DNA of 64,000 bases from Candidatus Bathyarchaeota archaeon (GCA_963717465.1 OY970340.1:992001-1056000), one strand, 5' to 3'; numbered from the stretch's first letter, positions 1-64,000 are shown. Program-made: numbers and translations. Notes: generated by a model not told the origin, from the letters alone.

Positions 1-1269
1 GGCGCAATTGGTTACGGCAGACCTGAGGCGGCACAAAACATTTTCGTGGAGTTTAATCGGCTCTACAATGCAGCGCGTGAAAAGCTTCCATTCGGAGTAA
101 TTCAAATTGGACATGCATTACGTAATGAAATTTCGCCAAGGCAAGGTTTGATTAGGCTGCGAGAATTCACTATTGCTGATTTAGAATTCTTTTTTGACCC
201 TGAAGAGCAAAGCTGCCAAATCCTAAAACAAGTTGAAGATGAGGTTTTGCCGATTTTGCTCTGTGAAACTCGCCTAAAAGACTCTGAAGATACCGTTAAC
301 GTGACTGTTAGGGAAGCATTGGATAAAAAAATAATCAGGTCAGAATGGCAAGCGTTCTTCATGGCGATGGCTAAGAAACTCTTAATTCAACTTGGCGTAC
401 CAGCAAGCAAGCAACGCTTCATCGAGAAACTCCCCTGGGAGAAAGCTCACTACTCAAGCCAAAGCTTTGATCAAGAAGTACTCGTTGACAGATGGGGCTG
501 GGTTGAAGTTTCCGGTCACGCTTACCGAACAGATTTTGACTTAAAAAGTCACATCAAAGCCAGCGGCGTAGACATGACCGTTTACAAGGAATACCCAAAA
601 CCGGTTGAGAAAGAGGCATTAACGGTTAAGCCGATAATGGCTAAATTTGGACCAGCCTTCAAGAATGAAGCTGCAAAAGTAGCAGCGTTACTTGCACAGG
701 TTTCGGCGCAGACAGTTTTTGATGCGATGGAGAAGCAAGGTTACTTTGAAGTTGAAAATTTTAAGGTTAACAAGAATCAGGTAGATATAAGCAAGCAAAA
801 GACGATCGAACGTGGCACTCGTTTCATACCGCATGTTGTTGAACCCAGTTTTGGCTCAGACAGGCTATTCTACGTTACACTTGAATACGCGTACGGAGTG
901 AAAGATGACCGTGCTGTTCTGAGTTTTCCACGAAGCATTGCACCAATTCAAGTTGGTGTTTACCCGTTAATGAGCAAGGACGGCTTAGACGAGAAAGCAC
1001 TGGAACTGCGTAAAATGCTGGCTAATGAAGGGTTTATGGTCGAGTATGACGAAACGGGCTCGATAGGCAGAAGATACGCGCGGGCTGATGAAGCTGGAAT
1101 TCCATTGGGCGTAACAGTGGACTATGAAACGTTCAAAGATGACACGGTTACTATTCGTGACAGGGATTCTTGGCAGCAGGTCAGAAGCAAAATAAACGAT
1201 TTGCCAAAGCTGCTTAAGCTATATTTTGAAAATAAAGTGAATTTTCAAGATTTAGGGAGACAAATTTAA
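1..1269 (+). CDS. glyS: Glycyl-tRNA synthetase (alpha2 type), 5' end outside window
   Basis: Frame open from base 1 (GAIGYGRPEAAQNIF); RNEISPRQGLIRLREF, KAHYS, PHVVEPSFG and GSIGRRYARADEAG motifs. Confidence 0.96.
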   Translation, partial: GAIGYGRPEAAQNIFVEFNRLYNAAREKLPFGVIQIGHALRNEISPRQGLIRLREFTIADLEFFFDPEEQSCQILKQVEDEVLPILLCETRLKDSEDTVNVTVREALDKKIIRSEWQAFFMAMAKKLLIQLGVPASKQRFIEKLPWEKAHYSSQSFDQEVLVDRWGWVEVSGHAYRTDFDLKSHIKASGVDMTVYKEYPKPVEKEALTVKPIMAKFGPAFKNEAAKVAALLAQVSAQTVFDAMEKQGYFEVENFKVNKNQVDISKQKTIERGTRFIPHVVEPSFGSDRLFYVTLEYAYGVKDDRAVLSFPRSIAPIQVGVYPLMSKDGLDEKALELRKMLANEGFMVEYDETGSIGRRYARADEAGIPLGVTVDYETFKDDTVTIRDRDSWQQVRSKINDLPKLLKLYFENKVNFQDLGRQI

Positions 1270-1349
1270 AACTTCATAGCTATCTTTTTAACACACATGC
1301 AGTAGATAATATTTCACTCGATGATGGTTATTTAGAGAGGGGAAAAAGA

Positions 1350-2009
1350 TTGGTGCTTCCAGCTGAAACAGAAGAGCGCGTGAAACGCAGAGCTCTAAAT
1401 GCTTGTCAGGATAACTTACGCAAGGTCGTAGATGTCTCAAGAAAGATTCCGCAGTTAGCAGAATTTTTTGCAAGCGGCGATAAGGATTCTGCAAGAAAAC
1501 TTTTAAGCGAAATCAAAGCAGGCGAAGAAGAAGTAGTTAAAGCCAGACGAATGGTCTCTCAAGAATTAGCCGAGATAGGCGCTATTTTGCTTTCAAGGGA
1601 AGACTTTTTAAGATTCACAAATTTATCAAGCGAGATCGCTGATTTTTCAGAAGGCATCGCATATTATCTTGTTGAAATAATGGAGCATAATTGGAGCATC
1701 CCCTCTGACATAAAGAAGGACCTGCAAAAACTCTCTCTTGCAGTTCTAGATGCAGTGATAAAACTTAGGGAGACAATGATGGTTCTCAACTACGGCTCCC
1801 AAAAAACTCTGGAAAAAGCAAAAGATGTGGAAATCGCAGAAAGAATTGTTGACGACCTGTACCGCATGCTAACCATCAAAGCTCTATGCAGTAAACTCGA
1901 CGTTTCAGCGTTGCTGCTTTTGAGAGAAATTCTGCAGCTCCTTGAAAATTCAGCGGATAAAGCTGAAGATGCCGCTGACGCAGCACGCATGTTATCCTTC
2001 ATAATGTAA
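1350..2009 (+). CDS. DUF47/PhoU-like phosphate transport regulator family protein
   Basis: 219 aa all-helical; LLSREDF and LENSADKAEDAAD motifs. Confidence 0.75.
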   Translation: MVLPAETEERVKRRALNACQDNLRKVVDVSRKIPQLAEFFASGDKDSARKLLSEIKAGEEEVVKARRMVSQELAEIGAILLSREDFLRFTNLSSEIADFSEGIAYYLVEIMEHNWSIPSDIKKDLQKLSLAVLDAVIKLRETMMVLNYGSQKTLEKAKDVEIAERIVDDLYRMLTIKALCSKLDVSALLLLREILQLLENSADKAEDAADAARMLSFIM

Positions 2010-2039
2010 CCATGTAAACTCTAAGAGCGAACAATATCA

Positions 2040-2594
2040 ATGGATAAAATAAGAGTTGAGCTAATCGAAAATTTTCTTGTGGTCTGGGACCCAGTTGAGG
2101 GCTCAGAATTGTATAAAACTGGTTATTACGGTAAACCGCTTGGAATCTCAAAACCTAAAATTCCCGAATTCAATGTGCCGTTAGTGCTGGATTTAATGGA
2201 AGGTTTGTACCTTGCAGAAAACGACAAGATTATCGTTACCGAAAACTCGGGAGAAACCAAAGTCGGACTAAAAAAGTTACGACAAAAAACAAAAGAATTG
2301 TACAGCGAATTCGAAGAGAAGTACGCAGTATATCGCGACTTGCGTGACAGCGGATTAATCGTTACACCAGGCATAAAGTTCGGCTGCGACTTCGCCGTTT
2401 ACAAATACGGCCCCGGCGTTGAGCATGCACCGTACATGGTTTCAGTGAAGAAGTCAGGCTCAGACATTTCAGCAACTGAAATCGTTAAAGCTGGACGGCT
2501 AGCAACTACTGTGCGCAAAAGATTCATTATCGCCGTGCCCGATACAGCAACTAAAAAACCCAAATACCTGATTTTTAAATGGTTTAAGGCTTAG
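2040..2594 (+). CDS. endA: tRNA-intron endonuclease, catalytic subunit
   Basis: YAVYRDLRDSG, PGIKFGCDFAVY, GPGVEHA and GRLATTVRK carry the Y-H-K triad. Confidence 0.95.
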   Translation: MDKIRVELIENFLVVWDPVEGSELYKTGYYGKPLGISKPKIPEFNVPLVLDLMEGLYLAENDKIIVTENSGETKVGLKKLRQKTKELYSEFEEKYAVYRDLRDSGLIVTPGIKFGCDFAVYKYGPGVEHAPYMVSVKKSGSDISATEIVKAGRLATTVRKRFIIAVPDTATKKPKYLIFKWFKA

Positions 2595-3888
2595 CTTCGC
2601 CCTTTAATATTTGATTTTGATACTGGCCTTCTATGCGTTGATGAGGGTAAATTTTAGTTGCTGAAAGCAAACAGCCTTCTTCAATGATGACATCGTCCGC
2701 AACAACTGATATGGCACTTATTTTTACAGGTCTACTTTGACTTGAATTAACCGCTACATGTCTGCCGATGATGCTATTGTAAACTTCAGCGTTTTCTCCA
2801 ATTATTACGCGATCCATCACAGCTGAATCTTTGACGACTGCATTTTTGCCAATTCGCGTGTAATTGTCAATGCATGAATTCTCAATTCTCACACCATCTT
2901 CTATTTGGCAGTGTCTGCCGATGAGAACTGCGCCTTTAATCTCAATCTTTTTCTTTTTAATTTTCTGTACGATTTCAAGTCGTCTCTTTTCTGAATCGCT
3001 ACTTTCACCTTGAACCCAAATGGTGCTTCCTTCCTTTATTCTTCCGCCAAAATCATTCAGCATTGAAAATCCTCCGTTCAACAATTTCTTCATGGCTTCC
3101 AAGTAGTTTTTAGGTGTGCCAACATCGAACCAGCTGCCCTTCAATGTGTAACCGTAGACTGGATGACCAGCTTGAATTACGTAGGGGATGAAGTCGTAGC
3201 CGAAGTCTAACCTGTTCTTTTCCTTGATTATCTGTTGAACCCCTTTTTCTTTGAAAATTTTCTTAACTTCAGGAGACAATACATACAAGCCTGTGTTAGC
3301 AAGGTTGCTTGGGGCGTCTTTAGGCAAGGGTTTTTCAACAAATTTTCTTATGCGTCCGTTTTTGTCAATATCCGCTAAGCCTAATCCTTCAATGTTTTCT
3401 ACTTCCCGTAGTACAATTGTTAAGGCTGCTCCTTTTTTTCTGTGAAAATCCATGAGGCTTTTTACTTTAATATCAAAGATATTGTCGCCTTGGACGGCAA
3501 AAACAACGTTTTGGATGTCGTAGTACTCCATGTTTATTCTCGCAGAATCCGCGCTTCCAAGGTCCTCAACGTTCGGCTGATATTTTATGTGAATTCTCGG
3601 TTTAACGTTATAGATTGAAGAGAAACCGCAACCTGACTCAAAATAATCATGTAAGTCACGGTAATTCGTGTAACCTTTTACTCCGAAGATAAAGTTTCTG
3701 ATGCCTTGGCTTGCAAGTGAGAGAAGCGAAAACTCCACTAACGGTCTATTAAGCAAACGGAGACATGCTTTGCTTGTTTCAGCTGTTAACGGTAACAAGC
3801 GGGTGGCTTTGCCGCCTACTGGAATAATGACTCGTATCTTTTCAGGAGAATAATTATCTCCGACTAGGGGCGCGTAATTGTCGCTCAA
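2584..3888 (-). CDS. NDP-sugar synthase (sugar-1-phosphate nucleotidyltransferase with C-terminal hexapeptide domain)
   Basis: GGKATRLLPLT..SK, QGDN, FVEKP, WFDVGTP motifs; left-handed beta-helix repeats. Confidence 0.9.
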   Translation of the reverse strand: MSDNYAPLVGDNYSPEKIRVIIPVGGKATRLLPLTAETSKACLRLLNRPLVEFSLLSLASQGIRNFIFGVKGYTNYRDLHDYFESGCGFSSIYNVKPRIHIKYQPNVEDLGSADSARINMEYYDIQNVVFAVQGDNIFDIKVKSLMDFHRKKGAALTIVLREVENIEGLGLADIDKNGRIRKFVEKPLPKDAPSNLANTGLYVLSPEVKKIFKEKGVQQIIKEKNRLDFGYDFIPYVIQAGHPVYGYTLKGSWFDVGTPKNYLEAMKKLLNGGFSMLNDFGGRIKEGSTIWVQGESSDSEKRRLEIVQKIKKKKIEIKGAVLIGRHCQIEDGVRIENSCIDNYTRIGKNAVVKDSAVMDRVIIGENAEVYNSIIGRHVAVNSSQSRPVKISAISVVADDVIIEEGCLLSATKIYPHQRIEGQYQNQILKGEAKP

Positions 3889-4096
3889 GGCTTCACCAAC
3901 AAAATCTCAATGCATAAAATAATTGTAAAGGCTCATCCTTTTTAAACTATGTTCTTTTAAAAATTTGTGTTGTCAAGTTTGAATTTTGATGCAAACTATT
4001 TTCTTTTGGTTAATATGAGGTTGCTTTAATTAAATTGAAAGCTTAAAAAGCAATTAGATTTTAATAATTAACCTTATAAAGAAAGATTGCAATGGT

Positions 4097-4972
4097 TTGG
4101 GAAGAATGAGTAAGCTTGTTGGCTTCGTCCGGTTAATGCGTCCTATTAACGGTTTGATGATGGGTTTTGCCGTTTTAGTAGGCGCGATACTGGCCACGCG
4201 AGCAAACGTCTATTTGTTTCAAAGTAACCTGCCAAGTTTACTTTATGGTTACTTAACTGGTTTCTTTCTAACTGCTTCTTCAATGGTGATTAATGATTAT
4301 TATGACCGAAAAATCGACGCTATAAATGAGCCTGCTCGTCCAATTGCAAGCGGCACAGTTAAACCGCTAGAGGCACTTGTGTTCGCTTCTGCTCTAGCAA
4401 TAATTGGTCTCTTTTTCGCTTACAGTTCTAATAGTTCAAGCGTTCTCTGTCTCATGATTGGGATAATTGCATGGTTAATAACTGTTGGTTATGCGACGGT
4501 GGGAAAACGTGCTGGTTTACCCGGAAACTTCTTGGTCAGCGCCTGTGTAGCGACCCCATTCATTTTCGGCAGTGTAGTCGTTACAAACACAGTCCAATTG
4601 AACGTTTTACTTTTCGCTTTAATGGCGTTTCTCTCCAACACAGGCAGAGAAATCACAAAAGGCATCGTAGATGTCAAAGGCGACAGTGCAGAAGGCATAA
4701 AAACTCTAGCCGTACGCTATGGAGAAAAAAAAGCCGCAATCGCCTCAGCAGCATTTTACATTTCAGCCGTCGCATTAACGCCTATACCCGTGATCCTTGG
4801 TGTTGTTTCATTCTGGTTTATACCCTTCGTGTTAGTCACCGACATAGGATTAGTTGTTTGTTCAGCAACCTTGCTCAAAGATTATTCAAGGGAAAACGCC
4901 AGAAAAGTGAAAAAGCTCGTTCTGATATTCTTTATGTTCGCTTTACTAGCATACATTTTAGGGGCCCTATGA
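4097..4972 (+). CDS. Digeranylgeranylglyceryl phosphate synthase (UbiA family)
   Basis: LMRP.N, NDYYDRKIDAINEPARPI, REITKGIVDVKGD motifs; multiple TM segments. Confidence 0.88.
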   Translation: MGRMSKLVGFVRLMRPINGLMMGFAVLVGAILATRANVYLFQSNLPSLLYGYLTGFFLTASSMVINDYYDRKIDAINEPARPIASGTVKPLEALVFASALAIIGLFFAYSSNSSSVLCLMIGIIAWLITVGYATVGKRAGLPGNFLVSACVATPFIFGSVVVTNTVQLNVLLFALMAFLSNTGREITKGIVDVKGDSAEGIKTLAVRYGEKKAAIASAAFYISAVALTPIPVILGVVSFWFIPFVLVTDIGLVVCSATLLKDYSRENARKVKKLVLIFFMFALLAYILGAL

Positions 4973-5071
4973 AATCATCTCGTCTTTATTGAATGCTTTT
5001 ATTTTCGACTACGCTTTAGTATTTTTGCCGGATGATGAGAAGGCATTAGCTTGACGTTCGCGGATGAAAGT

Positions 5072-5092
5072 TCAGAGTTACTCAGACGGCAA
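5072..5092 (+). repeat. 21-bp direct repeat, copy 1 (TCAGAGTTACTCAGACGGCAA)
   Basis: Identical to 7433-7453. Confidence 0.92.
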
Positions 5093-5099
5093 CGTACGA

Positions 5100-5196
5100 C
5101 TAACTCTGCATCTTTATCGCTAGTTTTTAGCAAACCGTCATCGATGTAGATCTTGACATTTCGTCTTGCTTCCTCAATCCGTTCCTTTTCTATCAT
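5100..5196 (-). pseudogene. Truncated 5' end of a probable HEPN-domain gene coupled to the MNT gene
   Basis: Start overlaps MNT stop; MIEKERIEEARRNVKIYIDDGLLK resembles N-termini of archaeal MNT-paired HEPN proteins; after ~31 codons it runs into the repeat at 5072-5092. Confidence 0.55.
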
Positions 5197-5810
5197 AAAA
5201 TCTCCTCCAACATTTTAAAAAGCATCTCCGCACCATATTGAACGATTCGATTGTCTATTGCCTCCCATGCAACATTAGGCTTTTTCTGTTTAAGAAGCTC
5301 CGAAAACTCCTCTGTAGTTAATATCGTCTCGTGGATCCCCAGAGGGCTAACACGCTGGACAGATGCAATAGCCGCTTCAACTTCATTTTGAAATTTGCGC
5401 TCAGGAATAACCAAGAGAACATCTAAATCTGATCTTGCCGAGGCTGTGCCCTTCCCGTGGGAGCCGAACAGCATGAGTGTAAAGAAGGGCAAAGTAATTT
5501 TTGAAGTTAAATCTTTGGCAAGGATTTCTATGTCTTTGTGTTTTTCGAAGAAGCGGCTGGCTCGTATGCCCTCTATGTATGCAAGAAGAGAAGAGTTACC
5601 TCGTAAGTTCAGTCTGCAGTAAGTTACTGGAGGTCTTTTCTCGGCAGTAATATAGTGCTGTTCTGCCAGGCGCTTGATCATGGTGTGAGTAATTTTGTAA
5701 TCCTTTCCTATTCCCTCTGATATCTTTCGCACGGTAAAGCTTTCCCGAATTCTTGAGCTGAGAAAAGAAAGAATTTCGACTGATGTCTTATTCAAGGGTT
5801 CTAAGTACAT
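5193..5810 (-). CDS. wHTH plus minimal nucleotidyltransferase (MNT) antitoxin-like protein
   Basis: LFGSHGKG..SARSDLDVL (GS-x10-DxD) motif; N-terminal HTH (FTVRKISEGIGKDYKITH). Confidence 0.88.
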   Translation of the reverse strand: MYLEPLNKTSVEILSFLSSRIRESFTVRKISEGIGKDYKITHTMIKRLAEQHYITAEKRPPVTYCRLNLRGNSSLLAYIEGIRASRFFEKHKDIEILAKDLTSKITLPFFTLMLFGSHGKGTASARSDLDVLLVIPERKFQNEVEAAIASVQRVSPLGIHETILTTEEFSELLKQKKPNVAWEAIDNRIVQYGAEMLFKMLEEIL

Positions 5811-5822
5811 AATATTATGTAC
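5805..5822. promoter_or_regulatory. Perfect 18-bp palindrome GTACATAATATTATGTAC over the MNT start codon; putative autoregulatory operator
   Basis: Self-complementary; second palindrome TAAGTACTTA at 5824-5833; TATA-like TTTATA on minus strand at about 5838-5843. Confidence 0.6.
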
Positions 5823-6037
5823 CTAAGTACTTAACCTATAAATCTTGCAACCGACAGCGAAGCTCTTCTCAGAGTCGTGCACGCTCGTCCTTCCGCTGTT
5901 TCTAAAGCAGCATACTAACCCAACCTTTCGTATCACAAAGTCGCAGATTATGAGACTTTATGATATGAATCACAATATCAAACTTGATGCAGGTGTGTCA
6001 GCTATCCCTCTCCCTTAAATAACAAGAACAGAAGCAT

Positions 6038-6053
6038 GAAACTTTGCACTTAC
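6038..6053 (+). repeat. 16-bp direct repeat, copy 1 (GAAACTTTGCACTTAC)
   Basis: Identical to 7253-7268; CATGAAACTTTG (6035-6046) also at 26012-26023. Confidence 0.8.
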
Positions 6054-6415
6054 CTGCTTCTATATTTGCAAAGATACGGGAATCATGCTCTGGCTCAAAG
6101 AATCGGTTTTATCATAGCTTAAATCCGAACGTAAAAAGACACAGGTAGACTAGAAACTTATCGACGACGTCTTGTCGTCAACGAGCTCTAACGTTTTCCC
6201 ATTAGATCGCGCTAAAGGAAGGAAAGCTATCGAAAAAACGCGGAATTATCAACAATGCAGAACCGCTTGAAATATGAATTCTCTGAGGAGACAGATAATT
6301 GCTAAAGATAACCAAACATGACCTCCAAATTTGGGCAGATGAACAAGAACTCTCAGATACGTTATTTGCAGAATTGGACCATCGTTTGGTCAAAATATTG
6401 GATGCGAATAACTCC

Positions 6416-6889
6416 CTATCCTTTGAGTATTTTCAGGCATACTTTCTCTTCTATCCAGAAGCCTTGATCGACAAGTTGTTGAACCAAATCTTCAGGTGAC
6501 TGCTTGATCAATCTCAGGTCCAAGAAAGCCTTAAGCAAAGCTATCGTTCCCATCACCTTAATTTTCAGCCTTCCTGCCGTTTTTCGGGCTTTCAAATCAT
6601 CAAGCAACGCCATATCAGTTTTGAACTCAAGTGCCAGCGTCATCGTTTCTATCTCGCCTTTTCCCAAGCTTGACGAGAGCAGATTAAGAAGTTCAGTGTT
6701 TGAGCATTTCACCACTTCAACGAATCCTTCGTCGCTTAGTACGTGGATTTGCGTTACCGCTTCATCTTTGCTCACTTCTTCAAAAACTGATTGAGGTACA
6801 TACACCTTATCGAATACTTCTTTTAGAAAGGGAAGATAGCCAAGTTTACCTAAAGCTAGTAAAACTGAGCTGTCTATTGTCGCTTTCAA
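6416..6889 (-). CDS. PIN-domain protein (DUF3368 / VapC-like toxin)
   Basis: IDSSVLLAL, VPQSVFEEV, LGKGE, LLDDLKARKTA, GTIALL motifs. Confidence 0.9.
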   Translation of the reverse strand: MKATIDSSVLLALGKLGYLPFLKEVFDKVYVPQSVFEEVSKDEAVTQIHVLSDEGFVEVVKCSNTELLNLLSSSLGKGEIETMTLALEFKTDMALLDDLKARKTAGRLKIKVMGTIALLKAFLDLRLIKQSPEDLVQQLVDQGFWIEEKVCLKILKG

Positions 6890-7152
6890 TTATGACGCTT
6901 CTTGAGTAAGTTCTTGCTTGCTTGCAATTCTTTCTGCAACTCCGCTTCATCCAGAAAAGTGTACTTAAAACCTACTGTTCGAAGCAACGCTGAAAATTCG
7001 GGGCGGGACATACCCATAACTTCAGCTGCCTTTGCCAAGGTAACAGTTCGCGAAGCAAGGAGCCCGAGGACAAGAAGAAAGCGCTCTTTTTCCTCTCTTT
7101 CGGTAAACAAAGGAAACTCGTCTATAACACTCTCTATCGACATTTTCAACAC
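6886..7152 (-). CDS. UPF0175-family HTH antitoxin
   Basis: VTLAKAAEVMGMSRPEFSALL motif; overlaps PIN gene start. Confidence 0.85.
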   Translation of the reverse strand: MLKMSIESVIDEFPLFTEREEKERFLLVLGLLASRTVTLAKAAEVMGMSRPEFSALLRTVGFKYTFLDEAELQKELQASKNLLKKRHN

Positions 7153-7252
7153 GCAAATGATAGTTGATTAATTGGAAATTTAACTGTTTTCATAGCTCGA
7201 TAATTCGCTTCGACTAGAAAGTTTTAGTGCAAGATAAGCAATGGCAAAACAC

Positions 7253-7268
7253 GAAACTTTGCACTTAC
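7253..7268 (+). repeat. 16-bp direct repeat, copy 2
   Basis: Identical to 6038-6053. Confidence 0.8.
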
Positions 7269-7432
7269 ATCCTTTTTTCTGAAGGCCAGACCCAAATCGC
7301 AGCTAGGAGCCGCAAGCTTAAGGGGGGATACATTTATATATTGAGGCTTGTGCGGAAAAGCTCTACCTGAAGCGTTAAAGCAAGCTTGGAATCGCTAGAT
7401 TTAGCGTTGTACAGACGTTAACGTGCGTACAA

Positions 7433-7453
7433 TCAGAGTTACTCAGACGGCAA
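7433..7453 (+). repeat. 21-bp direct repeat, copy 2
   Basis: Identical to 5072-5092; directly preceded by imperfect palindrome 7407-7432 (TTGTAC-AG-ACGTTAACGT-GC-GTACAA). Confidence 0.92.
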
Positions 7454-7527
7454 ACAACTAAATAATTGGAGAAGGACTCGGTTAAACTTGATTAATCTAA
7501 GCATTTTGAGTCTTTGTTGCTTATTAG

Positions 7528-9030
7528 CTAGGTAATTTGTCCATATTTTTTAGGAAGACTAGCTATTTGGACTTTGTTTTGTTCTATGAAATCTTTCAGC
7601 TTTGCCTTAGTTTTTTCATTGTTTTCAACAATATTTGTGGCTTCTTCGACTAGAACATAATTTGATTGAGCATATTTCTCAAGAGAGTCCTTAATTTCGT
7701 TGGCTTTCTTCTCAACGATTGCAGCGTCATTTCCCGTATTGGTTGATATTTTTGATACTTCCTTAACATCGTTAACAACATTCTCAATTAATTTCTTAAC
7801 ATCATTGGCAATAACTGCAACCTCTTCAGCGATTTTTTCGAGTTCCTGTGCTCCAGCAGTCTGCTGTTCAACCGAAGCAGAAACTTCTTCTGAAGCGGAA
7901 GAACTCTCTTCAGCAATACTAGCAACTTCAGATATAGTGTTAGCAACATTGTCTAACGAGTTAAGACCACGTTTAACGCCACTCGCTAAGTTACTCACTT
8001 TGTAAGTCATTGTAGCCATAATATTAGTAATGCCCTCAGCTTCTTTAATAGCATCCAAAACCACATTGGTTCCTTCTGCCGCGTTCTTATGAGACTGATT
8101 TGCAATAGCATTCGTCTGGGTACCAGCATCCTTAATACCCTTCACCAAAGTAATAGCAGAACCAGCAGCAACCTTAGATTGACCAGCCAAGCTCTTAACA
8201 GCATCAGCAACAACCGCAAAACCCCTGCCAGCTTCACCAGCCCTAGCCGCCTCAATAGCAGCGTTCAAAGCCAACATGTTTGTTTGCCCAGCAATGTCTG
8301 AAACTGAATTAGCCATCTGTCCAACCTGCTCTACACTATCAACCATGGATATGACAGCTTCAGAAACTTTGGTGATGTTAGCCTTGATATCTTCAATAGC
8401 ATGAAGTCCTTGTTGCCCTTTTTCATTAGCTTGTTTGGACTTTGTCAAAGCTTGGGTAGTAACAGTGAGAGCTTCCTTTGCTATGCCACCCGCTTCATCC
8501 ATAACTTTTTTTAAGGATTCAGTGTTTTTTGCTGCTTCCTGTGAAAGCTCAGCTAACTTTTGCGCTCCAGTAGAGACCTGTTTCGAAGCAGTGTTAACCT
8601 GCTCCATTCCAAGAGCCATCTGTTTAGATGTTTCTTCCACTTGCTTGCCCATATTCTCAACACTAACACCAGCCTTTGAAACATCTTCTGCACTTACTAA
8701 GGCTTTTTCGGCAAAGTTGCCAGATTCCTTAGTTGAAGTTGCTAATTTTGAAACTATTGTTGATGTGTCAAGTATAAGTTCACTATTAGTAGCAAGTATT
8801 GTGCTATCTTCCATGATTTGATTATTAACTTTTTTAGCTGAGTTAATAGTGCTATCATTTAAATTGATTGTTTCCTCAGCGATTTGAATTTCTTCTTCAA
8901 GTTTTTTAGCATACATTTGTAATATCTCTTGGTTTTGAGATCGAAGCTTCTTATTTTCTTCTTCTCTCTGTTCAACCTGTTTCTCAAGTTCTTTTATTCT
9001 TTCTTGATTCTCAATTGGCATTATAATCAA
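7528..9030 (-). CDS. Soluble methyl-accepting chemotaxis protein
   Basis: [30 protein letters not shown] signature; no transmembrane segment. Confidence 0.93.
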
Positions 9031-9463
9031 TCTCGATCTGATTCGTTTGTTACATAATTCTTGATAAGTAAATTGCGATTTTGCACTATATACTGACCAG
9101 TCTTTTAATTGAAAAAGTTAATTTCGTTAAATTTAATTTAACACTTAACTGAATATTAATAATATTGCAATCAAAAAATCCTGATAATTACGAATTCATG
9201 TTTTAGAACAGTTTCAACTTTTATAACAAACTTGAATAAAATTAGACACCAATTGGCTAAACATGATAAATAAAGATGGTTCGAAGTTTGTTGCTCTTGT
9301 AGGTTTGTTTGTTGTAGCATAGCCAGTATTGTTATTTGTGAGAAGCAACATTTATAGTTCGTATCAAAGCGTTATTTAAAATCCATGACCCTTTTTCTTT
9401 ACCTGTGAGCTGTGCGATTTCCTCCGGGTGGCAAACAACCGCAACGTAGGACATATATAGGTT

Positions 9464-10885
9464 CTACTTTTTGAGTTGAACACCTTGGCGCCACACAGCA
9501 CGAATGGACAGCGTGTCAGAGATGCTCGTCGTTGGGTCCCCGTCGACCAGCAACAGGTCGGCACGAGCCCCTGGAGCCACTCGGCCTCGGTCGGTGAGGC
9601 CGAACCTACGCGCAGGGGTGGATGTCGCTGCCCGCAGCGCTTCGATCGGGGTCAATCCAGCCGCGACCAGAAGTTGCAGTTCTTGGTGCAAACTGGCGCC
9701 GTGGGCGAGTCCCCCGAGGCTGGGAATAGGCTCCGACACATCACAACCTGCCAGAATATCCACACCCGCCTTGTGGAGGGTCATGACGCCGGCATAAGCA
9801 TTTTCAAGCTTTCCTTCCGGGTAGACGTTCATGCTACGAGAAAGCGAGTTAAGCCACTTCTGGCTCAGCCTGGAACTTACTCTTTTGTCGGCGGCCAGCG
9901 CGGATGCGTTATTGCCAACGGCAGAGGAGATTGTCACCAAGGTGGGGATAACAAACGCACCGGAAGTTGCAATGGTATCCACAAACTTGGGGGTAGGCTG
10001 ACTATCAAAGAACAAGTGTGCCAGCCCATCTACTCCAGCGGCAATAGCTCGCCTGCCTTCTTCAGCGGTGGTTACGTGGGCGATGGCCATCTTACCTTTA
10101 CGATGAGCTTCTTTTACGGCTGCATTGAGGGTTTCATCGTTCAGTACAGGAAGTCCAGGAAAACCGATGCTGGTTCCGTCCTCTATAAAGATTTTAATGT
10201 AGTCGGCTCCTTGGGCGATCTGTTTGTCGACGAATTTGACGGCCTCGTTAGGGGTTGAGACAGTCGGATAGCGGAAGAATAAGCGTATGAGTAAGTTGTT
10301 GCTTGAACTCATATATTCAGTTGGATGACCTCCTGGAGGAGTGAGGCCCATCCCAGGGGAGCGCAAATCAGCTATATCGCTCCGTTCAGCGATTTTCTTT
10401 CGCATCTTCGGTGTCCAATGGCCGTTCATCTCCAGCTCCGTGGTGACACCAAACGACAGCGCGGTCCGCAAGCCGTCCAGATCGGTATGCACATGGGAGT
10501 CAATCAAGCCTGGCATCAGGGTTGCGCCGTGACCATCAATGACAGTTGCCCCAGCTGGAACCTCGCCACCTACCGCCTGTATATATGCCCCTTTAATCAC
10601 CACAGTCATGTCGTCAATGACACGGTCACCGTCGAAAATCCTCACGTTGGTTATAGCTGTAATCCGATCTTGTAAAAGTGCTGGCTTATTTCCGTCACCC
10701 CTCAAAAATCCAACAGCAAGAGTCCCAGTAACAAAGACCGTTGCCGTTTTCAAGAAGGTCTTTTTGGGCATTCCACGCTCGTGATTATGCTTGTTTTTAT
10801 AAATGCGTTTTTCACATTTCTTTTTGCAAAACTCTTTAACCGCATTTACTATGCCAGCCTGTTTCTCGTCAACTTCAAACTGCAT
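9464..10885 (-). CDS. Metal-dependent amidohydrolase (imidazolonepropionase-like) with chimeric N-terminus
   Basis: PGLIDSHVH, GADYIKI, AIAH, GLAH, AATSTPARRFG, GARADLLLVDGDP motifs; ATG at 10885 overlaps upstream TAA. Confidence 0.88.
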   Translation of the reverse strand: MQFEVDEKQAGIVNAVKEFCKKKCEKRIYKNKHNHERGMPKKTFLKTATVFVTGTLAVGFLRGDGNKPALLQDRITAITNVRIFDGDRVIDDMTVVIKGAYIQAVGGEVPAGATVIDGHGATLMPGLIDSHVHTDLDGLRTALSFGVTTELEMNGHWTPKMRKKIAERSDIADLRSPGMGLTPPGGHPTEYMSSSNNLLIRLFFRYPTVSTPNEAVKFVDKQIAQGADYIKIFIEDGTSIGFPGLPVLNDETLNAAVKEAHRKGKMAIAHVTTAEEGRRAIAAGVDGLAHLFFDSQPTPKFVDTIATSGAFVIPTLVTISSAVGNNASALAADKRVSSRLSQKWLNSLSRSMNVYPEGKLENAYAGVMTLHKAGVDILAGCDVSEPIPSLGGLAHGASLHQELQLLVAAGLTPIEALRAATSTPARRFGLTDRGRVAPGARADLLLVDGDPTTSISDTLSIRAVWRQGVQLKK

Positions 10886-12108
10886 TAGTAGAAGCCTCTG
10901 CCAGCTTTTTTGCCAATCCATCCTTTATTGACATACTCTTCCAGCAGCGGGCAAGGGTTATATGTTTCCATTTTATGTTCAGCGTAAGCACGCTTCAGTT
11001 TCATCAATACGACATCTAAGCCTATTTTATCGGCGTATTCGCATGGTCCCGTTGGCCAATGAATGCCTAGCTTCATTCCTAAGTCGATTGTTTGGGGGTT
11101 TGCAGCGCCGTCATAGATGAGCCAGGCAGCTTCATTCACAGCTACTGCCCAGGATCGTTCGACGTCGTATTCGTTTTTTGGGCTTGATGGTATTTCGGGT
11201 TTACCTTTTGACCAGTCATAAAAGCCTGAGCCCTTTTTGCATCCAAACTTGCCTTGTTTCACAAGCGGTTCGATAACTTCATTGCATGGTTTAAACCGTT
11301 CACCATAAGCTTTGTACAGGGTTTTAGCTACTTCGTAAACTACGTCTAAACCCGCAAAGTCTGAAAGCTCAAACCAGCCCATGGGGAAATGGCCCGTGTA
11401 CTTTAATGAAGCGTCTATGCCCTCCTTTGAAGCTTCGCCCCGATGGAATGTCCAGAATGCCTCATTAAACTCTGCTATTATGATGCGGTTTACGATGAAT
11501 CCTCTTACATCCTTTTGGACTACGATGGGCGTTTTTCCAATTTTTTTAGAAAAAAAAGTTGCGGTGTCGATTGTTTCTTGACTGGTATTTTCTCCTTTGA
11601 TTACTTCTACAAGCTCCATTTGCTGAGGCGGATTAAAAAAGTGCATCCCAACAATCTTGTCGGGGCGTTTTGTGACTTTGCCCATTTCTGTTATGCTTAA
11701 AGCTGAAGTGCCAGACGCAAAAATGGCATGTGAAGGCACAAGGGAATCAAGTTTAGAGAACACTTGACATTTTAAATCAAAGTTTTCGGGAACAGCTTCA
11801 AAAACAAAATCAGCATCTTTAGCTTCACCATAACTTGTTGTAGCATGTATTCGAGCCATGGTTTGGTCTGCATCTTCTTTGCTGATTCGGCTTTTTGCAA
11901 CGAACTTGTCAAGACTCCACTTGATTTTCTCTATTCCTTTTCGAAGAGATTCTTCGTGGCGACCTATCATAACAACTTGGAATCCTGCCATAGCTGCAAG
12001 TTGAGCTATGCTGTGGCCGATGACTCCTGAGCCGATAACCGCGATTTTTTCAAGTTTTGAAGCTTTTCCCAAATGATTTTTGCACCGTAGAAATGGGGTT
12101 AAGAACAA
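10885..12108 (-). CDS. 3-hydroxyacyl-CoA dehydrogenase (likely TTG start at 12072)
   Basis: IAVIGSGVIG, EAVPENFDLK, GMHFFNP, GFIVNR; duplicated C-terminal domain. Confidence 0.93.
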   Translation of the reverse strand: MFLTPFLRCKNHLGKASKLEKIAVIGSGVIGHSIAQLAAMAGFQVVMIGRHEESLRKGIEKIKWSLDKFVAKSRISKEDADQTMARIHATTSYGEAKDADFVFEAVPENFDLKCQVFSKLDSLVPSHAIFASGTSALSITEMGKVTKRPDKIVGMHFFNPPQQMELVEVIKGENTSQETIDTATFFSKKIGKTPIVVQKDVRGFIVNRIIIAEFNEAFWTFHRGEASKEGIDASLKYTGHFPMGWFELSDFAGLDVVYEVAKTLYKAYGERFKPCNEVIEPLVKQGKFGCKKGSGFYDWSKGKPEIPSSPKNEYDVERSWAVAVNEAAWLIYDGAANPQTIDLGMKLGIHWPTGPCEYADKIGLDVVLMKLKRAYAEHKMETYNPCPLLEEYVNKGWIGKKAGRGFY

Positions 12109-12155
12109 ATCTGCTAATTAAGCTTTTGAAAAACTAAACCTGAAAAAAGAAAACG

Positions 12156-12596
12156 CTATTTTAAAGGTACGAATTCGTATGTTGGGTTTCCTTCAGGTGA
12201 AACCTTTGCTACAAGTTTAGCTTTCATGCCAATTTTTACTTGTGAGGGCTTAAACCCGCTTAGCCAAGCTAAGACTTTAACTCCTTCTTTTAGGCGTCCA
12301 ATGGCGACAACGTAAGGTTCATGGTTTGAGAAAGTTAACGGTCTAACCATGACATGCGTGAAAGTTTCTATTTCTGCTTCACTTGAAAGAGGCACCCATT
12401 GAACTTCAGAAGAGAGGCACTCTCCGCAGTCGGCAACGGGCGGAAAATAAATTTTGCCACATTTTGCACATTTGGTTGCGTAGACTTTTCCTTCTTTCAG
12501 ATAATCCCAAAACTTCTGTGTCTTGGCAATTGGCACATCTTGAACATTCTTTATTTCATGAGTTTTAATGGTGGGAACATTTGTCGTATTTGTCAC
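12156..12596 (-). CDS. DUF35 Zn-ribbon/OB-fold thiolase partner
   Basis: CAKCG..FPPVADCGEC; coupled to thiolase. Confidence 0.9.
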   Translation of the reverse strand: MTNTTNVPTIKTHEIKNVQDVPIAKTQKFWDYLKEGKVYATKCAKCGKIYFPPVADCGECLSSEVQWVPLSSEAEIETFTHVMVRPLTFSNHEPYVVAIGRLKEGVKVLAWLSGFKPSQVKIGMKAKLVAKVSPEGNPTYEFVPLK

Positions 12597-13768
12597 CTTC
12601 TAAGAATAGTTACGTAGCAGTAGTGTCCAGTTCCACCAGTATTATGAGCGAGACCAATGTAATTTTTCATTGGAGCTTGTCGTCCATTTTCCTTAACCTC
12701 TTCTCGGAGTTGTTTTGTTAACTCGTAAATCATTGAGCATCCCGTGGCGCCTATTGGATGTCCCTTCGCTTTTAAGCCACCGTCAACGTTCACTGGAATT
12801 TTTCCGCCAATCTCGGTTTGTCCTTCTCGAATTAGTTTGGCGCCTTCGCCTTTAGGGCATAAGCCTACGTCCTCGTAAGCTAATATTTCAGCAATCGTAA
12901 AGCAGTCATGGACATCTGCAACATCAACCTGTTTGGGCTTGATTTTTGCCATTTCGAACGCTTTTTGGGACGCTAAAACGCTTGCTTCTAACCCTAAATA
13001 ATCGGTTCTTTTGCTTAAATTCGCTGTTCCACCAGCATAACCAATGCCAGCAACCCAAACCGGCGTGTCAACACCCAACTGTTTAGCTTTCTCCTCAGAA
13101 GCTAAAATTACGCATGAAGCGCCATCAGTCAATGGACAGCAATCAAAAAGCTTCAGCGGTGAAGCAATAACCGTTGACGATAAAACATCCTTCACTGTAA
13201 TAGCCTTTTGCAACTGCGCTTTTGGATTCATGGCTGCATATTTATGGTTTTTAACAGCGACCAAAGCCATGTCTTCTTCTGTTGTCCCGAATCGAGCCAT
13301 ATGGGCATTCGCGTGTAACGCGTAATATGCTGGAAATGTTACTCCGAAATTATGGAATTCCCAAAAATAGTTGCCTGCCCGCCCTATCCACTCCATGGCT
13401 GTTGAGGAGTCAACTTCCTTCATTTTCTCAACGCCTAACGCCGCAGTTACTTCCGCTTGTCCACTTGCAATTGCCCAATAAGCAGTTGTAAACGCGGCGC
13501 TGCCACTTGCACAGGCAGCTTCACAACGAGCAAGGCCTGCGCTGCTGCTTAGTCCGCAGTATTCTGATGCGATAACGGCGGGAAGAAGTTCCTCATGCAA
13601 TGTTCCCGCTCCCATGGACGCTAAAGCTAAGAATTCAATGGCTTTCGGGCTTACTTTTGCGTCTTCAACAGCGGGTTTAAACGCTTCAAATGTCAATTCA
13701 GCTAAGTTAACGTCGTTTCTGATGCCGAATTTTGAACTTCCAACGCCGATAACAGCAACTTTTCTCAT
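12593..13768 (-). CDS. Thiolase (SCP-x type acetyl-CoA acyltransferase)
   Basis: EAACASG, VHDCFT, GGLKAKGHPIGATG motifs. Confidence 0.93.
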   Translation of the reverse strand: MRKVAVIGVGSSKFGIRNDVNLAELTFEAFKPAVEDAKVSPKAIEFLALASMGAGTLHEELLPAVIASEYCGLSSSAGLARCEAACASGSAAFTTAYWAIASGQAEVTAALGVEKMKEVDSSTAMEWIGRAGNYFWEFHNFGVTFPAYYALHANAHMARFGTTEEDMALVAVKNHKYAAMNPKAQLQKAITVKDVLSSTVIASPLKLFDCCPLTDGASCVILASEEKAKQLGVDTPVWVAGIGYAGGTANLSKRTDYLGLEASVLASQKAFEMAKIKPKQVDVADVHDCFTIAEILAYEDVGLCPKGEGAKLIREGQTEIGGKIPVNVDGGLKAKGHPIGATGCSMIYELTKQLREEVKENGRQAPMKNYIGLAHNTGGTGHYCYVTILRR

Positions 13769-13816
13769 TAACTAAACACAAGTGAATCAAGATGAGTGGA
13801 AAGAGATATGTTTTAC

Positions 13817-14617
13817 TCATTTTTCTTCTTGGGCGGATTTCTTTCTTGACTTGAAGTCTTCTAAAGCTTTTTTAAATTCATCTGTTGATGTAGCCAAACC
13901 CAGCAAGCTGGCTTCCAAACGTAAACCTGCTTCTAGCGGCATTTGGCTCCCAAAGTTAACTGCTTGCTTAACATACTTCAAAGCAACAGGAGATTTTTTC
14001 GAAAAGTTTTGGGCAAACTCGGCAGTTTTTTCATGAAAAACTTTGGAATTAACCACCTGATTGACTAAGCCTATTTTCAGGGCTTCAGCAGCCATAATTC
14101 TATTTCCTATCATGACCATTTCTTTCGTTTTAGGCATGCCGACAATTCGCGCAAGTCTTTGAGCACCACCCCACCCAGGAATTAACCCAAAATTTATTTC
14201 CGGGAATCCCAATTCAGCTTTCTCTGAAGCCACGCGAAAATCGCAAGCCAAAGCCAATTCTAAGCCTCCGCCTAAAGCCAAACCATTGATTCCAGCAATC
14301 ACTGGCTTAGAGAGTTCTTCTATTTTAGCAAATGCTTTTTGCCCCATTCTAGCAAGTTCTTCTGCTTGAGCAGGGGTTATGGATGAAAACATGGTTAAGT
14401 CAACACCTGCACTGAATGCTTTGTCACCAGCCCCTGTTATGACAATGCTGCGAACATTGGTGTTTTTTTCAGCTGCATCCAAAGCCTCGCTTAGTTCTGT
14501 AATTAACGCTTCATTAATCGCGTTATGCTGAAGGGGCCTGTTAAGAATTATCCACAAAGCATTCTGATCTTTTTCAGTTTTTATGTTTTCATACTTTGGG
14601 TTCAATAAATATCCCAT
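13817..14617 (-). CDS. Enoyl-CoA hydratase/isomerase (crotonase)
   Basis: AFSAGVDL, ALGGGLELALACD, PEINFGLIPGWGG motifs. Confidence 0.93.
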   Translation of the reverse strand: MGYLLNPKYENIKTEKDQNALWIILNRPLQHNAINEALITELSEALDAAEKNTNVRSIVITGAGDKAFSAGVDLTMFSSITPAQAEELARMGQKAFAKIEELSKPVIAGINGLALGGGLELALACDFRVASEKAELGFPEINFGLIPGWGGAQRLARIVGMPKTKEMVMIGNRIMAAEALKIGLVNQVVNSKVFHEKTAEFAQNFSKKSPVALKYVKQAVNFGSQMPLEAGLRLEASLLGLATSTDEFKKALEDFKSRKKSAQEEK

Positions 14618-14789
14618 TGCTTTATAGATTCATGGAAAATATATTCTTTCTTTTCTTTAACAAACAAAACACAATCAAGTCATGCAACCGGGTCCATGGG
14701 ATTCAATAAAGTATTTGGATCTTAAGAAGGCGCGCATGCTAACCACGCGCCGCGCTTAATGCCTTCGTATCTACTTTTTTGGGCAACTT

Positions 14790-14936
14790 TTAAGAATTTA
14801 ATGCCGGCTTACTTATAGTTTGGTTCTGCTCAATAGTGAGCCCTTTTGGTTGTCCTACAACATAGAGCACCCATCCGCATACCCAAACAATGCAAATTAA
14901 TGGAATCAACAAAATTTTTAGCCATCCCTTAACCAT
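14790..14936 (-). CDS. Putative 48-aa single-pass membrane protein (not in ORF track)
   Basis: MVKGWLKILLIPLICIVWVCGWVLYVVGQPKGLTIEQNQTISKPALNS; GGGAGAG just upstream of ATG. Confidence 0.55.
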   Translation of the reverse strand: MVKGWLKILLIPLICIVWVCGWVLYVVGQPKGLTIEQNQTISKPALNS

Positions 14937-15229
14937 AATCTCTCCCTGCAAGCGTACTATCGGCTAATATTAAAAAGGTTTGTTGCAAAGGCTATTTCAC
15001 TGATTAGCAAATCTTACAAAACAAGGCATGTAGTACTCTTGAAGTGAATTATTCAGGTACATTTTTATTTGCTTAGACAGTACCGTCTCGATTTTTGTCG
15101 GCTTATTGAAGCTAATCATGAACACGTATGTTAGCGGCGAATATGGTTATAGCGAAAAAAAGAATTCCTTAAACCTTAGGGCCATAAACTTTAGGTAGCT
15201 GTTGCACTTTAGGTAAGTTTAGGAGGATA

Positions 15230-15883
15230 TTGTTTATGTCTGCAAACTTGGAATGTAATAAAATCATCGATCAAGTAATTGAGTCCAGAAGGTCTATAAG
15301 AAAATTTAAGACTGAATCTCCCCCGAGAGAGCTTATTGAGAAAGTTTTGCAGGCGGGTCTTTGGGCACCTTACGCTAGTGCCGCAGTGACACGTGAAGAC
15401 TATCGACGGTTTACTGTTATTCCAAGAGAAAGCAAAGCCACAGCTCAAGTGGCTCAAATCCTGAAGCGGCATATGCAATCTTTTGTCAAACAGCTAGAAT
15501 CTAAAATGCTAACCGACGAATTTACAAAGCAGCATGCAGGACCTTTTGTGAGTCGGCTTAAAATGATGGGTGAACATGGCATGCCCCAGATTGGAACAGC
15601 CCCATATTACATTGTGATTGCTGAGCAACGAGGAATTCCATCTTCTGAACAACAATCTCTTGCCCACTGCCTTCAAAACATGTGGCTAAAAGCTACAGCT
15701 TTGGGGCTTGGAATGCAGTTGATTTCGCTCACTGAACAGTTGGCTAATGATAAAGAGTTCTGTGACCTCATAAATATCCCATTAGGCGAATATGCATTAG
15801 ACGGCTGCGTAATCGGCTACCCGGACATGAACCCGCCAGCGCCAAAAAGACCCAAATTAAACAATGTCATAACTTGGCTTTAG
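15230..15883 (+). CDS. Nitroreductase family protein
   Basis: IESRRSIRKF, AGLWAP, QNMWLKATALGLG, IGYP motifs. Confidence 0.9.
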   Translation: MFMSANLECNKIIDQVIESRRSIRKFKTESPPRELIEKVLQAGLWAPYASAAVTREDYRRFTVIPRESKATAQVAQILKRHMQSFVKQLESKMLTDEFTKQHAGPFVSRLKMMGEHGMPQIGTAPYYIVIAEQRGIPSSEQQSLAHCLQNMWLKATALGLGMQLISLTEQLANDKEFCDLINIPLGEYALDGCVIGYPDMNPPAPKRPKLNNVITWL

Positions 15884-16138
15884 CGCGCTTTTCGAATTTG
15901 AGGGTAGATTTAAGCACTTCACTAAACTATCAAACACTAACCATTCAAATCCAGCTATTCTCTCAGTAGCTTCAAGCTACTATGTTACTATCTTTTCCCG
16001 CGTCCAAGCAAAGGGGACTAAGATGCCATTAATTCAAAAAATATCTTGACAAGATCAAATGTTTCAGAGTATTTAGGATTTGAAGCAGAAAATTTTTTTA
16101 GTTATTATCACTTAACTTCTTTTTTAAGGATGATTTTT

Positions 16139-16288
16139 ATGAGTTTAAAATTAAAAGTGGATGAAAAAGAAGTACCTCTCAACGAATTCGTAGCTAAAAT
16201 TCTTCAGGGAACAATTATGGGTGCCGTAACATCTCTGCATGGAATAAACGATGACTGGAAGAAAATACAGATAGAAATCAAAAAATAG
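16139..16288 (+). CDS. Small hypothetical protein (49 aa)
   Basis: MSLKLKVDEKEVPLNEFVAKIL... with AGGATGA upstream; C-terminal part of ORF 16046..16288. Confidence 0.6.
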   Translation: MSLKLKVDEKEVPLNEFVAKILQGTIMGAVTSLHGINDDWKKIQIEIKK

Positions 16289-16294
16289 ACTGGG

Positions 16295-16864
16295 TTATCC
16301 GTTGAATTCTACCTGGTTTTTTATTTCTGCAAACATTTCTTTTTTAGCTTTGCATATTGGGCAAACGTACGGTGGATCTTCCCTGAAAGCAACGTAGCCG
16401 CATTGCTTGCAATACCAAAGTTTCTTTTTTACTTCAGAAGTTTCTTTAGGTTTTGCTGACGGAGTTAGTGCCTCGACTGTTTTTTCTTGTGTTTCAGCTT
16501 TTGCTCCTTTTTGAGGAGTTGAACTTGTGTATGCTCTTGTTTGTTTGTCTTTTGGTCTGCGTTCAGGTACTTCGGGCAATTTTTTGCTTTCGTACACTGC
16601 TTTGTTAACGTAAAGTCTGCAGTAGCATGCTCCGTACTCTGCCACGTCTGGGTCTCTATAATCGCAGGGGCAGATTATGTCTCTGTCAAACTCGAATTTG
16701 CCAGAAGTAAGCCTGCAAGGGCACAGTGGATAACCGTAGCGTTCTTCGTTTGCTTTTAGTCCTTCAAGAAAAGCTTGTAGAAGTTCTGGGTCAGGAGTTA
16801 AATAGTAACCATAAGTCTTAGCGTCAGCTTCTGCACGCTGACGAACTTTCTCTATCGGTATCAT
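16295..16864 (-). CDS. Ferredoxin:thioredoxin reductase-like catalytic subunit with C-terminal rubredoxin domain (ferredoxin:disulfide reductase)
   Basis: CPC, CPC, CYC motifs; WYCKQCGY...CPICK rubredoxin-like domain. Confidence 0.9.
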   Translation of the reverse strand: MIPIEKVRQRAEADAKTYGYYLTPDPELLQAFLEGLKANEERYGYPLCPCRLTSGKFEFDRDIICPCDYRDPDVAEYGACYCRLYVNKAVYESKKLPEVPERRPKDKQTRAYTSSTPQKGAKAETQEKTVEALTPSAKPKETSEVKKKLWYCKQCGYVAFREDPPYVCPICKAKKEMFAEIKNQVEFNG

Positions 16865-17154
16865 AGTTTCAACACTTCTTTTAGTTCGTCTTTTCTAAAA
16901 CCAGAGATAACATCTTTATCGTCAATAATTACGGTTGGGAAACCCACGTTTCCCGTCCTGTCATAAATTAGATTTTTTACTTTATCTTTGTCTTCCTCTT
17001 CAAGCAGATCCACGTCTAAATATTCATACGCAACACTGTTATCTTTCAAAAACTGCTTTGTTAATTTGCACCAAACACAAGTGCTCAAAGCGTAAAGAAT
17101 GACCTTATGATTATTTTTTTCACCAGAAACCTTTGAGAATTTCATAAATCTCAC
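16861..17154 (-). CDS. Glutaredoxin-like (NrdH-type) protein
   Basis: LSTCVWC, GFPTVII, ISGF motifs; coupled to the FTR-like gene. Confidence 0.9.
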   Translation of the reverse strand: MRFMKFSKVSGEKNNHKVILYALSTCVWCKLTKQFLKDNSVAYEYLDVDLLEEEDKDKVKNLIYDRTGNVGFPTVIIDDKDVISGFRKDELKEVLKL

Positions 17155-17231
17155 TAATCTAGCATGATTTACGGGAAATATAACTGTTTAGCTAAACTTG
17201 CCTGCAAGTTGACCACACAAGCGATTGCCTG

Positions 17232-18608
17232 TTAAGCGGGCCTAAGGTTTCCAAAGGCGTTTTGCACTACTTCTGATAGGGCTGGATGGATATGCATTCC
17301 GTTAGCGATAGGCGCAAAGGTTCCTGGCTCAGTTGCCATCGCATTGACAATTTCTTGAATAAGAATCGCGGCTTCAGGTCCAATAATATGCGCTCCTAAG
17401 ATCTTTCCTGTTTGCTTTTCCACGATAACTTTGACGAATCCATCTGGTTCACCCATTGCTGCACCCATAGCTGTGTCACGATAAAGTCCCTTGCCAACCA
17501 ATATTTGGTGACCTTGCTTTTTTGCTTCTGCCTCTTTTAATCCAACAGAAGCAATTTGTGGATACGTAAAAGCTGCATGTGGAGTAGCGGAGAAATCCAT
17601 CTTTGCTTTATGATCGTGAACAGCGTTGTGCCAAGCGATGCCGGCTTCGTAGTTAGCGACATGTTTGAACATTTCTTTGCCGATTGCATCTCCTAAAGCC
17701 CAAATATTCTTCTTACTTGTTTCAAGATAATCGTCAACTTTTATGTAGCCTCTCTCATCCAGTTTAACGCCTGTCCTTTCAGGCTTCAAAATATTAGCGT
17801 TGGAAACCCTGCCTGCAGCAATCATTACTGCTTCAGTAGTGAATTCTTTTATGCTGCCGTCCAACCTGTTTTTGGCGATGACGGTTTTCTCTAAATTGTT
17901 CTGTTTAATCTCTGACACTTCAAGATCCGTGTATATATCCATCTTTTTTGCCATCTCCAACTTGAGTAGGTCTGAGATTTCTGTTTCTTCGTCAGGAAGT
18001 ATTCTTGAAGCTCGTTGAATGATGGTTGTTTTTACGCCTAGTCCTGAGAAAAAGTGGCCGTATTCGACGCCGATGTAGCCTCCACCTACGATAAGGATGC
18101 TCTTAGGAAGTGTTTCTAGCTCTAAGACTGTGTCGCTTGTTAAGTAATTGATATTTTCGATGCCTTTTATCGGAGGCCCCAAGTTTCTTGCTCCTGAAAC
18201 AACAAAAATTTTCTTCGCCGTGATGGACTCTTTGCCTACTTGCATCGTGTAATCGGATGTAAATTCGCCTGTTTCCTTGAACCATTTAAGCCCGGTGGTT
18301 GCTTCGACTGATTTAGCTTGGCTGTTTGAGTCACCGTTTACGAGCGTGTGCATTCTTGTCATGATATTTTTAAAATCAACGGTGTTTACAGTTGCTTGTA
18401 CTCCTATTTTCTGGGCATCCTTAATTTGGGCAGTGACATCTGCCGGATGAATCAGCATTTTTGACGGGACACATCCACGGTTAATGCAGGTTCCGCCCAT
18501 TCGATTATTTTCAACGAGTGCTGTTTTCAAGCCTTGTCCTACTGCTTCGGAAGCAATTAGCATTCCTGAGCCGGAGCCGATGACGATTACATCGAATTTT
18601 TCTACCAT
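17232..18608 (-). CDS. Pyridine nucleotide-disulfide oxidoreductase (dihydrolipoamide dehydrogenase/mycothione reductase-like)
   Basis: GSGSG, GGTCINRGCVPSK, GGGYIGVE, HIHPALSE motifs. Confidence 0.9.
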   Translation of the reverse strand: MVEKFDVIVIGSGSGMLIASEAVGQGLKTALVENNRMGGTCINRGCVPSKMLIHPADVTAQIKDAQKIGVQATVNTVDFKNIMTRMHTLVNGDSNSQAKSVEATTGLKWFKETGEFTSDYTMQVGKESITAKKIFVVSGARNLGPPIKGIENINYLTSDTVLELETLPKSILIVGGGYIGVEYGHFFSGLGVKTTIIQRASRILPDEETEISDLLKLEMAKKMDIYTDLEVSEIKQNNLEKTVIAKNRLDGSIKEFTTEAVMIAAGRVSNANILKPERTGVKLDERGYIKVDDYLETSKKNIWALGDAIGKEMFKHVANYEAGIAWHNAVHDHKAKMDFSATPHAAFTYPQIASVGLKEAEAKKQGHQILVGKGLYRDTAMGAAMGEPDGFVKVIVEKQTGKILGAHIIGPEAAILIQEIVNAMATEPGTFAPIANGMHIHPALSEVVQNAFGNLRPA

Positions 18609-18793
18609 AAATATCATAAAAAATAAGAAGGATTCGGCAAATAAACTTTTCAAAAGTGATTGCGGGAAAATTTTTTATGCAACTTGCTGCTAACTTCAAT
18701 TTGGTGTAATTGTGTCAAAACCAAAAAAAGCAGCGGAAGAAGAAAAGAAGAAACAAGCCTATTACATTAAAAAAGAGAAAAAAGCCAAAGAAG

Positions 18794-19573
18794 TCAAGAA
18801 GAAGTAGCTTGCTCATCCAAAAATTTTGGAAGGCATCTTTCATCACTGATAGGGTCAAAACCTTCGAGTTCATTGATTGTCAGCGGTAACACGATTCGAG
18901 AGACTAAACCATTAAGGCTAAAAGGCAACCGAATCAAACGCATTTCCCCAGTAGTCACCCACTCGTCGATTTGAAAACCCTTACTTTTTATTTCTTTAGC
19001 AATTTCTTGTCTCCGCCCAGGACTGAGCTTATACGCTTCAGGGCTTAGAACGTGAATGTGAAAACCTCTCCCAGAATAAACTATTCTTAAACTTGAAAAT
19101 CTATCCTGCAAGTATTCGTATAATCGTGTTGTTTCTTGTTTAACCAAGTCTAATTCAATTTTGCAGAAACTTAACCCTTGCTTTCGCGCCATCTTATCAG
19201 CTAACGTACCATGAATTGGGCAGGTAATGTTTTCTGGGTCAAGGTCGAAAGCTAATTCTTGACCAACCTTAATCTTGTTTTCGTAAACGTTTCGGTCGTA
19301 ATATACTGCCTCAGGCAAGAAATCGATTATTTGTTGACGAACATCTTTCAGGTCAGAGTATTCGTCGATGATTATTGTGGTGTCCGAGTCTTTTTTGTAT
19401 TTTTCTTGGAAAATTCGTGTATGTCTGCCCATTATGACTGCAAAATTGATTTTTCCAGGCCAATCTTTAATCCACTGAGCAACTTTGTCAAGCTTAAATT
19501 CTGAGGCATAAAATTTTTCTCTTTCTTTAAGTGTTGAGTAACGTAAGCCTGGAGGTAATTCGTATTTGGTCAT
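18794..19573 (-). CDS. Archaeo-eukaryotic primase small-subunit (PriS)-like protein
   Basis: ELAFDLD, VYSGRGFHIHV, IDEWVT, RLIRLPFSLN motifs; small Cys/His insert (CPIH...C). Confidence 0.8.
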   Translation of the reverse strand: MTKYELPPGLRYSTLKEREKFYASEFKLDKVAQWIKDWPGKINFAVIMGRHTRIFQEKYKKDSDTTIIIDEYSDLKDVRQQIIDFLPEAVYYDRNVYENKIKVGQELAFDLDPENITCPIHGTLADKMARKQGLSFCKIELDLVKQETTRLYEYLQDRFSSLRIVYSGRGFHIHVLSPEAYKLSPGRRQEIAKEIKSKGFQIDEWVTTGEMRLIRLPFSLNGLVSRIVLPLTINELEGFDPISDERCLPKFLDEQATSS

Positions 19574-19676
19574 TTCACTACCATTATTAAGGTGCTTGCA
19601 CTGGCTCAAAATGTTTTGCGGAATCAGGTTTCTTAAAAAGCTATATTAATCATTTTAACTGATTTTATTGTGGTGA

Positions 19677-19997
<321 letters not shown>

Positions 19998-20247
19998 AAT
20001 ATCTAAAAATTTTTTTCCCTTTCTATTTTTCCAGAACATTTTTCGGCATCTTAATCATTAAAAAGCAGAATTTTTGTTTTTGGGCAAAGCCAACTTAGAT
20101 GCAACTTTCAGTAAGTTAAAATTTTCTCAGCACTTCTTTTTTTAAAAAAAGAAATTAGGATTTAGACACTTAGTGGCGGCTAGTGTTTGCTCTTGATTTA
20201 TTATTTTTTTTCAAGTGTTTGTTCAAACACTTAAGCCCAAAAGTCAC

Positions 20248-22008
20248 TTATGCCCCAAAGTGTTTCTTTCCGCCTTCTATTTTGACTGAATCGTCATCCC
20301 AGTAGTTAGCTCCAGGAGTGGAAACCACCATCCCTGTGCCGCCGGGGGGATAATTCCAGTCTACTGCATCTTTTGGGCATATATGGAAACAAGTACCACA
20401 TTCCATGCAAGTTTCGAGTCTGGCAACAACAGCTTTTCCCTTTGCATCGTCCATATCGAACACTCCGCCCATGCAGTACCTGTAGCATTTGCCGCAGCCG
20501 TCGCACTTGGACTCGTCTATCCGTATGAAGTTTTCCTTCGTCGGAATGAAGGCAGTGCACGACTTTATCTTATCCGACAGGTTTTTGCCAGCCCATTCCT
20601 TTTCCGTCTCAGAAACATCTACACTACATTTTGGGAATACACCAGAATTTGCAGGTTTAAAATTCGGCACCATGCTCCATACATTGGCGAGAGCTGGGAC
20701 AATAACTCCCTCCATAAGTTTAGAAATGTTTTCTTTTTGCCCACGTGTTTGTGAAGCTGCAGGACACATGCCTGGAACTATTCTTGGGATTTTTCTTAGA
20801 AAAGGAGCCATTCCATCCTCAGTTCTCCATTTTCCATGAACCCATGGTTGGAGTGCGGCGTCAGCAACCCATACACGCTGTTTCCACCTGTCCTCGTACT
20901 CCTTCAGAACCGCTGCGGATACGTCTCCTTTTTCAATTGCTTTCTTTGCGACATCGGCAGCTATTATAGCGCAATCCCACGCAGGATATACGCCCATGCC
21001 TTGCCAACAAGTGCCTATACCAGCGTCTCCTACAACCAAAATTCCGTTTCCATAAGTTGGTCCATAACAACCCATATCTACAGTATCAGGGCATGCTTTG
21101 CAACTCATGGCTACAAGCTTGCCGTTGCTTACATAACTATTGTAAATCATGTGCTGCCCTATTCTAGCCAGCAAACCCCACGTGTTTGTGTGCATCCAGC
21201 AGTCACATTTGCCTCCTGGCTCAGCCATGCTGCCGGTACCTATTTTCAGGTAAGTTTTTCCGTCAGACTGTTTTAGGTAGTAAATCCACCCGTAACCATA
21301 GCCTACTTCGTGTGAATCTATGAGTTCAGTTTCCATAAAGTTGAAGGTACCTTGAACAGCAGGCGCCTCCTCTGGAGCAGCCGAACCCATTTCATACACA
21401 ACCTCTGCAGCAATCCACAAGTCCTTTGAATGAAACTTGGGTCTTAATCCTGCTTTTCTAGTGACAATAGAGTTGGTTCCGTCAGCAGCCACCGTTATTG
21501 ATGCTTCAATCTTTTCACCCTTGTCAGTTATTACTCCCTTCACTGTGGCACCGTCACGAATGATGTCAACCACTAAGGTTGAAGTCATCAGTTCGACTCC
21601 TCTTTTTACAACTATATCAGCAAACCATCTATCCCATTGATTACGATTAGAAACATAGACGCGCGCAGTAGGATCAGGGTCATCTGCGTCTCCTACTTCA
21701 AATGCATTAAAGTTGATAAATCCTCCATTCTTAAGAAGAGCTTTTTCAAAATAAACATGGAAACCGTCCATGTAAGCCATCAGCTTCTCCTTCGGCACTA
21801 AATCATCTATCTCAGGTAAAAGCGCTTCTGCATAATTCTGATTTTTACCGTTTACCGAGACGTTTTTTTCTCCAGGCCACCTTGTCCTTTCGATTAGCAA
21901 TGTTTTCAAGCCTAACATGGATGCTCTAAGAGCAGTACTAGCCCCAGCGACTCCTGCACCCACAACTATTACATCATATTTTTTATCCTTTGGCACATTC
22001 TCACCCAA
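20248..22008 (-). CDS. FixC/geranylgeranyl-reductase-family flavoprotein fused to C-terminal ferredoxin (FixX-like)
   Basis: VVGAGVAG, PGEKN, AADG, LVVGDAG; CDGCGKCYRYC and CMECGTCFHICP...WNYPPGGTG. Confidence 0.8.
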   Translation of the reverse strand: MGENVPKDKKYDVIVVGAGVAGASTALRASMLGLKTLLIERTRWPGEKNVSVNGKNQNYAEALLPEIDDLVPKEKLMAYMDGFHVYFEKALLKNGGFINFNAFEVGDADDPDPTARVYVSNRNQWDRWFADIVVKRGVELMTSTLVVDIIRDGATVKGVITDKGEKIEASITVAADGTNSIVTRKAGLRPKFHSKDLWIAAEVVYEMGSAAPEEAPAVQGTFNFMETELIDSHEVGYGYGWIYYLKQSDGKTYLKIGTGSMAEPGGKCDCWMHTNTWGLLARIGQHMIYNSYVSNGKLVAMSCKACPDTVDMGCYGPTYGNGILVVGDAGIGTCWQGMGVYPAWDCAIIAADVAKKAIEKGDVSAAVLKEYEDRWKQRVWVADAALQPWVHGKWRTEDGMAPFLRKIPRIVPGMCPAASQTRGQKENISKLMEGVIVPALANVWSMVPNFKPANSGVFPKCSVDVSETEKEWAGKNLSDKIKSCTAFIPTKENFIRIDESKCDGCGKCYRYCMGGVFDMDDAKGKAVVARLETCMECGTCFHICPKDAVDWNYPPGGTGMVVSTPGANYWDDDSVKIEGGKKHFGA

Positions 22009-22289
22009 ACATGGACTGGATTTGAGCTTATTTAAAAGCTTTAGCTAGAAATTGATTTTACAAGTCCCCTGTGCAAACTAGCAACTTCTTAAGTTGAATC
22101 GATTCAAGCATTGTTATTAATACAAATAAGTTGCCGTTGACAAACCTAAAAGAATAAAAAATCAGGAATCGATGATGTTAAACAATCCCCGATTAGAGAG
22201 CATTTAATTAATTTGCGAAATTCGACTAGCCATCATTAGTTGGGCATCAGTTTTTAGTTTTGAAGAAAAAGAGTGGTTGAGATTTGTTT

Positions 22290-22907
22290 TTATTTTGTTA
22301 CAAGGCTCAGTGTCTTGTTGACTGCGTTCCAGTTGACTATGTTCCAGAAAGCTTCAATGAATTTTGGTCGTTCGTTTTTGTAGTCAAGGTAGTATGCGTG
22401 TTCCCAAACGTCAAGAACCATCAAGATCTGGAAAGTCGGATAAACATTCACGTTGTGTTTTTCTATCTGCATAATGAATGGTTTCTTGATGCATGGATGA
22501 ATGGTTAATGCAGCCCAGCCTGATCCTTCTGTGCTGGCAGCGGCTTGTGTGAATTCTTTTTTGAATCTGTCGAAGCTTCCGAATTCTTTATCGATTAATT
22601 CAGCGATGGCTCCGCTGGGTTTTCCTCCTCCGCCTTTTCCGGCTGGAGCAAGATTGTCCCAGAATATTGTATGTAGAATGTGTCCGCCGACGTTGAATGA
22701 TAATTCCTTCATTAGTGCTTTTATGTCTATTTCTGCGTTTTCTTTTCTTGCTTTGTCAAGTTTTTCAAGGATAGCGTTAGCGCCGTTTACGTATGTTTGA
22801 TGATGCTTATCATGATGCAGTGTTAGTTGTTGCTCTGAAATGTACGGTGCGAGTGCATTATACTCGTAGGGTAATTTTGGCAGAGAATATACTTTTGCTG
22901 TCTCCAT
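22290..22907 (-). CDS. sod: Fe/Mn superoxide dismutase
   Basis: [24 protein letters not shown] motifs. Confidence 0.97.
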
Positions 22908-22961
22908 TTTAATTCACCAAAAACAACTATTTCAGAAGCAATTTTCAATTAATATACTTTG

Positions 22962-23011
22962 TCTTTTGCAGGTTAACGCTTTGTTGCTATTATCTTTTTC
23001 AGGTTAACGCT
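22962..23011. promoter_or_regulatory. Two 19-bp near-identical direct repeats TCTTTT(G/T)CAGGTTAACGCT in the sod/rubrerythrin divergent promoter region
   Basis: Copies at 22962-22980 and 22993-23011, 31-bp period; inverted half-site TAACCTG at 23033-23039. Confidence 0.55.
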
Positions 23012-23071
23012 GATTAGCTAGCTACTTATTACTAACCTGCTGAATAGTTCTATATGTGAGAGTGAATAAAA

Positions 23072-23575
23072 ATGGCAAAAACTATGGATAATTTGAAGGC
23101 TGCTTTTGCCGGCGAATCTCAAGCAAACAGGATGTACTTAGCTTTCGCTAAGAAGGCTGAGGAAGAAGGGTTCAAGCAAGTTGCTAAACTTTTTAGAGCT
23201 GCAGCTGAAGCTGAAACTGTGCACGCTTTAAACCATCTGAGAACAACTGGACAAGTAAAATCAACCCTTGAAAACTTAGGCACTGCCGTGTCGGGCGAAA
23301 CCTACGAGTTCAAAAAAATGTATCCTGAGTTCATCGAGGAAGCAAAGAAAGAAGGAGACAAAAAAGCACTAATTAGTTTTGATTACGCAAACCAGGTTGA
23401 GCAAATCCACGCTGGCTTATACCAGAAAGCTCTTGATGCTTTAAAGAACAAGAAAGAACCTGCCAAAGTTGACTATTACGTATGTAGCGTCTGCGGAAAC
23501 ACATTTGAAGGCTCAGCACCTGACAAGTGCCCAATCTGCGGTACACCCAAAGAAAAATTCACCAAAATTGCCTAA
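23072..23575 (+). CDS. rbr: Rubrerythrin
   Basis: AFAGESQA, ETVHA, ETYE, EQIH diiron ligands; CSVC...CPIC. Confidence 0.95.
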   Translation: MAKTMDNLKAAFAGESQANRMYLAFAKKAEEEGFKQVAKLFRAAAEAETVHALNHLRTTGQVKSTLENLGTAVSGETYEFKKMYPEFIEEAKKEGDKKALISFDYANQVEQIHAGLYQKALDALKNKKEPAKVDYYVCSVCGNTFEGSAPDKCPICGTPKEKFTKIA

Positions 23576-23665
23576 AAGCAATCAGTGAATACTCGGAAAA
23601 TACCAGAATAATTAATTTTCTTTTTTTATTTTGCGTTTTCTTTTTTTGATTTTTTTTTGTGCTTG

Positions 23666-24392
23666 TTAATTCTTCATGAAGTCGGTTAGTTTGAGGTTTT
23701 CTGAGGGAAGTTCAGCTGAGCCTAGCATGAAGTGTGGATGTTTTTCTAGCGATAGTTCGTTGGTGTATAGAGTTTTTTGGAAATACAGTACGGTTGAGGC
23801 TTTTTGGCAGGTGGCTTCTTTGAGTAACGTTTCGCGTTTGCTGTCTTGATGTCGTGAATAAGTGGCTATTATGATGATTTGGCGTTCTTTGGCGAAGCTT
23901 GCAAGGTAGCGTGTTATTTGATTGTAAATGCTCTGTGCTTCATCATCGGGAATGTCTTCATCGAGGAATAACTGCAGGATATCCGAGATGATTACGATTT
24001 TAGCATTATATTTGGTGATGGTTTCGCTTAGTTTATCCATTATAAGTGAAGTTAACTGGTAGGCCGTGAAGGCCCTTGAAATATAGATGCGGTCCAGTGT
24101 CTTCTTTGGGTCCATCTGGTGCACTTGGGCTAAACGGGTTACTTGGTAGAGCTTAAAATTGTTTCCCCCGTCTATGAATACAACATTGCTTCCTAAACCG
24201 CCAAGCTGTACAGGTAATTGTGCCCGTATGCAGAGTAGTGAAATTAATGAGTCTACTGATTGGGACCCGTAAAGAACAGCGAAGTCGCCAGGCTGCAAAA
24301 CCTGGGAAAAGCTCGTCGACACCCTGCATATTTAATGAAAACAAAGTTTTGTTTACGTTTACATTCGGCTTTAATAGTATGTTCTGAGTCAA
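23666..24392 (-). CDS. RadA/Rad51-like protein with degenerate Walker A; frameshifted near 24295
   Basis: Joined frames read GVDELFPGF/PGDFAVLYG; QLPVQLGGLGSNVVFIDGGNNF, IYISRAFTAYQL. Confidence 0.8.
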
Positions 24393-24566
24393 CTTGTTTC
24401 TTCTCCTATCCTATTGAAGAAAATGTTACGCTGTTTAATGCCTTTTAAACTATCATTAAAGCGACAGGTGAAAGCAGAAGAGAGTGCGGTTAAAGTGAAT
24501 TAAAATTTAATCAAACCAGCCCAAACCAGCCCAGCGATTTCAGGGTTTTTTTGTTCGATTGTTAAA

Positions 24567-25616
24567 ATGAAAGTTCTTAATAATATATGGAATTATTATT
24601 ATATTATGAGTAGATTTGTTGATTATGCTAAACTTGTTAGACCGTATGGTTTGCTGTTTTTAGGTTTCACTCCTTTTTTCGGAGCAGTTTGCAATGGAGA
24701 AAAAGATTTCTTTAGTCTGTTTTTATTGGTTTTAATCGGCGTTTCGATCCACATATTTACTTTTGTGCAGAATGATTATTTTGATTTAGAAATCGATAGA
24801 AAATCACCACACGTTCTTGATAGACCTCTTGTAACTGGCAGGATAAAAATGAAAACGGCTTTGTCCATGGTGATTATAGCATTTTTATTCTCTATCATTA
24901 TCAATTTGTTGTTTTTATTTACTGTTCTGTCTTTTTCGATGCTATTGCTCTCTTTCCTTTTAATAACACTTTATAACAAGTATAGTAAGCGTTATTTCGG
25001 CATGGAATATGTTCTTGCGGCAGGTGTTTTTACAACCGGTTTATTTGGCGCTTACAGCGTTTCAACTGATATATCTAGTTTGGCAATCATAGTGTGCCTT
25101 GTTTGTATGATGCAATGGATTTTTAGTGTCGGCGTTTTTGCAAATCTGAAAGACGTAAAATACGATGTTAAAATGGGCGTCAAGACTACGCCAACGGTTC
25201 TCGGTGTAAAAGTAGTAAATGAGGATTTCAGTATGCCTTCATTATTTGTTGGCTATGCTTTTTTTATTAAAATCCTCCACATATTCATTGCTTTTCTTCC
25301 TATTTTACTGGGATATACTGCGGTGTTTATTTTCGATTTGCCGATACCGTTTTTGTTTTTCGTCTTGCTTTCAGCAGCAGTTTTATATCTTGTTGCAAAA
25401 ATCTTATCAACGCCGCTGTCCAAAAGAGACAGAATGCTTGTTTATGATGGAGTCCAGGAAGGACTATCTTTTTTGTTAATTCCAGTGGTTATCATGAGCT
25501 TTCTGATTGAGAATATAGGTGTAGTCGCAACGGTTTTAATAATAATTTTGATGATTGTATGGCCTATATTATCCTTAAGATTAGTTTTTGGTAAAAAATT
25601 AATCCCACTAGAATAG
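24567..25616 (+). CDS. UbiA-family prenyltransferase (second copy, AT-rich; likely start 24606)
   Basis: LVRP, NDYFDLEIDR..RPLVTG, KDVKYD...TTP motifs; many TM segments. Confidence 0.85.
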   Translation: MKVLNNIWNYYYIMSRFVDYAKLVRPYGLLFLGFTPFFGAVCNGEKDFFSLFLLVLIGVSIHIFTFVQNDYFDLEIDRKSPHVLDRPLVTGRIKMKTALSMVIIAFLFSIIINLLFLFTVLSFSMLLLSFLLITLYNKYSKRYFGMEYVLAAGVFTTGLFGAYSVSTDISSLAIIVCLVCMMQWIFSVGVFANLKDVKYDVKMGVKTTPTVLGVKVVNEDFSMPSLFVGYAFFIKILHIFIAFLPILLGYTAVFIFDLPIPFLFFVLLSAAVLYLVAKILSTPLSKRDRMLVYDGVQEGLSFLLIPVVIMSFLIENIGVVATVLIIILMIVWPILSLRLVFGKKLIPLE

Positions 25617-25683
25617 AGCAGATCTAAAATCCGACAGCAATTTTAAAAAAGTAAAAAGGGAAAAAGGCTCGATTATGCAACCA

Positions 25684-25884
25684 CTAAGAGCCATCTTGCT
25701 TAAGATACTTAGCTAACAGTAACGCTTCTTCGCTAATCAACATCTCAAACTCTTGTCTCTTTCCATGCCTAATTCTTGGTATCTCCACATATTCATCAAA
25801 CAGCCTATCCAATGCAACCATGAAATTCTTAGTTTCCGTATCACTAAGGTACTCTCTTTTCCCAATTTTACCCTTGACAAGCAC
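25684..25884 (-). pseudogene. cas1: C-terminal fragment of a solo Cas1 (casposase-like) gene
   Basis: GKREYLSDTETK...VEIPRIRHGKRQEFEMLISEEALLLAKYL matches my recollection of archaeal solo-Cas1 C-termini; in-frame stop at 25897-25899 upstream; no CRISPR array or other cas genes in window. Confidence 0.72.
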
Positions 25885-26028
25885 GTTAACGTCAAGTTAA
25901 GCTTACTCACGCTTACTATGGTAAATAAAGTGTTCTCCCTTAGTCATGGCTTCAAGTTTAGCTAATCTTTAAAGCTAAACTCTTTACTCAGAAGCCGCCT
26001 GTCTGATACAACATGAAACTTTGACTGG

Positions 26029-26841
26029 CTAGTGTGAATAAAGTTTTGCGTAAGGTCTACTTGATATTGGCAGAACCTTTTTGAATTTAGCTTTCAAGAT
26101 TTCGTTGGCGTCCATATTGAAATAACCGCAGTATTCCTTTACTAATTCTTCTATCATGCGGAGGTCGCGTTTGTTTACGTCTGAGATTTTTGTGCCGTTT
26201 TCTGTTGTGAGGATGTCGCCGCGTTCGTAGATTACTCCACCGTGCATTCCTGTTCCAACGAATCGTGCGTTGCAACGTTCGCCTTCTTTTAGGTTTAAGC
26301 CTAAGAGCAGTATAATGCCGCCTGCCATGTATTCAGCTAAGAAGTCTCCTGCTGTTTGGCCGATGATTATTTTTGGGATTTTCTTTTTGTATTCTTTCAT
26401 GTGTATGCCTACTCTGCAGCCGACGTAGTCTTTGACGAAAACTTTTCCGCCACGCATCGAATGCCCTGTTACGTCTCCTGCATGTCCATGAATGATTATT
26501 TTGCCTTCATCCATCGTATTACCGCAGCCATCTTGAGCACTACCATGAATAACCAACGTAGGTCCACTCATGAAAGCAGCCAAATCATTTCCAGGCGTCC
26601 CATGAACATCTATCTGCACCGTAGAATGCAAATCAGTTCCAAGATATCTTTGACCGATAACATTTTGGATATCAATCTTCTCCACACTGTTTTCCTTTCC
26701 ATTCACGAGGGCTCGTAAGATTTGGTTTAAGTCTTTATAGTGCAAGCCGTCAGCGTCAATTTTTGCCATTTTTGCCTCTTTTTTCACCCTTGAAGTGAAC
26801 TTTGAATTGATTTCTATTGTTGATTTTTCTTGTTCAATCAT
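26029..26841 (-). CDS. Glutamate synthase GXGXG-domain subunit (archaeal GltB3-like)
   Basis: GQRYLG, GTPGNDLAAFM, repeated GNTM/GHSMRGG/EYMAGG. Confidence 0.88.
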   Translation of the reverse strand: MIEQEKSTIEINSKFTSRVKKEAKMAKIDADGLHYKDLNQILRALVNGKENSVEKIDIQNVIGQRYLGTDLHSTVQIDVHGTPGNDLAAFMSGPTLVIHGSAQDGCGNTMDEGKIIIHGHAGDVTGHSMRGGKVFVKDYVGCRVGIHMKEYKKKIPKIIIGQTAGDFLAEYMAGGIILLLGLNLKEGERCNARFVGTGMHGGVIYERGDILTTENGTKISDVNKRDLRMIEELVKEYCGYFNMDANEILKAKFKKVLPISSRPYAKLYSH

Positions 26842-26848
26842 ACTCTTC

Positions 26849-28360
26849 TTAGTCTCCTGCCATTTTTACCCCAAGAATATCAAGCTCAGTCTGTGTTAAT
26901 CCTACGCCTCTTAACGCTAATCTGTTGCCTCGTAAGCTTTCAATAGCGTTTATACCCATTCCACCCATCATGTCTTTAATCTCTATGCTCCAACTGATCA
27001 ACAAATTCATTAAGCGCTTTGAAGCTATGTCCGGGTTGATTCTTTTGCTGATCCACGGATCCGTTGTAGTTATACCCCAGGGGCACTTGCCAGTGTAGCA
27101 GCGTTGACAAACTGTGCATCCTATCGCAACCAAAGCGGCAGTTCCAATGTACACTGCGTCAGCGCCAAGTGCGATTGCTTTTGCCACATCTGAACTGCTC
27201 TTTATGCCGCCTGCAGCAACAATTGATGCTTTATTTCTTATGCCTTCATCCCTAAGACGCTGATCAACCTGTGCGATTGCCAACTCGATAGGTATGCCTA
27301 CATTGTCTCTGATGACTTTTGGCGCTGCCCCTGTTGACCCTCTGATGCCATCCAACGCTATTATGTCAGCTCCAGCCCGCACCATTCCGCTTGCAATCGC
27401 TGAAGCATTGTGAACCGCTGCAATCTTGACTGAGATCGGCTTTGTATAGTTTGTTGCTTCTTTAAGCGCGTAAATCAACTGCCGCAGATCTTCAATTGAG
27501 TATATGTCATGTTGAGGATAAGGTGAAAGCGCATCTGTACCCGTTGGAATCATCCGGGTTTTAGCGACTTCACTCGTGACTTTTTCGCCTGGAAGGTGAC
27601 CGCCGATGCCTGGTTTTGCACCCTGCCCAATCTTAATTTCAACTGCCGCACCAGCATGCAGGTATTGGGGGTGTACGCCGAATCGGCCAGATGCAACTTG
27701 GACGATTGCGTGAGCGCCGTACTTGTATAAGCTTTGGTCCAAGCCGCCTTCGCCCGTGTTAAAGTAAGTTCCGCATTCTGTAGCAGCTCTCGCCAGGGAC
27801 TCATGCACGTTTAGGCTTACTGCTCCGTACGACATGGCGCTGAACATGATCGGGGTGTCAAGGCATAACTGCGGCGAAAGCTCAGTTTTTATTATGGCAC
27901 CGTTTTTTTCCAGTTCTATTTTTAGCTGGTCTGGTTTTGCGCCAAGGTACGTTCTAATCTCCATCGGTTCCCGTAAGGGGTCAATGGATGGGTTAGTTAC
28001 TTGGCTAGCATTAAGAACCAGGCGGTCCCAGTAAGTGAAGTTTGGTTTGTCGCATCCCATGCCTGTCAAGATTACTGCACCGGTTTCAGCCTGTTTTTTC
28101 AGGTCTCGAATGGCTTCAGTGGTCCAATTGCTGTTTTCCTTGATGTTGTTCTGGTTCTTCCTAATCGTGATTGCATGTGTGGGACAGAAGATGACGCATC
28201 GCTGGCAATTAACACAATTCTCATCTTTACTGCAAACGGTATCATCTTCCGCATCGTAATAGTGAGTATCGTAAGTGCATTGGTTAATGCAAACTTTGCA
28301 GCGGATACATCGGTTCTGGTCTCTATCAACTAGATATTCAGGGTTCACGTACGTCTTCAA
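26849..28360 (-). CDS. Glutamate synthase FMN-binding subunit with N-terminal 4Fe-4S domain (GltB2-like)
   Basis: AMSYGA, NTGEGG, QVASGRFGV, EIKIGQGAKPGIGGHLPGEKV; CTVCQRCYTGKCPWGI. Confidence 0.94.
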   Translation of the reverse strand: MKTYVNPEYLVDRDQNRCIRCKVCINQCTYDTHYYDAEDDTVCSKDENCVNCQRCVIFCPTHAITIRKNQNNIKENSNWTTEAIRDLKKQAETGAVILTGMGCDKPNFTYWDRLVLNASQVTNPSIDPLREPMEIRTYLGAKPDQLKIELEKNGAIIKTELSPQLCLDTPIMFSAMSYGAVSLNVHESLARAATECGTYFNTGEGGLDQSLYKYGAHAIVQVASGRFGVHPQYLHAGAAVEIKIGQGAKPGIGGHLPGEKVTSEVAKTRMIPTGTDALSPYPQHDIYSIEDLRQLIYALKEATNYTKPISVKIAAVHNASAIASGMVRAGADIIALDGIRGSTGAAPKVIRDNVGIPIELAIAQVDQRLRDEGIRNKASIVAAGGIKSSSDVAKAIALGADAVYIGTAALVAIGCTVCQRCYTGKCPWGITTTDPWISKRINPDIASKRLMNLLISWSIEIKDMMGGMGINAIESLRGNRLALRGVGLTQTELDILGVKMAGD

Positions 28361-29496
28361 TGTAATTCACCGCCAGATCCTTCATTCTTTTTCTTTCCGT
28401 TTCTTAATTTGCCAATCACTGGTTCGCCTCCTCTTGGACACCAGTACTTATCCAAGTCTGGAGAAACCAGTCGAATCGCCGACTCCTCAGATGACAAGTA
28501 CAAGACATCTCCACGCTGACCAGCCACGAGGGGTCGAAGTTTAATTCGGTCGGTTAAACCTATCATTTCGCCTTCATGCGCAATAATAATGCTGAACGGG
28601 CCATTCATCAGCAAGCTTCCGTAAGTTTGACGAAGCGCCCTTAGCAGCTCTGCCTTTTTTGGCTCCATCTTGTCTATTTCACTCCACAAAGGCGAAGCAA
28701 AAATTTGACTCACAATGTCAATTGGCAAATGTTGTCTTCGCATGAGCAAGTCAAGCGCATACGCTAAGACCTCCGTATCTGTTTGCATAGTGCATTTGTA
28801 ACCGAACATTTCCAAATAGCGACGGTTGATGCCGTATGATGAGAGTTCGCCATTGTGCACCACTGTCCAATCTAAAATATTGAATGGGTGTGCTCCTCCC
28901 CACCAACCTGGAGTGTTCGTTGGGAACCTGCCGTGGCAAGTCCAGAGATAACCTTCATACTCATCTAAACAGTAAAACTCTGCAACATCTTCCGGAAAGC
29001 CTACCCCTTTAAAGACGCCCATGTTTTTACCACTGGAGAACACGAATGCTTTTCCAGTTTCAGTGTTAACATGCATGATTGCTTCTATCACGTAGTCTTC
29101 TACTGATTGGTTTTCAGGCCGATTCTTGCTGGGTTGAACAAAGTACCGCCAAACTAACGGTGGATCACGCACGTTAGCTGCGGGTCTTGTTTGCATTTCC
29201 TCGTCATGAATAATGTCAAATTTTGAGGCAAGAATCTTATCAGTTTTCTCTTTTGCGTCCTTGCTTAGGTACATGATATGAAAGGCATAATCATCTTTAT
29301 GCTTCGGGTATATACCGTAGATTGCGAAGCCGCCGCCTAAACCGTTACCTCTCTCATGCATGTTAGTTATAGCTCTTATTGGATCGTGAGATGAGAAGCG
29401 TTTGCCCTCCAAATTCATCATGCCAAAGATAGAGCAGCCTGAAAAATCCTTGTCATCGCCAAAAGGATTGATTATTCTTCTATCCTGTCTATCCAT
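28357..29496 (-). CDS. Glutamate synthase class-II glutamine amidotransferase subunit (GltB1-like)
   Basis: Cys after short propeptide (GCSIFG), HERGNGLGGG, HGRFPTNT, VHNGE, TDTEV, DRIKLRP. Confidence 0.92.
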   Translation of the reverse strand: MDRQDRRIINPFGDDKDFSGCSIFGMMNLEGKRFSSHDPIRAITNMHERGNGLGGGFAIYGIYPKHKDDYAFHIMYLSKDAKEKTDKILASKFDIIHDEEMQTRPAANVRDPPLVWRYFVQPSKNRPENQSVEDYVIEAIMHVNTETGKAFVFSSGKNMGVFKGVGFPEDVAEFYCLDEYEGYLWTCHGRFPTNTPGWWGGAHPFNILDWTVVHNGELSSYGINRRYLEMFGYKCTMQTDTEVLAYALDLLMRRQHLPIDIVSQIFASPLWSEIDKMEPKKAELLRALRQTYGSLLMNGPFSIIIAHEGEMIGLTDRIKLRPLVAGQRGDVLYLSSEESAIRLVSPDLDKYWCPRGGEPVIGKLRNGKKKNEGSGGELH

Positions 29497-30776
29497 TATT
29501 GCGCCACCTTCATTTTTCTCAGCACCGTCATTGGTAGTGTTGCTAAACCGAAATCATCTTGGAGAAGTTCTTGTTTGATTTTCTTTACTTTGATTTTGTT
29601 CTTCATTAAATAAAACAGGGTTCCAGCCCGTTCAATATCATTAATTAATGTTAATCCCACTATTTCGTCATCTTTGAGGACGATTTTCTTGTAAACAGTC
29701 TTAGCCGTGTCTAATTTGGTTAGGACTTCATATGGTGGTTCATCCTTGCCGTTTGCCATGCCTATGGAGATTATTGGGATGTTAAAGTACTTCAGAGAGC
29801 TCATGTTCGTGCCCCCTGCATACTCGGTTTTGCGTCCTGCCATGTTGTAACCTGCAATTCTTCCTTCCAAGGTGGCTAGTGGCCAAAGTGGCAAGAGGCG
29901 ATTTTGGTTAAGAATGAAGTCATATGTTTCTGCTACGTCGCCGCTGGCGTAAACGTCTGGAACGCTTGTCTGCATGAAATTGTCAACGATTACTCCTCTG
30001 TTTGTTCTGATTTGGGTGCCTGCGACAAGCTCTGTTCTGGGAACAACGCCGATGGCAACAACCACTAAGTCGCATAGAATCTGATAACCGTTGGTCAAAA
30101 TAACGCTGCCAACAGCTGTTTCTCTGTCGGGTTTTGCCAAGATTTTCTGGACAGATTGCCCTGTTACAATGCTAACGCCCGCTTTCCTGATGACACCTTC
30201 AACAAGGCTGGACGCTTTAGAGTCTAACAGTAGGCTGAGAATTCTATCCTGCAACTCTACAACTGTGACTCTTAAGCCTCGTTTAACAAGAGCTTCAGTA
30301 ACGCTAATACCGATTAAGCCTGCGCCGATAACCACTGCGCTTTTTGCTTTGATAGCATCTATTTTTTCAGCTAAGCGCTCGGCATCTTTGAATGTTGTGA
30401 AAGTAAACACGTTTTCTTTATCCTGCCCTTCAATATTAGGGACGAATGGTTTGCCGCCTGTTGCAAGAAGCAGTTTCTCATAGGCGACTTTTTCACCGGT
30501 TTCCAACGTGACGGTTTTATCAGCAAGGTTTAACGCCGTTGCCTTAATACCTGTGAATTCCTGAACATTCTTGCTCTTCCAGAAATCGTCCGTGCGACAT
30601 TTCATCTTATTAAAGTCTGCTTTGCCGCTGACGAAGTCGCTAATCATCGGTCTAGAATATTGTGGGCAGGGCTCTTCAGAGATTATTGCCATTGTACCTG
30701 CCTGGTCGACTTCACGAATGGCTTCAACTGCACCTATTCCAGCTGCAGAAGCGCCGACTATAACGTATTTTACCAT
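29496..30776 (-). CDS. NAD(P)/FAD-dependent oxidoreductase, probable electron donor to glutamate synthase
   Basis: YSRPMIS, LLLATGG, IGAGLIG, VYASGD motifs; operon position. Confidence 0.87.
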   Translation of the reverse strand: MVKYVIVGASAAGIGAVEAIREVDQAGTMAIISEEPCPQYSRPMISDFVSGKADFNKMKCRTDDFWKSKNVQEFTGIKATALNLADKTVTLETGEKVAYEKLLLATGGKPFVPNIEGQDKENVFTFTTFKDAERLAEKIDAIKAKSAVVIGAGLIGISVTEALVKRGLRVTVVELQDRILSLLLDSKASSLVEGVIRKAGVSIVTGQSVQKILAKPDRETAVGSVILTNGYQILCDLVVVAIGVVPRTELVAGTQIRTNRGVIVDNFMQTSVPDVYASGDVAETYDFILNQNRLLPLWPLATLEGRIAGYNMAGRKTEYAGGTNMSSLKYFNIPIISIGMANGKDEPPYEVLTKLDTAKTVYKKIVLKDDEIVGLTLINDIERAGTLFYLMKNKIKVKKIKQELLQDDFGLATLPMTVLRKMKVAQ

Positions 30777-30777
30777 G

Positions 30778-31221
30778 TTAGGACTTCACCTCTTTAAACT
30801 CCAACGCTTGATTAGGGCAGTTTGCCACGCACGCTGGAGTCTTTAGGTCTTGGCAAAGGTCGCATTTAGCGATAATTTTATTCTGCTGGTCCATCTTTAC
30901 TGCGCCGTACGGGCATACCATGATGCAAGTCCAGCAGCCCATGCATTTCTCAGGGTTATGAATCACTTGGCCTGTTTTCTGGTCTTTTTGCATTGCTCCT
31001 GAGAGGCAAGCGGCTACGCATGCGGGATCCTCGCAGTTTCGGCATTGGATGGAGAATGAGATTGGTTTCTTCACTTCAAGCCTTATTCTGCTTATAGGTC
31101 GAGGGTTTTCCCTATTGTACGCTTTTATTGGATCTTTTGATTTTGAGTGTTGAACTATGCAGTAAACTTCGCATAATCCACATCCCATACATGCTTCTTG
31201 CTTGGCGATTATCTTTTTCAT
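30778..31221 (-). CDS. 4Fe-4S dicluster protein (CooF/HydN-like)
   Basis: Four Cys clusters: CMGCGLC, CRNCEDPAC, CMGCWTC..CP, KCDLC..CP. Confidence 0.9.
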   Translation of the reverse strand: MKKIIAKQEACMGCGLCEVYCIVQHSKSKDPIKAYNRENPRPISRIRLEVKKPISFSIQCRNCEDPACVAACLSGAMQKDQKTGQVIHNPEKCMGCWTCIMVCPYGAVKMDQQNKIIAKCDLCQDLKTPACVANCPNQALEFKEVKS

Positions 31222-31283
31222 TATTAAACCTCGCTTCTTTTCCGCTTAGCGTGGACAAGTAATCATCAAAATATGAAGTTCAA

Positions 31284-31489
31284 CGTCACTTGTACATGAG
31301 ATCGCGTCACTTGTACTTATTTCATCAGAGTTTTTTACTATTGATTTGCAAGTGTTCAGCGGCATTTTTTCACTTCTTTTTTGCGGATTAGCCCATTTAA
31401 GTGCCATGTATTCTATATAACTTTGTTGAAAATCATTTATATGCAGGCTAATGAAATATGTAGTATATATGAAATATATGTACAAGTGA
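31284..31489. promoter_or_regulatory. Repeated TCACTTGTAC motif between the glt operon and its divergent regulator
   Basis: CGTCACTTGTAC at 31284-31295 and 31305-31316; inverted GTACAAGTGA at 31480-31489. Confidence 0.6.
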
Positions 31490-31495
31490 GCGGAA

Positions 31496-32599
31496 ATGGC
31501 AGAAAAAGACCTAGGTTACAGACGCGTCCAATGCACAGGACGAGGCTCATACATAATATCATTACCCAAAGAATGGGTGGAAGACTTAGAATTAAAACGC
31601 GGAAGCGAAATCGCCTTCAGCATCCAACCAGATTCCACACTAACACTCGTACCGAGAAAATTAAAGGAAAAAGAGGGCAGAGACGAATCAGCCAAACTCA
31701 AAGAGTACTACATCAGCGTTAACCCAAAAGAAGACCCACAGTCAACATTACGCATGATCCGAGCATTGTACGCTATCGGCGCTGACATCATACGGATACA
31801 TTTTAAGAACGTTGAAGACGTCGCAAAATACAAAGCTCAAACGAAAAATTTTGTTCGTGACAACTTCTTAGGTTCAGAAATAATAGATGAGGCACCAGAC
31901 GAAATTACCCTGCAAATTCTAATCAAACACTCTGAGTTTCCCATTGAAAAAGCAGTAAGAAGAATGGCAATTGTGGCTCTTGCAGCCAACCGCGATGCTA
32001 TTGCCGCGTTAAAAGACCAAAGCACCACGCTATTTGACAGCGTAATTAACGCCCACAATGATGTTGGCCGACTTGGATTGTACGTTGTTCGTCAGCTGAA
32101 GTATGGAATTGAACGAAACCTGTACCGTGAACTCGGATTTAAAACTCCTAAAGAGTTTCTCCTCTACCGAATAGCAGTCAATGACATCGAAAACATAAGC
32201 GAAAACGCAATAAACATAATAAACAATCTACGTGCACTGCAAAAGTTAATCGAGGAAGAAGCACTTTTCATAAAAGACCCCTTAGATGAAGAAATTTATA
32301 ATCAACTGGCCAATTTCAGTTCTCTATCGCATCAACTGTACGAAGATGCTATAAAAGCACTCTTTAAAAGAGAATATAAAGATGCAGAAAAACTGATTTC
32401 TAAACGCGAATCCCTGATTCCGCTTGAAAACGAGTTAATTATGCTGATGTCCAGCAAGAAAATCGATCCTAACGTAATCTCACTTCTAAGATTAATCTTT
32501 GACAGCACAAGACGAATAATGGATTACAGCAGAAATATGGCTGAACTAACATTGAACAGGACAGTAGAAGAAATATGCTCAACACTCACTTCAAAGTAG
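31496..32599 (+). CDS. AbrB-PhoU family regulator
   Basis: RRVQCTGRGSYIISLPKEWV AbrB-like N-terminus; two PhoU-like helical repeats. Confidence 0.88.
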   Translation: MAEKDLGYRRVQCTGRGSYIISLPKEWVEDLELKRGSEIAFSIQPDSTLTLVPRKLKEKEGRDESAKLKEYYISVNPKEDPQSTLRMIRALYAIGADIIRIHFKNVEDVAKYKAQTKNFVRDNFLGSEIIDEAPDEITLQILIKHSEFPIEKAVRRMAIVALAANRDAIAALKDQSTTLFDSVINAHNDVGRLGLYVVRQLKYGIERNLYRELGFKTPKEFLLYRIAVNDIENISENAINIINNLRALQKLIEEEALFIKDPLDEEIYNQLANFSSLSHQLYEDAIKALFKREYKDAEKLISKRESLIPLENELIMLMSSKKIDPNVISLLRLIFDSTRRIMDYSRNMAELTLNRTVEEICSTLTSK

Positions 32600-32807
32600 C
32601 CTACAGAGAGTTTATACTTTAGCAATACTAACTAAAGTAGTGGCACAACTGCAAGTTGTCTTAAAATAGCTTTTTTAGAGCACTTGTTCAGATGATGTAT
32701 GGAACTCTGCGAGGTTTCAGCCTGTGCAATTTGGTACATGGTTTTTCGGAGCCCTTGCTTCGTTGTTCCGAAACCTAAAATAAGCTGGTAACAAAAAGTA
32801 TAGCGTC

Positions 32808-34077
32808 TTGAGGAAAGATTTAGTGTCATCGATAATTGAAGACCTTATTGCCCGAAAAGTGTTCAATAATCGGGGAGAGGAAACCATAGAAGTTGACGTT
32901 ATTACAACTTCAGGTTTCGGTCGAGCTTCAGCGCCCAGCCGGAAAAAGCCGTGGGAAAGCCGAAGTAATTTATTATCCTCAAGGTGGAATTGATCAAGCA
33001 ATTAAGAAGGTTGACGAGTTAATTACTCCAGAATTGGCGGGGTTAAACTCTGATTCTCAAGAAGAAATAGATTCTACACTTCATGAGATAGATGCCACTA
33101 CAAACTTCAAGAACATTGGCGGAAACACTGCTTTTGCAATTTCCTTAGCTAACGCTGAAGCAGCAGCGAATTCGCATGGGCTTTTGCTTTTCCAGTTTTT
33201 AGGCGGAAATTCCGCTACTGCATTGCCTTTTCCGCTTGGAAACTGCATAAGCGGTGGATTGCATGCAAGGGGCAAATCGCCCGATATTCAAGAATACCTT
33301 GCGTTGCCACATGGCGCTGAGACTTTTCTTGAAGCAGCCACTGCAAATACCCAAATTCACAAGAAAATTGGTGACGCGCTGAAGAAGAAAGATAGCAACT
33401 TTAACGGTGGAAAAAGCGATGAGGGTGCATGGATTGCCAATGTTGACACGGTTGACGCTTTTGAAGTCATAGCTAAAGCCTGCGAGGAAGTGGGTAATGA
33501 GCTTGATTTTGAATGCGGTTTTGGTTTAGATGTTGCTGCTTCAAGTTTATGGAAAGAAAAAGATGAAGTTTACAATTACGGTAACGAGGGCAAAAAACGG
33601 GACAGTGGCGAGCAGCTTGAGTTTATTTTGGAATTAATCGAGAAATATCATCTATCTTATGTTGAAGATCCCTTTAACGAAGATGATTTTAAAAGTTTCG
33701 CTGAGCTTACTAAAAAAGCGAAAAATTGCCTCATTTGCGGCGATGATTTGTTCACAACTAACACTGAAAGGTTAAATAATGGAATAAAGATTAACGCGGG
33801 AAACGCAATCATAATAAAAGTCAACCAAATAGGTACACTTACAGACGCAATAGAAACGATTGAAACGGCGCAGAAAAGTGGTTACGTACCCGTAGTGTCT
33901 CATCGTTCAGGTGACACATGCGACTGGCACATAGCTCATTTAGCAGTGGGTTTAAAGTGCCCTTTAATTAAAACAGGCGTAGTTGAAGGCGCAAGAATCG
34001 CCAAGATAAACGAGCTAATAAGAATTGAGCATTTCCTTGGAAACAGGGCTAAAATGGCAAATCTAAAAGTAAAATAA
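32808..34077 (+). CDS. eno: Enolase; one frameshift near 32936 (extra C), probably a sequence error
   Basis: ARKVFNNRGEETIEVDV, GDDLFTTN, IKVNQIGTLT, SHRSG, IKTG motifs. Confidence 0.93.
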
Positions 34078-34093
34078 AATTGAAGTGTAAAAA

Positions 34094-34822
34094 ATGTCTG
34101 AGGACAAAATAAGAGAAAATTCAACAATAGATCAAGAAGAAACTGATCCTACTCAAACATCTGAAACAAAAGTTGAAGTGAAAAATCAGGAATCACAGCC
34201 AGCAGAGGAGCTTTTGCTTCCACGAGACGCATTGTTATCTGCGGGAATTCATATCGGCACTAGGATGAAAACGCTGGATATGGAGCCCTTCATTTATCGT
34301 GTCAGACCTGATGGATTATTCGTTTTGGACGTTAAAAAAACTGATGACCGAATTAGAATTGCAGCCAAATTCCTTGCACGTTATGAACCAGCAAAAGTAG
34401 CCTTGGCAGCAACAAGGCTTTACGCTCAGGAACCAATAAAGAAATTCTGCGAGATAACTGGATCGACACCGATTATCGGCAGGTTTATTCCAGGGCAAAT
34501 CTCCAACCCGCAATATCCCAATCGTATTGACCCAGAAGTAATCGTAGTTTCAGACCCAAGAGCAGATGCTCAAGCAGTGAAAGAAGCCTCAAAAGTCGGC
34601 ATTCCAATAGTTGCCTTATGCAGCACTGACAACGAGTTCGCCGGTGTAGACTTAGTTATTCCAACCAACAATAAGGGCAGACGAGCATTAGCCGTAATAT
34701 TCTGGTTGCTGGCACGACAGATTCTGCGTGAACGAGGCGAATTAGCAGCAGACAAAGACCCAACAACAACAATCGATGATTTCGAAGCCAAGGTTTCAAG
34801 AGAAGAGGAGGAGGAAATCTAA
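34094..34822 (+). CDS. rps2: 30S ribosomal protein S2 (uS2)
   Basis: AGIHIGTR, RFIPG, IPTNNKGRRAL motifs. Confidence 0.97.
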   Translation: MSEDKIRENSTIDQEETDPTQTSETKVEVKNQESQPAEELLLPRDALLSAGIHIGTRMKTLDMEPFIYRVRPDGLFVLDVKKTDDRIRIAAKFLARYEPAKVALAATRLYAQEPIKKFCEITGSTPIIGRFIPGQISNPQYPNRIDPEVIVVSDPRADAQAVKEASKVGIPIVALCSTDNEFAGVDLVIPTNNKGRRALAVIFWLLARQILRERGELAADKDPTTTIDDFEAKVSREEEEEI

Positions 34823-34826
34823 TAGT

Positions 34827-35681
34827 TTGCCCGTGATTCGGCGCCCAACTGTAGCTGGACAATTTTATGAAGGGACTGCTGAATCACTTAGGACACAAGT
34901 TACCTCTTGCTTTCTTCACCCGTTAGGTCCAAAAAAACTTCCAGCCGTCAACATGCATGACCACCCACGAAGAATAGTTGGCTTGGTTTCTCCACACGCG
35001 GGCTACATGTATTCTGGTCCTGTTGCAGCACATGGTTATTATGAGTTAGCTTTAGACGGACTGCCAGACACAGTAGTAGTTATGGGTCCTAATCATACTG
35101 GCTATGGCGGCGGCTTAGGACTTATGCGTGAGGGCACTTGGCGTACGCCGCTTGGAGATGTGCAAGTGGATTCTGCTTTGGCAGATGAGATTTTGCATGA
35201 ATCGCGCATCGTTGACGTGGATGAACTGGCCCATCGTTACGAGCATTCGATTGAGGTTCAACTCCCGTTTCTTCAATTCCTGTACGGTGATAAATTCAAG
35301 ATTGCGCCAATCTGCTTCCAAATGCAAGACATCGAAACTGCAACCGATGTTGGAAAAGCTCTAGTTAAAGTTCTAGCCACGAGAAACGCGGTAGTTATTG
35401 CCTCCTCAGATTTAACACATTATGAACCACAGAAAAACGCTTCCGCAAAAGATCACGAAGCCTTAGAAAAAGTGATAAACTTGGATGTTAAAGGCTTTTA
35501 TCAGGTTCTTGAATCCAAAAGAGTCACTGCTTGCGGTTTTGCCCCAATTGCCGCAGCGATGACTTATGCTAAAGGCGTCGGTGTGAAGGAAACTAGGCTC
35601 CTAAGTTATCAAACAAGCGGAGACATAACAGGCGACCATTCCAGTGTAGTTGGTTATGGTTCAGTAGTTTTTAAGAAATAA
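34827..35681 (+). CDS. amrB: MEMO1 family protein (AmmeMemoRadiSam protein B)
   Basis: RRPTVAGQFY, PHAGYMYSG, GPNH, EHSIEVQLPFLQ, ASSDLTHY motifs. Confidence 0.92.
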   Translation: MPVIRRPTVAGQFYEGTAESLRTQVTSCFLHPLGPKKLPAVNMHDHPRRIVGLVSPHAGYMYSGPVAAHGYYELALDGLPDTVVVMGPNHTGYGGGLGLMREGTWRTPLGDVQVDSALADEILHESRIVDVDELAHRYEHSIEVQLPFLQFLYGDKFKIAPICFQMQDIETATDVGKALVKVLATRNAVVIASSDLTHYEPQKNASAKDHEALEKVINLDVKGFYQVLESKRVTACGFAPIAAAMTYAKGVGVKETRLLSYQTSGDITGDHSSVVGYGSVVFKK

Positions 35682-35777
35682 ACAGAAATTCAAATTCGTA
35701 ACAATTATGCTATACTTTTGTAATATCCTATTGCTGAAATCAGCCAAAAATTAATTTAGAGCTTAAAAATGTTGAAG

Positions 35778-35853
35778 TAGCGGGGACTAGATTTGAACTA
35801 GTGATCTCTGGGTTATGAGCCCAGCGGGTTAATCCTGGCTACCCCACCCCGCT
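35778..35853 (-). tRNA. Initiator tRNA-Met (CAT), CCA not encoded
   Basis: Minus strand AGCGGGG...CTGGGCTCATAACCCAG...GTTCAAATC..CCCCGCTA; A1-U72 pair and three G-C pairs in the anticodon stem. Confidence 0.96.
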
Positions 35854-35963
35854 ATATTTCATTTCTTTGTTCTTTTGGGTGAGTCAGTAATACTTCGTTG
35901 TCGAATATTAATAGTTTCTTTTTTTGTTTTAGCAAAAACATTTTAGTGTCGTAATTTAATTCT

Positions 35964-36656
35964 ATGCAAAGGTGCAGTTTGCTTATGGATAAGCCGTATT
36001 TGCGTGAGATTAGTCGTCCAACTCTTGATAATCCAGTGTTCATTCAAGGTCTTCCAGGGTTTGGCAATGTTGGTAGGATAGCAGCTCATCTTCTCATAAA
36101 GTTCTGTGAAGCCAAGCCTTTTGCGGAGTTGTATTCTCCTTATTTTCCTGACTATGTTTCGGTTACTTCAAAGGGCATTTGTGATTTGCCAAAATATGAT
36201 TTCTATTACGCAGTGTTTGAGAAAAATACTCTGGTAATAATGACTGGTGATGTTCAGCCTTCGTTTGATGATGTTGTTACGCATTATACGATTTGCGATG
36301 AAGTGTTGAATTTTGCGGAGACTTTAGGCTGCCGTTTTATCGTAACAATGGGCGGAGTACCCATAACAGAAGACAAAACCCAAGTATACATCGCCGCTAC
36401 ATCGCCCAAGCTTGCAACCGAGTTTATGGATAAAGGCGCTGTGATTTACAGCAAAGGTCGAATAGTCGGCGGCACAGGGCTCATGTTGGCGCTGGCGAAA
36501 GAAAAAAAAATTGATGGCGTCTGCTTGTTAGGAACCACGACTGGTTTCAATGCCGATCGCGAAGCTGGGCTTTCTGTCTTCAAGTTCTTGATGAAATCTT
36601 TAGGCAAAGAAATAAAAGAAGGGCTGAAAGAAAACAATGCAGTTGATCAGGATTAA
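35964..36656 (+). CDS. PAC2 family (proteasome assembly chaperone-like) protein; likely start 35985
   Basis: GLPGFGNVGRIA, TGDVQP, VTMGG, IVGGTGLML, VCLLGTT motifs. Confidence 0.88.
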   Translation: MQRCSLLMDKPYLREISRPTLDNPVFIQGLPGFGNVGRIAAHLLIKFCEAKPFAELYSPYFPDYVSVTSKGICDLPKYDFYYAVFEKNTLVIMTGDVQPSFDDVVTHYTICDEVLNFAETLGCRFIVTMGGVPITEDKTQVYIAATSPKLATEFMDKGAVIYSKGRIVGGTGLMLALAKEKKIDGVCLLGTTTGFNADREAGLSVFKFLMKSLGKEIKEGLKENNAVDQD

Positions 36657-36676
36657 CAGGGTGCAGTGAACTGTAT

Positions 36677-36919
36677 ATGGCTAAAGATGATAAAACTAAA
36701 GATGGTGGCAGTAGCAGATTAGCAGAGTCGCGAGTCCTTAAAATGGTCTTGATACTATTGTCCATTTTACTAATCTTTGTTGGTCCAACGTATATTCCGT
36801 ATTTGATGATACATCACTTATATCTCGACTTTGCAGCTTCAATGATATTTGGTTTAGCGCTTTTCGTAGTAGGCATAGTAATGATGGCTTTTCTCGTTAG
36901 AAAGAATATAGTTAATTAA
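36677..36919 (+). CDS. Small two-TM membrane protein
   Basis: Two hydrophobic segments around GPTY; follows PAC2 gene. Confidence 0.65.
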   Translation: MAKDDKTKDGGSSRLAESRVLKMVLILLSILLIFVGPTYIPYLMIHHLYLDFAASMIFGLALFVVGIVMMAFLVRKNIVN

Positions 36920-37104
36920 ATTAGCATTTGCCTCAGATACCCTAGGGTGCATCATCAGTTCAGCATTTTGGATTCTTCATCGGCGTTTTCTAGTGGCATA
37001 CTCAGTATTATTAAGCATTCTTTTGGTTTCCAAAAAAGAGAATCTGAAATACATTCTTTGAATACATAAAAGACATATTAGATATTACCCGAGAAATAGG
37101 AAGT

Positions 37105-37689
37105 ATGCAGGCAAACAGCAGAAAAAGGCTCGAAGAAATAGCTTTTAAAAACGATGAAGCGCGAAGAACCACTATTATCCTTGATAAAGCTGAAAGAGAC
37201 TTTGTTGATTCGCTAATTAAAGAAGGCAAAGAACCAGGGATTAAACCGCTTATCTCAAAAATGCTTGAAGTGTATAGAAGCATGGCGATTTATGAATGGC
37301 GTTTTCCCGGAGAATACTATTTTGGGATAAGCCGAGTTGGCTTTGTAAATGTTGAATTATTAAATATTCTCATCCAACAAATTCCAAAAGAGAAATGGGT
37401 TGCAATAGGAAAAAAAATGGGCGACGCACTAAAGGTTTCTATTGAAACAACCATAGGCGTCGATTCAGGCAAGAAAGAGAATTGGGACAGCGTATTTTCA
37501 CGCTTAAAAGTTCAGGGATTTGGAGATTTCGCCCTGAAAGACAAGTACCTGCTTCTAAAAACACCACTAATTAATTGCGCGGAAATTTGTGAAGGAATGA
37601 TGGAGAGCCTATTAGGAGTAGAACTAGAAACAAAAAATTCAGCTTCGCCTATTGTTTTTGAAATAAAAACCAAAATGCATTCTAACTAA
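37105..37689 (+). CDS. Hypothetical protein, possibly RHH-like N-terminus plus V4R-like domain
   Basis: 194 aa; RRTTIIL strand then two helices; IGKKMG, GFG, GMMESLLG resemble V4R-like folds. Confidence 0.6.
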   Translation: MQANSRKRLEEIAFKNDEARRTTIILDKAERDFVDSLIKEGKEPGIKPLISKMLEVYRSMAIYEWRFPGEYYFGISRVGFVNVELLNILIQQIPKEKWVAIGKKMGDALKVSIETTIGVDSGKKENWDSVFSRLKVQGFGDFALKDKYLLLKTPLINCAEICEGMMESLLGVELETKNSASPIVFEIKTKMHSN

Positions 37690-37705
37690 TGAATTATTTC
37701 GACAA

Positions 37706-37840
37706 TTAAATATTAAGGAAACACTTTATAAGGAAGACAGCAAATGGTGTCTTCCAGTGATTAACAATGAGGGATTGCGTTCATACAAGGCGATTGCATT
37801 CATCTGGAATAAAAGCAATCCAGAAAATCAGCGTCTAAAA
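37706..37840 (+). promoter_or_regulatory. Conserved promoter/leader element upstream of his operon with 23-aa uORF (37767-37838)
   Basis: Four ordered blocks shared with 52630-52761; uORF MRDCVHTRRLHSSGIKAIQKISV. Confidence 0.7.
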
Positions 37841-37878
37841 ACGAAAAACTATTTTATATTAGGCACAAAACCTCAAAA

Positions 37879-37917
37879 AACGATTTTTTCGAAACAATTT
37901 TTGAATAAAAAATCGTT
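37879..37917 (+). terminator. AT-rich inverted repeat with oligo-T tracts between leader and hisG; possible attenuator/terminator
   Basis: AACGATTTTTT (37879-37889) is the exact reverse complement of AAAAAATCGTT (37907-37917). Confidence 0.45.
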
Positions 37918-37950
37918 CAGTTGTATCTCTCAAAAATTAGGTGTTAAAAA

Positions 37951-38954
37951 ATGGAAAAATTAAAATTTGCCATACCAGCTGGCTCCTTATCAAAAGCAAC
38001 CTATGAAATATTTGCGCGTTCAGGCTACAAGATTACAGGGCAAGAACGCACTTATAGACCTACAATAAATGACCCTAGAATTGAATTAAAAATTCTGCGA
38101 CCGCAAGAAATCCCGTTCTTTGTAAGTGAAGGCTTACAGGATGCGGGAATCACTGGACAGGATTGGGTCAGGGAAACCAAAGTTGACGTTGAAGTAGTTC
38201 AGAACTTGGAGTACGGGAAAATCAGGTTAGTCGTTGCTGTACCAAAAAGTTTGAGTGAAATCGGCTCTATGTCTGCCATCATGGAGAATGTTTGGAGCAA
38301 AGGAAAAAACTTCCGCGTTTCAACCGAGTACCTCAACATTGCATCAGAATACATAAAAAGCAATGCATCGTACAAGAAGCGGTTTGGAAATTCTGATCCG
38401 ATAATTGTTACTCCCTGGTGGAGGAAAGGTGACAATCCGCGAGCAAAAATATTCCTGTCTTTTGGCGCTACTGAAGCTAAACCGCCAGAAAACTCTGACT
38501 GCATCATCGACGTAACTGAAACAGGGTCAACGCTTGAAGCGAACAACCTGAAAATAATTGAAACAGCCATGGAGTCCTCAGCTGTCCTTATAGCAAACAA
38601 GAAATCGCTTGAAGACCCTGAGAAAAAAGAAAAAATCTTTCGACATAATGACCCTGCTCAAAGGCGTTGTAGATGGCTCTAAGCGAATTCACATTTTCGT
38701 TAACGTGCGCAAGGTAAACCTACAAAAACTGTTAACATCGCTGCCTGCATTAAAGAATCCTACAATTGCACCTTTGGCAGATGAGAATTGGTGTTCAGTT
38801 AACACGGTCATTGAAAAAGACTCACTTAATCGAGCTTTTGCCAAAAATACGCAAGCTTGCCCAAGGATTAGTAGTTTATGAGCCAAGGCAGGTTCTGGCA
38901 TTGGATGAAATAAGCTTAAGAGAAGAAAAATCATGCCAAAACAAATCCAAATAA
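37951..38954 (+). CDS. hisG: ATP phosphoribosyltransferase, long form; two frameshifts (~38640, ~38829)
   Basis: RPQEIP, DAGITG, GATEAKP, DVTETGSTL..N.L; C-terminal PALKNPTIAPL. Confidence 0.93.
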
Positions 38955-40239
38955 GAGTTTGGGAAGCCAAAAATTTACCTTCCAACTGGCTTAAGCGTCA
39001 ATCAATCGACCAAAAAGACGACATGCAAGTGGAAAATAGTGTTAAGGATCGTTATAAAGCAAGTAGTCGAAAAAGGCAACGAGGCACTAATAGAGTTAAC
39101 CGAGAAATTTGATAAAGCAAAATTAACCGCCGAAACTCTCAGAGTTACAACTGAAGAAATAAAGGAAGCCTACAAATCAGTAACCAAAGAACAAGTCAAA
39201 GCACTCAAACTAATGAAGGACAGAGTTAAAGCTTTTGAACAATCACAAATAAACAAAACCAAAACAGAAACAATCCGCAACGGCATCACCATCCAAACCG
39301 TTCTTAAGACCTCTTGAAAGCGTCGGTTGCTATGTTCCTGGCGGGCAAGCAGTTTACCCAAGCACGTTAATAATGACTGCGACTCCAGCTAAAGTTGCCG
39401 GTGTCCCAAGAATTGTTGCTTGTTCACCGCCAAACGCGGATGGAAAAGTTAACCCGCTAATTCTTGTCGCTGCTGACCTTTGCGGAGTTGACGAAGTGTA
39501 CAAGGTTGGTGGAGCCCAGGCAATTGCTGCTTTAGCTTATGGGACAGAAACGATAAAGCCTGTGCGAAAAATCGTTGGTCCAGGCAGCAAGTATGTGACG
39601 ATGGCCAAGGTTCTTGTTTCAAGAGATGTCGCCATTGATATGCCGGCTGGTCCAAGCGAAGTTCTCATTTTGGCTGATGATTCTGCTGATCCAAAGCTTA
39701 TCGCGTACGACATGATTTCACAAGCAGAACATGGAAGTGACAGCGTCTCAGCACTCATAACCACTTCACAAGGAAATCGCAAATCAAGTCCAGGAAAACC
39801 TCACTGAACTGGCAAATTTAGCGGAAAGAGGTGAAAAAGTTGCTGCGTCACTGGAGAAATACGGGTTCATAATTACTTGTGACAGACATGGATCAAGCAA
39901 TAAGCCTAACTAACGAGTTTGCATCTGAACACCTTGAAGTTATGACGGCTAAGCCTAAGGAAACCGCCAAAAAACTCACTGCAGGATTAATCTTGATAGG
40001 CCCATACTCTCCAGTTGCATTAAGCGATTATGCCGTTGGAACAAATCATGTGTTGCCCACAGCAGGCTTCGCACACTCATTCTCAGGTTTATCCGTTTTC
40101 GATTTCATGAGACGCGTTAACATTGTTGAAAGTTCAAAAGACGGATTAACAAAAGTGAAAGACATCAATTGAAGTCTTGACAAAAGCAGAAAACCTTCCC
40201 AATCACTACAAAGCAATAGACGCAAGGTTCAAGAAATGA
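38933..40239 (+). CDS. hisD: Histidinol dehydrogenase; several frameshifts
   Basis: [52 protein letters not shown] across frames. Confidence 0.93.
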
Positions 40240-41355
40240 GCGCATCCTACAGAAAATGGCTCGATCAAAAGCTCGCCAAATTGCAGGAAATCGACTGCTA
40301 CTCAGCAGGTGCAACGCCTGAAACAGTAGCGAAGCAAATAGGCGTCTCAACAGAGAAGATTGTTAAGCTCAATTTTAACGAAAGCTTGTTTGTTGATAGA
40401 GCAAAGCAAGCGAAACTGGTTAAGGAGTTGGCTGATGAACTTGATTTGCGCCTGTATCCTGAAGATGAAGTGCCCCGATTTCTAGCCAAGCTTTCACGCT
40501 ATATTGGGGCTCCAGAGGAGTGTCTTGTTGTCGGCAACGGCGGGGACGAATTAATCGATCGCATCATCAGGCTCTTTGTAGAAACAGGAGAAGTCACACT
40601 GGCCGTTCGCGCCGACGTTTAGCATTCCAAGACTTTGCGTTAAACGGCAAGGCGGCGAGTACATTGCAGTGCCTCTTCTGGGCAACTTGCAGCTTGATGT
40701 CAAAGGCTTGTTGGGTAAATTCTCTGAGAAAACAAGGTTGCTGTATTTATGCTCGCCTAATAATCCAACTGCAAATCAGTTCAAAATTGAAGACATTGAA
40801 ACCTTAGTTAAAGAGTTTCCAGGTATAGTTATTTTAGACGAGGCCTATGGCGAGTTTGCTGATTACTCATTTGTTCCACGTCTGAGTGAGTTTCAAAATA
40901 TGATAATTCTGCGAACGTTCTCTAAAGCCTTCGGGCTGGCGGCATTGCGGCTTGGTTATGCTGTTGCAAATCCAGATTTAGCAAGGATTCTTAGAGAGAA
41001 AGCTCCGTTGCCTTATCCAGTTAGCGGTTTCACGTTGCGGATGGGCTGCAAAATGCTTGACAACATTGCGCTAATGCAGAAGTCGGTAAAAGCGCTTGTT
41101 GCTGAACGGGGTAAGCTGATTAAGGCTCTAAACAAGATAGAGGGTGTGCAAGCTTTCGATTCTCAAGCTGACTTTTTATTGGTGAATACTCAAAAGCCTG
41201 CTGATGAAGTTAATGAGAAACTGCTTAAACGAGGTATAATGCTTAAAAAATGGGGTAAAATCCTTCAGTACGATAACTGTTTCCGTGTTACTGTAGGTTT
41301 ACCTGAAATGAACAAGAAATTAATCGTTGCATTAAAAGAAATTCAAAGTGAATGA
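40236..41355 (+). CDS. hisC: Histidinol-phosphate aminotransferase; frameshift near 40610
   Basis: GNGGDELI, CSPNNPT, DEAYGEF, RTFSKAFGLAALRLGY. Confidence 0.93.
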
Positions 41356-41935
41356 ATATGGCTAGGATAGATGAAGTTAAACGTAAAACTAAAGAAACTG
41401 AAGTCAACGTGAAAGTAAATCTTGACGGCGAAGGCAAAGTAACCGTTGCTACGAATGTAGCGTTCCTTGACCACATGATAACCAGCCTTGCCACGCACAG
41501 CCTAATTGATATCGAGGCATCGGTGAAAGGCGATTTGGTGCACCACTGTATGGAAGACTTAGCCATCGGCTTAGGCGAAGCATTAAACAAAGCCTTAGGA
41601 ACACGTGAAGGCATCACAAGGTTCGGTAACGCAGCTGCGCCAATGGATTGTTCCCTTGCTTTTGCGCAGTGGATTTGGTTAAGCGCCCATACTTCAAAAT
41701 TGACCTAAAACTTAAAGGCAAGAAAATGGAGGACATGCCCACAGAGGATATTAATCACTTCTTTGAGTCACTTACCACTTCACTGCAAGCAAACGTTCAC
41801 ATATTCATTCAGTATGGTAGCAACGATCACCACAAAGCAGAAGCAGCAACCAAAGCACTCGCACTATCACTTCGACAAGCAGTCACGCTGGATCCAAGAC
41901 GAAAAGGAGTACCAAGCTGCAAAGGAGTTATCTGA
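41352..41935 (+). CDS. hisB: Imidazoleglycerol-phosphate dehydratase; frameshift near 41665
   Basis: RKTKET, FLDHM, HHCMED, NDHHKAEA motifs. Confidence 0.93.
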
Positions 41936-42540
41936 TGCCACAAATAGTCATATTCGACTATGGCGTTGGAAACCTGCTCAGCCTAAAATGCGCACTTGAA
42001 AAAGCTGGTTTGACCGCTTCAATCGGAACATCAAAAGAGCAACTAAAGAATGCAGATGCAATCGCTTTGCCCGGAGTCGGCAACTTTAGCGCTGCCGCTA
42101 CAAAACTAAATCAGGTGCAAGAGACAATTAAGTCCATGGTTGACGATGGAACACCACTTTTAGGCATATGTTTAGGTTTGCAACTTTTCTTCCAAGAAAG
42201 CCAAGAGGGACCCGGAGATGGCTTAGCGCTTTTTAGCGGCAAAAACATTTGGTTACCAAATTCAGTCAAAGTGCCCCATATGGGTTGGAACACGCTGGAA
42301 ATGGTTAAGCAAGACGAGCTCTTCGACGGGGTTGCTCCTGGCTCTTTTGTTTACTTTGTTCACTCGCTCTATCCTGTACCGCTGGATAAAAATATAGTCT
42401 GCACCAAAACTTCTTACGGGGACATCTTTACTTCATCGATAACTTGCAAGAACGTTTATGGAACCCAGTTCCATCCTGAGAAATCAGGCGAAATCGGACT
42501 GAAAATTCTGCAAAACTTCGCTAAAATTGTAACAAGGTGA
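41935..42540 (+). CDS. hisH: Imidazole glycerol phosphate synthase glutaminase subunit
   Basis: LPGVG, GICLGLQ, KVPHMGWN, YFVHS, QFHPEKS. Confidence 0.96.
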   Translation: MPQIVIFDYGVGNLLSLKCALEKAGLTASIGTSKEQLKNADAIALPGVGNFSAAATKLNQVQETIKSMVDDGTPLLGICLGLQLFFQESQEGPGDGLALFSGKNIWLPNSVKVPHMGWNTLEMVKQDELFDGVAPGSFVYFVHSLYPVPLDKNIVCTKTSYGDIFTSSITCKNVYGTQFHPEKSGEIGLKILQNFAKIVTR

Positions 42541-43269
42541 TTAAGATGCAACTAATTCCCGCTATCGATCTTATGAATGGTAAAATTGTGAGGTTAAGCC
42601 GCGGCGACCCCAAGACTGCTAAAATTTACGAGCAGTTTGGAGGTCCCGTGGAGACTGCTAAAAAATGGCATGATGATGGCGCAAGAAAACTGCACATTAT
42701 AGATTTAGATGCTGCATTTGGCACAGGGAATAATCGGGTGGTAATTTCAGAAATTGCAAAGAGCATCAATTTGCCCATTCAGGTGGGCGGCGGAATTCGC
42801 AGCTTCGAGATTGCCAAAGAACTGCTTTTGCAGCGGTGTGCGCCAAGTTATCTTGGGTTCTTTAGCATTCAGCAATGAAACGGTGATAAGTGAGATTCAA
42901 AGAGAGTTCGGGGTTGAAGCTGTGATTGTTGCTTTAGACAATAAGGATGGTAAAATAATGGTTGAAGGATGGAAAACAACTACAGATTTAACCGTTGAAG
43001 ATGCCTTGGAGAAATTTACTTCATTAGGCGTTAATAGGTTTCTTATTACTTCAATAACGAAAGATGGGATGCTTTCAGGTCCAGATCTTGAAACACTCAG
43101 CCAAGCATGCCAATACCCCAATGTCAAAGTTATTGCGGCTGGCGGAATAGGTGCGTTAAAGGATTTAGCAGCGCTCAAACGTGTCGGCGTTGAAGGTGCA
43201 GTGATCGGCAAGGCTCTTTACGAAGACAGGTTCACGCTAAAAGATGCGTTAAAACTCATAGGAGATTAA
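42537..43269 (+). CDS. hisA: ProFAR isomerase; frameshift near 42830
   Basis: [28 protein letters not shown]. Confidence 0.93.
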
Positions 43270-43276
43270 GAAGAAT

Positions 43277-44081
43277 TTGCCTTTAGCTAAGCGTATAGTT
43301 CCATGCTTGGATGTTGACAAGGGAAAAGTGGTAAAAGGTGTAAACTTTTTGCAGTTAAAGCACGCTGGCGACCCTGTTGAACTGGCTAAGCGTTATTCAG
43401 ATGAAGGTGCTGATGAGCTTGTTTTTTTGGATATAACTGCTTCATCAGATAAGCGGGACATTTTGCGTGCAGTGGTTGAAGGCGTGGCTAGAGCAATAAG
43501 CATACCGTTTACCGTTGGCGGGGGCATACGAAATGTTTCAGATGCAAGGCTTGTCTTATGCAGTGGCGCTGACAAGGTTTCTGTCAACACTGCAGCGGTG
43601 GAAAACCCGAAAGTAATAACCGAATTAGCGGACGTTTTCGGCAGGCAATGCGTAGTTACCGCTATAGATGCGAAAAGAAACCACAATGTAACAGCGGACA
43701 AAATTGCAGTGCAGACAAGTCAAGGATCCGTATGGTTTGAGGTTTACACTTACGGTGGAAGAAAACCAACAGGAATAGATGCTATCCAATGGGCTACGCA
43801 AGCTGAGAAGCTTGGTGCAGGCGAGTTCCTCGTCACTTCCATGGATAAAGATGGCACAGAAGACGGCTACGACATGGAGCTAACCCGAACAATCTCAGAA
43901 AAAGTAAACGTCCCCGTTATCGCAAGCGGAGGAGCAGGAGTTCCAAAGCATTTCCTTGAAGTTTTCACAAATGGCAAAGCCGATGCAGCATTGGCCGCTT
44001 CAGTCTTCCACTACAACAAGTACCCAATTCCAGTCATCAAGGATTATCTTGCGAAAATCGGGGGTGACGATTAGATCATGA
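43277..44081 (+). CDS. hisF: Imidazole glycerol phosphate synthase cyclase subunit; probable frameshift in G-run near 44062
   Basis: [39 protein letters not shown]. Confidence 0.95.
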
Positions 44082-44411
44082 CAGAACAAGATTTGCTCGG
44101 AAAATTGGATTTTAACAAGGGCAACGGGCTTATTCCCGTAGTTGTCCAAGACATGCAAAACAAAGGAGTTGTTGATGCTTGCTTACGCTAACAAGGAAGC
44201 ATTAGAAAAAACGTTAAGCACAGGATTTGCTCACTACTGGAGTCGTTCGAGAGGCCAACTGTGGATGAAAGGTGAAACTTCGGGGCATACTCAGAAAATA
44301 GTTTCAGTTTTAACTGACTGCGACTACGACACACTATTGTACATAGTTGTTCAGAAGGGAAATGCTTGTCACACTGGCAAACCGACTTGCTTCTTCAACA
44401 AGATATTGTAG
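44078..44411 (+). CDS. hisI: Phosphoribosyl-AMP cyclohydrolase; frameshift near 44153
   Basis: [37 protein letters not shown]. Confidence 0.94.
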
Positions 44412-44477
44412 CCAACACTTTTAAGAAAAAACCTCCTTACTTATTAAACAAGTTTATTGCTGTTTGGTGAAAACGCA

Positions 44478-45536
44478 ATGCCTTTACATGAAGCTATGCT
44501 TTACAGCAGACAAGCAGAGAACAAAGTCAAATGCTCATTATGCGCTAGGCGTTGCCTTATCAGTGATGGATCAACAGGTTTTTGTCTGGTTCGGGCAAAT
44601 CAGGGCGGTACACTTTACTCGCTAAATTATGGAAAGGCGGTTTCAGCTTGTGTTGACCCTATAAGCAAAAAACCCTTATCACATTTTCATCCTAATGCAC
44701 TTGTAATGTCGATTGCGGCAGCTGGCTGCAATTTCCGTTGCCAATTCTGCGATAACTGGATGATAAGTCAAGGAAAAGAAATCGCAGGTAAACCATTCAG
44801 CCCAGCAGATATTGTGAAAGCAGCAAGGGAAAGTAATTGCCAAGGAATAAGCTACACGTACACTGAGCCGACAATATTATATGGAGTACGCTTATGAAAC
44901 CGCCAAGATTGCTCATCAAGTCGGTTTCTTTAACACTTTCGTCACAAACGGGTACATGACGCCTGAAGCAGTAAAATTAATTGCTCCAGTATTAGATGCG
45001 GCGACAGTTGATTTTAAAGGCGGCGGGGACCCAGAATTTTACAAGAGTTTTTCTGCAGTGCCAAGTGTTGAACCTATTTATGAAGCTCTAAAAGAGTTGA
45101 GATCGAATGGTGTTCATGTAGAAATTACTAATTTGATTGTTCCGAAAATTGGAGATTCAATGGATAGAATAAAGGAAATGGCCAATTGGATTAAGAATTA
45201 CTTGGGAAAAGATACGCCGTTTCATTTGTTGCGTTTTCATCCTGATTATAAGATGACAACGATTCCAGCAACCTCATCTGAGAGTCTTAGAGAGAGCGTA
45301 CATGACGGCGAAGAATGAAGGGTTAAATTATGTTTATCTTGGAAATCTGCCTGGGCATCCAGCAGAAAATACTTATTGTCCCAACTGCGGGGAAGCGGTG
45401 ATTAAAAGGTACAGTTTTGAGATTACAAAGTGGAATCTAACTAAAGATATGACGTTGCCCAGTATGTGGACAAGCCATTCCCATCAAGGGCCGATTGTAT
45501 CCCACTGGTTCTCGTTATCCATATGCGCTGTTTTAA
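44478..45536 (+). CDS. amrS: AmmeMemoRadiSam radical SAM enzyme; several frameshifts
   Basis: [41 protein letters not shown]. Confidence 0.9.
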
Positions 45537-45626
45537 TTGGTTGTTTTAATCGTGTTCCATTTCAAATGGCAAGCAATCGACAAAAACTCTTAAATTAGTC
45601 AAATCCTAATCACTCAAGGATTCTCT

Positions 45627-46601
45627 ATGTCATCCAATGGCAAATTTGAAGTATTAAGTTACGATGAGAAAACAAAGAAGTTTCTTGTTAAATCTGTATC
45701 AGGAAACAAGGTTCAAGTAGATGATACTTTTGCTGAAATGTTCGGTTTATGGGCTGGACGAGTACTTATAACCGCACAAAGCGAGAAATGGGCGACAATT
45801 GCAGGGCAAGTTGCCACTGGCTTTGCAACCAGCGTTATCGCAGCTTCGGCAGAAGCCGCAATAGAACGCGTGAGTTCCAGCTGATCAGACACCTGATAAA
45901 CGTCCAGGATTGCTTATTCAAATTTATAACCGTGACCGATTTGAATTAAAACATCAACTAATGGAACGCATAGGTCAATGTGTATTGACTTGCCCAACCA
46001 CATCAGCCTTCAACGGTCTTGATAAAACTAAACGCACACTCAACGTTGGAAGCAGTCTGCGCTATTTTGGTGATGGCTTCCAGAAAAAAACGATGGTTGG
46101 CGGAAGGAAATGCTGGAAAATCCCAGTTATGGAAGGCAACTTTATAGTTGAAGATGGATTCGGAGCACAAGAAGCAATTGCAGGCGGCAACTTTATGATT
46201 TTCGCTGAAACCCAGAAAGCAGGTCTTGAAGCCGCAGAAAAAGCCGCAGATGCGATACGAGCTAATGCGCCAGATGTTATAATGCCATTTCCAGGCGGAT
46301 TATGTCGAGCAGGAAGCAAAGCTGGGTCACTTAAATATAAAATGAAAGCTTCAACAAACCACATCTATTGCCCCACATTAAGAGGAATAGTTCCTGATGT
46401 CAGTTGTTCCAGAAAATGTTCAATGCGTTTATGAAATAGTCATGAACGGCTTATCACTTGACGCTATTAAAGCAGGGTATAAAGCAGGTATTCAAGCAGC
46501 AGCTGACGTGCACAGGTGTAGTACTGATTACAGCAGGAAACTACGGCGGCAAGTTAGGCCCATTCAAAGCCTACCTGAAAGACGCGATAGGCGCCACATA
46601 G
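45627..46601 (+). CDS. ftr: Formylmethanofuran:tetrahydromethanopterin formyltransferase; several frameshifts
   Basis: DDTFAE, TGFATSVI, TPDKRPG, RIGQCVLTCPT, IPVMEG, AGGN, PFPGG, ASTN..YCPTL, AGNYGGKLG. Confidence 0.92.
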
Positions 46602-46673
46602 CTTCTTTTTTAAGTAACTTTTATTTGATTCCACACGACGTAAAGTGTGGAACAAAAAATATAACTTTATTTC

Positions 46674-47958
46674 GTGGAAAAATATTTGAGTACAGCAAAA
46701 AAGAGTTCCCTTGAGCTATTTCGCATAAAAAAAATGCTTGATTTCCTAGCTGACAAAGAGGGTCACGCAACAGAACTTATCACGCTATATGTTCCTCCAG
46801 GAAAACAAATTAGCGATGCCTCAAACATGCTAAGGGAAGAATATGGAACAGCAACGAACATTAAAAGCAACACTACAAGAAAAAACGTTCTTGACGCAAT
46901 TACAAAAGTGCAACAGAAACTCAAACTTATAAAAGACCCAGGTGAAAACGGCTTCGTCATTTTTGCAGGTGCATTGCCACAGGAAGGCGGCGGAGGACCA
47001 GGCACAGAAAAAATCGGAAGCTTTCGTTATTGTTCCACCTGAACCAATCCGAATTTTCCTCTATAGGTGCGACGCAAAATTTCACATTGAGCATTTGCAG
47101 GAATTAATTCGTGAAAAAGAAACCTTTGGCATACTGCTTGTTGACGCTTCAGGCGCTACAATAGCCACTTTGCAGGGAAAAAGAATGCAAATTCTCCGTG
47201 AAATGTATTCGGGTGTTGCAGGAAAGACTAAGGCTGGTGGTCAATCAGCAAGGCGGTATGAACGGTTACGGGATATGCAGCTTAATGAGTATTTTACGCG
47301 TGTTGGCAAACATGCAAATGATATTTTCCTGCCAATTGAGACTTTGAAAGGTTTAATTCTTGCTGGTCCAGGACCAACAAAATATGATTTTGAAAAGGGC
47401 GATTATCTGAATTACATGTTAAAAAACAAGATACTCGACACAATTGACACGGCTTACGTTGAAGAGCAAGGTGTTAAAGAAGTTGTTGAGAAAGCACCTG
47501 AAATTATGCGGCGGGTGCGCTACATTGAAGAAAAGGAAATTATGCAGAAATTCCTGTACGAAGTTGGTCATGACACTGGATTAATTACTTATGGTGAAGC
47601 TGAAGTTAGAAAAGCTCTTCAATCAGGTATGGTTAGAACGCTTATTATTTCTGAAAGTCTTGACATGTTGCGTGTTACCGTAAAATGCAGTGCTTGCGGT
47701 TATCAAGAGCAGGAAACAGTTAAAACTTCAAACTTGAAGGTTTATGAGCAGAACCTATCAACTAAGCCTTGCCCAAAATGCGGTGCCCCTTCTCTTGGTA
47801 TAGTTGAAAAGCAGGATGTTATTGATGATTTAGCTCAACTTGCTGAAAACTCCAATGCGGATGTTGAGGTAATTTCTGCTGAAACTGAGGAAGGGCAAAT
47901 GCTGAAGAATGCTTTCGGCGGAATAGCGGCGATATTGCGGTATAAAATGCAAGGCTAA
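46674..47958 (+). CDS. prf1: Peptide chain release factor aRF1; frameshift near 47015
   Basis: TNIKS, YRCD, GGQSARRY, AFGGIAAILRY motifs. Confidence 0.95.
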
Positions 47959-48238
47959 AACCTTTCAGCAATGAAATGATTATAAAAATTAGGACGCCAA
48001 CAATATAGATCTAACAAAACATAAATTTTCTCGATTTTTGGATCTTATTGTGCGCTTTAAACAAATGTTAGTTTGATGATTAAAAGAACAAGTCCTGAAC
48101 GTTTTCTTTGTTGCTTAAGTTCCGCTAAAGTTGACGTGCACTGAATCATGACAGTGTTGCTTGTGATTCGGCTAATAAAAACCGTTTTTGATCAAATTTC
48201 GGAACACCACGCGAGCTCCCTTTGTAATAGCGCTTGTA

Positions 48239-48557
48239 TTATTCTGGAACTATTGTCGACGAAACGCGTTTCTTTAAATCGTTGTATCTTTGCGTTATTT
48301 CTTCCTTGGCAGCTGCAAGTTCAGCATTAAGTCTGGGTCTTGATTCAGGCGCCAAGTCTTTACTCTTTACAATGTCTCTCTCAATTTTCTCCAAATCGTG
48401 ATCAGCATCTCTCATCATTTCTTCCGTTTTTACCAAAGATTCTGCCTTCACTTTCTGTATCTTAACCATGTTATCTTTTACTTCCGCAGCCTTTCTTTTT
48501 TGATTTCGCTTTAACGCTTTGTATTTTTTCTAAATAATCATTTTCGGAGTCGCCCAT
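48239..48557 (-). CDS. Small coiled-coil hypothetical protein; frameshift near 48497
   Basis: MGDSENDYLEKIQSVK joins AAEVKDNMVKIQKVKAESL... after a shift in an A-run. Confidence 0.55.
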
Positions 48558-48803
48558 ACTATTCCTTCATTGCTTAACTTTATTCAACCGATTGACTATT
48601 TTATGTTTTCTGCATAATCTTACTTCAAAGAGCATGCGCTTGCTGATAATTCGCGCTTTAAATTCCCTATTAAGTTATTAACATGGAAATTTGTCGTTTA
48701 GCCCAAAGCAAAGAGATAGGCATTGTCTACCAAAGAACCTTGCAGTTTTCCGTGTTTATTCTCAACTGTTCTTCATTGCGGAAAAAAGGCTAACAGGCAA
48801 ACG

Positions 48804-49152
48804 CTATGTACTATTATTTAGCTTGAAATAAATGCACCTATTGTTTTTACCTTTGTTCTCAGTCCTGATAAGCTCAATTTTTCCAATCTCATTAAGGTTT
48901 TTAACATGGGTACCGCCATCCGCCTGCTTATCTACACCGACGATTTGGACGATTCTTAAAACCGGAAGGTCTGGCGGGAAAGCTTCAGCCATCTTGATTA
49001 CACCAGGAATTTTCATAGCTTCTTCTCGGGGCAACTCATACCATTACACGGGAATGTCGGTCCAGGATCACATGCTTTCCATCTTTCACAGAAACTACGA
49101 TTGCGTTAGATTCTTTGAGATAACTGTCGACTAAAAACAGTGCTTTTGTCAT
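48804..49152 (-). pseudogene. alaX: AlaX (alanyl-tRNA editing protein) pseudogene with internal deletion and stop
   Basis: N-terminus MTKALFLVDSYLKE...VILD joined out of frame to DIPV*WYELPREEA...QADGGTHV...ENKGKNNR. Confidence 0.85.
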
Positions 49153-49332
49153 AAGACGCCTTCCCTTTGAAGATTTATTATTCTAGAATCAAATAAAGGG
49201 ATACCCTATTCTGATTTTATCGGTTCTATGTGTAATCTTTGTCACTAAGTTGCCCTCTATTACATGTTGCCGAGAAAGAAAATTGCGGTTAACTGAAGTC
49301 AGTTGTTTTTGATTTTATCCGCTATTGTGAAG

Positions 49333-50963
49333 TCACTCAAAGGGAGTTGGCTTGTATCTTGACAGTATGCCTTTGTCGATTTTGGGTTTTCTTGGTTTCC
49401 ACGCGGTTAACCGTTCCTTTAGTTCCTTATCTGGCAGCTCAACTTTTAAGATGCGGTTGGGTATGTCGATGGTGATTTTGTCGCCTTCCTGTAAGAACTG
49501 CGATTGGTCCGCCTTCGAATGCTTCTGGAGCAACGTGTCCGATGCATGGTCCTCGTGTTGCGCCTGAAAATCTTCCATCTGTTATGAGTGCTACGCTTTC
49601 TGTTAAGCCCATGCCTGCTATAGTTGCTGTTGGAATTAGCATTTCAGGCATTCCCGGTCCACCTCGAGGGCCTTCATAACGGATAACTACGACGTCGCCG
49701 GGAACAATCTTCTTTGCTCTAATTGCGACTATTGCTTCTTGTTCAGAGTCATAGATTTTTGCGGGACCAGTGTGCTTGAGCATTTTCGGTGAGACGCCTG
49801 CGGTTTTGATTACGCCGCCTTTAGGTGCAAGATTACCAGTTAAAATAGCGATTCCGCCTTCTTTATGAAGTGGGTCAGCTAAGGGGTGAATAACCTCGCG
49901 ATTCAGTACTGTGGCATCTTTTATGTTTGCCCGTCACGGTTTTGCCTGAAACAGTTGGCAAGCCTAAGTGAAGTAAGCTTTGGATCTCGTTCATTACTGC
50001 TGGGACTCCGCCTGCGGCGTCTAAATCTTCAAGCGCATTGGGTCCGCTTGGAATCATGCCTGCTAAGTGCGGCACTTTTCTACCGATTTTATCAAAAATA
50101 GATAATGGCAAAGTGAATCCTGCTTCCTTAGCGATGGCTGGCAAATGCAGAACCGTGTTTGTTGATCCTCCAAGAGCCATATCCACTGAAATAGCGTTTT
50201 CAAAGGCAGCACGCTTCATGATATCTAAAGGCTTAACGTCTATCTTTAACAAGTGCAACTGCTCTTTTACCTGACTCTTTTGCAATTCGCATTTTCAACG
50301 CGCTTGTAGCCAGTGAAGTTGCACAGTAAGGAAGAGACATTCCCAACGCTTCCGTCATGCAAGCCATCGTGTTTGCCGTGAACATGCCACTGCAGGAGCC
50401 GCAGCCTGGACAAGCAGCATTTTCCAGACGTGCCAAGTCTTCTTCAGCCTTTTCCCAGCAACAACTTCTCCAAGGGCTTCTGGAACTGAAGAGTAACTTA
50501 TTTTTTTGCCGTCAAGGCGACCTGCAACCATTGGTCCACCTGTAACGGCTATAGCTGGCACGTTTAATCTTGCTGCAGCCATAAGCATGCCTGGAGTGAC
50601 TTTATCACAGTTTGTAACCATGACAAACCCGTCAAGTCTGTGGGCTTGAATCATGATTTCAACGCTGTCAGCAATTATTTCACGTGAGGGCAATGAATAT
50701 CGCATGCCTTCATGACCCATGGCTAACCCGTCACATACAGCTATGGTGTTGAATTCAAAGGGTACGCCGCCAGCTGCAAGTATGCCTTCTTTAACAGCTT
50801 CTCCTATGGCTCTCAGATGAATGTGTCCTGGAACAATCGATGTGTAACTGTTTGCTATTCCAATGAATGGTTTAGTCATATCACTATCTATTACGCCTAA
50901 AGATTTTAAAAGTGCTCTATGAGGTGCTCGTTCAACTCCGCGCTTAATCAAATCGCTTCTCAT
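49333..50963 (-). CDS. ilvD: Dihydroxy-acid dehydratase; several frameshifts
   Basis: [58 protein letters not shown]. Confidence 0.95.
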
Positions 50964-51039
50964 TTCATTTTGCCTCGTGCACTAAGACAGACACCATAAA
51001 TTTTATATTTAAGCATGACGCTCCTTGAAAAGTAAGTGA

Positions 51040-52605
51040 TTGAAATGGGGTATCGTTTTATTTAACCGCTTCCCTAAAAAAATACGAATTTTTGACACCA
51101 CTCTAAGAGATGGTGAACAAACACCCGGAATATCCCTAACACCTGAAAACAAATTAAGAATTGCTCAACGCTTAGATGAACTCGGCGTCAACGTGATTGA
51201 AGGCAGGCTTTGCAGCTGTTTCCGAAGGCGAACTGGAGGCAGTTAGCTCTCATTGCTAAGCAAGGTCTAAAAGCTGAAATTTGCAGTGCCGCAAGAGGTA
51301 CAAAAGGAGACATTGACGCTGTAATCAAAAGCGGCGCAAACAAGCATAAACATGATTATCCCCACATCTGATTTACACATCGAATGTAAACTTCGAAAAA
51401 CTCGGGAGCAAATTCTAAAAATAACCGAGGAATGCGTCCAATACGCTAAAGACCATGGCTTAATCGTGGAGCTTTCCGCTGAAGACGCAACAAGATCCGA
51501 TTTTGATTACTTGACTAAAAGTCTTCAAGGTAGCTGTAAGTGCTGGAGTGGACAGAGTTGTTCCATGTGACACTGTTGGCATATTGACGCCTGAAAGATC
51601 ATACGAGTTGTTCTCTAAGCTTCGAAAAACCATTAAAGTTCCAATCAGTGTACACTGCCATAACGATTTTGGCATGGCAGTTGCAAACTCCATCGCTGCC
51701 CTAAGAGCTGGAGCAAGCCAAGCTCACGCAACCATAAACGGGCTTAGGCGAACGAGCTGGAAATGCTTCACTTGAAGAAATAGTAGTTACTCTAAAATCA
51801 CTTTACAAACTTGATTTAGACATTAAAACCGAGCTTATTATACAGCACTTCCCAATTGGTATCACGTTTAACAGGCATTTACGTTCAGCCTAACAAGGCA
51901 ATAGTGGGCGAAAACGCGTTCACGCACGAATCAGGAATTCACACTCAAGGTTTACTGGCAAACCCATTAACCTACGAGCCTATCGCGCCAGAACTGGTAG
52001 GTGGGACAAGACGGATTTCGCCTGGTAAGCATTCGGGTTCTCATGGAATTAAGTCAGCCATGGAAAAAATGGGTTTAAACCCAACTGAAGAGCAGCTTAA
52101 AGAAATAATCATGAGAGTAAAAGGTTTAGGCGACAAAGGCAAAGCTGTAATGGATGCTGATTTGCTGGCGATAGCTGAAGCAGTGATGAATCTTAAAAAC
52201 ACAAGGCCGATAACTTTGCAAGAGATTACCGTGGTTAGCGGAAATAAAGTCATGCCTATGGCTTCAGTAACGTTAACTCATAACGAGAAAGAGGTTTGTG
52301 GAATAGGCACAGGCGTTGGTCCAGTTGATGCAGCAATAAACGCAGTTAAAGGCGCCATTACTGAATCTGAACCAATACAGCTTGAGCAATATCACGTTAA
52401 ATCCATCACCGGCGGAACCGACGCAATGGTTGAAGTTGAAGTACGCATGCGTAAAGGCACCAAAACAGCAACTGCAATGGGAATACGCGAAGACATCGTA
52501 ATGGCAAGCCTAGAGGCAGTAATCAACGGCATGAACGTTCTACTAACAAATTACAGCTCCTCAAATAACGCATCGAATAATTCAGTGCAAGAAGTGAAAG
52601 GTTAA
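51040..52605 (+). CDS. cimA: (R)-citramalate synthase-type member of the LeuA/CimA family; several frameshifts
   Basis: [54 protein letters not shown]; resembles methanogen CimA; family certain, paralog call inferred. Confidence 0.75.
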
Positions 52606-52629
52606 AACTGTTTGCTTACCACAAACTTT

Positions 52630-52761
52630 TTAAATATAAGGGAATTATTGGTTAAGACACGAGGAAATTCACGGAGGAATACAAATGAGGGATTGCCACC
52701 TCCATCGGGTACATATTTTCATTTTCGCCTAGATTACCCTCCGAAGAAATCTCGTCTAAAA
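52630..52761 (+). promoter_or_regulatory. Conserved promoter/leader element upstream of ilvBN-leu genes with uORF (52685-52732)
   Basis: Four ordered blocks shared with 37706-37840; GGAGG at 52673-52677 then ATG; uORF MRDCHLHRVHIFIFA. Confidence 0.7.
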
Positions 52762-52827
52762 CTGTTACAAAATTTTTTCCCATACTGGACAGTATAATTG
52801 TAAATAATAAAGGGGAAGACCTAACAA

Positions 52828-54538
52828 ATGACTAAAACATCAGGGTCAAAAGCCCTAATTCAATCTTTAGAAAACAAGAATGTCGAAGTGATATTTGGAA
52901 TACTGGGCGGAGCAATCTTGCCAGTATACGATACCCTATGCAACTCTAAAATACGCCATATACTCAGCAGACACGAACAAGGCGCAGCTCACGCAGCAGA
53001 TGGCTATGCACGTGCTAGCGGAAAAGCCGGTGTTTGCTTAGCAACATCTGGTCCAGGCGCAACAAACTTGGTTACTGGCATCGCTAATGCCTACATGGAT
53101 TCTTCACCTGTAATTGCACTAACAGGACAAGTTCCCTCAAACGGCGTTAATACTTCATATATGATTGGGAGAGATGCCTTCCAAGAAGCCGACATAATAG
53201 GGATAACAACAGCAATAACAAAATACAGCTATCCAAATACGCGATGCCGCTGAAATTCCCCGTGCGGTAAACTCAGCATTTTACATCGCAACAACAGGTA
53301 GACCTGGCCCAGTTCTAATAGACTTACCAAAAAACGTTCAAACTGAAATAAAAGAAATGGAATTCACGAATCGAGTGGAACTTAGAGGGTACAAACCGAC
53401 AATCGACCCACATCCTTTACAAATAAAGAAAGCAGCTGACCTATTAGCTAGCGCTGAGCGCCCATTGATACTAGCAGGAGGCGGAGTAATAATCGCTGGG
53501 GCTTCAGACCAACTGTTCAAAGTCTCCCAACTGCTATTGGCTCCAGTTGCTACAACGCTTATGGGCAAAGGGGCTTTTCCAGAGATTCATCCCTTATCCG
53601 TCGGAAGCATCGGAATGCATGGAAACCCAGCTGCAAACAAATTGATAGAAGAAGCTGACGTACTGTTAGCTGTGGGCACTCGCTTTTCAGACAGATCGTC
53701 AGCGAACTTGGATAGTTTCTGTCCAGACGCAAAAAGAATCCATGTTGATGTTGATGCAGCAGAAATCGGCAAGAACGTTGATGTTGAAGTACCCATCGTT
53801 GGTGATGCAAAAGTATCCTTAGGCTTACTGTATGAAGCGCTGTTGAAACTGTTGAAGAAGAAGCCTGGAGAAGCATGGACAAACCGCGTTAAACAAGTCA
53901 AAGAGCAATTAAACCCATTAATGAATAATGAAACGCAAGAACTTACTCCAAAATCGTTGCTGATAGAATTAAGAAAGATATTGCCTGAAAACGGCATAGT
54001 CACAACAGAAGTAGGTCAAAACCAAATGTGGTCCGCATTATACTTTAAAGCGCTGCATCCGAGAACATTCATAACTTCAGGCGGGTTAGGAACAATGGGT
54101 TTTGGTTTTCCAGCAGCTTTAGGCGCAAAAGTCGCTTGTCCAGACCGACCGGTAGTGGATATTGCTGGTGATGGCAGCTTCATAATGACCGAACAAGAGT
54201 TAGCATGCTCAGTTAACGAGGATATTCCAGTCACAGTCATAGTCCTGAATAATTCAGTATTAGGCATGGTGGCACAGTGGCAACGAACACTCTACAATCG
54301 CCGCTACATGGCAGTGAACTTGGGCAAAAACCCTGATTTCGTAAAACTAGCTGAAGCCTATGGAGCACAAGGCTTCCATGTAGGTTCAATCGATGAATTC
54401 CAAAAAGCAATCAAAACCGCATTAAAAAGCAAAGTTACAACAGTCATCGACGTGCCAATCTCCTCAGAAGAAAACGTCAATCCGTTTGTGCCTCCAGGCT
54501 GCGGACTTACATCAACAAACAGGAGACTACTAAAATGA
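52828..54538 (+). CDS. ilvB: Acetolactate synthase large subunit; frameshift near 53230
   Basis: [52 protein letters not shown]. Confidence 0.95.
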
Positions 54539-55047
54539 GTGAAACAAAAACCACAGTTATCTCTGCAATCGTAGAGAACAAACCCGGTGTGCTGCATAGC
54601 ATATCGAACCTGTTTCGTCGAAGAAACTTTAACATTGAAAGCATCACTGTAGGACCAACAGAACAAGAAGATCTAGCAAGGATAACTATCACAGTCAACG
54701 GTGACGAAAAAACCCTTGAGCAAGTAATCAAGCAATTAAACAAACTTATCGATGTTATCAAAGTTGCCAGGCTTGAGTCAGGAAACATGGTCGCACGTGA
54801 ATTAGCATTAATAAAAGTTAATGTGCAAGACACCAAAAACAGATCAGATATAATCAACTGCGTTGAAGTCTTCAGGGGTCACATCGTGGACTTTTCTCCA
54901 GGAGCACTAATGGTTGAAATTACAGGCAGTTCAGGCAAAATCGACGCTTTCCTAAACCTAATGAAAACATACGGAATTGTCGAACTTGCACGAACAGGAA
55001 TAACAGCCCTTGCACGAGGATCAAAATCAGCAGTAATCGACGAGTAA
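54535..55047 (+). CDS. ilvN: Acetolactate synthase small (regulatory) subunit
   Basis: [33 protein letters not shown]. Confidence 0.95.
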
Positions 55048-55159
55048 ACTATCACTCAAAAAGGAAAAACAAATTTCCACATTTATATTTCAGGATAAAT
55101 CCAAGAAAAAATTAGTTTAAACAAATTAAGTTAAATCAAATGAAAAGAAGAGAAAAAAC

Positions 55160-56430
55160 ATGAATATTACAGAAAAAATATTGGCGAAGGCATCCGGCAA
55201 AAAAACCGTGCAGCCAGGCGAAATAGTCGACGCCAAAGTTGACATGGTTATGGTTCACGATTTAACCGGACCATTAGCCGTTGAAGCCTTCAAAAAAATT
55301 GGTACACAGAAAGTTTGGGACAACAAAAAGATAGTTGTAATTCTGGATCATCAAGTTCCAGCTGAATCAATTAAAGCTGCAGAACTCCACAAAACCATGC
55401 GCCAATTCGCTAAAGAACAAAAACTGCGCATCTACGATATAGGAAAAGGCGGAATATGCCACCAAGTAATGCCTGAAAAAGGACATGTAATTCCAGGAAC
55501 AGTTATTGTAGGCGCTGATTCACACACATGCACTTACGGCGCTTTTGGCGCTTTTGCAACAGGCATTGGTTCAACAGAAGCCGCAGCAGTCTTTGCCACC
55601 GGCAAGATTTGGCTAAAAATTCCAGAAGCAATCAAAGTAAACGTTGAAGGACAATTCAAGAAGTTTGTCACCCCAAAGGATCTAGTCTTAGCTGTTATTG
55701 GTAAAATGAGTGTTGACGGTGCTACTTACAAGAGTGTCGAGTTCACCGGCTCCAGCAATAAAGGAAATGAGTATGGCTGGAAGAATGACACTGTGCAACA
55801 TGGCTGTAGAAATGGGCGCTAAAAACGGAATAATTGAACCAGATGAAACAACCCGCAAATTCTTAGAAGGCAGAACAAGCAAACCTTTACCCTCATTTGA
55901 AGCATTAAAGAGCGATGAAGACGCCAAATACGCGCAAGACAATGGAGTTTGATGTAGGCAAATTAGAACCTCAAGTTGCCTGCCCCTCATCCGTTGACAA
56001 CGTTAAACCCGTTTCAAAAATAGGCAACATGCCAATTGATCAAGCATTCATCGGTTCATGCACTAACGGCCGATTAGAAGATTTACGGTTAGCCGCTCAA
56101 GTATTAAAGGGCAAAAAAGTCAAGGACAACGTTAGAACACTGGTAATTCCTGCTTCCCAAGAAGTATACAAGCAAGCTCTACAAGAGGGCTTATTAGAGA
56201 TATTTACTGATGCAGGCGCCATCGTTTGCGGCTCAGCATGTGGTCCCTGCTTGGGCGGGCACATTGGATTATTAGCAGCAGATGAAACATGCGTTAGCAC
56301 TTCAAACCGTAACTTCATAGGAAGAATGGGTAGCACCAAAGCTAATGTTTTCTTAGCTTCCCCCGCTACAGTAGCAGCTTCAGCCGTTACAGGAAAAATA
56401 ACTGATCCAAGAAAACTGGAGGTAAAATAA
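55160..56430 (+). CDS. leuC: 3-isopropylmalate dehydratase large subunit; two frameshifts
   Basis: [40 protein letters not shown]. Confidence 0.94.
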
Positions 56431-56934
56431 ATGACTTTGAAAATAAAGGGAACTGCAATAAAATTCGGAAACAACATTGATACTGACGTGATTCTGCCTG
56501 GCAAATATTTAGTGTTGGTTGACCCTAAAGAATTAGCTAAACACGCCCTAGAAGGTTTAGATGCAGACTTCCCTGAAAAAGCGCAAAAAGGCGTGATTGT
56601 AGTCGGCGGTAGAAACTTTGGTTGCGGATCAAGCAGAGAACAAGCACCATTAGCCTTAAAATACTCAGGCGTAAAATGCGTAATAGCCGAATCTTTCGCC
56701 AGAATTTTCTACCGAAACTCAATCAACATAGGCTTGCCAGTAATCGAATGCCCAGCTATATCAGCAGCAGTTGAAACAGGCGATGAATTAACTGTTGATT
56801 TCGAAACGGGCAAGATAGAAAACAACACAAAGGGCAAAAGCTTCCAAGTAGACAAGCTCCCCACATTCATACTGGAAATTCTTTCAGATGGAGGATTAAT
56901 AGAAAATCTACGCAGGAGACAGAAAAACCAATGA
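56431..56934 (+). CDS. leuD: 3-isopropylmalate dehydratase small subunit
   Basis: NIDTDVI, NFGCGSSREQA, SFARIFYRN. Confidence 0.95.
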   Translation: MTLKIKGTAIKFGNNIDTDVILPGKYLVLVDPKELAKHALEGLDADFPEKAQKGVIVVGGRNFGCGSSREQAPLALKYSGVKCVIAESFARIFYRNSINIGLPVIECPAISAAVETGDELTVDFETGKIENNTKGKSFQVDKLPTFILEILSDGGLIENLRRRQKNQ

Positions 56935-57965
56935 ATGAATACAAAATATCCGTAATATCCGGTGATGGAATTGGTCCAGAACTAACAGAAGCAACACTAA
57001 AAGTTCTGGATGCAGTTCAAGAAAAATTCAACCTGAAACTGAAAATGATTGACGCACAAGCAGGCGACACTTGCCTTGAGCAAAGAGGCGTGCCCTTACC
57101 GGAAGACAGTGTACAGAAAATCAAAGATTCTGACGCATGCCTAAAAGGGCCTGTAGGAGAAACCGCAGCAGACGTTATTGTAAAACTGCGATTAATGTTC
57201 GATCTATACGCCAATTTGCGACCACTGAAGGCTTATCCATCAGTTGCCGTAGCACGTCCTGACATTGACATGCTGTTTGTCAGGGAGAATACAGAGGATG
57301 TTTACAAAGGCTTAGAATTTACAATTGGCAATGACACAACTATTTGCTTAAGAGTTATTACACGCAAAAACTGCGAACGAATAGCAAAGAAAGCCTTTGA
57401 GTTAGCGAGATTACGAAACGGCAAGAAGAAAGTAACAGCAATTCATAAAGCAAACGTTATGCGTGTAACCGACGGTTTATTCGCCAGCGTATGCAGAGAA
57501 ACAGCGAAACAATACCCAGATATCGCATTCAACGAGCTTTACGTCGACGCTGCGTCGATGCGGCTGATAAAAGAACCTCAAGAATTTGATGTCTTTGTTA
57601 CTCCGAACATGTTCGGCGACATTCTCTCTGATGAAGCAGCCCAGTTAATAGGTGGATTAGGAATGGCTCCGGGAGCAAACATTGGGGACAATTTTGCTTT
57701 GTTTGAGCCGATTCATGGCTCAGCACCTAATAGGGCAGGTAAGCAAACAGCTAACCCAATATCCATGATTTTAGCGGCGCAAATGATGATGAATTGGCTG
57801 GGCGAAAAACACAATGACCAAAGATGCATTGATGCAGGAAAAGCAATCGAGAAAGGCGTAATCTACGCTCTTGAGAATCATCAATCTGTACCAGACTGCG
57901 GCGGAAAAGCTACAACCTTGCAAATGGCTGAAGCTATCGCTGCAGCAATAATGAAGAATGGTTGA
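56931..57965 (+). CDS. leuB: 3-isopropylmalate dehydrogenase (isocitrate/isopropylmalate family)
   Basis: [44 protein letters not shown]; operon position. Confidence 0.88.
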
Positions 57966-59491
57966 ATACAAAATGAACAATTCAAAGTATGTCCGCATTT
58001 TTGACACAACCCTACGAGATGGTGAGCAATCACCCGGAGTCTCGTTAACGTTCGATGACAAAATGGAGATTGCAAAGCAACTGGGGTTACTAGGGGTTGA
58101 TGTTATTGAAGCAGGTTTTCCCAGCTCATCTGAAGGAGAAAAAAAAGTTGTTAAAGAAATAGCGAAAGCTGGGTTTGTAAAGGAAACTTGCGGTTTATCA
58201 CGGGCTATCCAGGGCGATGTTGACGCGGTAATCGGATGTGACGTTAATACAATTCACATTTTCATTTCAACTTCAGATGTGCAGATGAAGTACGCTTTAG
58301 GATTAACACCAGAACAAGTTCTTAAATCAACAGTTGACTCAATCGAATACGCCAAAAAACATGGGCTAACAGTCGAGTTTTCACCCATGGATGCAACCCG
58401 CTCCAAGCTGCCCTTCTTAAAAGAGGTTTGCAAAACTGCTGAGAAAGCAGGCATGGATAGGCTTAACGTTCCCGATACCGTAGGCATAATGACTCCTAGA
58501 ACAACCTGTCAAGCTGATTGAGGAGCTAAAATCCACGGTTTCTGTTCCAATCAGCATTCATTGTCATGATGATTTTGGCATGGCTGTTGCAAACTCGCTA
58601 GCAGCGGTGGAAGCAGGAGCTGCTCAGGTGCATGTTGCCGTTAACGGTTTAGGTGAACGCGCTGGCAATGCTTCCTTGGAAGAAGTTGTTATGGCTTTGC
58701 ACATGCTTTACAAGTGTAAAACAAGCGTAAATACACGCTTACTGTACAGCACTTCAAAACTGGTTTCGTCTCTGTCGGGCATACAAGTGCAAGCAAACAA
58801 AGCAATCGTAGGTGAAAATGCTTTTGCTCATGAGTCTGGAATTCACACACGTGGAGTAACAGAGAAACCGCTAACCTTCGAACCTATTAAACCTGAATTG
58901 GTTGGTCGTTCAAGAAAGTTGGTTGCTGGCAAACTGGCGGGAACTCGTGGAATAAAAGCTGAACTTGAAGAAATAGGAATAAACCCTAACATGGAGCAGC
59001 TGAAAGAAATTGTTCAACGAGTTAAGGAGTTAGGCGATAAGGGCAAGACAGTGACAGACGCCGATCTAATAGCTCTGACCTCAGCGGTTATGGGTGAAGT
59101 GATACAAGAAGAAAAAATCGTTGACTTATGCGATTTAGCAGTTGTAACCGGAATAAAAGTGCTTCCGACAGCTTCAGTACGCCTGGTCTTAGATGGAAAA
59201 GAGTACACCGCAGCTGAGACTGGCGTTGGCCCCGTGGACGCAGTACTGAAGGCTATCCAGAAATTAACCAACAATCTGGAAAAAATCCGTTTAAGCGAGT
59301 ACCGTCTTGAAGCAATAACTGGAGGCTCAAACGCAGTAGCTGAAGTCATTATAAAGGTGGAAGACGATAAGGGTCACATGGTTTCAGCACGCGCCGCAAG
59401 AGAAGACATAGTTATGGCAAGCGTTGAAGCAATGATAAATGGCATAAACAAGTGCCTACTAAAAAATAGAAAGCAGGGAAACAAAAAGTGA
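57958..59491 (+). CDS. leuA: 2-isopropylmalate synthase; frameshift near 58507
   Basis: [43 protein letters not shown]; follows leuB. Confidence 0.8.
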
Positions 59492-60297
59492 AAATAGCCT
59501 TTCAAGGCGAACGAGGCGCATACAGCGAAAGCGCAGTCTACTCTTTCTTTGGAGAAAAAGTTGACGTCGAGCCTTGCAAGGACTTCAAAACCGTTTTCGA
59601 AAACATAAAGCAAAAAAAAGTTCAATCGGGCGTTGTTCCAGTCGAGAACTCCATCGAAGGCAGCGTCAACCAAACTTACGACTTATTCTTTAATTATAAC
59701 CTGAAAGTTAAGGGCGAAGTAATAGTAAAAATCGCTCATTGCTTAATAGTTAACCCATCTACAACGATAAAAATGTTAAAGACTGTTTATTCTCATCCAC
59801 AAGCTCTAGCGCAATGCAGCATTTTTCTTGAAAAGCAAAAATGGGAAATTATTCCAACTTACGACACCGCAGGAAGCGTCAAAATAATCAAAGAAAAAAA
59901 TCTCAAAAATGTAGCCGCGATAGCAAGTGAAAAAGCCGCAGAAATCTACGGCATGAAAATCCTGGCCAAAGACCTCGCGGATAACTTGGAGAATTATACT
60001 CGTTTTTTTGTTTTGTCTCATGAGGATTCGCCTGTAACTGGAAGAGACAAAACATCAATTATTTTCTCTGCAACTCATGAGCCAGGAGCGCTTTATCATG
60101 TCTTGGGTGAATTTGCTAAACGGAACATTAACCTCACCCGCATTGAATCCAGACCTACTAAAACCACTGCTTGGCAGTATAATTTTTATTTGGACTTCGA
60201 GGGGCATCGAACGGAAAAGCGTTGCACAGAAGCTTTGGAAGCTCTAGAGAAGTACGTGACATTTGTGAAGATTCTGGGCTCCTATCCAAAGGCATAA
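59488..60297 (+). CDS. pheA: Prephenate dehydratase
   Basis: IAFQGERGAYSE, PVENSIEG, SHPQALAQC, NYTRF, LTRIESRP. Confidence 0.96.
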   Translation: MKIAFQGERGAYSESAVYSFFGEKVDVEPCKDFKTVFENIKQKKVQSGVVPVENSIEGSVNQTYDLFFNYNLKVKGEVIVKIAHCLIVNPSTTIKMLKTVYSHPQALAQCSIFLEKQKWEIIPTYDTAGSVKIIKEKNLKNVAAIASEKAAEIYGMKILAKDLADNLENYTRFFVLSHEDSPVTGRDKTSIIFSATHEPGALYHVLGEFAKRNINLTRIESRPTKTTAWQYNFYLDFEGHRTEKRCTEALEALEKYVTFVKILGSYPKA

Positions 60298-60350
60298 ATA
60301 ATTAACCAAAAATTAGAAATTGTTTGAATAGCGCGTGGATATCATGATTA

Positions 60351-60839
60351 GTGGGGATTAATGTGACGCGGAATGTATTAGACAGTGAAGAAGCAAGCAA
60401 AAACGAAGAAGTAGAAGTCAATAAATCAAAGCAGGGAAATAAGGTGAACACTCTCGCCACACCAGAACCATTCAAGCCTCCATCTGATATGTTCATTGTA
60501 ACGACACCATTCGTTTCAGGATATCACGTAACGCGTGTCATTGGCATGACATTTGGGTTGATTGTCAGGTCTCGTGGATTAGGTCAAAATATTTGGGCAT
60601 ATTTCCGAGCTTGGGGTGGCGGAGAAATAAAAGTGTACACGAAACTCCTCGAACAAGTACGCGCACAGGCTATTCAACGACTCAGTGATCATGCTAAGCG
60701 CTTGGGAGCAAATGCAGTTGTCTCCGTTGGCTTTGACACATCAGAGATGAGTAGTTCAATGACAGAAGTTCTTGCCTATGGAACTGCGGTGATTGTAGAA
60801 CCTGGCATGTCTCCTGCACAACCTGTCGAACTGCATTAA
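60351..60839 (+). CDS. YbjQ/UPF0145 family protein
   Basis: GLIVRSR, GGEIKVYT, AKRLGANAVV, AYGTAV. Confidence 0.9.
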   Translation: MGINVTRNVLDSEEASKNEEVEVNKSKQGNKVNTLATPEPFKPPSDMFIVTTPFVSGYHVTRVIGMTFGLIVRSRGLGQNIWAYFRAWGGGEIKVYTKLLEQVRAQAIQRLSDHAKRLGANAVVSVGFDTSEMSSSMTEVLAYGTAVIVEPGMSPAQPVELH

Positions 60840-60935
60840 AAGAAAAGATTGAATGGCATCTTATTTTTCAGTTTTTTGAGCGCGAAAAATAAGCTGAAAC
60901 ACACGCTCTTAAACGAAACATTCTCGTTATTAGAA

Positions 60936-61562
60936 TTATTTTGCAATCTTTTCAAAGAAGTTTTGTATGACTTTGTGTCCTTCAGGGTTTGTTTGGTTTT
61001 TTATGGTTGTGCGTTCTGGGTGGAATTGGACTCCGTAGAAGGGTTTGCTGGTGTGCTTGACGGCTTCTACTTCGCATGAGGCTGAATCCGCTATCAACTT
61101 GAATCCCGCTTTTTCGAGGCTGTCTTTTAGAACGTAGTCAAAGTGGTTTTCCGCCAGTAGCAACGCTTGCTTGTCAGGGAAGCCAGCGAAAATTGCGTCT
61201 TTGTCCAAGACTTGAATATTTTCAAAGCGTTCCAAGACTCCTTGGGGAAGCGAACCTACTTTGGCACCTAGCGCCCAGCAGAGTATTTGGTGACCAAAAC
61301 AGATGCCGAAAATCGGCAATTTGCAGGTTTGAACCAAATGCACAACTCCTTTGAATTTGGCTCGATCTGCTTGATCAACTACCCTGGCAGCTGAGCCGCT
61401 AATAACTATGGCATCAAAGTCTTTGTCAACGCAAAAGTCTTCAGAAACTTCACTATATGGAACGACTTTGAATTCACTAAATTTGTTGATTGCTGCGAAT
61501 AAATCCTTGTTCACTGTGTTTTTGAGAGAACAGTTGACTAGCAAGGTTTTAGTCGTTGCATG
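60936..61562 (-). CDS. Class I glutamine amidotransferase (GuaA-A-like); start region uncertain
   Basis: ISGS, GICFGHQ, GVQFHPE triad motifs. Confidence 0.85.
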   Translation of the reverse strand, partial: HATTKTLLVNCSLKNTVNKDLFAAINKFSEFKVVPYSEVSEDFCVDKDFDAIVISGSAARVVDQADRAKFKGVVHLVQTCKLPIFGICFGHQILCWALGAKVGSLPQGVLERFENIQVLDKDAIFAGFPDKQALLLAENHFDYVLKDSLEKAGFKLIADSASCEVEAVKHTSKPFYGVQFHPERTTIKNQTNPEGHKVIQNFFEKIAK

Positions 61563-61566
61563 CTCC

Positions 61567-62441
61567 TCATTTTTCTGTTGATTCCAGCATTTTGTACATG
61601 ACTTCATATGATTCTGCGAAATCCTTGTCCGCTTTCAAGAGTTTAGTCTTCAACAGTTCCATGCGCTTAACAATTGCAGCTTCATCTTTCTTTTTGATTA
61701 AATTAAGCCATTCTTCAGCCTTTGCAATAAAAGAATCCTCAATTTTTCCTAAATCCGGCAAACTAGTTTGAAGGCTAGCATACAAGTCGGGTGTTTCCAA
61801 TGCTGTTGCCTCAGCTAAAGTGAAAAGCATCCTGTAAGTCGTACCCGCAACTTTTTTTGACTCCGCCAAATTTTCCTGTTCCAAAAGAGTTTCGCAGGCG
61901 ACTACTCCAACGAAATGGGGTAAGCCTAAAACAATCGACATTAGCTTGTCATGTTTCTCAGGTGATATTATGAAGACGTTTGCTTTTTCTTTTTCAAGCC
62001 ATTCTTTGAATTCTTCAGGGCGAATTTTTGTTCTTTATCGTTTGTCGGTGTTAGGATGAATGCTTTGTGTTCAACTCCTTTGCTGCCTGGACCGAAAACT
62101 GGGTGAGTGCCCAAAACTAAGCCGTGTCTTATGTGCTCATGCATTAGTTTTACTGGTGTTTCCTTTATCGAACAAATATCCAAAACAACTTGACCATCGT
62201 GAATTGCTGGAGCGATTTTTTTTACTATTTCTTCGAAAGCGTTGATTGACACGCAAATCCAAACTTGATCAGCATCTTTAACGGCGTCAACGAATCCAGC
62301 AGTCTTAACCCCGAGCTCCTTCTCAAATTTTAATAGTTTTTCTTTTTTTCTGTCAGCAACAGTAACAGCGTAGCCTTTGGATTGAAAGAATTTTGCGAAC
62401 CAAACACCCATCTTGCCGGCGCCAAGGATGGCAATTCTCAT
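61567..62441 (-). CDS. tyrA: Prephenate dehydrogenase; frameshifted near 61965-62020
   Basis: GAGKMG, DICSIK, THPVFGP, HDKLMSIVLGLPH, GTTYR. Confidence 0.92.
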
Positions 62442-63515
62442 TTAAGTAAGCTCCTCGCAAATCCTCTCTAGACCAACTTTTATTTCGTCTCTTGGTGCGG
62501 TTAAGGATATTCTGAAATGCTCAGGGTAATCTCCAAAAGATGTCCCTGGAGCTATCGCGACGCCTTTGTCAAGCAGGTCTAAACAGAATTTCTCAGAGTT
62601 CAAACCTGACTTCTTTGGAAACACGTAGAACGGGGCATCTGGTTTGGAGAATGATAGTCCAGCTTTTGAAAGAATTTTGCTTGCCATTTCTGCCCTTTGC
62701 TGATACTCTTTTTGTATTTTTGTTGCGAGTTGTTTTTGCATTTCCAAAGCTTTCAATGCGGCATCTTGTATGAAAACGGGAACGTTGTTAATTGTTATTT
62801 GATTTAATTTAGTTATGTTGTCAATGAGTATCTTGTTTCCAATGATGTATCCGATTCGCCAGCCGGTCATAGTAAATGTTTTGGAGAAACCGTTGGATAA
62901 AATGTGGTTGTCTCCGTATTCTAGGATGCTTTTTGTTTTAACGAAACTGATTGTTCCGTAGATTTCGTCGGATAAGATCGTGACACCTTTCTTGTTGGCT
63001 ATTTCAACTATTCCGTCAAGAGTTTTTGCATCTATGGCTTTGCTTGTCGGGTTATTGGGGTTGTTGAGAATTATCAACCGAGTGTCTTTATCAATCATGC
63101 CTTCAAGCTTGTCAAGGTCAACTTTCCAATCATTTTCAAGTTCCGTTCTTAACAGTTTAAACTGGAAGCCGAGGCTTTTAGCCATTAAGTCGTAAGCTGT
63201 CCAATATGGCGTTGGGATAATTACGTTTCCTCCGCCCTTCATCAACAAGTACATTGTGGCGAAAATGCCCCATTTAGAACCAGATGTAATTACGACGTTG
63301 TCAGTTTTGACACCGTGAAATTCTGCGATTTTGTCCCGTAATTTTTTTTCACCGTAAGACGAGGAATACTTTGTTTTTCCCGCCTTCATAGACGCGTACG
63401 CAGCTTCAATTATCTCATTAGGCGTAGCTAAGTCTGGGTCGCCTAAGTTTAATCGAATTATTTTTTTTCCTTCATTTTCAAGTCTTAGGGCTTTCTCGTT
63501 TAATTCATACAGCAT
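62442..63515 (-). CDS. Class I/II PLP aminotransferase (aspartate/aromatic)
   Basis: LNLGDPD, NNPNNPT, SDEIY, GFSKTFTMTGWRIG. Confidence 0.93.
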   Translation of the reverse strand: MLYELNEKALRLENEGKKIIRLNLGDPDLATPNEIIEAAYASMKAGKTKYSSSYGEKKLRDKIAEFHGVKTDNVVITSGSKWGIFATMYLLMKGGGNVIIPTPYWTAYDLMAKSLGFQFKLLRTELENDWKVDLDKLEGMIDKDTRLIILNNPNNPTSKAIDAKTLDGIVEIANKKGVTILSDEIYGTISFVKTKSILEYGDNHILSNGFSKTFTMTGWRIGYIIGNKILIDNITKLNQITINNVPVFIQDAALKALEMQKQLATKIQKEYQQRAEMASKILSKAGLSFSKPDAPFYVFPKKSGLNSEKFCLDLLDKGVAIAPGTSFGDYPEHFRISLTAPRDEIKVGLERICEELT

Positions 63516-63546
63516 TGGACAATACTCTCCGTTAAGAGTTCTTTTT

Positions 63547-63810
63547 CTACTCTTGAACAGCACTGCACATATTAACTATTTCGCGGTAAACCGCTTCAAC
63601 CTGAACAGGATTCAAATCGAACTGGCTTGCTTTTTTCTTCAGACGGTTGAGAAGCTCTTTTTCTCTTAACGCGTCTTTTACAGGTTTTCCCTGTTTTTTC
63701 TTTGCTTGACCAATAGCTTTGCATACGTTTACTCTTTCAATCAAAGCATTTAGTATTTGATCATCAATTTCATCAATACGTTTACGATGCCGCTCTATAT
63801 CGTCGCTCAT
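63547..63810 (-). CDS. Chorismate mutase (AroQ type)
   Basis: RKRIDEIDDQIL...ER..IGQAK...PVKDALRE. Confidence 0.92.
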   Translation of the reverse strand: MSDDIERHRKRIDEIDDQILNALIERVNVCKAIGQAKKKQGKPVKDALREKELLNRLKKKASQFDLNPVQVEAVYREIVNMCSAVQE

Positions 63811-63813
63811 TAT

Positions 63814-64000
63814 TTATTGCTCCTTCAAAACTTTCGCTATAAAACCTGCCCGAATCAAGTGATCAACAAGAGTTATCGCAACTGCTGATTCTACAATGGG
63901 CACAGCTTTAGGAACTATGCAGGGGTCATGCCTACCCTTAACGCTAAAGGCTTCATCTTTCATTTTGGATAAACTAACAGTCTTCTGCTCTTTTCCTATG
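63814..64000 (-). CDS. aroC: Chorismate synthase, C-terminal part (continues beyond window)
   Basis: Minus-strand translation IGKEQKTV...[17 protein letters not shown]. Confidence 0.93.

Follow-up and report, generated by a model that had tools for sequence, protein, structure and literature searches.

Leader uORFs of the his, ilv and trp operons in Bathyarchaeia as candidate amino acid sensors acting by +1 frameshifting

The his and ilv operons of a Candidatus Bathyarchaeota archaeon, and the trpE gene elsewhere in its genome, are preceded by short upstream open reading frames (uORFs) that are read here, with somewhat more confidence than doubt, as translated leaders sensing the pathway's own amino acid by a +1 frameshift at a hungry codon 6, with stimulation of the prfB kind. 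The shifted frame is open from codon 6 to the first enzyme gene; hence, a starved ribosome would likely slip by +1 and thereby turn the genes on. All coordinates (Table 1) refer to the window, i.e., the whole 64,000-nt stretch that was analysed (GCA_963717465.1 OY970340.1:992001-1056000), and all features listed lie on the + strand; the host genome, labelled G000, totals 3,053,889 bases (3.05 Mb).

An initial annotation had described four blocks shared by the intergenic regions upstream of his and ilv, and each was located in both at the positions assigned to it. The third, the 13-mer AATGAGGGATTGC, is identical in both leaders as had been reported; it occurs exactly twice in the whole genome (window positions 37766 and 52684, one per leader), against approximately 0.09 copies expected on both strands under a uniform model, and marks the beginning of a short uORF (MRDC...), which possesses a Shine-Dalgarno (SD) sequence of its own. 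The first block is simply a TATA box, and the second and fourth are not conserved in relatives. The uORF had been thought to run to a GTC-TAA in both copies; this holds for his (37767-37838), but the ilv frame is closed by an in-frame TAG (52730-52732) after 15 codons in the standard code. The sequence CGTCTAAAA, present three times in the window (0.71 expected; three copies were reached in 3 of 100 shuffles), is absent from the ilv leaders of 28/28 same-genus relatives; many of the aligned his leaders have lost the segment in which it lies, 31/65 being of a 15-codon short form.

Table 1. Positions of the his and ilv leader features in the window, with supporting observations
Feature	Position	Strand	Observation
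his TATA box TTAAATAT (block 1)	37706..37713	+	Nearly invariant in 20 genus relatives; putative promoter element, from its position
5' hairpin GGAAGACA (37732-39) / TGTCTTCC (37748-55), contains block 2	37732..37755	+	87.5% of cells paired, 65 sequences
Weak SD GTGAT of his uORF	37757..37761	+	Predicted duplex with 16S tail, -6.6 kcal/mol
his leader ORF, frame 0, MRDCVHTRRLHSSGIKAIQKISV, stop TAA	37767..37838	+	Open in 65/65 relatives (set picked by 31-mer), 15-23 codons
SD-like motif GAGGGATTG, predicted stimulator of frameshifting; forms the core of block 3	37769..37777	+	-9.1 kcal/mol vs -6.3 for hisG SD
Candidate first shift cassette: GTT (P site) + CAT = His codon 6 (37782-84)	37779..37784	+	Codon 6 His in 50/50
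Candidate second cassette GATTGCATTCAT, +1 register; second His codon 37801-03, +1-frame stop TAA 37810-12	37792..37812	+	Repeat offset 19 nt (6 codons + 1)
Stop-free +2-frame corridor, second His codon to stop 37961-63 overlapping hisG start	37802..37963	+	+2 frame open in 61/63
GGCAC, 3' partner of GTGTC (37747-51), long-range helix around uORF	37862..37866	+	97.5% of cells paired, 65 sequences
hisG SD AGGTG (37939-43) and start codon (37951-53)	37939..37953	+	Pfam HisG, E 1.5e-39
ilv TATA region	52627..52639	+	CTTTTTATTT conserved in relatives; putative promoter element
ilv uORF SD CGGAGG, pairs with CCTCCG at 52738-43	52672..52677	+	Relatives: AGAGG with CCUCU, 97.9% paired
ilv leader ORF, frame 0, MRDCHLHRVHIFIFA, stop TAG	52685..52732	+	Relatives: 16-codon uORF (MRDRHLNSWDRRV + 3 more), 28/28
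SD-like motif GAGGGATTG	52687..52695	+	-9.1 kcal/mol with 16S tail
CTC, predicted Leu sensor codon 6	52700..52702	+	CTC (Leu) in 49/49 distinct ilvB/leuC-type leaders, 5 genera
Stop-free +1-frame corridor, codon 6 to TAA (52833-35) overlapping ilvB start (ATG 52828)	52701..52835	+	Open in 29/29

Counts across relatives, here and below, are of kin genomes and not of independent samples. The his leader is kept in 24/24 genomes of the genus and in five families, with HisG downstream in 20 of the 22 relatives tested, and the ilv uORF in 28/28 relatives. Two or three copies occur per genome, each directly 5' of amino-acid genes; in each of five relatives the copies with leader context were those of his and ilv only, which argues against a scattered repeat. 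The trpE leader of G000 lies outside the window. A 31-mer core is identical in 64 species representatives. Exact 31-mer matches were used to pick the 65-sequence his leader set; the alignment of a more diverse 50-sequence his set, covering several families, was fitted to the model. All leaders open with (A/G/U)UG-AGG-GAU; an N-terminal MRD is common across the operons and codons 1-6 alone are common to all leaders, their frame-0 ORFs (his, ilv and trp) ending after 8-23 codons.

The regions had been proposed to encode a shared amino-acid-responsive cis-regulatory RNA or uORF; a conserved cis-acting uORF system tied to amino-acid operons has been upheld, but not a riboswitch-like ligand-binding RNA. 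The leaders returned no Rfam match at the gathering score or at E<=5, and their folding energies were no better than those of shuffled sequences (z +0.35 to -1.5); a riboswitch or T-box was rejected on these grounds, the invariant core being coding sequence plus an SD-like motif, and a T-box-like, codon-in-loop idea was dropped because the second triplet varies. Termination at oligo-T tracts had also been suggested, but the length of the T-runs ranges from T2 to T6, and some relatives have none; helices exist in the aligned leaders, none of them adjoining a U-run, and no conserved terminator hairpin with a U-run was found there. Nor is a closing helix of ~100 nt between 5' AGAC and 3' GTCT conserved. 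In the his leader, AAGACA and the neighboring TGTCTT form a 5' hairpin with covariation, which shows two-sided changes at all eight pairs and a score reached by 0/500 shuffles (50-sequence alignment fitted to the model). Changes in the GTGTC/GGCAC helix of his are mostly one-sided and retain G-U pairs, the ilv SD helix carries a compensating A-U to G-C change in G000, and nt 9-13 of the ilv uORF pair with a conserved block located 5' of the ilvB ribosome-binding site, a C-G to U-A switch occurring there in 4/4. It is only on the + strand that substitutions in the leader helices preserve G-U pairing.

As computed against the genome's own 16S 3' tail (GGAUCACCUCCU), no part of the leaders complements the anti-SD more strongly than the SD-like motif GAGGGAUYG at nt 3-11 (-9.1 to -11.5 kcal/mol vs -6.2 to -8.7 for the real SDs); in a relative with GAUCG in its ilv motif, the values are -11.5 kcal/mol vs -6.2 for that uORF's own SD. 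The motif is found at equal offset in his, ilv and trp leaders, 6 nt 5' of codon 5, i.e., the P-site codon when codon 6 occupies the A site. In the trpE leaders, codon 6 is Trp in 9/9 genomes representing nine genera, codon 5 is NUU in 9/9 (giving an NUU-UGG context), and the GRGG core of the SD-like motif is kept in 9/9. The gene that follows is TrpE by Pfam and is itself in frame +1 of the leader ORF in 9/9. Ahead of the conserved domain, the trpE frame contains no ATG, GTG or TTG in three genomes, and candidates at inconsistent positions in the other six; that of G000 has an ATG at nt 20, a possible direct start of TrpE. The trp promoter bears TGTACA-type boxes, which we take to resemble TrpY boxes.

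With ilv, the +1 corridor extends over 42-49 codons and its stop falls between -5 and +5 nt from the ilvB ATG; stops in frames 0, +1 and +2 number 106, 0 and 85, respectively, for a per-sequence probability of an open frame, estimated from shuffles, of 0.065. G000 itself has an atypical, short leader from which 12 nt are deleted (BLAST match in only 4/60 genus genomes), and the uORF stop of the relatives stays in the same alignment column as TGA, TAA or TAG. Beyond the genus, the stop of ilv-type corridors abuts or overlaps the main start codon (AUGA, UAAAAUG) in about 12 of 15 contexts read by eye, and further genera and families likewise showed open shifted frames for both ilv and his. Across subfamilies, the ilv peptides have only residues 1-6 in common, the shortest having 8 codons (MRDRFLYR).

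The his leaders are more elaborate in possessing two candidate cassettes. Their start codon is ATG in 22, GTG in 16, TTG in 9 and CTG in 1 of the 50 diverse sequences, with two gapped (ATG, GTG or TTG in 47/48); codon 5 is NTT (NUU) in 50/50, and codon 6 is CAT in 30 and CAC in 20, both synonymous His codons thus being in use. Two copies from another order likewise have CAC at codon 6, and codon 7 is TAG in one his leader of another order. The +1 frame meets a stop at nt 38-44 in 64/65; among the diverse sequences, 45/48 have their second His codon at nt 35, and a stop comes 0-2 codons later in 43/48. Stops among 63 leaders number 258 in frame 0, 196 in +1 and only 3 in +2 (shuffle probability of an open frame, 0.064), and in 63/65 the corridor stop lies 5 or 10 nt past the hisG ATG. 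A 3-base periodicity was looked for in the corridor peptides and none was seen; what is conserved in the corridors is the open frame and not a protein.

The his peptide itself is conserved to residue 12: His6 and Arg9 are found in 50/50, Arg8 in 47/50, Leu10 in 46/50 and Ser12 in 49/50, with synonymous changes among the codons (CGA, CGG, CGT, AGA; TTG, CTA). Residues 8-10 and 12 are thus kept at the amino-acid level, for which a frameshift model accounts only through the overlapping second cassette.

These features suggest the following sequence of events. With charged cognate tRNA scarce, the ribosome would wait with codon 6 in an empty A site, its decoding presumably being slow under starvation, while the duplex between the SD-like motif and the anti-SD holds it in place for a +1 slip as at prfB. 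Since codon 5 is NUU in the his and trp leaders, the slip would land on UUC or UUU, for which re-pairing is available with trp (NUU-U, 9/9) and partially with his (NUU-C, 50/50). The shifted ribosome on trp would read directly into TrpE. On ilv, it would translate the ~45-codon corridor and terminate on the ilvB start codon (AUGA, UGAnnAUG), so that it would reinitiate there with the leader kept unfolded. With his, a first shift would bring the ribosome onto the repeated cassette (GAUUGC-NUU-CAY), which lies in the +1 register and is directly followed by a stop; a second +1 shift would open the corridor to hisG and the response would be steep. When the amino acid is ample, the ribosome would remain in frame 0 and stop early, whereupon long-range helices (the uORF SD with CCUCU; GUGUC with GGCGC) would close the leader. 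Three features fit this scheme less readily. The ilv P-site codon (CAC, UAC or UUC, followed by C) permits no re-pairing after a +1 slip, and hence its shift site is uncertain or the shift occurs without slippage. In the his leaders, the frame attained by two +1 shifts is also accessible to a single -1 shift. Also, hisG and ilvB have their own SDs, so that neither gene strictly depends on the corridor to be translated.

The main competitor is stalling without any frameshift, whereby a ribosome halted at hungry codon 6, or in the Val/Leu/Ile-rich tail of the ilv uORF, keeps the leader helices open for operon translation or read-through, as in bacterial leader-peptide attenuation. The fixed place of the cognate codon would suit such a device, as would the pairing of the uORF SD with CCUCU 3' of the uORF (one compensatory change), the outer helix with covariation together with the hairpin over the start codon, and the pairing of the block near ilvB with the uORF. 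It is nonetheless judged unlikely: stalling leaves unexplained the count of 0 to 3 stops in one shifted frame vs 85 to 258 in the others, the position of trpE in frame +1, often with no start codon to itself, and the +1 register of the second His cassette. Moreover, the leaders have no run of cognate codons and no conserved terminator hairpin or U-run, and their folding energies do not surpass those of shuffles.

Two further explanations would assign the conserved core to a ligand or a protein. A nascent MRD-x-(V/I)-H-x-R-R-L (with ilv, ...DRRV or VRRF) could bind the free amino acid within the exit tunnel and arrest the ribosome, in the manner of SpeFL (HIRRXXH) with ornithine or TnaC with tryptophan; the his residues 6, 8-10 and 12 are indeed kept despite synonymous changes, and H-x-R-R resembles the SpeFL sensor motif presented in 10.1101/604074. 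However, ilv peptides differ between subfamilies past codon 6 and may be as short as 8 codons, the codons that are conserved coincide in part with the second shift cassette and with a hairpin, by which their conservation can be accounted for otherwise, and neither the open corridors nor the trpE frame would be explained, making an arrest peptide quite improbable. More improbable again is a protein-binding site, i.e., an operator or RNA site of a shared regulator, or a set of free micropeptide genes, with the frame features incidental. The invariance of the 31-mer core, the direct repeats at 19-21 nt spacing and the boxes of the trp promoter could be viewed in this way, but the repeat units of the his and ilv leaders differ, the start codon toggles among valid start codons, the G-U pairs are kept on one strand, and there are just two or three copies per genome, all directly before amino-acid genes; protein binding cannot explain the openness of the frames. 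Frameshifting at codon 6 thus remains the preferred reading.

In its broadest form, the proposal is that Bathyarchaeia run their amino-acid biosynthesis operons with 'frameshift aminostats,' in which an SD-anchored +1 slip at a single hungry cognate codon would lead into TrpE or, via a corridor, to the first gene, and two slips in his would give a switch-like response; argued from sequences, this generalization might equally well hold or fail. The link between the his, ilv and trp leaders and the open corridors are new, and no description of amino-acid sensing by a leader frameshift of such kind was found in the literature. If true, hungry-codon frameshifting would for the first time be seen in a natural regulatory role, and archaea would have their own counterpart of bacterial attenuation. 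To our knowledge, SD-stimulated frameshifting has not been shown in archaea so far.

The closest known relative would be prfB, encoding release factor 2, which in bacteria is expressed by a programmed +1 frameshift with an upstream SD-like stimulator and a CUU-U-type P-site codon, serving as an autoregulatory sensor. The leaders have in common with it an SD-like sequence (GAGGGAUYG) a few nt 5' of the candidate shift site, in the trp leaders a CUU-U-like codon in the P site (NUU-UGG), a presumably slow A-site codon that would choose between early termination in frame 0 and the productive +1 frame, and the placement of that frame at +1 of a short frame-0 ORF (trpE 9/9, ilv 29/29; with his at +2, or two +1 steps, 61/63). 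They differ in that the codon expected to be slow is not a stop codon but specifies the end product of the pathway as a sense codon, that except for trp the output is a spacer ORF ending on the start codon of the next gene and not a fused protein, that the his version needs two shifts, and that the host is an archaeon and the system a predicted one. The prfB frameshift is named in passages of PMC5009743 and PMC8211752, and the former, a 2016 review, states in its passage on starvation-specific use of frameshifting that 'no examples are known.' Hungry-codon frameshifting (Gallant) and the Ty1/Ty3 sites are known from starvation experiments or retrotransposon expression, unlike the present leaders, but the Ty3 +1 site involves a shift without P-site slippage, as the ilv leader would need. 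In PMC3082878, a +1 frameshift at the stop codon of the Escherichia coli leader peptide gene pheL is described as incidental, with no effect on pheA; it resembles the present case as a +1 frameshift within the leader peptide gene of an amino-acid operon, whereas the conserved corridors and the trpE frame here would argue for use of the shift.

Bacterial attenuators (hisL, ivbL/ilvL, leuL, trpL; Rfam His_leader etc.) likewise involve a short translated leader before his, ilv-leu and trp operons, the reading of charged-tRNA supply through cognate codons, and alternative RNA pairings around them. In contrast to their codon runs, a single cognate codon is fixed at position 6 here, with the second His codon of his in another frame; the leaders are without a conserved terminator hairpin and U-run or an Rfam match, and possess a conserved open shifted frame and a cross-operon MRD motif. 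SpeFL and TnaC share with them a conserved leader peptide, H-x-R-R, a freely varying identity of the stop codon and control of a downstream operon; however, those peptides act by blocking Rho and by sensing, within the exit tunnel, a ligand that is free, whereas only codons 1-6 are common to the present leaders and their frame layout points to frameshifting.

The initial annotation had described four sequence blocks shared by the intergenic regions ahead of hisG and ilvB, and all four were found in both leaders at the stated coordinates; the shared leader is a real feature of this genome. Block 3, AATGAGGGATTGC, is identical in the two and has no other exact copy in the genome of the source organism (3,053,889 bases in a single contig), with ~0.09 exact copies expected under a uniform model by our own arithmetic. 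Twelve sites match it with at most one mismatch, the ten besides the leaders lying in unrelated contexts, while CGTCTAAAA is present in three copies in the window against 0.71 expected. Of the proposal built on these blocks, a shared control by amino acids based on an upstream ORF (uORF) proved to be right, but the RNA architecture drawn for it was wrong. The best-supported reading, for which the comparative sequence evidence is strong, is that these elements belong to a family of putative frameshift-sensing leaders for His, Leu/branched-chain amino acids and Trp.

Downstream of the first element are hisG, hisD and a class I/II aminotransferase gene, and downstream of the second are ilvB, ilvN and leuC, with a leuA-type gene ending just upstream of it. 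In the source assembly (completeness 88%), hisG, hisD, ilvB and leuC are each broken into two or three ORFs in different frames; ilvB is intact in 28 relatives (569-595 codons), and the splitting looks like indel errors of long-read assembly or recent decay. It does not touch the leaders, the sequences of which agree with those of the relatives.

Positions of the leaders and of other features (window positions unless marked otherwise)
Feature	Position	Strand	Remark
tRNA-Met (CAT) gene	35777-35853	-	Sole Rfam (gathering score) or ARAGORN match in the window
194-aa ORF	37105-37689	+	No Pfam match; ends 17 nt ahead of the his promoter
his leader	~37706-37953		Ahead of hisG
Block 3, his copy	37766
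9-bp inverted repeat in his leader	37881-37915		CGATTTTTT...AAAAAATCG
Broken hisG and hisD	37951-41355
ilv leader	~52627-52835		Ahead of ilvB
Block 3, ilv copy	52684
ilv leader, short form	52685-52732
In-frame TAG of ilv uORF	52730-32
Broken ilvB and leuC	52828-56430
trp leader, third MRD-type leader	genome 1260289-1260351 (locus L221 ~1490-1552), outside the window	-	MRDRLWNANNRHSISQHPKF; genome motif scan
Phe/Tyr-rich leader ORF	genome ~1063766-1063828	-	MIANSDHIFSFEYCFYYYFP; 7.8 kb past the window; no MRD start
his leader of another order	locus L219, ~610-650	-	MREYVH

The his leader was recovered by BLAST in 24/24 genomes of the same genus, and its 31-base core is exact in 64 species-representative genomes, 60 of them titled Bathyarchaeota, Bathyarchaeia or Bathycorpusculum. 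Two contigs with the exact core (L121 and L165) are titled Nanoarchaeia and Methanocella, titles that are probably errors of MAG binning or labelling. Searches with a covariance model extended the leader to 50 of the 151 genomes of the order (28/35, 17/34, 2/4, 1/35 and 1/3 in families f1, f11, f5, f7 and f12, respectively) and to 2 of the 27 genomes of one family in another order; HisG lies downstream of 20 of the 22 matches tested. Among 50 diverse leaders, the first base of the uORF start codon is A in 22, G in 16, T in 9 and C in 1 (2 gapped), and hence the start codon is almost always a valid one. Within the source genome, the peptide motif M-[RG]-[DN]..H..RR fits the his uORF alone, its two look-alikes falling within coding regions, and no His run or other His-rich small ORF was seen when the his leader was read by eye. 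The inverted repeat inside the leader is an insertion specific to this genome, none being seen in relatives, and it leaves the +2 frame open. In one leader from the other order (L219), MREYVH is followed by TAG at codon 7, and the sequence past this codon still resembles the R-R-L-x-S part; a minimal six-codon leader, a recent mutation and read-through of TAG are each possible.

As a BLAST query, the ilv leader of the source genome matched only 4 of 60 genomes of the genus, and consequently the regions upstream of ilvB in relatives were fetched by protein search. In 28/28 of these genus relatives, a Shine-Dalgarno (SD) sequence (AGAGG) precedes a 16-codon uORF encoding MRDRHLNSWDRRV and three variable residues, and its stop occupies the same alignment column as TGA, TAA or TAG. 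Model searches recovered the element from four genera within the family and matched it weakly ahead of an aconitase-family (leuC-like) gene of another family, with the uORF MRDRFLYR. In five relatives, the motif copies with leader context were confined to his and ilv (10 of 21 pattern matches, against 2 for a reversed control). The leader of the source genome is itself a short form lacking 12 nt (one GGGAUCGUC repeat), with GATTGC in place of GATCGT, and at 88 nt (versus 100) its length agrees with that of another genus (g21) and not with its own.

A genome scan for the motif located a third leader directly ahead of and overlapping a gene with Pfam domains Anth_synt_I_N and Chorismate_bind, which identify it as trpE. 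This uORF reads ATG AGG GAT CGC CTT TGG (MRDRLW...), and in each of the nine genomes, from nine genera, that were alignable by BLAST (9/9) the trp leader conforms to M-[RG]-x-x-[LIV]-W, NUU being codon 5 and UGG codon 6. The codon at position 6 thus tracks the pathway throughout: His in 50/50 his leaders (CAT 30, CAC 20), where codons 4, 7 and 11 vary freely, and CTC (Leu) in 49/49 distinct ilv/leu sequences, the subfamilies of which diverge past codon 6. A separate frame check of the diverse his set returned His at codon 6 in 47/48. Screening the source genome for a start codon plus RGG, a short frame 0 (that of the uORF) and an open shifted frame leading into a long ORF gave 29 candidates, with only ilv and trp convincing; the filter on the upstream extent of the open frame dropped the his leader from this screen. 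The trp promoter also carries a conserved TGTACA-N4/5-TGTAC(T/A) inverted repeat just upstream of its TATA box, ~60-90 nt upstream of the uORF (loci L221 and L222-L234). It resembles the TRP boxes to which TrpY binds in methanogens, and by this analogy suggests an extra layer of transcriptional control.

The 16S rRNA of the source organism ends in GGAUCACCUCCU, and the strongest duplex predicted between this tail and the leaders involves not the SD of any gene but the shared GAGGGAUYG at uORF nt 3-11. Its energy is -9.1 kcal/mol in the source genome and -11.5 kcal/mol in one ilv relative, compared to -6.3 to -8.7 kcal/mol for the SDs of the main genes and -6.2 kcal/mol for the uORF SD of that same relative. 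The GAGG core ends 6 nt ahead of codon 5, which would fill the P site of a ribosome having codon 6 in its A site. The his leader has a second cassette (a P-site codon followed by a cognate codon), and ahead of it, at equal spacing, lies another SD-like stretch of lower strength, AAGGCGAUUG (-7.0).

From codon 6 onwards, the +1 frame of the ilv leader is open for 42-49 codons in 29/29 sequences and stops -5 to +5 nt from the ATG of ilvB; from nt 21 to 6 nt before this ATG, frames 0, +1 and +2 hold 106, 0 and 85 stops, respectively, and a shuffled ilv region is open with P 0.065. For most of the 15 leaders taken from other genera, the +1 stop overlaps the start of the main gene or lies directly against it (AUGA at the leuC-like gene, UAAAAUG, AUGAAAUG). 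In the his leader, frame 0 ends at nt 46-70. The +1 frame is closed at nt 38-44 by a stop that directly follows a second His codon (nt 35-37); the second repeat, GAUUGC-NUU-CAY, is offset by 19 nt and its His codon therefore falls in the +1 register. It is the +2 frame that stays open in 63/65 sequences, reaching 5 or 10 nt into hisG before its stop (stops in frames 0, +1 and +2: 258, 196 and 3; +2 open in 61/63; shuffles P 0.064). In the diverse his set, 45/48 leaders have this second His codon at nt 35, and wherever the start of hisG could be placed (39 leaders) the +2 stop lies -21 to +16 nt from it. The frame of trpE is the +1 frame of its uORF in 9/9 and is open back across the uORF; three of the nine genomes have no ATG, GTG or TTG in this frame before the conserved domain, and in the others such codons are at inconsistent positions. 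The peptides of these stop-free corridors lack codon periodicity (entropy by codon position 35.4/31.3/34.4 for ilv and 31.2/31.1/33.0 for his); an open frame, and not a protein, is conserved here.

The initial annotation had joined AGAC and GTCT in a closing helix of 100 nt, with the ilv uORF running on to a GTC-TAA in the shared block 4; in the source genome an in-frame TAG ends that uORF first, and relatives lack both block 4 and the helix in their ilv leaders and, in many cases, in the his leader too. The AAGACA of the his leader belongs instead to a local 5' hairpin, with compensatory changes at all eight pairs in the diverse set, the alignment having been fitted to the model. In another hairpin, which lies over the start codon, AUGA/UCAU is paired in 95% of cells, nearly all changes being one-sided, and a long-range helix, GUGUC/GGCGC, is paired in 97.5%. 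In the ilv leader, the uORF SD pairs with CCUCU past the uORF (a compensating CGGAGG/CCUCCG in the source genome), an outer helix covaries, and a conserved block ahead of the ilvB ribosome-binding site is able to pair with uORF nt 9-13, C-G being replaced by U-A in 4/4 sequences of one clade. These helices probably set a closed, off state, and alone they do not explain the frame data; eight leaders fold with no better energy than shuffles, and neither leader of the window matched a known Rfam family, even at E<=5. A T-box-like display of Ile/Val codons in hairpin loops was rejected because the second triplet varies (GUC, GCC, GAC, GCU), as was a Box C/D or K-turn motif, since the AUGAUGA of his relatives is missing from the source genome and from ilv leaders. 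A DNA operator for a repressor is unlikely, given strand-specific substitutions that keep G-U pairs together with the reading-frame signals.

A frameshift-sensing leader would function as follows. A ribosome from the uORF start would be held by the duplex between the SD-like motif and the anti-SD with codon 6 in its A site and, with the cognate charged tRNA scarce, would slip by +1 in the manner of prfB; with ample amino acid, translation would end early in frame 0. The shifted ribosome would read on into TrpE in the trp leader; in the ilv leader it would travel the corridor and terminate on the start codon of ilvB, and in the his leader it would meet the second cassette, slip again and proceed to hisG. 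Termination on or beside a start codon would make reinitiation possible and keep the leader unfolded. In the ilv leader, no re-pairing of the P-site codon is possible after a +1 slip, and the shift there may occur at another position or without slippage. The open +2 frame of the his leader may be entered by one -1 shift instead of two +1 shifts, and the conserved residues 8-12 of its uORF may also work as a nascent peptide (for details of the SpeFL arrest peptide, see 10.1101/604074). Part of the expression may also proceed via the main genes' own SDs.

Little has been established about how archaea adjust the synthesis of amino acids to their supply; T-boxes are not known from archaea and nor, as far as has been described, are leader-peptide attenuators. 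In the accessible portion of a 2021 review on recoding in archaea, fucA1 (-1) is the one cellular case of frameshifting, with further cases suggested in viruses and magnesium chelatase. Starvation-specific use of hungry-codon frameshifting had no known examples according to the sections available of a 2016 review (PMC5009743), and +1 frameshifting on pheL of E. coli was judged incidental in those of another report (PMC3082878). A full-text literature search, judged on abstracts, returned no description of archaeal leaders of this kind. If the proposal holds, an error of ribosome frame-keeping would be put to use in sensing the supply for no fewer than three pathways (His, Leu/branched-chain and Trp) in several families of a lineage that is abundant and uncultured. 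Annotations of trpE in this group would then give the wrong start or none, and further leaders could be sought by combining three features, namely a motif resembling an SD, a codon 6 cognate to the pathway and a shifted frame that is open. The slow codon at the +1 slip of prfB is a stop codon, whereas in the leaders of Bathyarchaeia the slow codon would be the cognate codon 6.
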